Source of the DNA: a virus
IMG/VR virus record: IMGVR_UViG_3300029448_000013
Coordinates: 1 to 64,000 of that record
Reading direction: 5' to 3' (one strand)
Length of the DNA stretch: 64,000 bases
The notes beneath the pieces were generated by a model. It ran no database searches and was not told the origin of the DNA. It saw only the letters and a program-made list of their open reading frames with translations. Of the stretch, positions 1-64,000 are shown piece by piece. Both the position numbers and the translations under genes were made by a program. Position 1 is the stretch's first letter. Every line of letters begins with the position of its first letter.

Positions 1-3000
1 CTAAGTCGAATGGGTCAGCATCTGAACCCGGAGATATGTCAGAGTAGTTGATGTCTACGCTTGTATCTCCACTGTGAAACTTAATCTCTTCAGCATTTGA
101 TATAGAAACCTCAGTACCATCATCATCCTCTAGAACGAATGTCATTTGAGAAGTGATATATCCATAGTTCTCAATCTTCTCCTTGATTGCTTGGGAAGTC
201 ATTAGAGAAGTGTCATTGTCAGTAAATCCAGTATTTATTGTTGTAATTCTTGCACCACTACCACCAAATCTAACACCACTATCACTAATATCCATACGGT
301 TTGTAGAACCAGTGTGGAACTCTTGAGTATCATTTCCAAAAGCATGAGCATTACCTGAAGTCTTCAACACCTTGCTACCTACTGTAATAGCACCGTTACT
401 TACTAAAGCCGCAGCAGTTAATATTCCCGAAGTTGTATCATCAGCATCATTTTTTAGGAAAGCGTCATCTACATTTAATGTGTTTCCGCTTAGTGATATG
501 TTAGTACCTGCTGCTCTTTGTGTATTTGTGTTAGTGGTGAACGTTAGATTGTTCTGCATGTATGTCTTTAGTCTAGACATTGTTGCCTTTCTGTTAGTAC
601 CACCTGCACCATCATCCACTATCATTAGGTCAGCGTCTACTAATGCTGCTCCAATGTCCGTCATTCCGTCAATGTCTAGTGAGAATGTCTTGCCTGAGAG
701 ACCAATACCTCCACCTGAACCAACTGCTAGATGTTGAGTCACGTTGCTCTGTGCTATTCTACCATCAGCAAATGTGCCACTTGTAATCTTTGAAGTAGCC
801 AAGTTAGGGATGTCAGATGCTGCCAATCCATCATCTAGAATATTAATCTCAGCAAGTGAAGCGGTTATTCCTAGATTTGTTAGTGCATTACCCTGCTGAG
901 TTGAATTTAGTCCTTGGTTACTGACATCTATCCTCAATCTGTTTCCTAGAGAAGTTGCAGTTGTAGTAGAGAAACTAGCATCATCTCCTAGTGCTGCTGC
1001 AAGTTCATTTAGAGTGTTAAGAGCAGAAGGTGCTGAATCAACAATACCTGCTACTTCTGCATCAACGTATGCTTTGATGGATTGCTGGCTCGCTGCGGCT
1101 GTTGCACTATTGGAACTCATGTTGTCTTGGTCAAGTAGAGTCAATTGTGTATTTGCTGTCATGTCGTCCACAACAAAATTGATTCTACCGTTGGTATCAT
1201 CATAGGAGACTCCTATTCTTGTTTCTGTTCCAACAAGCATACCACCTACAATATCTTGAACCTGCTCAGTAGAGAGTTGTGTGTTAGTATCCGCCGTCAT
1301 ATCATCTACGACTAAATCGATAGTCCCGTCACCATCTTGATATGTGGCTGATATTCTCGTTTCGGTATTGCTACCAAACATAGCACCAACTATATCTTGT
1401 ACCTGTTCTGTGCTTAATTGAGTATTAGTATCTGTCTGTGCAGCAAATGATAGAGTCCCACTACCATCAGTAACTAATACTTGATTAGCAGAACCGTCAG
1501 AAGTAGGAAAAGTGTAGGCACTGTTTAATTGCATACCACTACTTGATAATCTAAGTCTTTCAGTGCCACCTGTTGCGAAAGCAAGAGTGTCACCTGTTGG
1601 GAAGAACATTCCAGTATTCAGGTCTGTTCTTCGTGTAAATGCAGGAGCAGATGCACTTCCATCTGTTGATGATGTCCATATTTGTGCAGAGGCTCTGCCT
1701 TGTGCAAAGAAAATGTCAGAACCTGTTCCTGAGCCAGCACCTAAACCAACACTGGTAGCACCACCGCTACCTACTTGGAATATAGTAGAGTCGCTACTAG
1801 CATCATGCACTTCAAAGGAACTACCAGTTCCAGTTTGTACCACCTTAAGCAAAGCCGCATCGCTTTCGTCTGAAATCAAGAACTGTTCTGAACCCGATGT
1901 CGCAGTGTAAGCATATCCTAAAGCAGCAACATCGATAGTTCCATCCCCGTCTTGATATGTAACAGTAGTATTCGTTTCAGTGTTTGAACTGAACATACCG
2001 CCTACAATGTCCTGTACTTGTTCTGTTGAGAGTTGAGTATTGTCATTAGCAGTCATATCGTCTACTACCAAATCAATTGTTCCGTCACCATCCTGATACG
2101 TTGCACTTATTCTTGTCTCGGTGTTTGAACCGAACATTCCTCCGACTATATCTTGAACCGCTTCTGTGGTAAGTTGAGTGTCAGAAGTTGATATTGTTCC
2201 ATTACCTGATGGTACTGTGAGATTACCTATACTGTTACCGTCACTTCCAACAAATGATAGAGTCACTCCACTAGAAGCGGCAGTGGCTGTTGTAACTCGT
2301 AGATTATTACTTGTCGCCCCTGATAATGCTATACTATTAGCAAGTTGCACATTACCTGCGACAGAACTAATTGTTACTGCTCCACCACCCTCACTGATTG
2401 CTATATTATTACCTGCTGTAAACGCAAGAGTTTCAGAAGCATCAAGTGTATTTCCACCTGCTGTAACAGTTCTTACATCACCACCGCCACTTGGAGACAC
2501 TACCCAAGTAAATCCGCCACTAGCAGAATCATAACTCAGTAAGTAATTATCAGTAGGAGAATTGGTAGCATTCAGATGAACTTCATCAATAGAAGCATCT
2601 GCTAACTGTGCGCTGTCAATTGCGTCATCAGCCATCAAAGCGTTTGTTATTTGGTCATCAGCAATCAATGCCGTTATGATAGCATCGTCTGCTATCTTCG
2701 CTGACGTAATAGCATCGTCTGCTATTCTTGCTGTTGCGAAAGTTCCTGACGTAATTTTAGACGCTGCTAAATTTGGTATATCAGATGCAGATAAGTTAGC
2801 ACTAAATGTCTTACCTGATAATGAAAGACCTGTTCCAGCAGCCAAATGCTGAGTAATATTTGATTCAGCAATTCTTGCGTCTGCAAAAGTTCCCGAAGTT
2901 ATTTTGCTTGTAGCAAGACTTGGTATTCTAGCAGTTCCTAATGTTCCACTTGTTATTTTGGAAGACGCTAAGTTTGGTATATCACTTGCTGCAAGCCCAT

Positions 3001-4294
3001 CGTCTAGTATGTTTATTTCTGCTAAGGAAGCGGTAATACCTAGATTTGTCAGGGCATTTCCTTGTTGGGTAGAAGTAAGTCCTTGATTACTAACGTCAAC
3101 TCTTAATCTGTTTCCTAACGATGTAGCGGTTGTTGTGGAGAAAGAAGCATCGTCACCAAGAGCAGCAGCGAGTTCGTTCAAGGTATTGAGAGCAGATGGT
3201 GATGAGTCTACTAGTCCTGCAACTTCGCTATCGACATATGCCTTTATCGACTGTTGACTAGCAGCAGCAGTTGCACTGTTAGTTGCAAAATTATCTTCGT
3301 CAAGTAATGTCAATTGAGTGTTTGCTGTCATGTCATCTACTACGAAATTAATCCTACCATTCGTATCATCATAGGTAACGCCGATTCTTGTTTCAGTACC
3401 TACTAACATTGCACCTACAATATCTTGAACTTGTTCTGTGGATAATTGTGTATTCGTATCAGCAGTCATGTCGTCAACGACTAAATCTATCGTTCCATCT
3501 CCATCTTCGTATGTTGCAGATATCCTAGTCTCAGTATTGCTTGAGAACATAGCACCGACAATATCCTGCACTTGTTCGGTGGTTAGTTGGGTATCAGAAA
3601 GAGAAATAGTACCGTTACTAGAGGGAATCGTAAGGTCACTAATCACATTGTTATCGCTACCAACAAAAGATAGAGTTGCTCCACTTGATGCTGCTGCTCC
3701 GGTTGTTACTCTAAGGTTAGTAGTAGTTGCTCCAATTAGTTGAACACTACTAGAAAGTGTCTTATCTCCTGTGGCGTTCAAGTCTATTGTTCCATCACTA
3801 TCCTCATATGTTGCTGAAATACCTGTTTCTGTATTAGAGGAAAACATTCCTCCAACTATATCTTGAACGTTCTCAGTAGTAAGAATAGTATCAGTAGTAA
3901 ATGTAAGGTTGCTCTGCATGTATGATTGTAGTACACTGACATCCATTTTCTTCAATGTACCAGCATCACTGAGAACCAATTCATCAGTAGAAGCAAGCCC
4001 ACTTGTCAACGCTGTTTGTCCTGTGATATCTCCTATCACGAAGTTAGATGCTCCTGAAGAAGCAAAGTTCTGTGCTGCTATGTAGTCGAAAACTGCATCA
4101 CCAGTAACTAGGTTAGCATTACCATCAGCAACTGAGCCAGTTGTTGCGGCTATCGTAGAATCAAATGACAAAGTTCCATCGTCATTGATTGTGATTGTCT
4201 TGGTTGCGTTATTAGCACCAGTAACTTCTATCTTTGGTTTTGCACTCTCTCCTGTGTTTGGTGTAATTAGAATGTCCTTATCTGAGTTAGCCAT
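1..4294 (-). CDS. Giant repeat-rich tail fibre protein (partial, runs off the window start; >=1431 aa)
   Basis: ATG at 4294 overlaps the TAA of the upstream fibre gene (TAATG) and reads MANSDKDILITPNTGESAKPKIEV. It is missing from the ORF track, consistent with no stop before base 1. It contains fibre repeats SAPSALNTLNELAAALGDDASF and TQLTTEQVQDIVGAMFSSNTETRISATYEDGDG. Confidence 0.85.
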   Translation of the reverse strand, partial: MANSDKDILITPNTGESAKPKIEVTGANNATKTITINDDGTLSFDSTIAATTGSVADGNANLVTGDAVFDYIAAQNFASSGASNFVIGDITGQTALTSGLASTDELVLSDAGTLKKMDVSVLQSYMQSNLTFTTDTILTTENVQDIVGGMFSSNTETGISATYEDSDGTIDLNATGDKTLSSSVQLIGATTTNLRVTTGAAASSGATLSFVGSDNNVISDLTIPSSNGTISLSDTQLTTEQVQDIVGAMFSSNTETRISATYEDGDGTIDLVVDDMTADTNTQLSTEQVQDIVGAMLVGTETRIGVTYDDTNGRINFVVDDMTANTQLTLLDEDNFATNSATAAASQQSIKAYVDSEVAGLVDSSPSALNTLNELAAALGDDASFSTTTATSLGNRLRVDVSNQGLTSTQQGNALTNLGITASLAEINILDDGLAASDIPNLASSKITSGTLGTARIPSLATSKITSGTFADARIAESNITQHLAAGTGLSLSGKTFSANLSASDIPNLAASKITSGTFATARIADDAITSAKIADDAIITALIADDQITNALMADDAIDSAQLADASIDEVHLNATNSPTDNYLLSYDSASGGFTWVVSPSGGGDVRTVTAGGNTLDASETLAFTAGNNIAISEGGGAVTISSVAGNVQLANSIALSGATSNNLRVTTATAASSGVTLSFVGSDGNSIGNLTVPSGNGTISTSDTQLTTEAVQDIVGGMFGSNTETRISATYQDGDGTIDLVVDDMTANDNTQLSTEQVQDIVGGMFSSNTETNTTVTYQDGDGTIDVAALGYAYTATSGSEQFLISDESDAALLKVVQTGTGSSFEVHDASSDSTIFQVGSGGATSVGLGAGSGTGSDIFFAQGRASAQIWTSSTDGSASAPAFTRRTDLNTGMFFPTGDTLAFATGGTERLRLSSSGMQLNSAYTFPTSDGSANQVLVTDGSGTLSFAAQTDTNTQLSTEQVQDIVGAMFGSNTETRISATYQDGDGTIDLVVDDMTADTNTQLSTEQVQDIVGGMLVGTETRIGVSYDDTNGRINFVVDDMTANTQLTLLDQDNMSSNSATAAASQQSIKAYVDAEVAGIVDSAPSALNTLNELAAALGDDASFSTTTATSLGNRLRIDVSNQGLNSTQQGNALTNLGITASLAEINILDDGLAASDIPNLATSKITSGTFADGRIAQSNVTQHLAVGSGGGIGLSGKTFSLDIDGMTDIGAALVDADLMIVDDGAGGTNRKATMSRLKTYMQNNLTFTTNTNTQRAAGTNISLSGNTLNVDDAFLKNDADDTTSGILTAAALVSNGAITVGSKVLKTSGNAHAFGNDTQEFHTGSTNRMDISDSGVRFGGSGARITTINTGFTDNDTSLMTSQAIKEKIENYGYITSQMTFVLEDDDGTEVSISNAEEIKFHSGDTSVDINYSDISPGSDADPFDL

Positions 4295-7200
4295 TAGTAT
4301 TCAACCTCCATCTTTCCAACATCCTTTCTCTCACCGTGTATTATGTAGAAACAGTCAACACCCTCGTCTGCTGCATTACCTACGAACACACGATTGTCTT
4401 CTATCTTTTCTACATATAACATTTGGAACTCACCGTTTGCAGTTAATTGTACTGTGATTGTATCTTCATCAACTAGTTCCTTCCAATACTCAGGAAGGTC
4501 GATTGATACACCCATATTGTCGCTACCTGTTATTCTACCTCTATGATATACACCATGTTCCGGCCCTTCAAGAGAACCGTGTTGTAGAGTCTTACCTTCT
4601 TGGGTAGGATGTGGAATTACGAAAGACTTAGTTTGAGCAGCAAATGAGCCTTCTACTTGTAGTTTATATCCGGGGGTTGCTGTACCAATACCAACACGAT
4701 TGTTGGTCGTATCTATCTTAAATGTGGTAGTGTCTACTACTACATCACCTGATACAGTTAGAGCAGATAATGTTCCTACGCTTGTTATTCCTGACTGTGC
4801 TGCGTCAACATTCAGTGTATCTCCACTTAGAGTTATTCCTGTTCCAGCAGTTAGGTTAGTATCATCTGAGATATCTATTGGGTCTACTGTAATTGCCTGA
4901 CCACTGATACTCAAGTAGTTCCCACTACCTGTGAGTGTAACGTTTGTTGAGTTATCAGTTCCAGCAGCATCGACTCCTAATGCACTTCTAGCCGCAGATG
5001 CAGAAGTTGCTCCTGTTCCCCCTAATGTAAGAGGCACTGTACCCGCAGTGATTGCTTGACCCGATAGACTGAGATAGTTGTTTGATACAGTTGCAAGAGT
5101 TACATTTGTTGAGTTATCTGTTCCTGCGACATCTACATTCAAGTTAGTTCTAGCATTAGATTGCTGTGTTCCACTAAGTCCTTGTGAAGCGGTATCTACT
5201 CTAAGCCTATTACCTAATGCAGTGGTAACTGTTGAAGAAAAAGTAGCATCGTCATTTATCGCTGCTGCTAATTCATTGAGTGTATTCAATGCACCCGGAG
5301 CAGAATCTACTAGACTTGCTACCTCAGTGTCAACATAAGTCTTGATTGATTGTTGAGTAGCAAGATGTGTTGCTGAGTTAGAAGCCATATTGTCTTCGTC
5401 TTTCACTGGAACTACGAAGTCAAGCGTTCCATCTCCGTCTTCATATGTGACACTAATGAATGTCTCAGTGTTACCTGTAACCATTCCACCAACGAAATCC
5501 TCTACATTTTCTTGAGACAATTGAGTATTGGTGTTAGTAGAACTGAAATCCAACTTACCGTTTGTGTCATCATAAGTTACAGTCATGTTGGTCTCAGTAT
5601 TACTGCTTACCATAGCACCTACGATATCTTCTACCTGTTCTGTTGTCAACTGAGTGTTAGTGTCAGTGGATGCTATTGTTAGTGTACCACTTGCGTCATC
5701 ATAAGTCTTTGACACATTACTTCCTGCTACTACTAAGTTAGCAACAATATCCTCAATTTCCTCTTGTGTTTTTCCAGTGGAAGCGATGGTTAGAGTACCT
5801 GCTGAATCATCATATGTTTTGGTTATGTTAGTTCCAGCAACAATTACTCCGTTCACGAAGTCTTCTACCTGCTCTTGAGTTAGTTGAGTGTTAGTGTTAG
5901 TATCAGTAGATGCAATAGTAACTGCTCCATTACTTTCAGTAATAGTTACATTAGAACCAGCAGTAAATGCTAGTGTCTCACTGCTTGCTAAGGTGTTACC
6001 ACCTGCTGTGACTGTTCTTACCGCAGTAATGTATGAATCTAAATCACTTATTTGTGATTCAGTAATTGACAACGCTGCTTGGTGTTGTGTTACACTTCCC
6101 GCAGATATTCTTGCATTAGCAAATGTTCCTGAAGTAATCTTACTAGTGGCGAGACTCGGTATCCTTGCAGTACCTAACGTACCGCTTGTTATCTTAGAAG
6201 CAGCAAGACTTGGTATGTCGCTTGCAGATAATCCGTCATCTAGTATGTTTATCTCTGCTAGGCTTGCAGTTATTCCCAAGTTTGTTATTGCGTTGCCTTG
6301 CTGTGTTGCTGAAAGACCCTGACTGTCAGTATCTACTCTGAGTCTGTTGCCTAGTGAAGTGGATGTTGTAGTCGCAAAGTTAGCGTCATCACCAAGAGCA
6401 GCCGCTAGTTCATTTAACGTGTCAAGTGCGGCAGGAGCAGAAGAAATTACCCCTGCTACTTCTGTGTCAACATATGCTTTTATTGACTGCTGACTGGCTA
6501 CCTTTGTTGCTGAGTTAGAAGCCATGTTATCCTCGTCTAACAAGTCAGAGGAAATTGAGTAGTTGTTAGCACTAGCAGCAATACCGTTTAGTTTCGTGTG
6601 GTCTGCATCTGTGAATACGTTTGAGTCTGATGCAGATTCAACTAGAGTTCTAATTTCTGCGGCAGTTTGGTCGGCAGTAGCACCAGCCTCAATTGCTGCC
6701 AGTTTATCGAATTGAGTGTCTGTCATTAATCCATGAGCAGATGTGGTAGCATCAGGTAATGTGGCCGTAAATGTCGTACTGTCTGATTTAGTGAGTGTGA
6801 GAGTTCCTTCACTAAATGCTGCGGAGGTAACTGGTTGAGCAGAAGAATCAATTATGATTCTCTCGTTGATTCTAGTGACGGTGACGTTAGAACTACCTTC
6901 AAAGTTGACAGAAGTAAAACTTCCATCAGTTCCAGTGAGTTTCAGTCTCTTTGTATTAGTGCTTCCAGTATCTTCTACACTGAATGCATATTGTGTATCA
7001 TTTGCATCAAATGAAACTAAATCGACATAACTCTTCACAGCCTTTGCAGATGGGATAGTATCGTGGCTACCACTTACGGCAGTGATATCTGTATCTAAAG
7101 CAGTTATTCCAGCAAGGTCTGCGATGGTGGTAGATGTGGTTAGATAGTTACCAGCCGCTTGTTTACCATTTAATTGAGTTTGAATCGATGATGTTACCCC

Positions 7201-10200
7201 GTTTAGATGGCTAATCTCAGCAGCAGATACTCCTGTCACACCATCTAGGATGTTTATCTCTGCGGCAGAAGCAGTGATACTTAGGTCACTTAGATTTTCT
7301 ACTTTAGCACTCAAGGCTGCTGGTAATCCTGTAACTTTGCTTTGTGCAATAGCCAAGAGTTTGTCATTTGAGATAGAACCAGCAAGTTGTGCATCACTTA
7401 TTCCTCCTGATTTTACACTTACTGCTCCACTACTCACATCAAAGTCAGCACTGGCGAAAGACGCTACACCCTTGTTAGATGAAGTAGCCTCTTCAGCATC
7501 TATTGTTAGTGTACCACTAGAATCATTGTAAGTAGTGGTTATTCCTTCGCCATCAGTAAATAATGCATTGACCCTATCATCTACCCTCTCATCAGTGTAA
7601 TACAGATTCGCTCCTTCAGCCACATTTGCACTTGTGAGTGTAATACTACCACCCAAAGCAACAGTGCTACCGTTAACAGTGACAGATGAGTTAGTTAATT
7701 TGCTGTTTGCTATGCTTCCGGCTAGTTGAGCATTGGTTACTGAGATATTAGATACGTTGGTTGCAAAGTTTGCTCCTGCTGTTGCACCTGCTGCTATTCC
7801 TGCTAACTTAGTATTCAAAGCAGATGTGAAGTTGACATCTGATTGACTATCGGCAGACAGCACTCCTGTTCCTGCATTAATCGTTAGGTTACTACCTACC
7901 TTTATTCCACCAAGAGTAGATGCTGAAGCATGAGCAAGATTGAAACTATTAGCACCCGCCTCTATTCCATCTAACTTAGATTTCAATGTATTGGTGAAGT
8001 TATTTTGTGATAAGCCTCCATCTCCTACACTGTATGTTGTATCAGTCACACTTTCAGTTGCTGAAGTCAGGTTAGTTATGTGTCCATGAGAATCTAGTGT
8101 TATTGACTGAATGTAAGTTCTGCTTCCTGAGTTATCAACAGTGCTGGCTGCACCGGGAACGGTGGGGTGTGCTGTAAGGAATCCACTGTTGCTGTTGTCA
8201 TAGTTAGCCAAGTCTCCATCCACATTCAAAGTGTCCCCACTTAATGTGATACGGTCTCCGTCAACTAAGTTAGTATCATCCGATATATCTACAACACCAA
8301 GAGTAATTTGTTGACCGTTCAGCGTTAGGTAGTTTCTACTTCCTGCCAATGTAACGTTGGTTGAGTTGTCTGTTCCACTGACATCTACACTCAGAAGAGA
8401 CCTAGCAGCAGAAGCAGAAAGGGTTTCAACAGAACCAGTGTTACTACTAGTTCTTCCAAGTATAACACCTGAGTCTACATTCTGTATCTTGTCGAATGTA
8501 ACTGCATCATCTGCTATTCTTGCAGTGGCAAATGTTCCACTAGTAATCTTGCTTGCAGCGAGGTTAGGAATACGAGCGTCTGCGAATGCTCCACTGGTTA
8601 TCTTACTTGCTGCTAAGTTCGGTATGTCTGATGCTGCGAGTTGAGCAAAGACATTTGAGAGGTTGATTTTCTTTAGTCCACTACCAGTATCATTATACAT
8701 CAAGAAATCATTTGTCTTGTGTATCCCATTTTCAGTGCTTAGTTCAGTAATATCTACGTTTATTGTTGCTCCTGAGTTAGATAATCCTGAGCCGTAAGTC
8801 AAGGCTGCTTGCTTACCTGCTAAATCTGAGGTTAGGTTTGTTATCTTAGACTGAGCAATGCTTCCTGCTAGTTTTGCATTCGTAACTGCACTATCAACTA
8901 TTACAGCAGTACCTACTGCGTTATTTGCCATTAGAGCAGCCGTGATTTGGTCATCTGCAACGTGAGCAGTTAGAACTGCGTCATCTGCAATCTTTGCAGA
9001 GGTCACTGAGTCATCTGCTAGTTTAGTAGTAGTGACATTAGAATTTGCAATCTTATCAGTTGTTACACTTAGATTTGCTAGTTGTGTAGTGCCTACTGAC
9101 CCATCTGAAATCTCAGTTGCACCGACAGTATTTGCACCAATCGCAGTAGATAGAGTAACATTTCCTGTTCCATCAAAAGAGACCGCACTAGCAGTTACAT
9201 CACCTGATAGTGCAAAGTTTCTAGCGTTTGCTAAGGCAGTGGTAGACGATACAGTTCCTGTTAGGTTTCCAATGAATGTCCCTGCAACGAATGTCTCAGA
9301 ACCAACTGTCCATCTATCTGCACTCTCATCCCAAAATAATGTCTTGTTGGTTTGGTTTCCTCTCTCTACTTCTATACCAGCATCTTGTGATGGTGTGCCT
9401 GTCTCGTCTGAGTTTAAGGTGATTATACTGTCACCTATGTTAACAGTGTTTGAAAGAGTAGTGGTTGTTGTGCCACTAACAGTCAAATCGCCACCGATAG
9501 TCAGATTTCCCACACTGATATTGTCGCTTGAATCACCAAGGCTGAAAGTTCCTAGATTCACATTATGCAAAGCAGTCTTCACATTGTCTGTATCTGTAAC
9601 ATCTGCACTTGCTTCTATACCAAGCATGGTCACTAGATTGGCAGGGGATATCTCCTCTATGTTTCCTGCACCTGAAGAGTCCCTTCCAAGTATTCTGTTT
9701 GTAGCAGATACGTTTTGCATCTTGGCATATGTGATTGCATCGTTAGCCACATCTGCTGTCGCTATTGTTGCATCTGCTATCATTGCTGATGTGACTTGTA
9801 CCTCTTCTACTGTTCCTGTGGAAGACTTACCTAGAACTCGATTTGCTGTGCCGATGTCTTGTATCTTATCATAGGTTACTGCGTCACTTGCAATCTTAGC
9901 AGTAGTTACATTGTTATCTGCAATCTTAGCAGTCGTCACGTTTGAGTCAACAATGCTTGCTGTAACAACAGCACTGGATGCTAACTTAGCCGCAGTCACT
10001 GCATCATCTGCTAAATTGCTTGTTCCTAAGTTAGATATCTCACTGGTTAAGGCTAGTGTTCCTGTGCTAGAAGGTAATGTAATAGTAGCAGAACCCTTGG
10101 TTAGTGTTCCATCATTATTGATTCGCATTGTCTCAGAACCACTGTTGATTGCAGAGAACTGCCGGGTTGATTGTGGATAGAATAGAAACTGATGTAGTCT

Positions 10201-10650
10201 ATCCGTAGCATCGTTTGCATCTCCTGTATCTACCTTTATCACAATCAATGGTATGTCTGCCGTTGCTAGTTCTGCAACAGTCGCTGCACCAGTGGTTGCC
10301 TTTCCAGTAACAGCACCATGTCTCCATGCTAAGACATTTGATGAGGTTACTACAATCACACCATACCAATCATTAGAGTTAGGAGCAATAGTAGCAGTGG
10401 TCGTTGTTAACGTAGCACCTGATACGCTAACTAACTTACCATCTCTCAGAACTTTACCTGCTGCCACTTGAAACGAACTAGTTGTTCCTCCATCAACTTG
10501 TGTTAGTCCGAATCCATCTATTCCTCTGTTCTCACCAGTGGCAGCGTGTAGTGCCTTGATGATTCCTGAGTGTATATTGTCTGTGTTATCCTTCAGTTGT
10601 GCAGTTGGATTGGTCGCTAGTGTTGAAATTATACCCGGATTTGTCGTCAT
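4294..10650 (-). CDS. Long tail fibre protein (2118 aa) with C-terminal chaperone-like domain
   Basis: Repeats VTTAKIAD and SAPAALDTLNELAAALGDDANF (classic fibre motif), and IPSLAASKITSG. The C-terminus VGIGT...KSFVIPHP...LEGPEHGVYHRG is typical of fibre ends in marine viruses. Confidence 0.85.
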   Translation of the reverse strand: MTTNPGIISTLATNPTAQLKDNTDNIHSGIIKALHAATGENRGIDGFGLTQVDGGTTSSFQVAAGKVLRDGKLVSVSGATLTTTTATIAPNSNDWYGVIVVTSSNVLAWRHGAVTGKATTGAATVAELATADIPLIVIKVDTGDANDATDRLHQFLFYPQSTRQFSAINSGSETMRINNDGTLTKGSATITLPSSTGTLALTSEISNLGTSNLADDAVTAAKLASSAVVTASIVDSNVTTAKIADNNVTTAKIASDAVTYDKIQDIGTANRVLGKSSTGTVEEVQVTSAMIADATIATADVANDAITYAKMQNVSATNRILGRDSSGAGNIEEISPANLVTMLGIEASADVTDTDNVKTALHNVNLGTFSLGDSSDNISVGNLTIGGDLTVSGTTTTTLSNTVNIGDSIITLNSDETGTPSQDAGIEVERGNQTNKTLFWDESADRWTVGSETFVAGTFIGNLTGTVSSTTALANARNFALSGDVTASAVSFDGTGNVTLSTAIGANTVGATEISDGSVGTTQLANLSVTTDKIANSNVTTTKLADDSVTSAKIADDAVLTAHVADDQITAALMANNAVGTAVIVDSAVTNAKLAGSIAQSKITNLTSDLAGKQAALTYGSGLSNSGATINVDITELSTENGIHKTNDFLMYNDTGSGLKKINLSNVFAQLAASDIPNLAASKITSGAFADARIPNLAASKITSGTFATARIADDAVTFDKIQNVDSGVILGRTSSNTGSVETLSASAARSLLSVDVSGTDNSTNVTLAGSRNYLTLNGQQITLGVVDISDDTNLVDGDRITLSGDTLNVDGDLANYDNSNSGFLTAHPTVPGAASTVDNSGSRTYIQSITLDSHGHITNLTSATESVTDTTYSVGDGGLSQNNFTNTLKSKLDGIEAGANSFNLAHASASTLGGIKVGSNLTINAGTGVLSADSQSDVNFTSALNTKLAGIAAGATAGANFATNVSNISVTNAQLAGSIANSKLTNSSVTVNGSTVALGGSITLTSANVAEGANLYYTDERVDDRVNALFTDGEGITTTYNDSSGTLTIDAEEATSSNKGVASFASADFDVSSGAVSVKSGGISDAQLAGSISNDKLLAIAQSKVTGLPAALSAKVENLSDLSITASAAEINILDGVTGVSAAEISHLNGVTSSIQTQLNGKQAAGNYLTTSTTIADLAGITALDTDITAVSGSHDTIPSAKAVKSYVDLVSFDANDTQYAFSVEDTGSTNTKRLKLTGTDGSFTSVNFEGSSNVTVTRINERIIIDSSAQPVTSAAFSEGTLTLTKSDSTTFTATLPDATTSAHGLMTDTQFDKLAAIEAGATADQTAAEIRTLVESASDSNVFTDADHTKLNGIAASANNYSISSDLLDEDNMASNSATKVASQQSIKAYVDTEVAGVISSAPAALDTLNELAAALGDDANFATTTSTSLGNRLRVDTDSQGLSATQQGNAITNLGITASLAEINILDDGLSASDIPSLAASKITSGTLGTARIPSLATSKITSGTFANARISAGSVTQHQAALSITESQISDLDSYITAVRTVTAGGNTLASSETLAFTAGSNVTITESNGAVTIASTDTNTNTQLTQEQVEDFVNGVIVAGTNITKTYDDSAGTLTIASTGKTQEEIEDIVANLVVAGSNVSKTYDDASGTLTIASTDTNTQLTTEQVEDIVGAMVSSNTETNMTVTYDDTNGKLDFSSTNTNTQLSQENVEDFVGGMVTGNTETFISVTYEDGDGTLDFVVPVKDEDNMASNSATHLATQQSIKTYVDTEVASLVDSAPGALNTLNELAAAINDDATFSSTVTTALGNRLRVDTASQGLSGTQQSNARTNLNVDVAGTDNSTNVTLATVSNNYLSLSGQAITAGTVPLTLGGTGATSASAARSALGVDAAGTDNSTNVTLTGSGNYLSISGQAITVDPIDISDDTNLTAGTGITLSGDTLNVDAAQSGITSVGTLSALTVSGDVVVDTTTFKIDTTNNRVGIGTATPGYKLQVEGSFAAQTKSFVIPHPTQEGKTLQHGSLEGPEHGVYHRGRITGSDNMGVSIDLPEYWKELVDEDTITVQLTANGEFQMLYVEKIEDNRVFVGNAADEGVDCFYIIHGERKDVGKMEVEY

Positions 10651-11009
10651 TAATTACCCACCTCTACTCTAACTGTAAACGAAACTGTGTCTCCACTTGC
10701 TACAACACCAGTATTCGTGAAGGTGACTCGGCTCAATAACGTGCCGTTTCCGTTTGTAGTACCCGATTTGAAAATGCCTAATTCTGAAACTCCTGATGGT
10801 GGTATCTGCGACCCTGTAAAACTCACGTTGTAAACTAAAGTAGAACCCACCACTGTCGGTGTTTGTGTTGATGGGTGTTGAAAGACGAAGTTATTCAACC
10901 CTGTTTGGCTTGCTGATGTACTGTCACCACCATCACCTATTGCAATAATATTGAAATCTCCTGCTATCAATGTCGCTATTCTGCTTGTTCCTTCATTTAC
11001 CACTGTCAT
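10650..11009 (-). CDS. Small tail protein (fibre-attachment/baseplate-like)
   Basis: IAIGDG...SELGIF...LLSRVTF pattern resembles fibre N-terminal/attachment domains; lies between the tail tip and fibre genes. Confidence 0.65.
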   Translation of the reverse strand: MTVVNEGTSRIATLIAGDFNIIAIGDGGDSTSASQTGLNNFVFQHPSTQTPTVVGSTLVYNVSFTGSQIPPSGVSELGIFKSGTTNGNGTLLSRVTFTNTGVVASGDTVSFTVRVEVGN

Positions 11010-11011
11010 TT

Positions 11012-14000
11012 TTAATCCTCACTTGTGTAATATCCTATAACTTGACCTGCTGTTGTCTCGAATCCTAATGTCTCACCAAATCCAAACAGGTCATCAAAGC
11101 CCATATTGGCTGTCTCACCCGTTCCAGTAATTGTATACTGAACCAATGTAGTCTTTAACGGTATAGAATCCTTGAAGACTTTACCGACTGAAACTTGTTG
11201 TGAGTTTCTGCTGAATAATGTAGAGTTGCTAGAACTCTGTTGACTTCCTATTTCTGACAATCTCTCTGCTATCGTCTTATCAAAAGTACCTACTGTCATT
11301 GTGAGAGTTGGTGTTAGTACATTCTGTATCTCAAAGATTACATAATCATTAGGTGGAATATCATATTGAGGAAAATCCAAATAAACGATATCACCTGCTT
11401 CAAGAGTCTCAAGACCTTTCTTCTCGACATTAAGTGTTATCTTCCTAGCATCTGATGAATGAAGTGCCAATAATTCGTTTGCCTTTACCTTCGCATCCGT
11501 GATAGTTCTGATATTTGCATCTACGAAGTTTATGTGTGTACCACTCTCATCATTTGCCACACTTGTTCTTATCCTATCACCAATTACAGTCACTTTGTTA
11601 GCCTTAGCAAACAACGAACTATTTTTCTTCACGGAGAAGATTCTATGGCTTCGATAAGAAATTCCCTGTTTTCTCAACAAGGCAGCAGAATTTAAATCAC
11701 GAAATACCACTTTTCTATTATTAATTCTAAAATCCAAGTTCTTCTTTCCTGCTAATTTGTTCAATACTTGGAAAGCAGATGCTTGAATGAAATTATCGGT
11801 ACTAACGAATGTTTTCTTGTTGAACTTAATTATCTCATCATTTAGAAGAGGAACGAACCATAAATCCACATCTGCATCAGTAGTATCTACATCATTAACA
11901 GTGATAGTAGTTCCACTAGTAGAGGAAACAGAACCTATTGGATATCCTTCATGTGTGAATATTATATCACCATCTGCAATATTCTCTACTGTGGCTTTGC
12001 AAGTAATGACATTATTAGAGACTGAACTCACGATGTTTCCAGTGAACTCTGCTTGAGACTGCACCATGTCAATATCGAGACCTGCTTCCTTGGCTATACG
12101 CTCAATCTCTGTCTCTACCTCTTCACCGATAATCATACTAGTTCCAATATGGCATTTTGATATATTGTTTAGATTCGGTTTTCTATCTAACTCCAACTCT
12201 ATTATCTCACCAAATGACACTACTCCATTTCCAGTTAATGTTCCCTCATATGTTAGTTTAGCCTCTCGCTGCCTAACTCCATCCTTTATTGATGGTGAAA
12301 CATCTGTAAAGGTCATTAGTTTCCTTTGTTTATTCATACCATCTGTAATAAAACAATCAAAAACATCGCCAGTTGAGAATGGCATGTTATACACAGAATT
12401 ACTAGGTGTTTCAGGAACTATCGATTCGATACTGCTTGTTTCAGGTGCTTTATCCAAGTTCATCAATACATAAGCACTGAATACTCCTTCGTCTAGATGT
12501 TGTCTTGAGTTTCCTGACCTGTTACCTGTATCGTATCTAGAAGTAGTTTCACTGTAATCCAAACCAGTTGAATGTAATCGATTCAAAATTATCTCTTTCG
12601 GTGTATCTCTAAATGTTGTCTCCGCCAGCCTCATCAATCTGAATCTTGGTTTTCTTGCTCGTTGGTTGCCGAAAAATATGGAATCGTCTTCTATACTTCT
12701 ATCTAATTTTATTACATGGGTAAATGAAGTGGCTGTGTTAGTTGTTTGATTGGTGGTGTGGCTGATAATCTTAGCCATGAAACCAATGTTTCCTCCTCTT
12801 CCTGACTCAAATATCTCTCCCTTATGTACTGCTGATGCAGCCACCTTTGCAGCAAGACCAAGAGATAATTCGTCTTTCAACTCCAAAGTCTTCTCAGCAA
12901 CAAGGTAGTATCCTGTTAGATTCGGAACGAAAGAGAGCCAAGTGTGCTGTGAATCAGAATCACTAGTATCAATGGTAATTGTGTCCCTTGCACTATTAGT
13001 CTGACTAAGAGTTATGTTCCCATCAGTTATGTCTAGTACAGGTTTTATCATCATCTGCGCTCTGTATAGTCCACCATCGTTACTAGAGGTGAAATCGGTA
13101 TCATTATGTAAGTCATATTCTGTGGTTGTTACAGATTCACCTTCGCTAGAACCTAAGAAGTATTTCACTCCCAAATCAGTAAAAGACCCTACACCACTAT
13201 TTCCAGTATTGTCAACTCTGCCTGACCTCGTATGCGTCCCTGTTATTGCATAGGTGTGCGGATTATTTTGGAATATCATTGTATTTACAGTGTGTTGGTC
13301 AAGGTCAGTTGCACTGTCATTACTGCCCCCATCGAAGCCAGTAACATAATCGGTGTGGTTGGTTATTTCTTGTCTGCTTCCTAGTATAGCACTTGTTTGA
13401 AACATGTCATTTGGTACACTTGGCCCATCTGCACTAATTTTCCTGATGTTTCTAAATACTCCAATACAGTTCTCATAAGGATGAGCATCGGTATGTAGTC
13501 CATATTTTTCTGCACGATGAACATCAGTGGCACTACCGGGTCTATGTACTAAACCTGCAATAACCCTTGAACTGTTTGTAAAAATGTCAGTTCCACTATT
13601 CAATCCGGTGTCACTATGCCATGTGTATTCAGGATGATATGGACTCAAATCCGAGACATTGGGATTCGTGCTATGTGTTGATGATTTGAATACGAATGGA
13701 ATGAAAACACTAGGCGGCAAAAAATCATCACTGTTATTGCTGAGTTTAGCATACTTGAATATACCACCCTCTGAATGATAGTTAGGTCTTGCTAAGTAGA
13801 CACTTGTGAAATCTACTTTTGCCTGTGACTCAGCAAAGTCATCATTCGTTAGTATTGGTGTTTGAAACCCTTCATCTTCAAACTTGAATATCTCAAAGGA
13901 CAACTTTGAGTATTGTCTGATTAGATATGCAGGAGTGTTTAGAGCAGTGTTGTCTCCTGTTACGTTTTCCAAGTTAGATTGATTTGCACCACTGCTCATA

Positions 14001-17000
14001 GTAGTAATAGTTCCCTTGACAATGAATACCAACTCTCCTGTATCTGCTCTGAAGACAGCATCTCCCTCTGCTAGTGATAGAGTACCACCACCTGTGAAAG
14101 TCAATGTGTTATTGTTACTACCATCTTTGACGGCTGCTAACGTAGCAGGACTGGTTTCTCTAACTGCATACATCTGATATCTTTCGATGTCTAGTAGTGC
14201 ATCATTAGGAGTGGGTAGTGAATCAGGGTCAACAGGATTAAAATGCCAATCAAAGGTTGCTTCTACTAATCTAGCAATACCGAACCTCTTGATGTTGTTC
14301 GTAGTCGTACTAGCAGATTTTATTGATACTCTTTCATAGTTCGTATCTGTCTTCTCAATCATTTTTGTAGTTCCACTGTAAGATGAATGGGAAACTGATG
14401 TTGTAGAGTTCTTTCCACTGCTTTCTAGTAGACATGCTAAGTCTTCAAAGTTGATTGTCTGACTTCCAATGTTGTTGTATCTTAGGTTTGAATATGGAAA
14501 TAAATCTCCTGTTGCGAATATCTCATAGTTCTGTGCTTTAGGAGCATGATGCAATAATTTGTTTATGTCAGATATCCTTGTATTAATTGTACCAGTAGAA
14601 CTGATAGCATGGTTTGGTGGCACTACATTAGTCACACTAGCAACATCGACAAATGCACTCCCTGTTGCATGTCTTAATGTGTAGTTAGAGTCATTCATGT
14701 TGCTTCCCAACAGAGGAGCAGAAGAGACAGATAGAGTAGGTGAAGAAGGTGCGATACCATTTGCCTTTATTGGATAAGCAATTGAATAAGCAGATATTGC
14801 CTGTGGATGATTAGCACTCTCGTATATTCCAGCATCCGACTTAGTAATCATTCCTGCTTGTAATATTTGAGTATCCCAATACCTGTATGTTTCTTTGGGT
14901 GTATAGAAGGTGTTTTGTTGATTTCCCTTTCCTCCTATTTGTGGGTCTACTCTATGTATGAATCCACCAGTGTTTACATTGTTATTCACCATGTAGAATG
15001 AATATCCAGTTCTAGTGTCAGCAGTGTTGCTTTCTAGTCTAGCCATAACCAAAGGACATATTGGTGAGATTGACATTTTGAATCCACCATCATCCTTAGA
15101 AATGGTTTCTACAATATCAAACATCTCGGAAGCATATGTCATCTTGCTAATTTTTGTTGTTGATACTCCTGTTTCCTTTGACAACTGTATTGCAAAAGCA
15201 GAGTCTGCATTCAATGTACTGGTGTTTAACGAGTTAATACTTATTGGGCTAGTGATATCATATCCTAGTGTTCTGTCTTCAGCGAATGAAGCAGTGTTGG
15301 ATGTCGATTCTAACTTGGTTCTAGTATCTGTTCTATTAAACGAGAATGAATCGGAGAATACCAAGCCTTTGTCGCTGACTCTTGAGAAATCAGTAGCAGA
15401 GTTAGTTATCAATGAATTGCTACCAATCGCTTTCTTGCCTGAGAGGTATGTTGCTTCAGCATGAGGGTCATAGTAGTAGATATCAGTATCCGCAGTAGTG
15501 GATAGTGTCACCAAAGGCTCATGTGTGAGAGTTGTAGCAGTTGTTGTTGCCGATGCTACCTCCCCAATAAAAATCATATTGTCTGCTTCAGTGGTACTTC
15601 TAGTAAACAACAAAATTCTTGCTAAAGCAGTAGTATTCCAATTGCTTATCGCAGCGTGAGTAATGACTTTGCCACTCACACCGCTTACATCCATAGTTGT
15701 TTCATTCAATGCTGGTACAATAGGATTCAATGTGCTATACACCATGTCCTCAGAAAAGGATAGATTCTTGTCTATCAAAGTGTTCAACAAAGCAGCATTA
15801 GTATCTCTTCCTTCAATCACCAACGTTGACAGACCATTCTCAGCAGAAGTCTCACTTAATTCAACTGTACCATCAAAGACCTCTTCTTGCAAACTGTATG
15901 TATTTGTATAATAGTAGAATCTCTGTATGTTTGTGTTCTGATAGAACTTTCTACTTGCGTCTTGGAACTTGACAAACTCCATATCCTTGTCTATGTAATC
16001 TACATGGTTCTGATGAGTGTTGAGATTAGAGAAGACAACCTTAGTATCATAGAACTTGGATTCTTCTTTAGGTATGGTTGTGCCTGATACGGTTAGTCTG
16101 TTTCCATCTGCATAAACTACCTGAGTATCAGAATCAAAGTCCTCTGTGTTTAGAACTCCTGTCCAAGCAGCAATCTCAACATCTTCATTATCGAAGTCAT
16201 GCACAGTTGCAGCGACAGTGAATGTTGTTGCCTTGAGAGTCTTATTTGCCTTTACTGTGACATCTTGCGTACCTGAAGATTTACTCTGTACTGCATCTAT
16301 CACATAATAATAACCATCTATCTTGATGATAGAATTAGCAGCAAGTTTAGTGGATAATGCGTAGTCATGTGTATCGAACATCTCTGTGAATCGAATCTCA
16401 TTTGCACCATCTACCTTGAATGCCTTGAATGGTAGTTTCTTGAAAGTCATTTTGTCGCTGAATGTTGTCTTCATTGCCTTGAGTTTCTGACCCTCTCGTA
16501 TTTTTTCTGACATCATTCCTGAGTTGTTTAGTAATTTAGTTTTGAATATCTTACTCATTTTATTTTGAGGATTATTGACAATTATATCCGTAGTGAATGG
16601 AATGATGTCATTCCTACGAGGTCTTGGGTCAGATGTTATGTATCTTGAAGGACCAGTTCGATTACCATCAAGAGTCGCTGATGTTACGGATGTGCTATCC
16701 CCCGTATGTCTCTTCATGTTTGGGAACGCTTCGTGCCATAGAATCGGATTAAAATTACTATCACCGTCATCAGTCGCCCTTAGATTATCCACAAGAGTCG
16801 CATCTAGTTTTCTCCTTCCGATGTTGGTTATTGTTCCTTTCAACTTCGCTTCCGTTCTGAATACTATATTCTGTATTCCCTTGCCATAACGAAGAACGAA
16901 TGCTCCTCCACTAGCATTCCATGTAGATGACGATGCTTGTCTAGAGAAATCCAGTTCAATAGAGTTATCACTAGTATTGATTGTTTTCACATTTCCTACA

Positions 17001-18043
17001 AAATCATCTGTGGCATCATCGAACAATGACATTCCTTGAAAGACTGTATTCATAAAAGTGGAATAACTGCCAGTGCTAACGAATAGTTTCTTTGATGAAC
17101 TTCCTTCTTCAAACGCTGAGTAAGCATTACTTGTATTCAGGAATCCTACTTGATTTTGATTTCCAGCCCCACCATGATTGTAATCCCACCATCTCAATCT
17201 AGTGACGGTGTATTTCTCCATGTAGTCCAATTGGTCATCCTGCTCCAACCTGTCATTGTAGAAGTAGAACGTTGGTCTATCGACTCTGTTTAGCACATCA
17301 TAGTTGTCTGTCGAAGCCTGATTGTCACCACGAAGACCATAACTCACAGCCATGACATCGGTATCTGTCTTCGCTGGCCCTTTGAATATCTCAAAGTTAG
17401 TTCCCTTCGGTATAGAAGTAGGATACTTAGGACTGAACTCCAAACCATCTCCAAACTCATCGAATGTAGATATTCGGTTTATCTTGGCAAAGTGCGGTCT
17501 TGCGGTATCCGTCTGTGTTGATGAATCATATATCTCAGGATTCAACATAATGAAGTAATCATAGTTCTCTATATCTAATGCTACAACATCAGTAGCAGGA
17601 TAGTCAATGACAGTAGCACCCAATGAGGTATCTGCATATACAAACTTTCTATTTGTCTCGCCTGTACTAATACTAGTATCATATGCTTTTATTTTGAAGG
17701 GAGGTGTTGTTTCCTTAGTCGTAGCATAGTTAGCGATAGTCTTATTCTTTGGAAGAAGCCTATTTCCTATTTGGTCAGCCTTGTCATTGGATATAGAGCC
17801 ACCATGAGACCCCTTTCTAATCTCAGTGAATATGACAGATGGAACTACATCAGATGTGGCAGTTCCAGTTCCACTAGTCTCAGACTCTACATATGTTGCT
17901 TTCAATACAGGATTGACTGATACATCCTTGAATGCAAAACTATCAGAGAACTCCGTAGCCATACTAGCATAGGCTTCAGTAGCATTAGACTCATTGACTC
18001 CTGATTTCAAAGGATAGAGAATAGTTCCGTTTGTCTTTGCCAT
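11012..18043 (-). CDS. Very large tail tip/baseplate hub protein (~2340 aa)
   Basis: Beta-rich T/S-rich ORF. The C-terminus (ANKVTVIG...LEAGDIVYLD...MTVGTF) resembles tail-hub proteins. GGTGA SD precedes ATG 18043. Confidence 0.7.
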   Translation of the reverse strand: MAKTNGTILYPLKSGVNESNATEAYASMATEFSDSFAFKDVSVNPVLKATYVESETSGTGTATSDVVPSVIFTEIRKGSHGGSISNDKADQIGNRLLPKNKTIANYATTKETTPPFKIKAYDTSISTGETNRKFVYADTSLGATVIDYPATDVVALDIENYDYFIMLNPEIYDSSTQTDTARPHFAKINRISTFDEFGDGLEFSPKYPTSIPKGTNFEIFKGPAKTDTDVMAVSYGLRGDNQASTDNYDVLNRVDRPTFYFYNDRLEQDDQLDYMEKYTVTRLRWWDYNHGGAGNQNQVGFLNTSNAYSAFEEGSSSKKLFVSTGSYSTFMNTVFQGMSLFDDATDDFVGNVKTINTSDNSIELDFSRQASSSTWNASGGAFVLRYGKGIQNIVFRTEAKLKGTITNIGRRKLDATLVDNLRATDDGDSNFNPILWHEAFPNMKRHTGDSTSVTSATLDGNRTGPSRYITSDPRPRRNDIIPFTTDIIVNNPQNKMSKIFKTKLLNNSGMMSEKIREGQKLKAMKTTFSDKMTFKKLPFKAFKVDGANEIRFTEMFDTHDYALSTKLAANSIIKIDGYYYVIDAVQSKSSGTQDVTVKANKTLKATTFTVAATVHDFDNEDVEIAAWTGVLNTEDFDSDTQVVYADGNRLTVSGTTIPKEESKFYDTKVVFSNLNTHQNHVDYIDKDMEFVKFQDASRKFYQNTNIQRFYYYTNTYSLQEEVFDGTVELSETSAENGLSTLVIEGRDTNAALLNTLIDKNLSFSEDMVYSTLNPIVPALNETTMDVSGVSGKVITHAAISNWNTTALARILLFTRSTTEADNMIFIGEVASATTTATTLTHEPLVTLSTTADTDIYYYDPHAEATYLSGKKAIGSNSLITNSATDFSRVSDKGLVFSDSFSFNRTDTRTKLESTSNTASFAEDRTLGYDITSPISINSLNTSTLNADSAFAIQLSKETGVSTTKISKMTYASEMFDIVETISKDDGGFKMSISPICPLVMARLESNTADTRTGYSFYMVNNNVNTGGFIHRVDPQIGGKGNQQNTFYTPKETYRYWDTQILQAGMITKSDAGIYESANHPQAISAYSIAYPIKANGIAPSSPTLSVSSAPLLGSNMNDSNYTLRHATGSAFVDVASVTNVVPPNHAISSTGTINTRISDINKLLHHAPKAQNYEIFATGDLFPYSNLRYNNIGSQTINFEDLACLLESSGKNSTTSVSHSSYSGTTKMIEKTDTNYERVSIKSASTTTNNIKRFGIARLVEATFDWHFNPVDPDSLPTPNDALLDIERYQMYAVRETSPATLAAVKDGSNNNTLTFTGGGTLSLAEGDAVFRADTGELVFIVKGTITTMSSGANQSNLENVTGDNTALNTPAYLIRQYSKLSFEIFKFEDEGFQTPILTNDDFAESQAKVDFTSVYLARPNYHSEGGIFKYAKLSNNSDDFLPPSVFIPFVFKSSTHSTNPNVSDLSPYHPEYTWHSDTGLNSGTDIFTNSSRVIAGLVHRPGSATDVHRAEKYGLHTDAHPYENCIGVFRNIRKISADGPSVPNDMFQTSAILGSRQEITNHTDYVTGFDGGSNDSATDLDQHTVNTMIFQNNPHTYAITGTHTRSGRVDNTGNSGVGSFTDLGVKYFLGSSEGESVTTTEYDLHNDTDFTSSNDGGLYRAQMMIKPVLDITDGNITLSQTNSARDTITIDTSDSDSQHTWLSFVPNLTGYYLVAEKTLELKDELSLGLAAKVAASAVHKGEIFESGRGGNIGFMAKIISHTTNQTTNTATSFTHVIKLDRSIEDDSIFFGNQRARKPRFRLMRLAETTFRDTPKEIILNRLHSTGLDYSETTSRYDTGNRSGNSRQHLDEGVFSAYVLMNLDKAPETSSIESIVPETPSNSVYNMPFSTGDVFDCFITDGMNKQRKLMTFTDVSPSIKDGVRQREAKLTYEGTLTGNGVVSFGEIIELELDRKPNLNNISKCHIGTSMIIGEEVETEIERIAKEAGLDIDMVQSQAEFTGNIVSSVSNNVITCKATVENIADGDIIFTHEGYPIGSVSSTSGTTITVNDVDTTDADVDLWFVPLLNDEIIKFNKKTFVSTDNFIQASAFQVLNKLAGKKNLDFRINNRKVVFRDLNSAALLRKQGISYRSHRIFSVKKNSSLFAKANKVTVIGDRIRTSVANDESGTHINFVDANIRTITDAKVKANELLALHSSDARKITLNVEKKGLETLEAGDIVYLDFPQYDIPPNDYVIFEIQNVLTPTLTMTVGTFDKTIAERLSEIGSQQSSSNSTLFSRNSQQVSVGKVFKDSIPLKTTLVQYTITGTGETANMGFDDLFGFGETLGFETTAGQVIGYYTSED

Positions 18044-18045
18044 TG

Positions 18046-20550
18046 TCAATCACCAAAAGAATAGTAGAAGAGAGTATCATTGTAATTAGGAGTAAGTGTA
18101 GAGATACTGGCACATGGAGTTGAAGATTTATGAAATGCAATCTCATAGAGTTCTCCCATGAATTGCGTTGCTTTTCTAGCAGTAGCAGACAGACTCGCAT
18201 CTTGCCCAATGAAACAATCGCCCGGATTTGTATCCAATCTGAACTTGCCGATATTTACCTTTACTCTCTTTACTGGTTGGTTATTCAAATACAGGGTAAT
18301 AGTATTGCTGTCAAAAGACATTCCTACTTTGTTGACTTGCTCTAGATACAATGCTTCTTTTTGTTGGTCTCTGTATATAGTAGATGTAACCGTTGTAGCG
18401 GGATTTGTTGCAAGAGTTATGTTATCACCACTCACACTAGAAACAGTGCCTATCAATGTACCAACGTTATCGTATATGCTGTTACCAGCACCTATGCTAA
18501 TCGCTTCTCCTGAACCTACTGTGATTGTTTGGGTGTTTGTACTAAATGCTCCTAAGGTTAGTCCTGAAGTTATTCCTGTACTGGCAATTGCTTGGTCTCC
18601 TGCTGAAGCCGCTATAATAGTAATAACACTTCCACTTCTAGAGACCGACAATGAACCATTGTGTCCCGAAGAACCTGCAATGACTGCTTTTAGATTATCA
18701 GCAGTCGTTTGTGTATTTCCTGCTACGTTTGTAAAGAAGACAACATCATTACTTCCTTCTGTTGCAGTAGAGCCATTGGTCTCACTATTGTCTCCTTTGG
18801 TTGGCTTGTACTTCTTGACGAGACCAGCACTGTCTTCTAAAGTGATGAATGCGGTTGGTGTGCTTGCGGCAGAGTAGTTGGAAAACTGACTACCACTAAC
18901 ACTAACGACACTAGAGTAGCCACTTACTCTTGCTAGAGCCTGATTAGTTTGAGTTGATGTGCTTGGAGATGTGACCGTTACTACGCTGCCACTCGCACTC
19001 GCTTGGTCTCCTGCAAAATTCGTACCACTAAAAGCAGCATTAATTGCTCCTGCTAAATAACTAGCAGTGACACTTGTATTGCCTCCTATCAAAACTTTGT
19101 GAACAGGACTAACACTTGTTGTGCTGTTAGTATCCAATGTCCCATTTGTAAAAGTACCACTAAAGAACTTGAAATATTTAGTTTGTAAATTACCAATACT
19201 GTTTCTTAATGCTACTGTCATGTAGTAGTTTACATTACTAGCACCTGTGGCATTTGTTCCTCCTGAGAAAACAGTGGCAGTCAACTTACCACCGTTAGCA
19301 ATACTAGAACCAATAACAGGACCAGTATTAGGAGTAGTGCTATGGTTTCCTGCTGTTCCAGTAGCATCTTGTGTCAATGAAATAGTTCCTGTAACACCAG
19401 TGACATTGAGAGTTGTAGCAGTAATATCCAATCCTGAACTTGGGTTGCTGCCAACACCATTGAATGTGTTGATTGCTTGGTTTAACATTAATCTAAAATT
19501 TTGACTACTACCACTAGAAGTTAAACCCACTTCAGGAACAAATATGTCAGTCGGTAAATATCCCGCTCCGGTTAATGCATCGACTATAAGACCACCACCC
19601 GTCATACCCGCCATACCATCCATGTCCGATATTCTTGCACTAGCCCCTTGCATTTCAGAAGGAAATCCATTACTGGAAGAATTATCAATGTAAAAGAATC
19701 TATATGTTTTATTTGCACTAGTTCCTGAACCTGTTTGTCTGTTCCTTAAAATGATAGCATTATTGTCACTAGGAGCAGTGCTTGCTGTTATCGGAGTAGG
19801 ACTCCAACCACTACTGAATGTTATAGCCCCTGTTGCTACTGTTGCTGATGAACCAGCGACATCCAAGTGGGAAGAACCCGGTTGAGCATTCATCGTGAAT
19901 GTAGCACTTCCAAGTGTTCCAGCAGTGTTTGTGAAACTAGCCAAGTTTCCTGATACCGTTGTTGTTGCTGTTGGTAGAGAACCAGTTGCACTACTGGTTA
20001 TTTTTGTCTTATCTGTTGTTATTCCACTGTATAATCCATTAGGGTCATAATATCCTACAAGGTTCTTCTGAGAGACAAACACTGGTTCACTTGCAACAGT
20101 GTGTGCTATTGGTGTGCCAATGGAGTCAGTTAGTTCAACAACCATCTTGTATTCTGCTGGTTGATTGAAGTTGGATGACGTAGTATTCTGTAAGTAAAAC
20201 TTCAGATAGTCATTGCAGAATATCATCATCTTGTGAGTGCTTCTACCTGCTCCGAAGTAACTGACACTCTCAAAGTCCGATGTTGCATCTGTTTGGTCAT
20301 CTAATGATAGATTCGGACTAGGAGGGGTTTTTGTGCTGTCGAGTCTTCCCTTTCCCGTTGTTCTATTACCAACCCCATTTACATCATAGGGAGTTAATAT
20401 TGCTTCAATACTAAATGGCCCTCCGTAATCCCACAACTCATCTTTAGAAGTATTCGTATTATAGTCATCATACTCTATCTTCAGATGTCCATCACACATA
20501 ACAGGAAATATCAATGCTCTTGTATCTCCTACATGTGCTGTTGTTGCCAT
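18046..20550 (-). CDS. Tail-associated protein with split LamG/ConA-like domain
   Basis: The N-terminal FSIEAILTP and C-terminal VGMSFDSNTITLYLN...FIG...FMGELYEIAF motifs flank a G/S/T-rich insert. Confidence 0.65.
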   Translation of the reverse strand: MATTAHVGDTRALIFPVMCDGHLKIEYDDYNTNTSKDELWDYGGPFSIEAILTPYDVNGVGNRTTGKGRLDSTKTPPSPNLSLDDQTDATSDFESVSYFGAGRSTHKMMIFCNDYLKFYLQNTTSSNFNQPAEYKMVVELTDSIGTPIAHTVASEPVFVSQKNLVGYYDPNGLYSGITTDKTKITSSATGSLPTATTTVSGNLASFTNTAGTLGSATFTMNAQPGSSHLDVAGSSATVATGAITFSSGWSPTPITASTAPSDNNAIILRNRQTGSGTSANKTYRFFYIDNSSSNGFPSEMQGASARISDMDGMAGMTGGGLIVDALTGAGYLPTDIFVPEVGLTSSGSSQNFRLMLNQAINTFNGVGSNPSSGLDITATTLNVTGVTGTISLTQDATGTAGNHSTTPNTGPVIGSSIANGGKLTATVFSGGTNATGASNVNYYMTVALRNSIGNLQTKYFKFFSGTFTNGTLDTNSTTSVSPVHKVLIGGNTSVTASYLAGAINAAFSGTNFAGDQASASGSVVTVTSPSTSTQTNQALARVSGYSSVVSVSGSQFSNYSAASTPTAFITLEDSAGLVKKYKPTKGDNSETNGSTATEGSNDVVFFTNVAGNTQTTADNLKAVIAGSSGHNGSLSVSRSGSVITIIAASAGDQAIASTGITSGLTLGAFSTNTQTITVGSGEAISIGAGNSIYDNVGTLIGTVSSVSGDNITLATNPATTVTSTIYRDQQKEALYLEQVNKVGMSFDSNTITLYLNNQPVKRVKVNIGKFRLDTNPGDCFIGQDASLSATARKATQFMGELYEIAFHKSSTPCASISTLTPNYNDTLFYYSFGD

Positions 20551-20558
20551 ATCTTCAC

Positions 20559-21317
20559 CTACATGTTATTGATTGGGTTCTCAGAGAGAACCTTAGCAAC
20601 TTCAAACTCTAAGGTGAATTGGACACTATTGGGTTGCTCCCCTGAAAACGTAGTGTTGAAAGAACGAATGAAGCCTAGCATTCCGGGTAGTTCATCCATT
20701 TCAGAAATATCAGTAAAGGAACTCGTTGGGCTTGAGTCTAACAATCCTGAGACACCGACATTGCTCTCTATGAAATCATTAGCGGCTCTCTTGAATCTTT
20801 CATCATATCTTCTATTATCAAACGTGAATGGTATCAATGGTAATTCAGCCATGTCCTTAGTTTCAGAACCTTCAGGTGAATGATAATTGAAGTTAGTATC
20901 TATTCTGCTAGGAATCAGAATGATTATCTTGTTGATTGACTGGTCATCCTGTGCTGCACTACTATCTACATAGGAGTGTATTAATTGTGCCAACTCAAAC
21001 GGGGTGAGTATCTTGTCCTTTTCAGAACCAGCGTTCTCTCCTGTATTCTTTGATATTCGTTGATTCAACAGTATTCCATTAAGCGATACGTTCTTGCTCG
21101 CTATACCCATATCGAAAGCCAGTGTCTCAGACTTTCCTGTTGCCAACGAACCGAATGGAATCGGAATTGTAGGAACGGTCTTCTGTGTTCCAATGCTAAT
21201 CTCGTTCACAAAGAGAGGTATCCTATTGACTGCTCTATCTCCGCCTATCTCGTTTCTTCTTTGTAGTTCCAACCAAACTCGAAAGTTTGTTCCCGCATAT
21301 CCTTCACTTGTAGCCAT
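20559..21317 (-). CDS. Putative distal tail/hub protein
   Basis: Directly after the tape measure gene; the C-terminal GFIRSFNTTF...FTLEFEV looks like a tail-tube-fold protein. Confidence 0.55.
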   Translation of the reverse strand: MATSEGYAGTNFRVWLELQRRNEIGGDRAVNRIPLFVNEISIGTQKTVPTIPIPFGSLATGKSETLAFDMGIASKNVSLNGILLNQRISKNTGENAGSEKDKILTPFELAQLIHSYVDSSAAQDDQSINKIIILIPSRIDTNFNYHSPEGSETKDMAELPLIPFTFDNRRYDERFKRAANDFIESNVGVSGLLDSSPTSSFTDISEMDELPGMLGFIRSFNTTFSGEQPNSVQFTLEFEVAKVLSENPINNM

Positions 21318-23299
21318 TAGAATTTCACCACCGATGTCGAAGTTCTATTCATTCTAGTATTGATTTCCCTTGCGACCTTATTTGCGATATCTCGTATCTC
21401 GGTATCAGAAGCACCTACTCTTCCGGTTACTTGCACTGTTATATGGTTAGTAACTGAAGAAGCAATAGCCTTAGATGCAGTGTTAGAATGAACTTGCGCT
21501 CCTCTTGGCAGTTGTACTAGTTCAGGCCCACGTTCCCCAACAACAGCGAGACCACCTTGACTTATCCTTCCGCCCTCTGCTAATCCAAGAATATTTCCTG
21601 CCCTCTTCAATGCTCCTGAGGCTTTATCCTTGACCTTTCCTTTGACATCTAATGCTTCCTTGAACTTATCACCAATATAATCAGCAATCTTTGCTGGTAT
21701 CCCGGCTATGTAAGCAGGAATACCCATGATGAAATCCTTTATTCCAAACAAGACATTTGCTATCTCATCAGAGTATTGATAGAGGAACTCTGCTGCTTTC
21801 ATAACCACTAGAGCAATTCCAGCAATTAATAGAGCAATCCAACCACCACCAAAGAACACAGCAAGGAAAGCCACTGCTGCCACTATCTTTGCAATAATAC
21901 GTATTACTTGCAATGTCGCTCCTACTATTGCTGCTCTAGCATTACCAAATTCTTTAGTGGCAACTTCGTAAAATCGCTTGTAGAGTTCTGAGATGTATGT
22001 CCCAATACCAATAAGAACTGCTCCTAATGTAGCAACTAGTAGGCCACCTAGTATTGTAAGTCCTGCCAGCAGTAACTCTCCTACGCCATAGACTACTTCC
22101 ATTAGTTTACCCTCTTGAAAACCCTCCCATATTCTCTGTAATGCATCTTTGGCATCACCTAGTCCTTGTGCGACAATTGCCATGCCTATTGCAAAGACTT
22201 CTTTCATTGCAGCAAAACCTGTTGCTAGTTCGTCCTTTGTCTCATCGAACACGCTCTTCAATAGAGTCAGACCTAACATTAGAATTAACAGGTATCCTGC
22301 TGCCATTGCCATGTATCTGACAATAGAGAGTATTCCCTTTCCTAGTCTCACCATTTGCTTTGCTATGTTTCTAATTGGCGTACTGGCGAACTTGAAGAAA
22401 CCAGCAGTTTTTCGTGCCGTTTTCTTTCTCGTTGTTCTGCTTTCCTCTGCCAACATTACCAGTTCATTGAACTCCTTTATCTGCTCTTCACTAGCAAACT
22501 TGTTTCCTATCTTTCCGGTTATCTTCCCGTCTTTATGTCTCACGTTATCTTTGTCGCTCTCACTGCGACCTATTGCCTCAAATCTCTTAGCAATTTCTTC
22601 TTCGGTAATTCCAAATGTTCCTTCCTTCATCTTTTCAGCAAATTCTGCAACATTTGTTAACTTAGTAGAAGCAATTCCCTTTGTGCTGTCAAAGACACTC
22701 TTCATTTTGTTTTCTAAAGCACTAATAATTTTGAATGTCAAAGAATTAGCAAGTAGACCATCCTTTCTTCTTCTTGCTGTTTTGGTTGCAATCTTCTCTA
22801 ACTTCTCCATGTCCTTAGTCTGTCTATTCATCATCATGCCCATTTCTTTTAGGGCTTTGTTAGAGTCCTGATATTGGAATAGTAATCCACCAAAAATTTG
22901 TGATTGGTCTTTCAAGTCATCAATGGCTTTTTGCCTTCTTACACCAGTGCTTTTTTCGGCTATCTCGATGTTTGCTTGTATTTGTTGTATTTCTTTGGAA
23001 GTATCTGCAATCTCTGCATAGACCTTGAGTTGCTTTACTTCCTCAAGTCTTCTTCGCTCTGTCGAACTAGCCATCTCATTGAGAAGGATGACAGAAGCCT
23101 TGATTCTATTCTGTACTCTCCAAAGTCCTGTTCCTGATATGAATCGAGAGAACACCTCCCAATTCTTTGACCCCATTATTGCATTAGTTCTACTTAATGA
23201 TGCTTGAAGAGTTTTCATGTTTTTTGCGCCATCAACAATGGCTCTGTCGATACCAGTAAACTCTTCACGAAGGTCTTTGATATCTTGTGCAGTTGACAT
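21317..23299 (-). CDS. Tail tape measure protein
   Basis: Helical with hydrophobic segments; C-terminal GLAEGG...VVGERGPELV motif; follows the tail chaperone genes. Confidence 0.85.
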   Translation of the reverse strand: MSTAQDIKDLREEFTGIDRAIVDGAKNMKTLQASLSRTNAIMGSKNWEVFSRFISGTGLWRVQNRIKASVILLNEMASSTERRRLEEVKQLKVYAEIADTSKEIQQIQANIEIAEKSTGVRRQKAIDDLKDQSQIFGGLLFQYQDSNKALKEMGMMMNRQTKDMEKLEKIATKTARRRKDGLLANSLTFKIISALENKMKSVFDSTKGIASTKLTNVAEFAEKMKEGTFGITEEEIAKRFEAIGRSESDKDNVRHKDGKITGKIGNKFASEEQIKEFNELVMLAEESRTTRKKTARKTAGFFKFASTPIRNIAKQMVRLGKGILSIVRYMAMAAGYLLILMLGLTLLKSVFDETKDELATGFAAMKEVFAIGMAIVAQGLGDAKDALQRIWEGFQEGKLMEVVYGVGELLLAGLTILGGLLVATLGAVLIGIGTYISELYKRFYEVATKEFGNARAAIVGATLQVIRIIAKIVAAVAFLAVFFGGGWIALLIAGIALVVMKAAEFLYQYSDEIANVLFGIKDFIMGIPAYIAGIPAKIADYIGDKFKEALDVKGKVKDKASGALKRAGNILGLAEGGRISQGGLAVVGERGPELVQLPRGAQVHSNTASKAIASSVTNHITVQVTGRVGASDTEIRDIANKVAREINTRMNRTSTSVVKF

Positions 23300-23305
23300 T
23301 ACTAA

Positions 23306-23521
23306 TCACTTCTTTGTTCCTTCTTTCATTGCCTCCGATTCCAGTCTCTTTACTTCTCCATGTATTTCCAACATTTCTTTTACTACGGATACTGGTGTAT
23401 CATAAGCCTCCAAAGGATTGATTGAAAAAGCGGTACAGTAAGTGTATAGCATAATCTTCATTGCCACCTCACTACCTACACTTCCACCTTTCAATGCTCT
23501 TCGGATTAGTTTTCGTTTCCC
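23306..23521 (-). CDS. Tail assembly chaperone, -1 frameshifted extension (gpGT-like)
   Basis: Open -1 frame continuing from the G GGA AAC slippery site (23521-23515) into KRKLIRRALKGGSVG...EIHGEVKRLE. Confidence 0.75.
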   Translation of the reverse strand, partial: GKRKLIRRALKGGSVGSEVAMKIMLYTYCTAFSINPLEAYDTPVSVVKEMLEIHGEVKRLESEAMKEGTKK

Positions 23522-23874
23522 TTATCATCCCCCATGACATCCACGAATGGATTAGGGAGGATTTCTTTTAGTTGCGCCCCGATATAGGGATTGAGTCTAA
23601 TTAAGTCAGTAGTAGATAGTTGAGGCTCTGTCTTCTCTACGAAGTTTTCAACCATGTATCTATACATCTTGTTCAGATTGATACCCATAGTTTGACCCTG
23701 AGCATCCATATCCATTACAGACGATAGAGCCTGTTCTACCTGTAACCAAGTTGGTTCTTTAATCCAAACTTGGAGGTATTCATCAGAATCAGAGGCTACC
23801 CTAATCTGATGGCATTCGGTTTCTGTTCTTGCGAACAGCATATTCTTATTACTTACAATTTTTCTTTCTGTCAT
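23506..23874 (-). CDS. Tail assembly chaperone (gpG-like)
   Basis: Lies between the tail tube and tape measure genes; ends in the slippery heptamer GGGAAAC. Confidence 0.8.
   Translation of the reverse strand: MTERKIVSNKNMLFARTETECHQIRVASDSDEYLQVWIKEPTWLQVEQALSSVMDMDAQGQTMGINLNKMYRYMVENFVEKTEPQLSTTDLIRLNPYIGAQLKEILPNPFVDVMGDDKGNEN
23515..23521 (-). other. -1 programmed ribosomal frameshift site G GGA AAC
   Basis: In-frame X XXY YYZ heptamer two codons before the stop; the -1 frame is open into the downstream ORF. Confidence 0.8.
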
Positions 23875-23960
23875 TTTTCTTTCCACCTACAAAACAAATC
23901 AACAAACAAACGTGTTGATGGAATAAAACTTGGATAGCGTTACCTGTTTGGTTACGCCTC

Positions 23961-25502
23961 CTAATTACCTGTCGCACTACCGCCAAGAGTCATGATTGCC
24001 CACTTACCCTTGTAAGTTGCAGTCGTCAGAGTCCTTGCTGTGATTGAAACCTCAACCTCTACTGGCCCTTTATCTTCAGGGAATGGGATAGTAACTGCAT
24101 TGATTAAGTAATCAGCAAGTTGAATGTCAATCTCTTCACCTGTGTCTTTGGTGAATTTCAATGTCAAAGCACCAGTTGATTCGTTAGCATTTCTCAACTC
24201 ATCCCATAGTTTCGTATCTGTTATGAGCATAGTCAAAGTCATTTCATATGTCCTTTGGCCGGGTAGATGAGCAGATGCAATTTCTCTGTTGTAGTTACCA
24301 ATGAACCTCTGCGGTAGTAGGTTATTGTTGATGACAAGAGAGCCACCTTTTACCCTAGCCAAAGACTGACCAAAGACTTTTATTTCTCCATCAGAGAAGA
24401 GGAATGGATAGTTGTCTGCTAGAGTAGAACTGTAATTTACCATTCCCCTACCATTCTCTGCATCACTGAGAGCAGTTAGAGAAGCATTACCACCAAGAGG
24501 CAAATAGTTAGCAGGTGGGTCAAAGGCTCTTCTTGAAACTAAATCCATTGTACACTTTAGTTCTTGACCCTCTTCAAAGTTAAGAGTGAGAGTATTGACC
24601 TGACATCCTGTAAAGATTCTAGAGTACATGTTCTCATTTGGAGTTAGAGAATCCAATACCGTTGTATTAGTATGTCCTGATTTGCGATATACTACATCAA
24701 GAGCGAAAGATGGAAGAACATCATCGTTCGCTTCAGAGAAAGTATAGTTGAACATGTCTGTCCCATTGTATACCTTCAAGTTACCAATAGTCAAGTCAGA
24801 ACCACCAGCATCTATCTCAGGGTAGTTGTTGTGTTCGTAAGACCTGAGTATTCTGTCATCATCTATATCGACAACAACTGCGTTCTCTCCGTTTGAAGTG
24901 TCTAGAGTGGCATGAGTTCCTGAAAGAGTGTAAGATAGTTTACCTAATGCGTAATACAACCAAGAACCATTGTTGAGAGATACATCTAGTGAACCTCCGC
25001 TTACAGTCTCTGCTCCCTTGTACTGATAGTCGAAGTTCCTACCACCAGCAGCAGCAAGGTTGAGTTGCTTCATCTCCACCTCTACGCTTGGTGGTGTGAA
25101 TGTGTTGACTAGTCCAAGCCAACCATCAGAGTGTATTCTAGGATTAGTACCGCCATCTCTAGAAGCATAGAGAGGCGCACCAAACGAAAGTATAGTCGCA
25201 TCCATAGTTCCTGAAGTTACTGCACTGCCGTTAGAGTCAACTGGTGCAGAATCTATGACTATCGTTGTTGCGGTGTTGTCTACGACAGTTCGATATGAAG
25301 TTGCATTGTTTGAGGCTAATGCTCCAATCTTCACAGTGCAGCCGATATACAAATCAGGAACTAAGTGAACTAATCCCGCTTGACCAGTTGATAGAGTTAA
25401 GGTAGTGCTACTTGAAAGAACAGCGTCTTGAAAATACAAGTCCAATTCAGGACTCATTCCTACTTGTGCATTTGCTCCTACGAATACTTCATTGCTTACC
25501 AT
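23961..25502 (-). CDS. Major tail tube protein
   Basis: Tube-like pattern (WLGLVNTFTPP, FTGCQVNTLTLNF, LVINNNL, RTYEMTLT) and position before the chaperone genes. Confidence 0.8.
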   Translation of the reverse strand: MVSNEVFVGANAQVGMSPELDLYFQDAVLSSSTTLTLSTGQAGLVHLVPDLYIGCTVKIGALASNNATSYRTVVDNTATTIVIDSAPVDSNGSAVTSGTMDATILSFGAPLYASRDGGTNPRIHSDGWLGLVNTFTPPSVEVEMKQLNLAAAGGRNFDYQYKGAETVSGGSLDVSLNNGSWLYYALGKLSYTLSGTHATLDTSNGENAVVVDIDDDRILRSYEHNNYPEIDAGGSDLTIGNLKVYNGTDMFNYTFSEANDDVLPSFALDVVYRKSGHTNTTVLDSLTPNENMYSRIFTGCQVNTLTLNFEEGQELKCTMDLVSRRAFDPPANYLPLGGNASLTALSDAENGRGMVNYSSTLADNYPFLFSDGEIKVFGQSLARVKGGSLVINNNLLPQRFIGNYNREIASAHLPGQRTYEMTLTMLITDTKLWDELRNANESTGALTLKFTKDTGEEIDIQLADYLINAVTIPFPEDKGPVEVEVSITARTLTTATYKGKWAIMTLGGSATGN

Positions 25503-25512
25503 TTTCTATCCC

Positions 25513-26043
25513 TCATGTCGCTCTTGCAAACCGCTTTAGTTCCACTCCAATCTTATATCCCAATAATCTTTTCCCTCTATCATTCGCTTCATTTCTAGAT
25601 GTTAGTCGTATTAAATCAGCATCTCCTAAGACCGTACTTGTGGTATCGGCGGGTGTTGCATAGACAGTTGGCCTAAAAGCATTGTTTTCCAAGACGTATC
25701 TTACTATCTTGTATAATGCCTCTAATCTGTCTCTTGAAAACGTGTTACTGGTCATGTCTCTTCGGTGTAAAACACGCAAATGTAATGTTAAACCAAAGTC
25801 TTCACTTCGAGCAGAATAATCAATCGTTGGATAGGTCGTAGAAGCACTGTCCTCAAAAACTATTATCACCGATTCTGAATCGATGTCTACTCTCCTACCC
25901 TCTTGAGGTTCTATGGAACGAATGTCAATGAACTTAGGAGTGGCATTATGACTTGCAGTTATTGTACCTGCACTGACTAAAGCAGAGGCTGATGATGACC
26001 AATTATCTTGTAGAAGTCTAATGATTAAAGTTACTTCATCCAT
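25513..26043 (-). CDS. Putative tail terminator/completion protein
   Basis: Size and position between adaptor and tail tube. Confidence 0.55.
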   Translation of the reverse strand: MDEVTLIIRLLQDNWSSSASALVSAGTITASHNATPKFIDIRSIEPQEGRRVDIDSESVIIVFEDSASTTYPTIDYSARSEDFGLTLHLRVLHRRDMTSNTFSRDRLEALYKIVRYVLENNAFRPTVYATPADTTSTVLGDADLIRLTSRNEANDRGKRLLGYKIGVELKRFARAT

Positions 26044-26225
26044 ATCTTAATCTTCTCCTTGAGTTCTTTTTCATATACCTTCATAAATTTCTCTGTGGCA
26101 TTTTTCGTCACCTGTTCATCTGAGAAACTAATATCAAAACCAATTTCATCTTGCATCTCCTTGAGAAGTTCGTTTCTTTCCTTCTCTATCTTTAGAATAG
26201 CAAGATAGTCTTTTGTTGCACTCAT
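26031..26225 (-). CDS. Hypothetical neck-region protein
   Basis: Coupled small ORF in the structural operon. Confidence 0.55.
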   Translation of the reverse strand: MSATKDYLAILKIEKERNELLKEMQDEIGFDISFSDEQVTKNATEKFMKVYEKELKEKIKIWMK

Positions 26226-26229
26226 GATA

Positions 26230-27306
26230 TCACACAATGAAATGTATTATGTCCTTTTTACCATTCAAAATTGCGTTTGCCTCTTCCAACAAAATATCAT
26301 GTTTGGTTTTCAGGTCTATGTTAGAACCAGTTTCTGCAATAAGTATTGAGTTGTCATCATGTCTTATCACTTCAGCCGCAACTAATTTGGTTGTAGCGTC
26401 TTGAATAGTAGCAGGAACTCTAGACTCACCACTAACATATGTTACTCTAATAGAATGTGAATGTAGATATGGATAGTTCTTCAAGAAGAATATCTTACCA
26501 TCTTTATTGATTGTCCAATAGTCTCCTAATCTTCTTTGGTCTTGGTTGTCTGTGAACTGAGTTACTGTCCCAACTGTGGATGAGATTGTGCAAGCAGAAC
26601 CATCATCTCCCATTAGAAGAGATGAGATTACAACAGTATCCCCTGCTTCACTATCTGTCGTAGCATAGAAGAAATCAGAGATATTGACGGTAGTTGCTCC
26701 TTGAGCAGTCACAGTCTTAGCAGTAGTCTCACCTGTGAACTTAGCAGTTTTATGCGGAAATACTTCGTTGATTGCATCTGCTATTTGACTAGCAGTTGTC
26801 TTAGGCCCATAGTTATCAAAGAAATCTACTCCTTTGTCTAGATGGAATGTATATGCTCCAACTCCTAATATTATTCTCCAAGAACCACTTTCAGGGCCAC
26901 TTGGAACTTTAACCTTAGCAGTCGCAGAAGCCAAGTCAACATACTCTGTTCCTTGCCATACCTCTAGACGTACTAATTTCTGAACATTATTTCTATCTAA
27001 CTGAACAAATCCAATGTAATCCTTGAATCTGTTTACTGGATACGCACCCATTCTAAACGCTTCAAACCCATGAAACTCATGATGATAGATAACAGGACGG
27101 TAAGAATGTGCTACAATGTCATCAACTCTTTCTTCTGCTCTTCTGATTAATCCACCTACTTCAGCAATAGATGGAGTTGTAGACGAACTAAATGCGGCTA
27201 TTTGTAGCAACTGAGAAACATCAGAATGTGTAGTATAAAATCCTCTTCCTTGAGAGTAGTTTGGATTAATGTTTGTGAAGTCACTTGGGGAGGATAGTTT
27301 TGGCAT
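26230..27306 (-). CDS. Head-tail adaptor protein with inserted domain
   Basis: N-terminal YTTHSDV...LIRRAEERVD and C-terminal IRVTYVSG...VPATIQDATTKLVA are gp6/gp15-like adaptor patterns. Confidence 0.75.
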   Translation of the reverse strand: MPKLSSPSDFTNINPNYSQGRGFYTTHSDVSQLLQIAAFSSSTTPSIAEVGGLIRRAEERVDDIVAHSYRPVIYHHEFHGFEAFRMGAYPVNRFKDYIGFVQLDRNNVQKLVRLEVWQGTEYVDLASATAKVKVPSGPESGSWRIILGVGAYTFHLDKGVDFFDNYGPKTTASQIADAINEVFPHKTAKFTGETTAKTVTAQGATTVNISDFFYATTDSEAGDTVVISSLLMGDDGSACTISSTVGTVTQFTDNQDQRRLGDYWTINKDGKIFFLKNYPYLHSHSIRVTYVSGESRVPATIQDATTKLVAAEVIRHDDNSILIAETGSNIDLKTKHDILLEEANAILNGKKDIIHFIV

Positions 27307-27311
27307 AATAT

Positions 27312-28658
27312 TCAACTCCTGAATCTACGGGCTTTAGCCATGAAGGTCTTAACACCCTTGAGTATATCAGATATGCCCTTTATTTTATCCTTATCAGCCA
27401 CAACGAACGCACCTTCTTCTGCAAGTCTTAACTCTCCTTCTTTGTTTAAAATCAAACTATAATTAAGAATTCTCTTTTCTTCAACTGAAAGACTTCCTCT
27501 ATCTTCTTCTTTTCCTGTTGTGCTTTTTGATGGTTTTATTTTTCCACTCTTGAGAGGTTTATAGTTAGAGATAGAAACTACAAGAGTCATTTTACCTACA
27601 TCCAAATCTAGATAGGTTCTTGTTAATTCTGAAAGAGATGGGTCTTGACCTCTTGTTTTTTTATCTCTATCCCTAATTCTTCTTGCTACCATAAAATTAG
27701 ACCTTTCTAATAGATAAATTGCTATCTTGTCTAATTGCTCGTCATCTAAATCTAATAACGTATGCAAGTAAGAGATAGCATCGTTTCTACCACCCGATTC
27801 ATTAACCTCATATTTCTTTTCATGTATGTTGTACGTTAAGGGTATTTCATCGTGTGGTGGTTTAGAATCCATGCCATAAGAAATTTCTAATTTGTTAGGC
27901 TTACCTTTCAATACAAAATCATCAAACTTTATTTTATTGAGTGTAACTGTTTTATTTTTCTTATCATTTTCAATGTATTGAAAGTGTTCACCCATGTTTG
28001 GGTCTGCCGTTATTCCATCATCTTCTAGTAAAGAGATTAGATATGCTTCTAAATCCCATGTGTATGATACCCTACCTGACCTATCTATTTCATCATTAGA
28101 TGTCCTATAATCATCAATCTTATTCGCATCAAAGAGACTTTTATTTTTATCAACCTTATCCATTACTTTAGAGCCTTTACCTTCATAGGTTTGCCCTAAA
28201 TAAGCAGGTAGCAACAGTTGTTCAAAGGTTACTTTTTTCTTAATCAAATTATTTACTATGCTGTTATCTTTCTCAGGCCCAAATAACTCAAATACTGCTG
28301 CACCTTTTTTTGCACTGAAGTTACTTTCCATTGCATTGATAGTTTCAACTACTGGAAGTTTGAGTGCTTTCTCTATTAATACCTTCATGTATTTTTCATA
28401 AGTTTCATATTCTTCTTTAGATTGAAAATCTTTTTCAGTCAAGGACATTAAAATTCTAAAGTCTCTTTTAATATATTCTTTTTTGAACTTTCTTGTATCT
28501 TTAATTTTTTTTTGAAACATCTTGAGAACTAAAGTTCGCAATAGAACAGAAGCATCGTCTGTTGGATTTACTGTTGCACTGTTTACTGATGCATCGTCTA
28601 AGTTGAATATTGTATCCTTGAAGTCGCTATCATTATTCTTGTCGATAGTTAAACTCAT
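27312..28658 (-). CDS. Hypothetical Lys/Asp-rich protein (448 aa), AT-rich gene
   Basis: Long ORF with GGTGG SD; no recognisable motif. Confidence 0.75.
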   Translation of the reverse strand: MSLTIDKNNDSDFKDTIFNLDDASVNSATVNPTDDASVLLRTLVLKMFQKKIKDTRKFKKEYIKRDFRILMSLTEKDFQSKEEYETYEKYMKVLIEKALKLPVVETINAMESNFSAKKGAAVFELFGPEKDNSIVNNLIKKKVTFEQLLLPAYLGQTYEGKGSKVMDKVDKNKSLFDANKIDDYRTSNDEIDRSGRVSYTWDLEAYLISLLEDDGITADPNMGEHFQYIENDKKNKTVTLNKIKFDDFVLKGKPNKLEISYGMDSKPPHDEIPLTYNIHEKKYEVNESGGRNDAISYLHTLLDLDDEQLDKIAIYLLERSNFMVARRIRDRDKKTRGQDPSLSELTRTYLDLDVGKMTLVVSISNYKPLKSGKIKPSKSTTGKEEDRGSLSVEEKRILNYSLILNKEGELRLAEEGAFVVADKDKIKGISDILKGVKTFMAKARRFRS

Positions 28659-28672
28659 ACATTAAATTCCAC

Positions 28673-29380
28673 CTATGCCAACCACTTTGCCCAAGCGACA
28701 CCCTTACTCAAAGCACCTGCTAAACCGAGACCGCTTTGAGGTGGTGTATACGATGGTTGACCAGTAGCGGGGTCAATCCAGTACGGATTATTGAACTGGT
28801 CATAACCAGTAGGAGGTATAGGATATCCACTACCATTGTTCATAGCCATTTGTTGAGTCATCATTTGTTGGTTCATTCCACCCATAGCAGGTGCGCCTTG
28901 TATCTGTGCAGGATTCAAACCTTGTGGATTTCCTACTTGTTGTTGTTGCATTCCTCCCATTTGTGCTTCTTGAGAGGGAGATGAGAATCCCTGTGACTCT
29001 AGGTATTGTTGCTTTGCCATTCTTCTTTGCATTATGACTTCTGAGTTAACTGCTGTTTGTAATAGATTAACTATATCCAAATCAATGTTTTCTTGTGTAA
29101 TACTTGTAAACTCAGACAGTGAATCAGGATGTATTTCTAAATCTCCATTAGTGTTTGAAACAAATTTCATTTTTACTAACATTTGACTTACTACCCTAGT
29201 TGTAACATCTTCCATCATTTTTTCAAATGCATTTAAGAACTGTTCTCCGTGATATTGAAAGAACTCTTCAACATGATTTTCCTGCAATGTTAGAAGATTA
29301 TTAGTCATTTTAAATTGTGATTGCCCCATTGTATTCATCTGCGAAGACAGCGCAGAGTTGCTTGTTCCGAACATACCCAT
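28673..29380 (-). CDS. Gln/Met-rich protein with C-terminal amphipathic helix
   Basis: Low-complexity Q/M/G/P region; ends GLGLAGALSKGVAWAKWLA. Confidence 0.75.
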   Translation of the reverse strand: MGMFGTSNSALSSQMNTMGQSQFKMTNNLLTLQENHVEEFFQYHGEQFLNAFEKMMEDVTTRVVSQMLVKMKFVSNTNGDLEIHPDSLSEFTSITQENIDLDIVNLLQTAVNSEVIMQRRMAKQQYLESQGFSSPSQEAQMGGMQQQQVGNPQGLNPAQIQGAPAMGGMNQQMMTQQMAMNNGSGYPIPPTGYDQFNNPYWIDPATGQPSYTPPQSGLGLAGALSKGVAWAKWLA

Positions 29381-30060
29381 CAGTTCCCCTCCTCCGGTGT
29401 AGTAATCTTAACGCCTTCGGTCAATAAAGATTTAACTTTAGCCGACATCGCTGCGTTTTGTATCATTAGTGAATATAATTGTTCTTCTTTTGAAGAAGCG
29501 TCATTAGCAGGAGGAGTAATACCCCAACCCAATGAGGTTAGTGAATTGATATCCTCTTGTTTCAATTGTGTTATTGGCCCTGACTTCACAAGATTTACAG
29601 GGTTAAGACTTCTAGCAGATGGGATATAGGCACTAAAAGAAAGTCCATGTTCTTCTGCCAATATCTGCTGTTCTAACATTTCATATTGCATATGTATTTG
29701 AGCATGTTTCTCACAATAAGTTCCTCTCATTGGATATCCCTTACGTACCTTGTGCAGTGGAAGTGGTGGTCTTCTAGTATCGTTAGAAGTCCATATCTTC
29801 TGTGTTCCACATATTACACATCTATCTTTGATGTTGTATTTGAAACTGTAAGGCACTTTCAGCATTGTTTTCTTTTCAGGTTTCAATACTTTGATAATTT
29901 CCTTCAATTGTTTCTTTGGCTTCATTGATTTATACTCGTATGGCATTATCGGCCCTGCTGCTCTTGCAGCAGTTAGCCTATCCATAAACGGGTTAGGGCC
30001 AGCATTTATTGTTGCGTTCGTTGCTCCTATCAAACTAGGGGGTGTAAATTGCATAGACAT
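29380..30060 (-). CDS. Putative Zn-binding protein
   Basis: CVIC...CEKH ligands; translationally coupled to the next gene. Confidence 0.7.
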   Translation of the reverse strand: MSMQFTPPSLIGATNATINAGPNPFMDRLTAARAAGPIMPYEYKSMKPKKQLKEIIKVLKPEKKTMLKVPYSFKYNIKDRCVICGTQKIWTSNDTRRPPLPLHKVRKGYPMRGTYCEKHAQIHMQYEMLEQQILAEEHGLSFSAYIPSARSLNPVNLVKSGPITQLKQEDINSLTSLGWGITPPANDASSKEEQLYSLMIQNAAMSAKVKSLLTEGVKITTPEEGN

Positions 30061-30121
30061 TTTATTTTTTCTCCTATCAATCTAAGCCTACCTTGCGGTG
30101 AGACCTAAGTAGTCTGACGTA

Positions 30122-30793
30122 TCAGTAGTCTTTTATCATTGTTAATACTCCACGATAGACCATTTCAGAATCAGACTTAGCACTCACTATGTATTTGTGG
30201 CATGGAATACCCGTTTCATTTAACTTCTGAAGTCCGGGTTTGAATGATGCAAATATTGGGTGGTCTTCTATTTTTCCAGCATGTGGATACTTATCTTTCC
30301 AAAGGTCATACTTGTTTGCCCACAGACCAACTGCTAACGGGTAGTCATGGTCTTGTTTCTTTTTCTTTCTTCCACCAATTGTGTAATATTGATTACATAT
30401 TGTATCTACAAGAAATGTCCAAGACAACTGTTGTTCGATATCATAGTGCTTATCTAAATGCCTATCATCAAATAGGAATACAATGTATTTGACATGTCTT
30501 TCCCTCATATCTCTAACCCATTCTTCCCAATATACTGTCTGTCCTCCTATGTCAGCAGTCTTGATTGTATGAGCATCCCCGTCTAACTTTACAAATTTTC
30601 TAGTTGCTCTATGTCTCCCAACAGTTCGTTTTTGTATTTCAGGAACTTCACCCCTAGTCATCAACTGTCGATGCAGTGTTGTTTTACCTGCTTTGCTTGC
30701 TCCATAAATCCCGAAGTTAATAGCGTGGAGGCGATTATACAGTTTATTCATTGCCTCTACAATGAGTATTGCAAACCCTGCCATTACCGACAT
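30122..30793 (-). CDS. Ras-superfamily (Arf-like) small GTPase
   Basis: G1 GASKAGKT, G2 RTVG, G3 DIGGQ followed by W, G4 NKYD, G5 SAK; hydrophobic/amphipathic N-terminal helix. Confidence 0.9.
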   Translation of the reverse strand: MSVMAGFAILIVEAMNKLYNRLHAINFGIYGASKAGKTTLHRQLMTRGEVPEIQKRTVGRHRATRKFVKLDGDAHTIKTADIGGQTVYWEEWVRDMRERHVKYIVFLFDDRHLDKHYDIEQQLSWTFLVDTICNQYYTIGGRKKKKQDHDYPLAVGLWANKYDLWKDKYPHAGKIEDHPIFASFKPGLQKLNETGIPCHKYIVSAKSDSEMVYRGVLTMIKDY

Positions 30794-30847
30794 ACTAACA
30801 CCCCTTCAGTGAGTCGGATGTCGGAGAGCATTAAAATGGTTGAGAAT

Positions 30848-31069
30848 CTAATGCCCGCCCCAAAGAGAGGAAAGTAGATGCCAACCTCCACTGTATAGAT
30901 TGATTCCCCATAGAGAAATAGCGTGTCCTACAAAGAAACTAACAACAGAAGATATTATTCCCCAAAGCCAAAACCTTGCTCTTAGAAACCACACATCAGC
31001 AGAGTGCGCTCGTTGTAAATCATATGCGAGAGTGGATTCATCCATCCCGAATAAGATTTCACTTACCAT
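30848..31069 (-). CDS. Small membrane protein
   Basis: Hydrophobic segment FWLWGIISSVVSFFVGHAISLWGI. Confidence 0.75.
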   Translation of the reverse strand: MVSEILFGMDESTLAYDLQRAHSADVWFLRARFWLWGIISSVVSFFVGHAISLWGINLYSGGWHLLSSLWGGH

Positions 31070-31074
31070 TCAAA

Positions 31075-31503
31075 TCACTCTTGGAATCCTGTCAAGAAAG
31101 TAGGACTAACTGTTTGCACTTCTTGTTGCTTTTGTAATGTAGGAAGGTTTGGGTCTCCATACACTGTTTGTCCAACACCGAATTGTTGTTGGAAACCTCT
31201 AAATGATTCCCTGACTCTCTTTCGGTTTTCTTCATCTCTTGCCTTTCTGTTCCAGTATGAGTTGATTTGTCTTTGAAGTAGGAAGTCTTCAATGTAGTCG
31301 TTAACAAACAAATCAAACAGTGCTTTTAGAATGACTATGCCACCTACGGTTAATACCCCGAATATCATAGCAACTGGATAAGAACCGTATGCGTTGACAA
31401 AAGTTGTGCCATATTGTGAGAAGAAGTAAACATTTACTCCGCTAACTGCTCCAACAAATAGAACAGTCATTATTAGTCTAGTATCTGTATCTATGCTTGG
31501 CAT
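31075..31503 (-). CDS. Two-TM membrane protein with charged cytoplasmic tail
   Basis: Two hydrophobic helices followed by a charged/Q-rich tail; GAGGTGA SD before ATG 31503. Confidence 0.75.
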   Translation of the reverse strand: MPSIDTDTRLIMTVLFVGAVSGVNVYFFSQYGTTFVNAYGSYPVAMIFGVLTVGGIVILKALFDLFVNDYIEDFLLQRQINSYWNRKARDEENRKRVRESFRGFQQQFGVGQTVYGDPNLPTLQKQQEVQTVSPTFLTGFQE

Positions 31504-31513
31504 AGTAATCACC

Positions 31514-31810
31514 TCAAGCAAAGTTAACAGACACAGTTCCAGTGCCAGTAATCTGAACGAATATTCCGTTGGCTACTAGAACACCATGTAGGTCTTGCTC
31601 AATGGTTTGAGCAGTTCCTCCTGCATGTAATACTAGTCGAGCAACCTCCTTCTTGCTCGTTGTTGTGGAGTTGTCACTGTCCCATATCTTGACAGTCATT
31701 ACAGCGTTTGCTGTTGATGTAGCGTGAACACTCATTATCTTAGCATGATGTTTTACTGCTACTGTGCTTGTAGAAAGAACTCCGGTACTGTTGCAGGTAG
31801 GTGATGCCAT
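31514..31810 (-). CDS. Small beta-rich virion protein (possible decoration)
   Basis: Beta-rich, ending GIFVQITGTGTVSVNFA; downstream of the capsid genes. Confidence 0.55.
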   Translation of the reverse strand: MASPTCNSTGVLSTSTVAVKHHAKIMSVHATSTANAVMTVKIWDSDNSTTTSKKEVARLVLHAGGTAQTIEQDLHGVLVANGIFVQITGTGTVSVNFA

Positions 31811-32295
31811 CACTCTGCCTCCGACAATCTCTCTACTAGGTCTGCTTTCTTTCCTTCTGTGGAAAGACCCCTTTCTGTCAAAACAACCTTTAGTTCCTTA
31901 ACGGTTAGTTCTGACCAATCCATATCCAATGGTGCTTCACCATCTTCTACGGCTTCTTCTACCACTGGCTCTTCGACTACGGGAGTCTCTTTGATGAGTT
32001 TAGGAATGAATGACTTCTTTGCTGAAGGGAACATAACTGCTCTTACTGCTTTAGCATCTCCTTCGACATTGAACTCTTTCTTCAATAAGTTAAGTAGATA
32101 GTCATTCAATTGTAGTATCTCTGAAGAATCTGAAGCATCGAACTCTATTGTTATTCCTGAGTCTCCTAGCATTCCTATTGCTATTCCTAACGGAACTTTC
32201 GTTTCTTCTTGCGCTGTTAATGCATATGTCTGACCGCCTCTTCTCAAAAGAAGTGGCCCTGACACTCTATGTCTTGCTAACTTTACCTTTGCCAT
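31810..32295 (-). CDS. Protein with C-terminal SAP/HeH DNA-binding domain
   Basis: WSELTVKELKVVLTERGLSTEGKKADLVERL is a canonical SAP motif. Confidence 0.85.
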   Translation of the reverse strand: MAKVKLARHRVSGPLLLRRGGQTYALTAQEETKVPLGIAIGMLGDSGITIEFDASDSSEILQLNDYLLNLLKKEFNVEGDAKAVRAVMFPSAKKSFIPKLIKETPVVEEPVVEEAVEDGEAPLDMDWSELTVKELKVVLTERGLSTEGKKADLVERLSEAE

Positions 32296-32325
32296 ATTAT
32301 CACCTTATTTTTGTTGTTGGTAGTA

Positions 32326-32350
32326 ACCCCTGCCCTGTTACGGGCAGAGG
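32326..32350 (-). terminator. GC hairpin after the capsid/decoration genes
   Basis: CTGCCC-GTAACA-GGGCAG stem-loop in the intergenic space. Confidence 0.45.
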
Positions 32351-32385
32351 CCACTACTTTACGTTATCACTTAATCATTGTGATT

Positions 32386-32739
32386 TCAGAGATTACCGTA
32401 TACACGGACTCTGACAGAACCGCCGTTAGCATCGTTAGACAACGTAGCGTTAGTTCCGTCTAATGCAGTGAACATGAGAGCAAAGGATGTTCCACTCTCA
32501 TAAGCACCTGCGGCACTAATCTCTACTAATGGCAATACTGCGTTGGCGTTATCACTGCCTGTGATTGATACACTATGAATGGATGATAGGCCAAGAGCCG
32601 AAGCAGGTATTACTGACCCTGCTGCGACTATTGACGTTACATCTATCAGAGCATCAACAACATACTCGTCACCTGCGACCTTTGGGGCAGTTACGCCCTT
32701 ATGGTCAGCAAGCAAAGTAACTGTGTATGCTAATGCCAT
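32386..32739 (-). CDS. Probable capsid decoration/minor capsid protein
   Basis: Immediately after MCP with GAGGTGA SD; small and beta-rich. Confidence 0.6.
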   Translation of the reverse strand: MALAYTVTLLADHKGVTAPKVAGDEYVVDALIDVTSIVAAGSVIPASALGLSSIHSVSITGSDNANAVLPLVEISAAGAYESGTSFALMFTALDGTNATLSNDANGGSVRVRVYGNL

Positions 32740-32750
32740 TCTTAATCACC

Positions 32751-34112
32751 TCACGCACTCTTGATGTTGGTTATCTTTCCTTGTCCCTTGAAGAACGAAC
32801 ATCCGGTCTCAGCCATAGTTCGGTACATTCCTTGGTTTCCAAGTTTGCCAACACCGAATGGGTTTCCACTAGTGATACCATCCTCGAAATACTGAGTAGG
32901 CTTCATTACAGACAACCACATGTGGTCTGTGTCTAGAATGAGTATGTCACTCAGTTCGTTGGTTGTGTTGCTACCAGTTGATGGCATGTCCTTGGTTGGA
33001 ATGATTGGTATGTCATAGTATGTTGCAACTCTGAATCCAACCTCTGCACCCTTAACTCCACGAACTCCGTTGTGGGTAGGTACGATTTCTTTCCTGTCCA
33101 TGAACCTCTCTTGGCTTTGTAGCAAGTCAGCAAGGTGCTGTACGGTATCGTATCCTGTTAGGATAACTTTCGGGTTTCCGCCGTTCTGCCTGATTCTCCT
33201 AATCATGTCGTTAAGCATGGTTAGTGTTAGAACTCTAGCATCGCTAGCACCATATCCTGCACCGAAGTCAACCTCTGCATCCAAGAAGGAAGCAGTTCCA
33301 GTTGCAGCGTTGCTGGATACAGAGACAGTTCGGCTAGTACCGAATAGTCTTACTACATCAGCAACAACAGCAGAGTTGTCTGCGTTGTTAGCACCAGTGT
33401 CCAATAGGTTTGCGTTGTACATAGCAGCGATTTCACCAGCAGATGAAACAATCTTTAGTAGAGAAGTATAGTTTCTCTCGATTGTTGTTGCAGTACCGTC
33501 ATCGTATCTCTCAAGAGGCATAACTAGCATCTTGCTCTGAGTCTCTGCGTGTAGTTTACCCATGTCCTCACGAACGATTGCACGAATGTCACCAACACCG
33601 TCATCAATTGCAGCAAGTTCCATTCCAAGTTCTGAGAACTCGAATAGATGTGCAACAGTCTTTGGACTAATGTATAGTTTCTCATACTGTGGTGCAATAG
33701 GTGGAATATCGTTTCCAGTTCCTAGAGTTGCGTTCTCACCAACACCACCGATTTTGTCTGCTCTTGGTGTGTCTGAACCTTCTGCGCCAGTTCCTATTCC
33801 GAATGCAGAACCTGAACCTCCTTCTGCTCTGCTCTTTAGAACTCTCCATCCACTAGATGTGTATGGTCTCTTTGCGAGCATAGCAAGAGGGTTAACCTCT
33901 TGGTTTAGCATTGACCATACTTTCTGTCCGTAAAGAACATTGTATAGGTCTCCTAACCCACTAGCAGCAGAAAACGGGTTGCTTGCTGCATCGTGGGGCG
34001 TTCCGAAACCACCAACGACACCAGCCGCTTTCAACAGGGCGTTACCTGATGCGCCAGCATAGCCGTATGTGGCTGCTTCTAAGTCTTTTACTGTGTTAAT
34101 ATATCCACTCAT
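32751..34112 (-). CDS. Major capsid protein (HK97 fold)
   Basis: Follows the protease; patterns GQKVWSMLNQE, PKTVAHLFEFSE, LTLTMLNDMI, GFRVATYYDIPIIP. Confidence 0.9.
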   Translation of the reverse strand: MSGYINTVKDLEAATYGYAGASGNALLKAAGVVGGFGTPHDAASNPFSAASGLGDLYNVLYGQKVWSMLNQEVNPLAMLAKRPYTSSGWRVLKSRAEGGSGSAFGIGTGAEGSDTPRADKIGGVGENATLGTGNDIPPIAPQYEKLYISPKTVAHLFEFSELGMELAAIDDGVGDIRAIVREDMGKLHAETQSKMLVMPLERYDDGTATTIERNYTSLLKIVSSAGEIAAMYNANLLDTGANNADNSAVVADVVRLFGTSRTVSVSSNAATGTASFLDAEVDFGAGYGASDARVLTLTMLNDMIRRIRQNGGNPKVILTGYDTVQHLADLLQSQERFMDRKEIVPTHNGVRGVKGAEVGFRVATYYDIPIIPTKDMPSTGSNTTNELSDILILDTDHMWLSVMKPTQYFEDGITSGNPFGVGKLGNQGMYRTMAETGCSFFKGQGKITNIKSA

Positions 34113-34113
34113 T

Positions 34114-35343
34114 TTAGTTCACCTTCCTTGCGAGGTTGTGTATGTCTCCCCATGACATCTCAGCCATTGCGTCAGCAGTGGTTGGGAATCCTTCAGGTAG
34201 AGAGAAAGCGACTTCTGTTGCTTTCCTTATCTCATCATCCTTTGCGGTAAGAGATTTGCGTAGTTCTGCAAACTCTTCTTTCAAAGCCGCTACTTCTGTT
34301 GAAGCATCGTACTCTGCTCTCTCTGCTGCTGATTTCTTAACATCGAGTTCAGCAGCGAATCTGTCAGCAAATGTCTTCGATAGGTTATCGTAAGCCATTG
34401 CTTCTAGTTGCTCTGCTTTGTAAGCCTCGTAAGCCTTCTCCACATTCTCAGCACTTAAGTCAAGAGTAGTAAAGTCCGTACCTTCTAGACCCTTAGAGAC
34501 AGATAGCGCAGCAGGAGCAGCCTTTGGCTTTCCGCCACTTACTACTTCTTCTCCGGCCTCGTAATCTCTTGTCGAGTCCTCATCGAGAGCCTTATCCATG
34601 CTCTCAAGTTCGTCTTCCTTCATAGACATTTTATCTTCCATGTCCATGCTCTCCACTTCTTCTTCTTTCATCGTTTCTTCTTCATCTTTCATTTCCATTG
34701 TCTCCAATTCACTTTCTTTTGTTATAGAGTCACCAGTGACTTCTCTGACTTGCGTTAGCAATCCATTGAGTTCTTCCAGTGCTTTCTCCAATTTTTCCGT
34801 CATATTTCTACCTCCTTTCTCATGTTTTAGTATGTCGAATTTTGCTTCGGGGTTAATCCCCTTCTCACAGATAGTAACTTCATGCAACTCTAGGTTGTCA
34901 ATCTCGTTGTATTCTCCGTATTCCTCTGATTTTCTTTCTCTTTTAGAAATGGCTTGTCCACCTATGCTAAATGACCGAAGAGTTCCTTTTCTGATACTCC
35001 TGTTGATTTCTTTTGCTTTTTCTATGTCATCTCTCATTTTGATGACTACATAGAAGCCAACACCATCTACTCCTGTTTTGTGTAATACACCATTAGTATC
35101 TCGATACTGTTCAATAACTTCTCCAACTTGAACATTAGAATGATTGGACATAACGTTCCTGTAAGATTTTTCAGTCATGAAATCTTTAACAGCCTTTTCT
35201 AATGCTTCTAACGTGATTAAATCATTTTGTTTGTCAACTATTTCTATTGATGCATAACCACCAATCACTAGATTATCAGACTTAAGTATTTGAAAACTAG
35301 CAGGGCTATCCTGCCTAATTAATACTTCCTGCTGTGCAAACAC
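34114..35343 (-). CDS. Prohead protease fused to scaffold
   Basis: GYASIEIVDKQND, H..VG, SFSIGG, LHEVTIC..GINP (HK97-type protease) followed by an acidic coiled-coil scaffold. Confidence 0.9.
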   Translation of the reverse strand: MFAQQEVLIRQDSPASFQILKSDNLVIGGYASIEIVDKQNDLITLEALEKAVKDFMTEKSYRNVMSNHSNVQVGEVIEQYRDTNGVLHKTGVDGVGFYVVIKMRDDIEKAKEINRSIRKGTLRSFSIGGQAISKRERKSEEYGEYNEIDNLELHEVTICEKGINPEAKFDILKHEKGGRNMTEKLEKALEELNGLLTQVREVTGDSITKESELETMEMKDEEETMKEEEVESMDMEDKMSMKEDELESMDKALDEDSTRDYEAGEEVVSGGKPKAAPAALSVSKGLEGTDFTTLDLSAENVEKAYEAYKAEQLEAMAYDNLSKTFADRFAAELDVKKSAAERAEYDASTEVAALKEEFAELRKSLTAKDDEIRKATEVAFSLPEGFPTTADAMAEMSWGDIHNLARKVN

Positions 35344-35361
35344 AACACAGCACCTTAAACT

Positions 35362-35380
35362 CTTACTATATTAAATAGGC
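35362..35380 (-). promoter_or_regulatory. Putative TATA promoter of the capsid operon
   Basis: TATTTAATATAG about 25-35 bp upstream of the protease start codon. Confidence 0.5.
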
Positions 35381-35382
35381 GT

Positions 35383-37947
35383 TTATTCAGGTAATTGTAA
35401 ATTACTATACTTGTCCTTGGTGATGTCGATAATTCCTTCATCGGATGAGTCTTCTAACATCTCTTGTTTCTTTCCTGTAAATACTATCCAAGACTTCTTT
35501 TCATCTAGTGGAACAACTCGGAAATGTATTCTAGATTGAAACTTGTCTCCTTCCATTCTATATTCATGGTATCCATCTCTTTGAACACCAAAGATTAACT
35601 CACCACTATCTAGTATTTTACTGCTGTCTATCTTCTCTGAAACCATTGCAGGGAATTTTCCTGACTTACCAAACAAATCGAATATGTCTTCAGGTTTATC
35701 TATATCAATCAACCAAGCCATTCTTTTGTCATCTGTCTCGATTATAAAATCGATGTTTCCATCTTCTCGTTGCCTAACCTCAAACTCTCCTGCTAGTTCT
35801 TCTTCTTCGTCTTTTTCTATATTCTCAGGAGACACATCGAATCTGTTTGGAGAAAGGAAAACAAAAGCGTCTTGATTTTTCAACCAAGCAAGTAGTTCTT
35901 TTGGTTTACCTTCAAAGATTTCATCATATGCGTCTTCCTCTGTAATCCTGAGTTTTTCTTCTAGTTCGTCAAACTCTATTGCTTTTTGATTGTCTTCTAT
36001 GATTTTTCTAATCGCAACCCTTAGTTTTGACTTTCTAGATTTCATCAGTTTCTCTAGTTGACCTTTCCAGTCATCCATATTGTAAAGAGCATTCTTCTGC
36101 ATCAGTGAATCACCATCGAACCCATAGACAGTGAAACCTTCTAAGTCATGTTTGCAGATTATCTCTGCTTCACCGTGAACGTAATCTGTAACAATATACT
36201 TCCTTATCTTCTTCTTGTTCTTTCTCTCTCTTTGAAGTTCTGCTATCACAGTAAGAGGATTAGCCAAATCTGATGGTTTCATGAACGGATGTCTAGGCAC
36301 TAGTGCTTTCTTAGTCTTAGATGCCAGTTGTTCTAGGGTCTCTAGTTTATCTGATTCATCTACTTCAGGCAACTCTATCACTTTAGCAGAATAGAGGCTG
36401 AAGCCCTTTCCTTTCTTAGTAACCTCATCAACCTTAACACGAATGATTGTGCCTATGTCAACCTCAACTTTAGTATTCAATGCCTTACCAACAGGAAGAT
36501 AGTTCTTATCATCAAGTTCTATTGTCTTCATCTCTCTTGTTTGTTCCGCAGTTAATGGGCCAATTCCCATAGTGTAGGAATGTAGGCCGCTTTTTGTTTT
36601 CTTATCCTCTAAAACTATTACATCCAAATCAACGAACTTCTTCCATTTAATCCACTTCGGGTTTTTCTTTCTACCCATGTAGTATGTTGATTCTATGTCT
36701 TTAATGACAACACCTTCTGATGTAGGCATGTCCATGATTTTCTCTGCGTATTCTCCGACTTCTTTCATAGAGTCAGCGATTCTTGTATCTTTCTTAGAAG
36801 GAAATGCCAACTCATCCGATGAGTGTTGTGAGTATTGGTAGAACATAATGTTGATTCTTTCTCTCAAAGGTTCATCCATCATATCCTTGCCTTCGTGTTT
36901 CATCACATCAAACACATGCGCTCTGAGTTTTGTATCGGGTATCTTCTTCTTGAAGATGTGAGTAATCACATTCGCTCTATGTAGCGCATCATCTCCTTGG
37001 AAGAGAAGAAGTTCCCCGTCTAATATACAGTCACCAATTCCCTTCTTTTCCATTTTCTCTACAATCTCAGGACACTTATCTGTTATGTCCTTTTGATTAT
37101 ATGAGTATATTTTGATATTGTCTCCTACTTTGTGAATCTGTATTCTCATCCCGTCATATTTTTCTTGAACAACGTATTCCCCACTTAGACCCTTGATGTC
37201 TTTCATGTCATCAAGTTCAAAGATACGATACATTGGTTTGTTAGGCACAATAAAGTCGATATCTTCTTTCTCTTCTTCTGACTTTGCAATATCTATATCT
37301 TTCAAAGATTCCCACTTGTCTTCGGAATAACTTTCATTATACACTTCTTTCAGTAGAGAAAGTGCCTCCTTGAATTTTCCTTTGACTCTCTTTGAATCTT
37401 TGTCATCTCCGTAATGTTCTATGATGTAAAGTGGAATGTCTTTCTCCTCTAAATCTAATCCCATAAATCCTTGAGTTATTTCATCAGGTTTCAATTCGTT
37501 CTCCTCCCATGCTTTCTTGGGTATTGGATTTGAGTGGCTTCTCAATGCATAGTGAACGAAGGCTGCAAAGGTTGCTTTATCTTCCAACAATACCTCTAAC
37601 ACCTTGTCGCCTAATTGTTTTGAGAATGGGTCTGATGCACCCTTTGATTCAAATCTCATCCTCTTTACATCTTCATAGATTCTCCTAGCAAGGAGACTTT
37701 CAGCATCATATACCTTATTGTCAAAGAGTTCTTTTTCTTTGATATGTTCTTTCAGTTCAGAAGCAAACTCTCCTAGTCCGTCATACTCTTCACGTATGGA
37801 CTTGACAGTTGACTTCCACTTCTTACCGTATTCCTTCGGATTTTCCTTTGCAGATAGATATGCATAACGTACTCTCTCAAAGAAATCTAAAACTCTTTTT
37901 GATAGAGCCTTAGTTTCCTTTTCAAAGGACACGCCTGATGTTGTCAT
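35383..37947 (-). CDS. lig: ATP-dependent DNA ligase with extra N- and C-terminal domains
   Basis: Motifs QEKYDGMR, DGEL, FDVM, EGVVIK, WIKWK; the C-terminal ~140 aa resembles the LigD phosphoesterase fold. Confidence 0.9.
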   Translation of the reverse strand: MTTSGVSFEKETKALSKRVLDFFERVRYAYLSAKENPKEYGKKWKSTVKSIREEYDGLGEFASELKEHIKEKELFDNKVYDAESLLARRIYEDVKRMRFESKGASDPFSKQLGDKVLEVLLEDKATFAAFVHYALRSHSNPIPKKAWEENELKPDEITQGFMGLDLEEKDIPLYIIEHYGDDKDSKRVKGKFKEALSLLKEVYNESYSEDKWESLKDIDIAKSEEEKEDIDFIVPNKPMYRIFELDDMKDIKGLSGEYVVQEKYDGMRIQIHKVGDNIKIYSYNQKDITDKCPEIVEKMEKKGIGDCILDGELLLFQGDDALHRANVITHIFKKKIPDTKLRAHVFDVMKHEGKDMMDEPLRERINIMFYQYSQHSSDELAFPSKKDTRIADSMKEVGEYAEKIMDMPTSEGVVIKDIESTYYMGRKKNPKWIKWKKFVDLDVIVLEDKKTKSGLHSYTMGIGPLTAEQTREMKTIELDDKNYLPVGKALNTKVEVDIGTIIRVKVDEVTKKGKGFSLYSAKVIELPEVDESDKLETLEQLASKTKKALVPRHPFMKPSDLANPLTVIAELQRERKNKKKIRKYIVTDYVHGEAEIICKHDLEGFTVYGFDGDSLMQKNALYNMDDWKGQLEKLMKSRKSKLRVAIRKIIEDNQKAIEFDELEEKLRITEEDAYDEIFEGKPKELLAWLKNQDAFVFLSPNRFDVSPENIEKDEEEELAGEFEVRQREDGNIDFIIETDDKRMAWLIDIDKPEDIFDLFGKSGKFPAMVSEKIDSSKILDSGELIFGVQRDGYHEYRMEGDKFQSRIHFRVVPLDEKKSWIVFTGKKQEMLEDSSDEGIIDITKDKYSNLQLPE

Positions 37948-37953
37948 CCACCA

Positions 37954-38475
37954 TCAAAACCTTCGTGACATAGGAGTTCTTTCTAAATCTCTAGTGGGTA
38001 GTCCAGTTGGGGTTAACGCTTTGATTTTGTCAAGTTCTTTTTCCATGTTTCTAGTGATTTTCGTATACTCATTTCCACTTGTTCCTCTTGGAGAGTTTGC
38101 TAGTGCTTCTGTTAATTCCTTGAGTCTATTCAATGATGCATTCATCTCACCGCTCACCATATCTCTTGCTTCTTGCTCTGCCATAACTTTCAGCAAGTCA
38201 TCAACAGCAGCCAAGATGGATTTCTTCATAGTACCATCATTGACTTTATCCTCTTTGCCTTCGATGTTGCTCAGGTCTCTCATCTGAGCGATGAAAGGAC
38301 CAGTCAGATTGACTTCTGATGGTTTTTTCTTGGGCTTCTTGACTTTCATCTCTTCTCCCATGACATCCTCATCAAGTTTCAATCTTCCAAGATGCCCTGC
38401 ATCTTGTAGAATCTCTTTGGCTTTCAGTATTGCTAATTCAATTATTTTCTCTTCTTTCGTAACTCTTTCCGGCAT
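37954..38475 (-). CDS. Hypothetical head-region protein
   Basis: GGTGA SD; charged and helical. Confidence 0.7.
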   Translation of the reverse strand: MPERVTKEEKIIELAILKAKEILQDAGHLGRLKLDEDVMGEEMKVKKPKKKPSEVNLTGPFIAQMRDLSNIEGKEDKVNDGTMKKSILAAVDDLLKVMAEQEARDMVSGEMNASLNRLKELTEALANSPRGTSGNEYTKITRNMEKELDKIKALTPTGLPTRDLERTPMSRRF

Positions 38476-38480
38476 TTAAT

Positions 38481-38705
38481 TCACCCCATTTTCTCCGCCA
38501 TCTTGCGAATCTCATCCCAAGACATTTGACCACCATCAGGTACTTGCGTATTCGCAATTACTGGTGTTGGAGTTTCACGAACAACCAATCCTGATTTCAT
38601 CAGTATGTTGTCTTTGTTGTATACTGCTTGTTCCAAGGCATTTACCTTGTTCACAAGTTCTTTCATTAATAGTAACATTTCATTTTTTTCTTCTTTCTTG
38701 CTCAT
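38481..38705 (-). CDS. Small coiled-coil protein ending MSWDEIRKMAEKMG
   Basis: The C-terminus resembles the scaffold C-terminus MSWGDIHNLARKVN. Confidence 0.7.
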   Translation of the reverse strand: MSKKEEKNEMLLLMKELVNKVNALEQAVYNKDNILMKSGLVVRETPTPVIANTQVPDGGQMSWDEIRKMAEKMG

Positions 38706-38707
38706 CT

Positions 38708-39025
38708 TTAATACTTCCTTTCTTCCCCTTCTAGTCTGAAACTTAATTCACCATCTGAACCAGTAAATATTGCGCTGTATCCTTTATCGCCATACAACTC
38801 TCTCGCCACTTCTTGTGCCTTCTTCTCTGACATTTTCAAGTCAGTGAGTTTAATGCTTGCATATCTTTCTTTCTTTTTACCTGCTTCGCTTATTATTGGG
38901 TCTACTTTCTCTCTAAACAAATCAATATACTCAGGCATTGATAAATCGTCATTACTGTTATTACTAAACTCTGATTCTCTAGGATTCCTTATCGGTGGTG
39001 CTTTTAGTATATCATGCCATGTCAT
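38708..39025 (-). CDS. W-leader family protein (MTWHDILKA)
   Basis: ORF track; shared N-terminal motif. Confidence 0.75.
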   Translation of the reverse strand: MTWHDILKAPPIRNPRESEFSNNSNDDLSMPEYIDLFREKVDPIISEAGKKKERYASIKLTDLKMSEKKAQEVARELYGDKGYSAIFTGSDGELSFRLEGEERKY

Positions 39026-39205
39026 TTAATTTCCCCTCGCTTTCTTGTTTCTCTCACGTATCATAGCCAACAGTTCTGCTTCTTTATCCTCAGTCCTCTT
39101 GGCCGCTTCTTCGTCTTGTCCGGTAGAGGCTGTCGTTGTAACTCTTGCCATTGGGTCAGACTTCTCTGCACCACAATCTCCCTTTAGTGTTTCAAACCAA
39201 CTCAT
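39026..39205 (-). CDS. W-leader family protein, 59 aa (MSWFETLKG...)
   Basis: Read manually: ATG 39205 after GGTGA SD, stop TAA 39028-39026; below the ORF-track size cutoff. Confidence 0.75.
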   Translation of the reverse strand: MSWFETLKGDCGAEKSDPMARVTTTASTGQDEEAAKRTEDKEAELLAMIRERNKKARGN

Positions 39206-39211
39206 TCTAAA

Positions 39212-39481
39212 TCACCTTTTCATTCTACTATCTATATCATAGCCAAATACTTTAGATTCTCTACCATCATAAAACTCTTGAAACTCTTTTAAGAGTCTTG
39301 CAAGTTTTCTAATTTTAGATAGTTCAAACTCATCTTTTTCTCTTAGACCATCATTAGCCACTAATAACGTATCTTCAAACTCATCTAATCCAACATCTCT
39401 AATTATATCTGCCAAAGCATTTCCAATATCACTTTGATATGGTGCTACACCATCTTCTTTAATCACTTCTTTCCAACTCAT
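39212..39481 (-). CDS. W-leader family protein (MSWKEVIKE)
   Basis: ORF track; shared motif. Confidence 0.75.
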   Translation of the reverse strand: MSWKEVIKEDGVAPYQSDIGNALADIIRDVGLDEFEDTLLVANDGLREKDEFELSKIRKLARLLKEFQEFYDGRESKVFGYDIDSRMKR

Positions 39482-39482
39482 T

Positions 39483-39761
39483 CTAATCCATCCTTTTTAA
39501 TGCATATGCGAATGCAACATCTTTTAGTTCCTTTTCTGACAATTCATTGTCTTGTAGTCTTTCATAAAATTCCATCAATCTGTTAGCCTTAGCGGGGGTT
39601 AATCTTCCCCCTCTCTGTTCTAATTGTTCTCCAAAAACTTGTTCAACTCTTAACGTGTTATACTTCTTACCATGTATGGTAACTTTTTTGTTAGAGTGTT
39701 GGTCGAACATCTCTTCAACATCATTGGTTTTATCTTCTTTGATTACTTCTTTCCAACTCAT
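39483..39761 (-). CDS. W-leader family protein (MSWKEVIKE)
   Basis: ORF track; shared motif; GGTGA SD. Confidence 0.75.
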   Translation of the reverse strand: MSWKEVIKEDKTNDVEEMFDQHSNKKVTIHGKKYNTLRVEQVFGEQLEQRGGRLTPAKANRLMEFYERLQDNELSEKELKDVAFAYALKRMD

Positions 39762-39835
39762 TCTAAATCACCTATTATTGGTAAACTCATTCCTACTTGC
39801 CACACTATTATGTCAGATACTAATCTAAGTTTCAT
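39758..39835 (-). CDS. Putative 25-aa micro-ORF MKLRLVSDIIVWQVGMSLPIIGDLE
   Basis: Fills the gap exactly, with ATGA overlaps at both ends. Confidence 0.4.
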   Translation of the reverse strand: MKLRLVSDIIVWQVGMSLPIIGDLE

Positions 39836-40155
39836 TTTTTCTTCTCTCCTTTTGGATATGCTACACTTCTAATTTGACCATACAATGTTTCGTAGTCTTT
39901 ACGAAGTTCAGCAGCACTTGCGAGTATATCTAGATTTTTTTCACTAAATGATTTTACTTTTTTAGTAAGTAATTTATCGGACTTAACAACATCAAGTTCT
40001 TCTAGTTCTTTAATGAGGTCTTCTAACTTAGTCATCTCCTGACCCATGTATTCGTTTGGTTGAGTTGATTGTAGAAGTTTTTTAATTTTCTTCTTTTGTT
40101 TAGGCTCTAGTTTTTCTAGAAAATCTGATGCCTTCAGTATCTCCTGCCACGCCAT
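39832..40155 (-). CDS. W-leader family protein (MAWQEILKA)
   Basis: ORF track; GGAGAG SD. Confidence 0.75.
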   Translation of the reverse strand: MAWQEILKASDFLEKLEPKQKKKIKKLLQSTQPNEYMGQEMTKLEDLIKELEELDVVKSDKLLTKKVKSFSEKNLDILASAAELRKDYETLYGQIRSVAYPKGEKKK

Positions 40156-40176
40156 ATTGTTCTCTCCTATGTATGC

Positions 40177-41295
40177 TCAGTTAATGTTGATTGCCCTTGT
40201 TTTGTTATCTTCTAGTTTAAATTTATATTTTCCTACTGTAACACTAATCAGTTTTTTCATTTTCTGATGTGTCTTGTCTAACACCGCTACTTTGGTTTCT
40301 TCTACTTCGTTGTTTCTCATGTTCAAAACCATTTCTAGAATCTCTTCAACCTTGTCTATTAATGTAGGGATTTCTGCTGCTATACTGCGGTAGTTATCAA
40401 ATATCTCTAGTTGTTGCTCATAAATTTTCTTACCTTCTTGAGTTGATTCATCTATTCTTTGTGGAAACATCACTCCTCCGATATCCACTACGTCTGCATC
40501 AACTTCTCTTCCCAATGCAAATTTCCAATTTTCATCTTCAGCATCAAGAGATTTGGTTAATGTTGATTCTTGTAACTCTTTGATTCTATCTAAGGTAAGA
40601 AGTATCTCTCTCATTTTTGTCAATAGTATATCAGGGTTTTCAGGAAGATTATCAATATCTATTTCTTCAGTTTTTTCTAACATAGAAGTAACCTTGTCTA
40701 ATGCTCCTCTAGTCATTTTTTTACCCGTAAGCAATCCTCTTGGCATATCAGCAGCCGCTTCAAAAAACTCTCTTAATATTTCAAGAGATTCTTTACCGTT
40801 GTATGTTTTTTCTACCTGAGTATCAAAAGCATCAGTGTCACCTGAAATTGTTATTCCTAAATCTTCAGCATCCCGAAAGAATAGTTCCAACAAATTGTTT
40901 GGTGCAGTTTTTTGTATAATACTCTGATAAAAATTATCTATCTTTTCTTTACTTCTAGTTCTAGGTATGAGATATGATTTGCTAAATTCTATCATTGTTC
41001 CACGCATATCTGAATCAGTAACATCAGCAGTTCTACTAAATCTTTCTAGAATCTCTGTCCACATTGTAACAGTAGTTGCTAACGCATCTGCTCTTTCCTT
41101 TGCTGCTTCTGATTGTCGGGCTGCTTGTTCTGATTCTTTAGCCTCTTTTTCTGATTGTCGTTTATCCCTTGCTTCTACTTGCTTAGGAGTTAACTGGCGT
41201 ATTCCTTCGTCAGTATCTTCTTCTGTTTCAGCAGTGAAATCAGTAATATCAAGCGATTTCTTTTTACGCAAGATATCCATAAAATCCTGCGACAT
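40177..41295 (-). CDS. Acidic helical protein with variant leader (MSQDFMDILRK)
   Basis: 372-aa ORF. Confidence 0.7.
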   Translation of the reverse strand: MSQDFMDILRKKKSLDITDFTAETEEDTDEGIRQLTPKQVEARDKRQSEKEAKESEQAARQSEAAKERADALATTVTMWTEILERFSRTADVTDSDMRGTMIEFSKSYLIPRTRSKEKIDNFYQSIIQKTAPNNLLELFFRDAEDLGITISGDTDAFDTQVEKTYNGKESLEILREFFEAAADMPRGLLTGKKMTRGALDKVTSMLEKTEEIDIDNLPENPDILLTKMREILLTLDRIKELQESTLTKSLDAEDENWKFALGREVDADVVDIGGVMFPQRIDESTQEGKKIYEQQLEIFDNYRSIAAEIPTLIDKVEEILEMVLNMRNNEVEETKVAVLDKTHQKMKKLISVTVGKYKFKLEDNKTRAININ

Positions 41296-41300
41296 CTAAA

Positions 41301-41531
41301 TCATCCCCAAGGATTGTTTGGTGTTTTTGACCTCTTCTTTTTAGGCAGTAAAATAGCATCGGGAACATCTCTTGTATCAGGAGATTTCTTTTCCACAGCA
41401 TTAGGGTCAATACCACCAACAGAATAATCTCTGTTCTTAGTGGCATTCCTACTGTGGTGAGCATATTGCTCTGCTCTTGCGTTCGCTAGTTCCCTTTCTA
41501 ATTCTTTTACTCCTTTCTTTTTTTCTGTCAT
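41301..41531 (-). CDS. Hypothetical basic protein
   Basis: Coupled ORF. Confidence 0.65.
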   Translation of the reverse strand: MTEKKKGVKELERELANARAEQYAHHSRNATKNRDYSVGGIDPNAVEKKSPDTRDVPDAILLPKKKRSKTPNNPWG

Positions 41532-41779
41532 TTCTTTTCCTCCCTTAATTGTTTGAAATCTTCTCTATCGATGTCTCCATCCTTGTCTTTATCTAGTTTC
41601 TTTTGTCCACCATAAAGTGTCTTTTCCATTTCTTCAGCAACAGCAGGGTCAACTGGATGTTCTCTTGCTTCATGCATATCTCTAGCAGGTTTGATTTTAC
41701 CTTCTTCTGTATCCATCATATCTCCACCATCATCAGGCATTGGCATGTCAATTTGTTTGATTACATTCCACCAGTTCAT
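41528..41779 (-). CDS. W-leader protein with EF-hand-like loop (MNWWNVIKQ)
   Basis: LDKDKDGDIDREDF is an EF-hand loop; GGTGA SD before ATG 41779. Confidence 0.75.
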   Translation of the reverse strand: MNWWNVIKQIDMPMPDDGGDMMDTEEGKIKPARDMHEAREHPVDPAVAEEMEKTLYGGQKKLDKDKDGDIDREDFKQLREEKK

Positions 41780-41784
41780 CTCTC

Positions 41785-42072
41785 TCACCACAGTTTTTTA
41801 CATGCTAGGCACTTGGGGGTAGTAATTCTACCTTTACATTGGTCACAGTTATGCCTTGCTCTGAAATTCTTTCTCCTAGCAGGGTCTTTGTGTGTTCCAC
41901 CACCACGATTCTTACCCTTTCTCTTGTAATTACCGTAGCCTTTAGCACCAGCATGAATCTTCTTTCCTTCATGAGTTAGCATCATTATCTTCTTACCATC
42001 TCTGTCAGAAGGATAAACAGTGCCAACTCTCATGTCTTCCTTATCTTTCTTAACTACTGTAAACCAACTCAT
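41785..42072 (-). CDS. W-leader basic protein (MSWFTVVKK)
   Basis: HKDPARRKNFRARHNC motif of small basic marine-virus proteins. Confidence 0.75.
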   Translation of the reverse strand: MSWFTVVKKDKEDMRVGTVYPSDRDGKKIMMLTHEGKKIHAGAKGYGNYKRKGKNRGGGTHKDPARRKNFRARHNCDQCKGRITTPKCLACKKLW

Positions 42073-43041
42073 CTAACCCCTCCTCTTGAACCAGCCATGA
42101 AGACCCTCATCTTTTTCTCGGCTAAACGTTCCAGCCTTTCTTTTCTTCGGTTTCCCGCCTCTTCTCTTGTAATCCTTACAAGCAGAACAAGTTGGACGAC
42201 ATCTTCTCTTTGTTCCTTTTGAAGCATCTTTTCTACCACACGATTCTGTTCCGGGTTTGTCATCATCACAAGAAGCACAACTAACCCAATCTTTCACTAG
42301 CATATCTTCCCAAGATTTTTTGACATCCCTATCTAAATACGCATCAGCAATTAGAAGCCCTGCTTCCTTTCCAATTTCGATGTCGCTTGGATAATGGCTG
42401 CCCATTTTAACTCTTGATAGTGATATCTTCCCGGCAAGTTTCATCAACTCCTCCTCTTTGTCAGGATACTCCTTACCTAAAATCTTGGCTAATGCATAGG
42501 CTTCCATCGCATGACCGCTTGGAAAGGATGGACTATCATCTGTATCGGTTGTGGACTCTATCTTGTCTGAAATCTCATATGGTCTTGGTCTTCCGTATTT
42601 CACTTTGAGTTTGATTGTATGGATATCGATATCCTCAATCAAATCCTCTCTATCCTCCTTACTCTCACCAACAACCTTCAACATCATCTCGTTATTGCTT
42701 TCGTCTAGGTCTTCCATTTCTTCATCATCAATCTTGTTAGCGTTCATCATAGCGAGAACTTTAGGAAGTTCCTTCTCATTCTCAGGATGTTTATAGTCAG
42801 GGAAGTCTACATCGAATGAAGGCTCAGACTCAAACAGTCTCCTCTTTTCCTCTGACAGATTCTTAGGAGTGTATTTTGATTCTGCTTTCTTCACCGAGTT
42901 ACCCCAATTAGCAGCACCAACCTTTCTACACTGTACTAATGCACCTGAAGCATAAGCAGAAGGCCACTTCTTGTATCTGCTTCTGACCTTGCGATAACAA
43001 GCATCTTTCTCTTTTTTTAATTCCTCAAACCAAAGAGTCAT
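42073..43041 (-). CDS. PAP2-superfamily phosphatase flanked by basic Cys-containing domains
   Basis: Motifs KVKYGRPRP, PSFPSGH, SRVKMGSHYPSD; start MTLWFEELKK at 43041. Confidence 0.8.
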   Translation of the reverse strand: MTLWFEELKKEKDACYRKVRSRYKKWPSAYASGALVQCRKVGAANWGNSVKKAESKYTPKNLSEEKRRLFESEPSFDVDFPDYKHPENEKELPKVLAMMNANKIDDEEMEDLDESNNEMMLKVVGESKEDREDLIEDIDIHTIKLKVKYGRPRPYEISDKIESTTDTDDSPSFPSGHAMEAYALAKILGKEYPDKEEELMKLAGKISLSRVKMGSHYPSDIEIGKEAGLLIADAYLDRDVKKSWEDMLVKDWVSCASCDDDKPGTESCGRKDASKGTKRRCRPTCSACKDYKRRGGKPKKRKAGTFSREKDEGLHGWFKRRG

Positions 43042-43141
43042 GCTTTTCCTCCAAATATTTCCTGATTCTTTCATCTGTTTCTGCATTGAGTCTGTCTATT
43101 TCTTTCTTCCACATTTTGACAAACTCAAGTATGTCACTCAA
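43025..43141 (-). CDS. Putative 38-aa protein MSDILEFVKMWKKEIDRL...
   Basis: TTG start overlapping the portal stop; charged helical peptide. Confidence 0.5.
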   Translation of the reverse strand: MSDILEFVKMWKKEIDRLNAETDERIRKYLEEKHDSLV

Positions 43142-44763
43142 CCTACTCTCCTCTCTGTTCGTGAATCAACATTCTGATTACCCGCTTCTTGTGGTAATCC
43201 TGTAAATCTCTTGTCAGGGCCAGTTTCCATAGACGGTTTGTTTCTAGTTTCTCCACCGCCTTGACCCACCAATTGTTGTTCTTGTAATTGCCCAAGTTGG
43301 CTTGCATCAATGTCTGTTCCTGCGTATGGGTCAGTTTCTACTTCTCCCTCTGCTCCTTCTTGCGGTGGTGCTTCAGGTTTAGGGTCAGGTTTCTTGAAGG
43401 TGAATCTACCTTCATCATCCATATCGACCTCAAACCCTAGATTCTTAATTGATGCTGCTACGTTAACTTCAATCTCCCTCTTTCGTAGTTTAGCAATCTC
43501 ATCCTCTTCCTCTGATGGAGGTAGTTTCAACTGCCAATCTGTAATTCCGAATTCCTTAGTCATAAATGGAAACACATAATTATTCCAAATAGTCTGTGCC
43601 ATTTCCACTGCTCTATTAGTTACGAGTATCTGCATACCCTCGTTATTCAAACCACCACTGGCAGAGTTGTCTGCCATGAAGATTTTACTCACACCATAGA
43701 AAGCAGCAATCCTATCTCTCAAGTCTTCTTTGACTTGTATGTAATCCATTTCTTTCAGACTATCCATGAACTTGACCCATTCGACACCTCCTTTTCCTTC
43801 ACCTTCTATTCCCATTACAGGAATGAAGTGTGGGTCTTGTTCCATCTTCTCCTTTACACCACGCCAAAATGATTTCATTGACTCCATGTTTCTAGTTTGT
43901 ACAGTCAATATTCCTCTTGGCATTCTCGCTTTGGTATATGATGAGTTGACATAGTTTTCCATTGCAATCAGAGTTGTGATATGATTCCAAAGAGTCATGA
44001 TAGGTGATTGTCCATATAATCTTGAAGGAGAATATTTACTGAAATGTAGGACTTCCCCTTCAATGAATGCCTGTTCCTGACCATTGGCCCTATTCACATA
44101 ATGCACTGGATGTAGTTCAGAACCGCACATCTCACAAGAATCACTCATGCTTCTACTGATATTGTTTCTATGTGTTAAGCAAGTATATCCTTCACTTCCT
44201 CTTTCACCATTTTCATCTGCATAGATATGCATACTAACAGGGTCTCCTCGATAGACTTCCTTTATTCGGTGCATTCTGATATCACCATTTCCATCTAAGA
44301 AGTATTCCTTTACCATTACCATATATGCATCGTCCATGATATTCAAATCATCTTCCATCTCTTTCAAAACATCAACGAATAATTGTTCACCTTTGTTTAC
44401 ATAACCGTCTAATAGTTTCTCAATATACTTCAATTGGCTTCTATCCGGTTTGATTAGATTCGTACTCCCACATTCAACACATTCTGTTACAGCCTGTTTG
44501 TGTTCTCTTCCACAATCACCACAACGTGCAGTGAATTTTTCTTCCCAAATATATCCTCTTCTGAATATTTCATTCTTCAGTTGCGTTATGCACGTTCTAG
44601 CAATCACGGACTGATAAGTAACGTGATAGATTATTGGTGCAGTAATCAAGTACGAAGTATCCTTCTCTTGAATACCCGGATTGTATATCGTTCGGTCTTG
44701 TGGCTTCGGTGTTGTTCTGCGAGTTAATCGCCTAAACAACGAGGGTTTGTTTTCTTCTACCAT
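43138..44763 (-). CDS. Portal protein with Zn-ribbon insertions
   Basis: Portal motifs (EVLHF...YGQSP, IAAFYGV) plus CGDC..CVEC and C..H..CEMC; downstream of TerL. Confidence 0.85.
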   Translation of the reverse strand: MVEENKPSLFRRLTRRTTPKPQDRTIYNPGIQEKDTSYLITAPIIYHVTYQSVIARTCITQLKNEIFRRGYIWEEKFTARCGDCGREHKQAVTECVECGSTNLIKPDRSQLKYIEKLLDGYVNKGEQLFVDVLKEMEDDLNIMDDAYMVMVKEYFLDGNGDIRMHRIKEVYRGDPVSMHIYADENGERGSEGYTCLTHRNNISRSMSDSCEMCGSELHPVHYVNRANGQEQAFIEGEVLHFSKYSPSRLYGQSPIMTLWNHITTLIAMENYVNSSYTKARMPRGILTVQTRNMESMKSFWRGVKEKMEQDPHFIPVMGIEGEGKGGVEWVKFMDSLKEMDYIQVKEDLRDRIAAFYGVSKIFMADNSASGGLNNEGMQILVTNRAVEMAQTIWNNYVFPFMTKEFGITDWQLKLPPSEEEDEIAKLRKREIEVNVAASIKNLGFEVDMDDEGRFTFKKPDPKPEAPPQEGAEGEVETDPYAGTDIDASQLGQLQEQQLVGQGGGETRNKPSMETGPDKRFTGLPQEAGNQNVDSRTERRVG

Positions 44764-44764
44764 T

Positions 44765-46102
44765 TTATTCATCCTCGTTCTTCACTATGGATTCTAATTT
44801 ATCCATTGTTGACATCTTATCGTTGTCGTAGTATTTTACAACGCTGTCTATGTCAATTTCATACTTTGCGAAATCATAGTTCTTATCATCCTTGTGATTT
44901 TCATATTTCATGAGTTTGAATAATTCTACCTTTCTAGCCTTGTACCATCCTGCTTTCTTATGGCTCTTTTTCATGCGAAGTAGTTCTACTAATATCTCAG
45001 CATTTTTCTTCTTCAATCTGAAATATGGCATACATTTGCTTAGTATCTCACCGACATCTTTCCTAGAGTAGAAGTTTAACCTATTAATTGGTTTAGTATC
45101 TTGTGGAGATTTTTGGTCTAGATGTAGTCTACCACATCCTAGAGACTTGTGCATCTCTAACATGAATGCTTTACCTCTATCCCCTGTTGCAACTAATCCT
45201 ACTCTTGGGTTGTGATTCTTATCCATTGTAATGTAGCCATCAGAATCAATAAATGCAGCAGTATAAGCATAGATGTCTTTCTTTATCTCGTCACTCATTT
45301 TATACAATGCACCATCGACAACAGTTACATTTGCAGAACGTGCCATTTTTGAAATCATAGAAGGAGAGGATTTCCTAAAAAGATTCTGAGGCAATCTCTC
45401 ATGTATTTGTCTTGCTGATATTCCCTGCTCTTCACTGACTAGTTTTACTATGTGTCTTTTGATAAGTTCCTTTGGCCCAATATTTACCACATACTTTCTG
45501 ATACGGCTGTTAACCTTCCTCTTACTGTTAGTCATATCCTTAGACAACTTAGCATATTCTTCCCCATATGCCATATCATCTCTATCTAATCTAGATTCCC
45601 AATATTTACAAAGTGTATCTACTATATCTCTACGAGTAGATGCATCATGAATTAAAGACAGTTTAATGATATTCTCTTCTGATAATGTCATATCTTTCAA
45701 TGCAGGTTTGTATTTCTTAATCCAGTATATTTTGTTGATGCTTTCATCTAGATGTGAAGAGTATGCATCAATTAGATTCTCTATCGATTTAGTCACTGCA
45801 AGTTTTGGTTCTCCTTTCAGTGTTCTTCGATATACTTTGAGTTCCTTAATCATGAGTGGAATATCTTTACCTTCTATTTCATATTTTTTCAAATCGTTTC
45901 TTATTGCTTTTCTAGCATCTGAAAGACCTACATTATAATGCTCTGCAAATCTTTTCTCTAATTCAAAATGACTACTCAAGGGCTGTTCTTCTAACCATTG
46001 ACTTTTGAGTTCAGAGGTAAGTGTTTTCTGTCTCTCTCGAAGTTCTTCTTCTTCGTCAGCGAGTTCCGCCACTTCTCTGAGTTTGTCTCCTTTTTCACTC
46101 AT
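44765..46102 (-). CDS. LAGLIDADG endonuclease-domain protein with long N-terminal helical/wHTH region
   Basis: YTAAFIDSDGYI motif, ...PYFRLKK; GISARQIHERL looks like a wHTH. Confidence 0.8.
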   Translation of the reverse strand: MSEKGDKLREVAELADEEEELRERQKTLTSELKSQWLEEQPLSSHFELEKRFAEHYNVGLSDARKAIRNDLKKYEIEGKDIPLMIKELKVYRRTLKGEPKLAVTKSIENLIDAYSSHLDESINKIYWIKKYKPALKDMTLSEENIIKLSLIHDASTRRDIVDTLCKYWESRLDRDDMAYGEEYAKLSKDMTNSKRKVNSRIRKYVVNIGPKELIKRHIVKLVSEEQGISARQIHERLPQNLFRKSSPSMISKMARSANVTVVDGALYKMSDEIKKDIYAYTAAFIDSDGYITMDKNHNPRVGLVATGDRGKAFMLEMHKSLGCGRLHLDQKSPQDTKPINRLNFYSRKDVGEILSKCMPYFRLKKKNAEILVELLRMKKSHKKAGWYKARKVELFKLMKYENHKDDKNYDFAKYEIDIDSVVKYYDNDKMSTMDKLESIVKNEDE

Positions 46103-46111
46103 ACTCTCACC

Positions 46112-47548
46112 TCAAAAATTCATACCCAATACACCGGGTACACTACGCCGAGTGGTAGTAGGTTCATCAAAGATGTCCAAGTCATCTAGTAAAACAAATT
46201 GATTTCCTGTTCCTTGTGAAGCGGCATTTGCTAATGCCAAACTCATAACCAAATCGTCATGTGCGCCAACTCCCTCGAACTTTCCTGATGCTGTTATCGA
46301 GAACATTGAAAGTTCTTCAACCAAAGCACCTGTAAGTCTTCTACTTGCGTTATCACCATACGGCATAATTATTTTTTGATTCTCAATATTCATCTGAAGA
46401 TTTAGAATTATTTCCTGTTTATTTTTTCTCGTTGTGTTGAAATCTCTAATATTCAAATCAGTCATGCTCTTCAACTCTTGAGTAAAAGCCTTTGCAAAAG
46501 TGTTAGTCTCAAACAAAATTTCCTCCGGCTCAAACACTTTACCAATCAATCTAATCTTCTCTATGTTTTCTCTGAACTCTATGTTCTTCGCTCTGTCTAC
46601 ATGAACAATTGCTTTGTTCTGCTCATCATCAACTTCTAGAACCGTAATAACATTGTAGTCACCATCAGTAGAAATAGCAGGGTCAACACCAACATAGTAT
46701 CTGTAACCCTTGTCCTTTCTGTTTCCAAGTTTCAAAACATATTCTCTGTTTTTACATTTCTCTATGAACTCAGGATTAAACAAAGCAGTTCCAGTAGAAA
46801 TAGGAACACATAGATATTCTCTTGTAAATTTAAGAGAACCTATCTCAGCCTTTCTTTGCATCAACGCATCATATGCCCAACGCTCAGGCCAAAGTGGTTC
46901 GTTCAAAGCATTGAGACACGGATATTTCGTTACAGTGTATGCTGCATTTTCTTCTAACTGTGCAAATATATCCGTATAAGTAAATGGAGTTCCTATCATT
47001 CTGAGTTTAGATGTGTGGTGTAGAGTTGGTATCATGTCACCAAAGAACCAGTCAGTAACTCTCTGAATACCAGCGAGGCTGAACTCCTTCAAGGGGTCGT
47101 CAATGATAATTTCTTGTGGGTGAAGACCACGAATCTGAGAACCAACGGAACGCTCAAGAATCGCATTGCCATTGGTTAACTGAATATTCCCAATTGCCCA
47201 TCCACGACTAGGTTTGAATTGTTTTAATGCTGGCAGGTTGAAATACCTGTCAATTTCCCTCATGTGAACGAGTGTCTGCTTTTGGTTAGATGAGATGTAA
47301 AGCATTTGATATGGTGGTTCTTGAAACACAAGATTCCACACTACCCAACTGTGCATAAACACAGATTTTCCGTGGTCTCTTGAGCAAATAATAACTGTAC
47401 GGTCAGTCTTATCCATTGAGTCTAGCCACTCTTTCATGTACTCAGGATACATCATCCCTAGAACATTTTGAAAGAAATAAGGAAAAGAGTTTTTTGACAG
47501 TTCCATATCCATGCTAGATACAAAATCTAAGTTGTTTATCTCAGCCAT
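46112..47548 (-). CDS. terL: Terminase large subunit
   Basis: Walker A SRDHGKS, Walker B IIIDD, coupling motif IGTP, nuclease GVDPA and HDDLVMS. Confidence 0.95.
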   Translation of the reverse strand: MAEINNLDFVSSMDMELSKNSFPYFFQNVLGMMYPEYMKEWLDSMDKTDRTVIICSRDHGKSVFMHSWVVWNLVFQEPPYQMLYISSNQKQTLVHMREIDRYFNLPALKQFKPSRGWAIGNIQLTNGNAILERSVGSQIRGLHPQEIIIDDPLKEFSLAGIQRVTDWFFGDMIPTLHHTSKLRMIGTPFTYTDIFAQLEENAAYTVTKYPCLNALNEPLWPERWAYDALMQRKAEIGSLKFTREYLCVPISTGTALFNPEFIEKCKNREYVLKLGNRKDKGYRYYVGVDPAISTDGDYNVITVLEVDDEQNKAIVHVDRAKNIEFRENIEKIRLIGKVFEPEEILFETNTFAKAFTQELKSMTDLNIRDFNTTRKNKQEIILNLQMNIENQKIIMPYGDNASRRLTGALVEELSMFSITASGKFEGVGAHDDLVMSLALANAASQGTGNQFVLLDDLDIFDEPTTTRRSVPGVLGMNF

Positions 47549-48033
47549 CAGAGAACACCCCTAATGAATGGATAAAACCATGAAGTGTTCTTCATTATTC
47601 CCCAATCATCTCCGTAACGCTCTCGAAATTTATCTACAATTTCTTCAGGAACTCCCATTAAGTCTTCAGTTTGAAATCCTGCTCTTCTGTTCATTGAAAC
47701 CCACTGACCCTGTGGCACTTTGCTTGAACGTAGACCAACTAACTTTGGCTTACCAACAAACTTGTCTTTCCTGTAATCCAAAAGGGCTTTCCAGTTACCG
47801 CCACCTTTAGGTTGATTTTTTGCTCTAGCCTTCAGACCTCCGAAGATAACATAATCTCCCATATCAGTGTATCCGGCCATCCCAACTACTTCACCATCAA
47901 CAGTACGAAGAATCCAATTTTCAATATTATACCATGATGGTGCTTTTCTTACAAACGGGTCTTCGGGATTATCCCTGTTCCACATGAGAATAGCATCTCT
48001 TTCAGAGACCTCTTTGAAATTAACGTCTGCCAT
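47548..48033 (-). CDS. Putative GNAT-fold protein
   Basis: DGEVVGMAGY strand, KGGGNWKALL motif-A-like segment, RRAGF. Confidence 0.5.
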   Translation of the reverse strand: MADVNFKEVSERDAILMWNRDNPEDPFVRKAPSWYNIENWILRTVDGEVVGMAGYTDMGDYVIFGGLKARAKNQPKGGGNWKALLDYRKDKFVGKPKLVGLRSSKVPQGQWVSMNRRAGFQTEDLMGVPEEIVDKFRERYGDDWGIMKNTSWFYPFIRGVL

Positions 48034-48037
48034 TTCC

Positions 48038-64000: not shown

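Follow-up and report, generated by a model that had tools for sequence, protein, structure and literature searches.

Members of the Arf/Sar1/Arl family (PF00025) combine an N-terminal hydrophobic helix with a GxxxxGKTT P-loop, a switch II of the form DxGGQ with Trp after it, and an acidic/Arg motif that comes after strand 4; Arf proteins are further marked by a CAT-type G5 motif and by a Gly2 that serves N-myristoylation. In SR-β, an Arf-related G domain lies behind an N-terminal hydrophobic anchor. Virus-encoded GTPases of the same fold occur in giant viruses, which have eukaryotic hosts and recognizable host-derived Rab, Ras, or Ran genes. To our knowledge, no known holin system includes a GTPase. 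In Haloferax volcanii, ArvA-ArvB-ArvC (OapABC) constitute a vesiculating GTPase operon, shown to drive membrane vesiculation in Euryarchaeota; as far as the source describes it, ArvA has an N-terminal hydrophobic/amphipathic helix for which membrane binding is proposed, and the operon also holds a Zn-ribbon protein (PMC10927574).

Magrovirus-like viruses rank with the most abundant archaeal viruses of the surface ocean. The DNA analyzed here (the window; 64,000 nucleotides of viral record IMGVR_UViG_3300029448_000013) is assigned to a magrovirus-like tailed virus (Magrovirales sensu lato) by its gene order (terminase, portal, ligase, protease, capsid), by its portal, whose best named matches are HVTV-1, HCTV-1, and HCTV-5 at 27–28% identity, and by published description. 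The window contains both a head-tail module related to that of HVTV-1-type haloviruses and an embedded ATP-dependent DNA ligase; a ligase embedded in the structural module is described, in the part of the account consulted, for magrovirus groups A and B (PMC5434244). Judging from the literature and from relatives, the viruses that carry the locus described below probably infect archaea. No mention of a GTPase block was found in the magrovirus literature searched.

Five ORFs of the window form a tightly packed block on the minus strand (28673–31521), encoding in order a protein with two transmembrane (TM) segments, a Trp-rich protein with one, a small GTPase, a Cys/His protein, and a Q-rich protein (Table 1). 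All five lie where a sequence-only reading of this DNA had placed them; that reading ended the block at 31503, an alternative ATG start seven codons into gene 1 that would give 142 residues. Intergenic spacings from gene 1 to gene 5 are +5, +54, +61, and −1 nt, and the block overlaps the gene upstream by 8 nt and is separated from the gene downstream by 14 nt. Upstream is the major capsid gene (32751–34112). Downstream, beyond four putative neck genes, come genes for a tail tube-like protein, a tail chaperone, and a tape-measure protein (25502 to 21317). Such a site amid head and tail genes is an odd location for a lysis cassette. A PAP2 lipid phosphatase-like gene is present in the same virus.

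Table 1. Positions of the five genes and of the features read within them
Feature	Positions	Strand	Basis or remark
Gene 1, 148-aa predicted membrane protein	31075..31521	-	ORF, hydropathy; TTG start
Gene 2, Trp-rich protein of 73 aa with 6 Trp, hydrophobic segment 33-56	30848..31069	-	ORF, hydropathy
Gene 3, small GTPase of a virus-specific family, 223 aa	30122..30793	-	Motifs, fold, homologs
Predicted N-terminal hydrophobic helix, GTPase residues 2-22	30728..30790	-	AF2 model
G1/P-loop GASKAGKTT, residues 31-39	30677..30703	-	Read from translation
G3/switch II DIGGQ, residues 81-85, then W89 and W92	30539..30553	-	Translation
Polybasic loop RKKKK, residues 142-146	30356..30370	-	Family-specific insert before strand β5
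G4 NKYD, residues 160-163, guanine-specificity motif	30305..30316	-	Translation
G5 SAK, residues 204-206	30176..30184	-	Translation
Gene 4, 226-aa protein with Cys/His knuckle	29380..30060	-	Stop overlaps gene 5 start
Putative metal-binding core of gene 4, C81-x2-C84 ... C116-x2-H119	29704..29820	-	Residue pattern alone
Gene 5, 235-aa Q/N/M/G-rich protein	28673..29380	-	12.3% Gln
C-terminal tail of gene 5, SGLGLAGALSKGVAWAKWLA	28676..28735	-	Ends ...KGVAWAKWLA

The third gene encodes a complete G1–G5 small GTPase, as had been proposed, and its 351 homologs at E ≤ 1e-3 show that it is not a chance ORF. Across 44 diverse family members, P-loop residues G31, G36, and K37, G3 residues D81 and G84, and G4 residues N160 and K161 are invariant, and T38, T39, W92, and D163 are each kept in 43. 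At G5, position 204 is Ser in 32 members and Ala in 11, and position 205 is Ala in 34; the switch-I Arg-Thr pair corresponds to residues 56–57. The AF2 model (pLDDT 72.7, pTM 0.73; switch I, residues 35–61, below pLDDT 50) has at least 500 Foldseek matches in the PDB at E ≤ 1e-3, G proteins throughout among the matches listed, and both Foldseek and VIA-align (Z up to 14.1) identify Ras-like G domains as its neighbors. The P-loop, switch-I Thr, DxxG, NKxD, and SAx motifs together with the Ras-like fold place the protein in the Ras-like (TRAFAC) superfamily. With a Ras-like fold, unvarying G1, G3, and G4, and a G5 retained across the 44 members, the protein looks nucleotide-competent.

Its family is narrow, with 86 representatives at E ≤ 1e-3 among 1.84 billion proteins. 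The window GTPase passes no Pfam or NCBIfam cut-off, with weak sub-threshold matches in both, and scores 16.9 bits against Pfam Arf (cut-off 22.3) and 12.6 bits against SRPRB (PF09439, cut-off 25). Weak Pfam matches among the 44 members are to Arf in 18 (at E ≤ 0.01, best 9.8e-5), Roc in 17, and SRPRB in 4. The VIA-align top tier includes Arf6 (Z 13.9 and 13.6), SR-β (13.5 and 13.3), Sar1 (13.1), and Gα. Like Arf/Sar1/Arl proteins, the window copy has the P-loop, DxGGQ with Trp following, the N-terminal hydrophobic helix, and, past strand 4, an acidic/Arg motif (FLFDDRH). It differs from Arf in an N-terminus (MSVMAG...) without Gly2, in its SAK G5 motif, and in two inserts specific to the viral family, the polybasic loop and an HPIF..F segment. 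The conserved catalytic Gln of DxGGQ is held by 25 of the 44 viral members, position 85 being Glu in 10, Asp in 4, His in 4, and Ala in 1, so that a hydrolysis "timer" is uncertain. No Arf-type GAP, GEF, or coat partner was recognized for the viral protein. It likewise differs from SR-β, in that its N-terminus is not a full TM segment and its SRPRB score is sub-threshold.

The nearest cellular kin are GTPases of Chloroflexota (hhalign 99.4%, E 2.7e-21, 185 columns), and all 11 of the nearest cellular relatives tested pass the Pfam Arf cut-off. Since these relatives pass the cut-off that the window protein fails, the term "Arf-like" used in the sequence-only reading is supported by transitive homology and by the structural top tier; membership of the Arf family is not supported, given the protein's own score, its G5 motif, and its variable switch-II Gln. 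The Chloroflexota proteins (e.g., L166:7875-8579) share DxGG(E/Q)..W..W, IIFMxDH, NKxDxW, and an N-terminal extension with the viral family. They differ in being bacterial and chromosomal, on contigs of up to 3.7 Mb, and in lacking the polybasic loop and the four partner genes nearby, and they form a group separate from the viral GTPases in a quick tree. That small GTPases are unusual in tailed viruses is borne out by the absence of a match of the window type in 50,697 phage records, and the best 50 BFVD structural matches are from giant viruses only. The giant-virus proteins resemble the window GTPase in being virus-encoded and in fold (mimivirus Rab, PDB entry 5xc5, Z 12.2); the window protein differs in belonging to a tailed virus, to a family of its own, and to a fixed five-gene block.

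Two features of the GTPase would fit membrane docking family-wide. Each of the 44 members has a hydrophobic stretch at its N-terminus, the best Kyte-Doolittle window of 11 residues having a median of 1.96 and a minimum of 1.25. In the window copy, residues 2–19 have a mean hydrophobicity of 0.50 and a modest hydrophobic moment of 0.29; no 19-residue Kyte-Doolittle window reaches 1.4, and no segment reaches the TM threshold. The second feature is the polybasic loop: the 25 residues before β5 contain a median of eight Lys/Arg versus one Asp/Glu across the 44 members, and the hhalign alignment shows the loop to be missing from the bacterial relatives.

The five genes were checked across relatives, as the earlier reading had advised, and are kept together. 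All 80 close loci preserve the five-gene order over the extent of their contigs; by tblastn, gene 2, the GTPase, and gene 4 are found in all 80, gene 1 in 77, directly upstream of gene 2, and gene 5 in 75, the misses falling where contigs end. The order is also kept in a second clade, in which GTPase identity is about 30% and homology to the GTPase of the window's clade (clade 1) is shown by hhalign (99.9%). There, 79 of 80 loci yielded the GTPase ORF, and of these 70 have an upstream pair and 78 a downstream pair of the right sizes. The gene 1 position holds a same-sized ORF with two hydrophobic segments, and the gene 2 position an ORF of 73–95 residues with mostly one. Between clades, hhalign relates gene 4 at 96% (E 3.9e-9, 88 columns), gene 5 at 93.9% (E 1.6e-7, 98 columns), and gene 1 weakly at 18% (E 1.3e-3); homology of gene 2 is not demonstrable (2.7%). 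Profiles match the counterparts on the virus-like contig L213 at 1.9e-41 (gene 4, joint), 4e-17 (gene 5), 4.3e-9 (gene 1, joint), and only 0.0044 (gene 2). Of 67 cellular-genome loci that carry GTPase relatives, L213 is the only one matched by the four partner profiles, and the association of the GTPase with its partners is virus-specific.

The block lies between capsid-proximal and tail genes in the window, and ahead of terminase in clade 2, where four near-complete genomes place it 11–15 kb upstream of the portal on the same strand as terminase. The block moves as a unit, its place with respect to the head genes depending on the clade. It is present once in each of five genomes at least 92% complete, and is a core element of these viruses.

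Upstream of the GTPase, the two small membrane proteins of the sequence-only reading are supported by hydropathy. Gene 1 has hydrophobic segments at residues 14–35 and 45–77, then a charged, Gln-containing C-terminal tail rich in Lys, Arg, Asp, and Glu, and matches no Pfam or PHROG family. In three lineages the pair immediately precedes the GTPase, with size, position, and hydrophobic pattern kept. Genes 1, 2, 4, and 5 have no Pfam match at or above the gathering cut-off, the listed matches being far below it (E 0.03–0.28).

Downstream, the Cys/His knuckle pattern of gene 4 is conserved, and the zinc binding ascribed to it is best described as a putative metal site read from that pattern. In 22 sequences C81, G85, G108, T114, and H119 are invariant and C116 is nearly so (the L160 sequence has Ser there); gene 4 matches no Pfam, PHROG, NCBIfam, or PDB family. 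An Arf-GAP-like arginine-finger role was considered for gene 4 and is unsupported, as none of its Arg residues is invariant in the 22 sequences. Gene 5 has MG(M/L)FG at its N-terminus and a folded core in the middle, and ends in a hydrophobic tail; its AF2 model is poor (pLDDT 55.8). The Gln richness attributed to this protein and its Trp/Lys ending stand, the last ten residues being identical in 14 of 14 clade-1 rows; in clade 2 a Gly/hydrophobic tail is found instead. The description of this end as an amphipathic helix is weak, given a helix predicted at a pLDDT of only 35–42 and a low hydrophobic moment (0.19). Gene 5, the gene 1 tail, and the C-terminus of the clade-2 gene 4 protein all contain low-complexity Q-rich stretches.

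Compared by partner genes and description, the block differs from ArvABC in that its partners are two membrane proteins and a Q-rich protein. No ArvB (DUF2073) or ArvC (OapC) partner was found beside the viral GTPase by Pfam at threshold. OapC/ArvC (PF09845) has no match in six frames of the 73-kb virus record, control genomes being matched, and OapC turned up in none of 61 genomes from the order to which the MAG with a virus-like contig belongs.

Our leading reading, held tentatively, is that the five genes form one late module at the host cytoplasmic membrane, in which a GTPase-switched remodeling or breaching of the membrane would most likely serve progeny release. Egress is the most likely purpose on this best reading, the other being membrane-anchored assembly. 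In this scheme, for which we infer membrane binding, GTP dependence, partner contacts, timing, and the egress purpose, the core would be the divergent Arf/SR-β-like GTPase, docking in its GTP state through the hydrophobic N-terminal helix and polybasic loop. It would sit beside the two-TM hairpin with its charged cytoplasmic tail and the single-TM Trp-rich protein, and would organize two soluble partners, the Cys/His-knuckle protein and the Q/N/M/G-rich low-complexity protein with its hydrophobic tail. The membrane would then be remodeled or breached, with the nucleotide state as the switch.

In lambda, the lysis genes lie just upstream of terminase, and lysis genes are usually fast-evolving. 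The block resembles a phage lysis cassette in adjoining late genes and, in clade 2, in lying just upstream of terminase; gene 1 resembles a class II holin in topology only, its two TM segments being followed by a charged C-terminus. It differs from holin cassettes in having no holin family match and no endolysin, and in conservation far above that usual for holins. The earlier statement that no holin or endolysin can be recognized stands for the window proteins scanned, 30 in Pfam and 20 in PHROGs, which yielded no other lysis candidate and no envelope-degrading enzyme; the block proteins and their neighbors match no Pfam or PHROG lysis family. A holin-based system is proposed, in the part of the source consulted, only for non-magrovirus Poseidoniales viruses (PMC11706807).

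The identity of the GTPase (31–35%) compares with 34–37% for the capsid protein and 37–38% for terminase, and such hallmark-like conservation is no less compatible with a role in assembly or one linked to replication than with lysis. A membrane-anchored assembly platform or virus factory, which we regard as rather unlikely, would have the membrane proteins and GTPase tether capsid initiation, DNA packaging, or head-tail joining, with the Q/N-rich proteins as scaffold or condensate. An analog is T4, in which prohead initiation takes place on the inner membrane via gp20 and gp40. Beyond this conservation on a par with hallmark structural genes, the location of the block inside the morphogenetic module of the window, its clade-2 position relative to terminase, and the low-complexity Q-rich stretches are all in keeping with this proposal. 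However, HVTV-1, the nearest named relative, shares the morphogenetic module and yields no hit with the GTPase profile, which indicates that the block is not needed to build such virions. The shift in position relative to head genes also argues against assembly, as does the finding that none of the five proteins matches a PHROG head, tail, or connector family.

An N-terminal helix below the TM threshold and of modest moment could serve oligomerization or packing. It is conceivable, if improbable, that the GTPase is a soluble morphogenesis or regulatory protein (chaperone, checkpoint, or host-process regulator) that binds no membrane, with the adjoining membrane proteins functionally separate. 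The weak or undemonstrable homology of those proteins across clades and the similar N-terminal extension of partnerless bacterial relatives agree with this. The constancy of the membrane-protein pair in three lineages, the short gaps that join it to the GTPase and to each other, and the polybasic loop added specifically in the viral family speak against it.

Superinfection-exclusion genes are usually variable accessory genes. A host-surface or entry-related role, with the GTPase as an SR-β-like membrane-anchored receptor switch in superinfection exclusion, envelope/lipid remodeling, or the export or insertion of a viral membrane factor, is very improbable: the SR-β chains of the structural top tier, the weak SRPRB matches, the one bacterial relative that passes the SRPRB cut-off, the apparent true TM anchor (by eye) in the long hydrophobic N-terminal stretch of more distant relatives (P0197, P0199, and P0205), and the PAP2-like gene point toward it, but no SRX/SR-α-like or translocon-like partner was found in Pfam or PHROG scans, and the block consists of core genes kept across lineages, unlike superinfection-exclusion genes.

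A more specific form of the release reading, that a virus-specific Arf/SR-β-like switch docks on the host membrane beside the two membrane proteins and nucleates the Q-rich partners so as to open or deform that membrane for virion release, is possible, if somewhat unlikely. If true, magrovirus-like viruses would for the first time have an identified egress system, one that parallels Arf/Sar1- or ArvA-type vesiculation in a prokaryotic virus and that the virus would supply to hosts whose sampled relatives are without ArvC. How tailed archaeal viruses without a holin-endolysin system exit their hosts is an open question, for which the block is a concrete candidate. It is compact, single-copy, conserved across lineages, and built around an assayable enzyme, so that the membrane biology of these uncultivated viruses becomes testable by heterologous expression and biochemistry. 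The family also adds a virus-specific branch to the prokaryotic Arf-like GTPases, with a bearing on the debate over a pre-eukaryotic origin of GTPase-driven membrane remodeling, to the extent that PMC10927574 sets it out. The GTPase is moreover a sensitive marker gene: of all whole genes of the window it alone could still be picked up by tblastn in a third lineage (G063, 140 kb), where the same search missed terminase, portal, and capsid.

The block encodes the five open reading frames, with their features, that the sequence-only reading had described. A 148-aa protein with two transmembrane segments (gene 1) and a 73-aa protein with one are followed by the 223-aa GTPase, a 226-aa Cys/His-knuckle protein (Zn protein, metal binding putative) and a 235-aa Q-rich protein. 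The genes are separated by gaps of 5, 54 and 61 nt and then a 1-nt overlap, with Shine-Dalgarno-like GGGGTG before the GTPase start and AGGAG before that of the Zn protein.

The co-conservation of these genes, which the same reading had set as a test of its proposal, was borne out. A first IMG/VR scan returned 214 loci with a close GTPase relative, 80 of which were kept as clade 1 (73–99% GTPase identity). By tblastn, the 73-aa protein, the GTPase and the Zn protein are each found in 80/80 of these close loci, the 148-aa protein in 77/80 and the Q-rich protein in 75/80; missing genes fall at contig ends, and gene order is constant. The architecture is repeated in a second clade and a third lineage. 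Clade 2 derives from a second scan with a mixed alignment, which gave 365 relatives, and is represented by the 80 loci kept, with 27–36% GTPase identity. Window proteins used as tblastn queries match the GTPase in all 80 and otherwise yield two weak Zn-protein matches only. Upstream of the clade-2 GTPase lie an approximately 150–200-residue protein with one or two hydrophobic segments and a protein of 73–95 residues, usually with one segment; downstream are a Cys/His protein of 300–345 residues and a Q-rich protein of 200–230 residues (10–18% Gln). Of the 79 loci with a located GTPase ORF, 70 have an upstream pair and 78 a downstream pair that fit by size and position. Profile–profile comparison of clades 1 and 2 gave probabilities of 99.9% for the GTPase, 96% for the Zn protein (E 3.9e-9) and 93.9% for the Q-rich protein (E 1.6e-7), and 18% and 2.7% for the larger and smaller membrane proteins; nine of ten mismatched controls were at or below 2.7%, and one reached 42% over 13 low-complexity columns. 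In most clade-2 cassettes (L081–L159) a sixth ORF of 80–105 residues with two hydrophobic segments directly follows the Q-rich gene; it has no counterpart in the window.

The third lineage consists of two loci: L160, a genome of 140 kb that is complete and bears terminal repeats, and L213, a virus-like contig of 9.7 kb from the bin of an archaeal MAG. Both carry the same five genes shortly downstream of a thermosome gene, and joint profiles match all five in L213 (4.3e-9, 0.0044, 1.4e-62, 1.9e-41 and 4e-17). The thermosome (Cpn60/TCP-1) gene lies one gene upstream of the cassette (L160:6846-8378; L213:4059-5609).

The parent record of the window is a linear virus contig of 73,262 bases, estimated to be 76% complete. 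All genes of its structural region are on the minus strand, and are listed below in the direction of transcription.

Features of the structural region of the window and the genes downstream of it
Feature	Position	Strand	Remarks
Large terminase	46112-47548	-	Terminase_6C; first in order
HNH-like ORF		-	after terminase, before portal
Portal	43138-44772	-	
PAP2-superfamily (lipid phosphatase-like) protein	42073-43086	-	between portal and ligase, inside structural module; weak DUF5872 match
ATP-dependent DNA ligase	35383-37947	-	854 aa; between portal and protease genes
Prohead protease		-	between ligase and capsid gene
Major capsid protein	32751-34112	-	
Three small genes		-	between capsid gene and five-gene block; one with SAP domain
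SAP-domain protein	31810-32295	-	161 aa; C-terminal SAP DNA-binding domain (1.7e-11); two genes downstream of capsid gene
Five-gene block	28673-31521	-	
Four genes without assignment		-	between five-gene block and tail tube-like gene
Tail tube-like protein	23961-25502	-	followed by tail assembly chaperone, then tape-measure protein
Giant ORF	11012-18049	-	2345 aa; downstream of tail genes
Giant ORF	4294-10650	-	2118 aa; downstream of tail genes
Giant ORF	2-4294	-	>1431 aa; downstream of tail genes

The SAP-domain protein is kept in 62/80 close loci (tblastn), and short pieces of the giant ORFs are common to clade-2 and third-lineage genomes. The best named relatives of the portal are those of the haloarchaeal viruses HVTV-1, HCTV-1 and HCTV-5 (27–28% identity), followed by a Methanomassiliicoccales virus; the same kinship is named in the available text on magroviruses, which also reports, for magrovirus groups A and B, a ligase lying within the structural module (Philosof et al., PMC5434244). 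Homologues were drawn from marine collections, Tara among them, and the sequencing runs containing the stretch are labelled, where an organism is given, as marine or seawater metagenome. On the embedded ligase, the portal kinship and this marine origin, the virus is treated as magrovirus-like, and, following the literature, its host is presumed to belong to Marine Group II (Poseidoniales).

Exactly one GTPase match was found in each of five genomes of other clades (92–100% complete). Four of them have a portal that can be recognised, and there the block is on the portal's strand, 11–15 kb upstream of it; in one of these viruses (G062, clade 2) it also precedes the terminase. The window has it beyond the capsid gene, 12 kb downstream of the portal. 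The block shifts position as a unit and forms part of the core gene set of these viruses. A tblastn comparison with three complete genomes matches 16 of the 63 window ORFs in one genome or more, at identities of 42–47% for the portal, 37–38% for the terminase, 34–37% for the capsid protein and 31–35% for the GTPase. In the 140-kb genome, tblastn detects just the GTPase and, from a giant ORF, a piece of 82 residues. Divergence of the clade-2 capsid gene past detection was considered and rejected, as the gene, at 34–37% identity, is located beyond the ±10 kb covered by the loci.

Every G motif is present in the GTPase. An AlphaFold2 model built on a 35-sequence alignment (G domain pLDDT 72.7, pTM 0.73) has an N-terminal helix at residues 2–22, a poorly defined switch I and a β-hairpin insert carrying RKKKK. 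Outside the G motifs, D109, R111, P152 and F184 are invariant among 44 diverse family members, and R99, D95, W92 and H178 are kept in 42–43 of the 44. Clades 1 and 2 both have an Arg-Thr pair in switch I; that it is reminiscent of the G-alpha cis arginine is only a thought. PADLOC, run on the GTPase and nine relatives, returned nothing relevant.

The designation of the protein as Arf-like stands in part. It falls below every curated cut-off (Roc 22.3 against 27, MMR_HSR1 20.9 against 21.9, Arf 16.9 against 22.3, TIGR small_GTP 25 against 42.5), and weak Pfam matches among the 44 members are spread over Arf (18), Roc (17), MMR_HSR1 (13), Ras (6), GTP_EFTU (5) and SRPRB (4). Against PDB sequences, the single sequence gave a spurious antibody match only, and the family profile marginal ones only (8oun_A 'GTP-binding protein', E 0.015; Arl8/Arl10, 0.016–0.06; KRas, ~0.03). 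The matches listed by Foldseek for the model show no preference among G-alpha, Rab, Ras and Rho chains, Arl8b standing at rank 30. The top tier of a Foldseek-independent structure search holds chains no more than one Z unit apart: Gi-alpha (14.1), an Asgard Rag-like GTPase (13.9), Arf6 (13.9/13.6), Gs-alpha (13.8), SR-beta (13.5/13.3) and Sar1 (13.1), with Rab and Ras chains lower (11.4–12.2). By this search the predicted structure leans mildly to the Arf/Sar/SR-beta/G-alpha side.

The family is narrow, with 86 proteins at E ≤ 1e-3 among 1.84 billion cluster representatives. Its most distant full-length matches lead to a set of bacterial genes, for which genomes were scanned with a four-sequence alignment; 60 of 67 records are labelled as Chloroflexota lineages. 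This set aligns with the viral family at 99.4% (hhalign, E 2.7e-21, 185 columns), and all 11 of the bacterial relatives scanned pass the Pfam Arf cut-off (26.9–38.1 bits, model coverage nearly full). This transitive link is the strongest argument for the term 'Arf-like', and makes the viral family a divergent offshoot of prokaryotic Arf-like GTPases, itself outside Arf by the curated threshold. The family differs from Arf in a SAK G5 motif, the lack of Gly2 and a variable switch-II Gln (Q in 25/44), and the bacterial relatives lack its polybasic loop. In a quick IQ-TREE tree, 44 rows labelled viral (five library proteins, P0130–P0160, being counted as such by assumption) and one long-branched protein of uncertain origin form one group (SH-aLRT 98), and the main bacterial group is separate (99). 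Library protein P0176 has no relative among the viral contigs searched, and the surroundings of the bacterial relatives have no match to any of the four partner profiles.

The Zn and Q-rich proteins gave no match above noise in profile searches of their alignments against the PDB (E ≥ 0.024), and their best scores in a protein atlas search, 0.78 (Zn protein) and 0.81 (Q-rich protein), are under the lead level. As the Zn protein has no invariant arginine, no Arf-GAP-type finger is proposed for it. Prediction of its complex with the GTPase (with GTP and Mg, and an alignment for each) scored 0.01 (mark 0.32), which gives no answer and weighs neither way. The AlphaFold2 model of the Q-rich protein is poor (pLDDT 55.8, pTM 0.25) except for a small β-hairpin (pLDDT 79–86) at residues ~190–210 (window 28751-28810), NNPYWIDPATGQPSY. 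This segment is found in clade 1 only and resembles a WW-type motif.

The GTPase looks nucleotide-competent and would act as a switch; two traits found throughout the family suit membrane surfaces. Its gene always directly follows those of two small hydrophobic proteins and precedes those of the two partners; the block is single-copy, and its place within the late region varies. These features, the constant membrane-protein neighbours and the core status of the block suggest a membrane-associated, GTPase-switched module. We tentatively favour a role for this module in egress, a reading that draws on the topology of gene 1, which is similar to that of a class II holin, and on the clade-2 position of the block, some phages keeping lysis genes ahead of the terminase. 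It draws also on the lack of any other release system evident in the window or, in the available text, described for Magrovirales, holins being proposed there only for Adrikavirales (PMC11706807).

The main rival, a membrane-anchored assembly platform, would fit both the level of conservation and a place among the head and tail genes; we consider it somewhat less likely than egress, and it is argued against by HVTV-1, whose related virion is built without the GTPase. In that virus eight small genes separate the capsid gene from the tail chaperone; its complete genome has no match to the GTPase profile, which recovered every positive control. A soluble role of the GTPase and a host-surface role of the module are possible.

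Among 50,697 phage records, tblastn finds no match to the block. Among 61 genomes of the order containing the MAG with the virus-like contig, that MAG alone matches, which argues against recent capture from this lineage. The Zn-ribbon protein OapC, which partners the vesiculating GTPase ArvA of archaea, was not found in the virus record or in any of the 61 genomes; a review, in its available text, speculates that enveloped archaeal viruses might exploit host ArvA/OapA (PMC10791045).

A sigma-70 promoter and terminator scan, whose model does not suit an archaeal host, gave counts at or below shuffles (19 versus 26.3 and 6 versus 6.5). Thirteen runs recorded as RNA contain part of the stretch, and four (X1–X4) were examined over window 23900-37000. 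One marine metatranscriptome library yields a 44-kb contig over the whole 13.1 kb at ~99% identity (126 differences), and two more of the same study yield shorter contigs over parts of the GTPase, Zn-protein and Q-rich genes. Such contigs are indistinguishable from carried-over viral DNA, and are therefore no proof of transcription or of an operon transcript.

The word 'GTPase' is absent from the main text, as available, of PMC5434244, PMC11706807, PMC10160649 and PMC8651126, whose supplementary tables may list it. A literature search returned no paper treating magroviruses and a GTPase together. The one publication combining GTPase, Marine Group II, virus and capsid concerns, as listed, pelagimyophages. 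The sole match joining Caudoviricetes, small GTPase and Arf is, in its available text, about a mobile-like region of an Asgard genome that encodes GTPases of the Arf type, and not about a tailed virus (PMC11529989). Annotation pipelines have already seen the domain, since 4 of 120 among the homologues listed carry the automatic JGI label 'GTPase SAR1 family protein'. What appears new is both the family of Arf-like GTPases, which is virus-specific, and its partnership with the other genes, for which the function proposed above is tentative.

The surroundings of the cassette in the clade-2 virus G062 (locus L099) contain further features. A motif, P-x-D-x-A-W/F-x-x-L-K, for which a regex search of the window gave no match, is shared by seven neighbouring ORFs, mostly at the N-terminal extremity (starts 2452, 3191, 4055, 5736 and 8068; also within ORFs 6985-7890 and 13630-14784), and looks like a common targeting or processing signal. 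A DUF5872 protein is also encoded near this cassette (L099:6985-7890). A few kb upstream of the cassette lies an HMG-CoA lyase-like gene (4587-5540; HMGL-like, 1.8e-18), a possible auxiliary metabolic gene.
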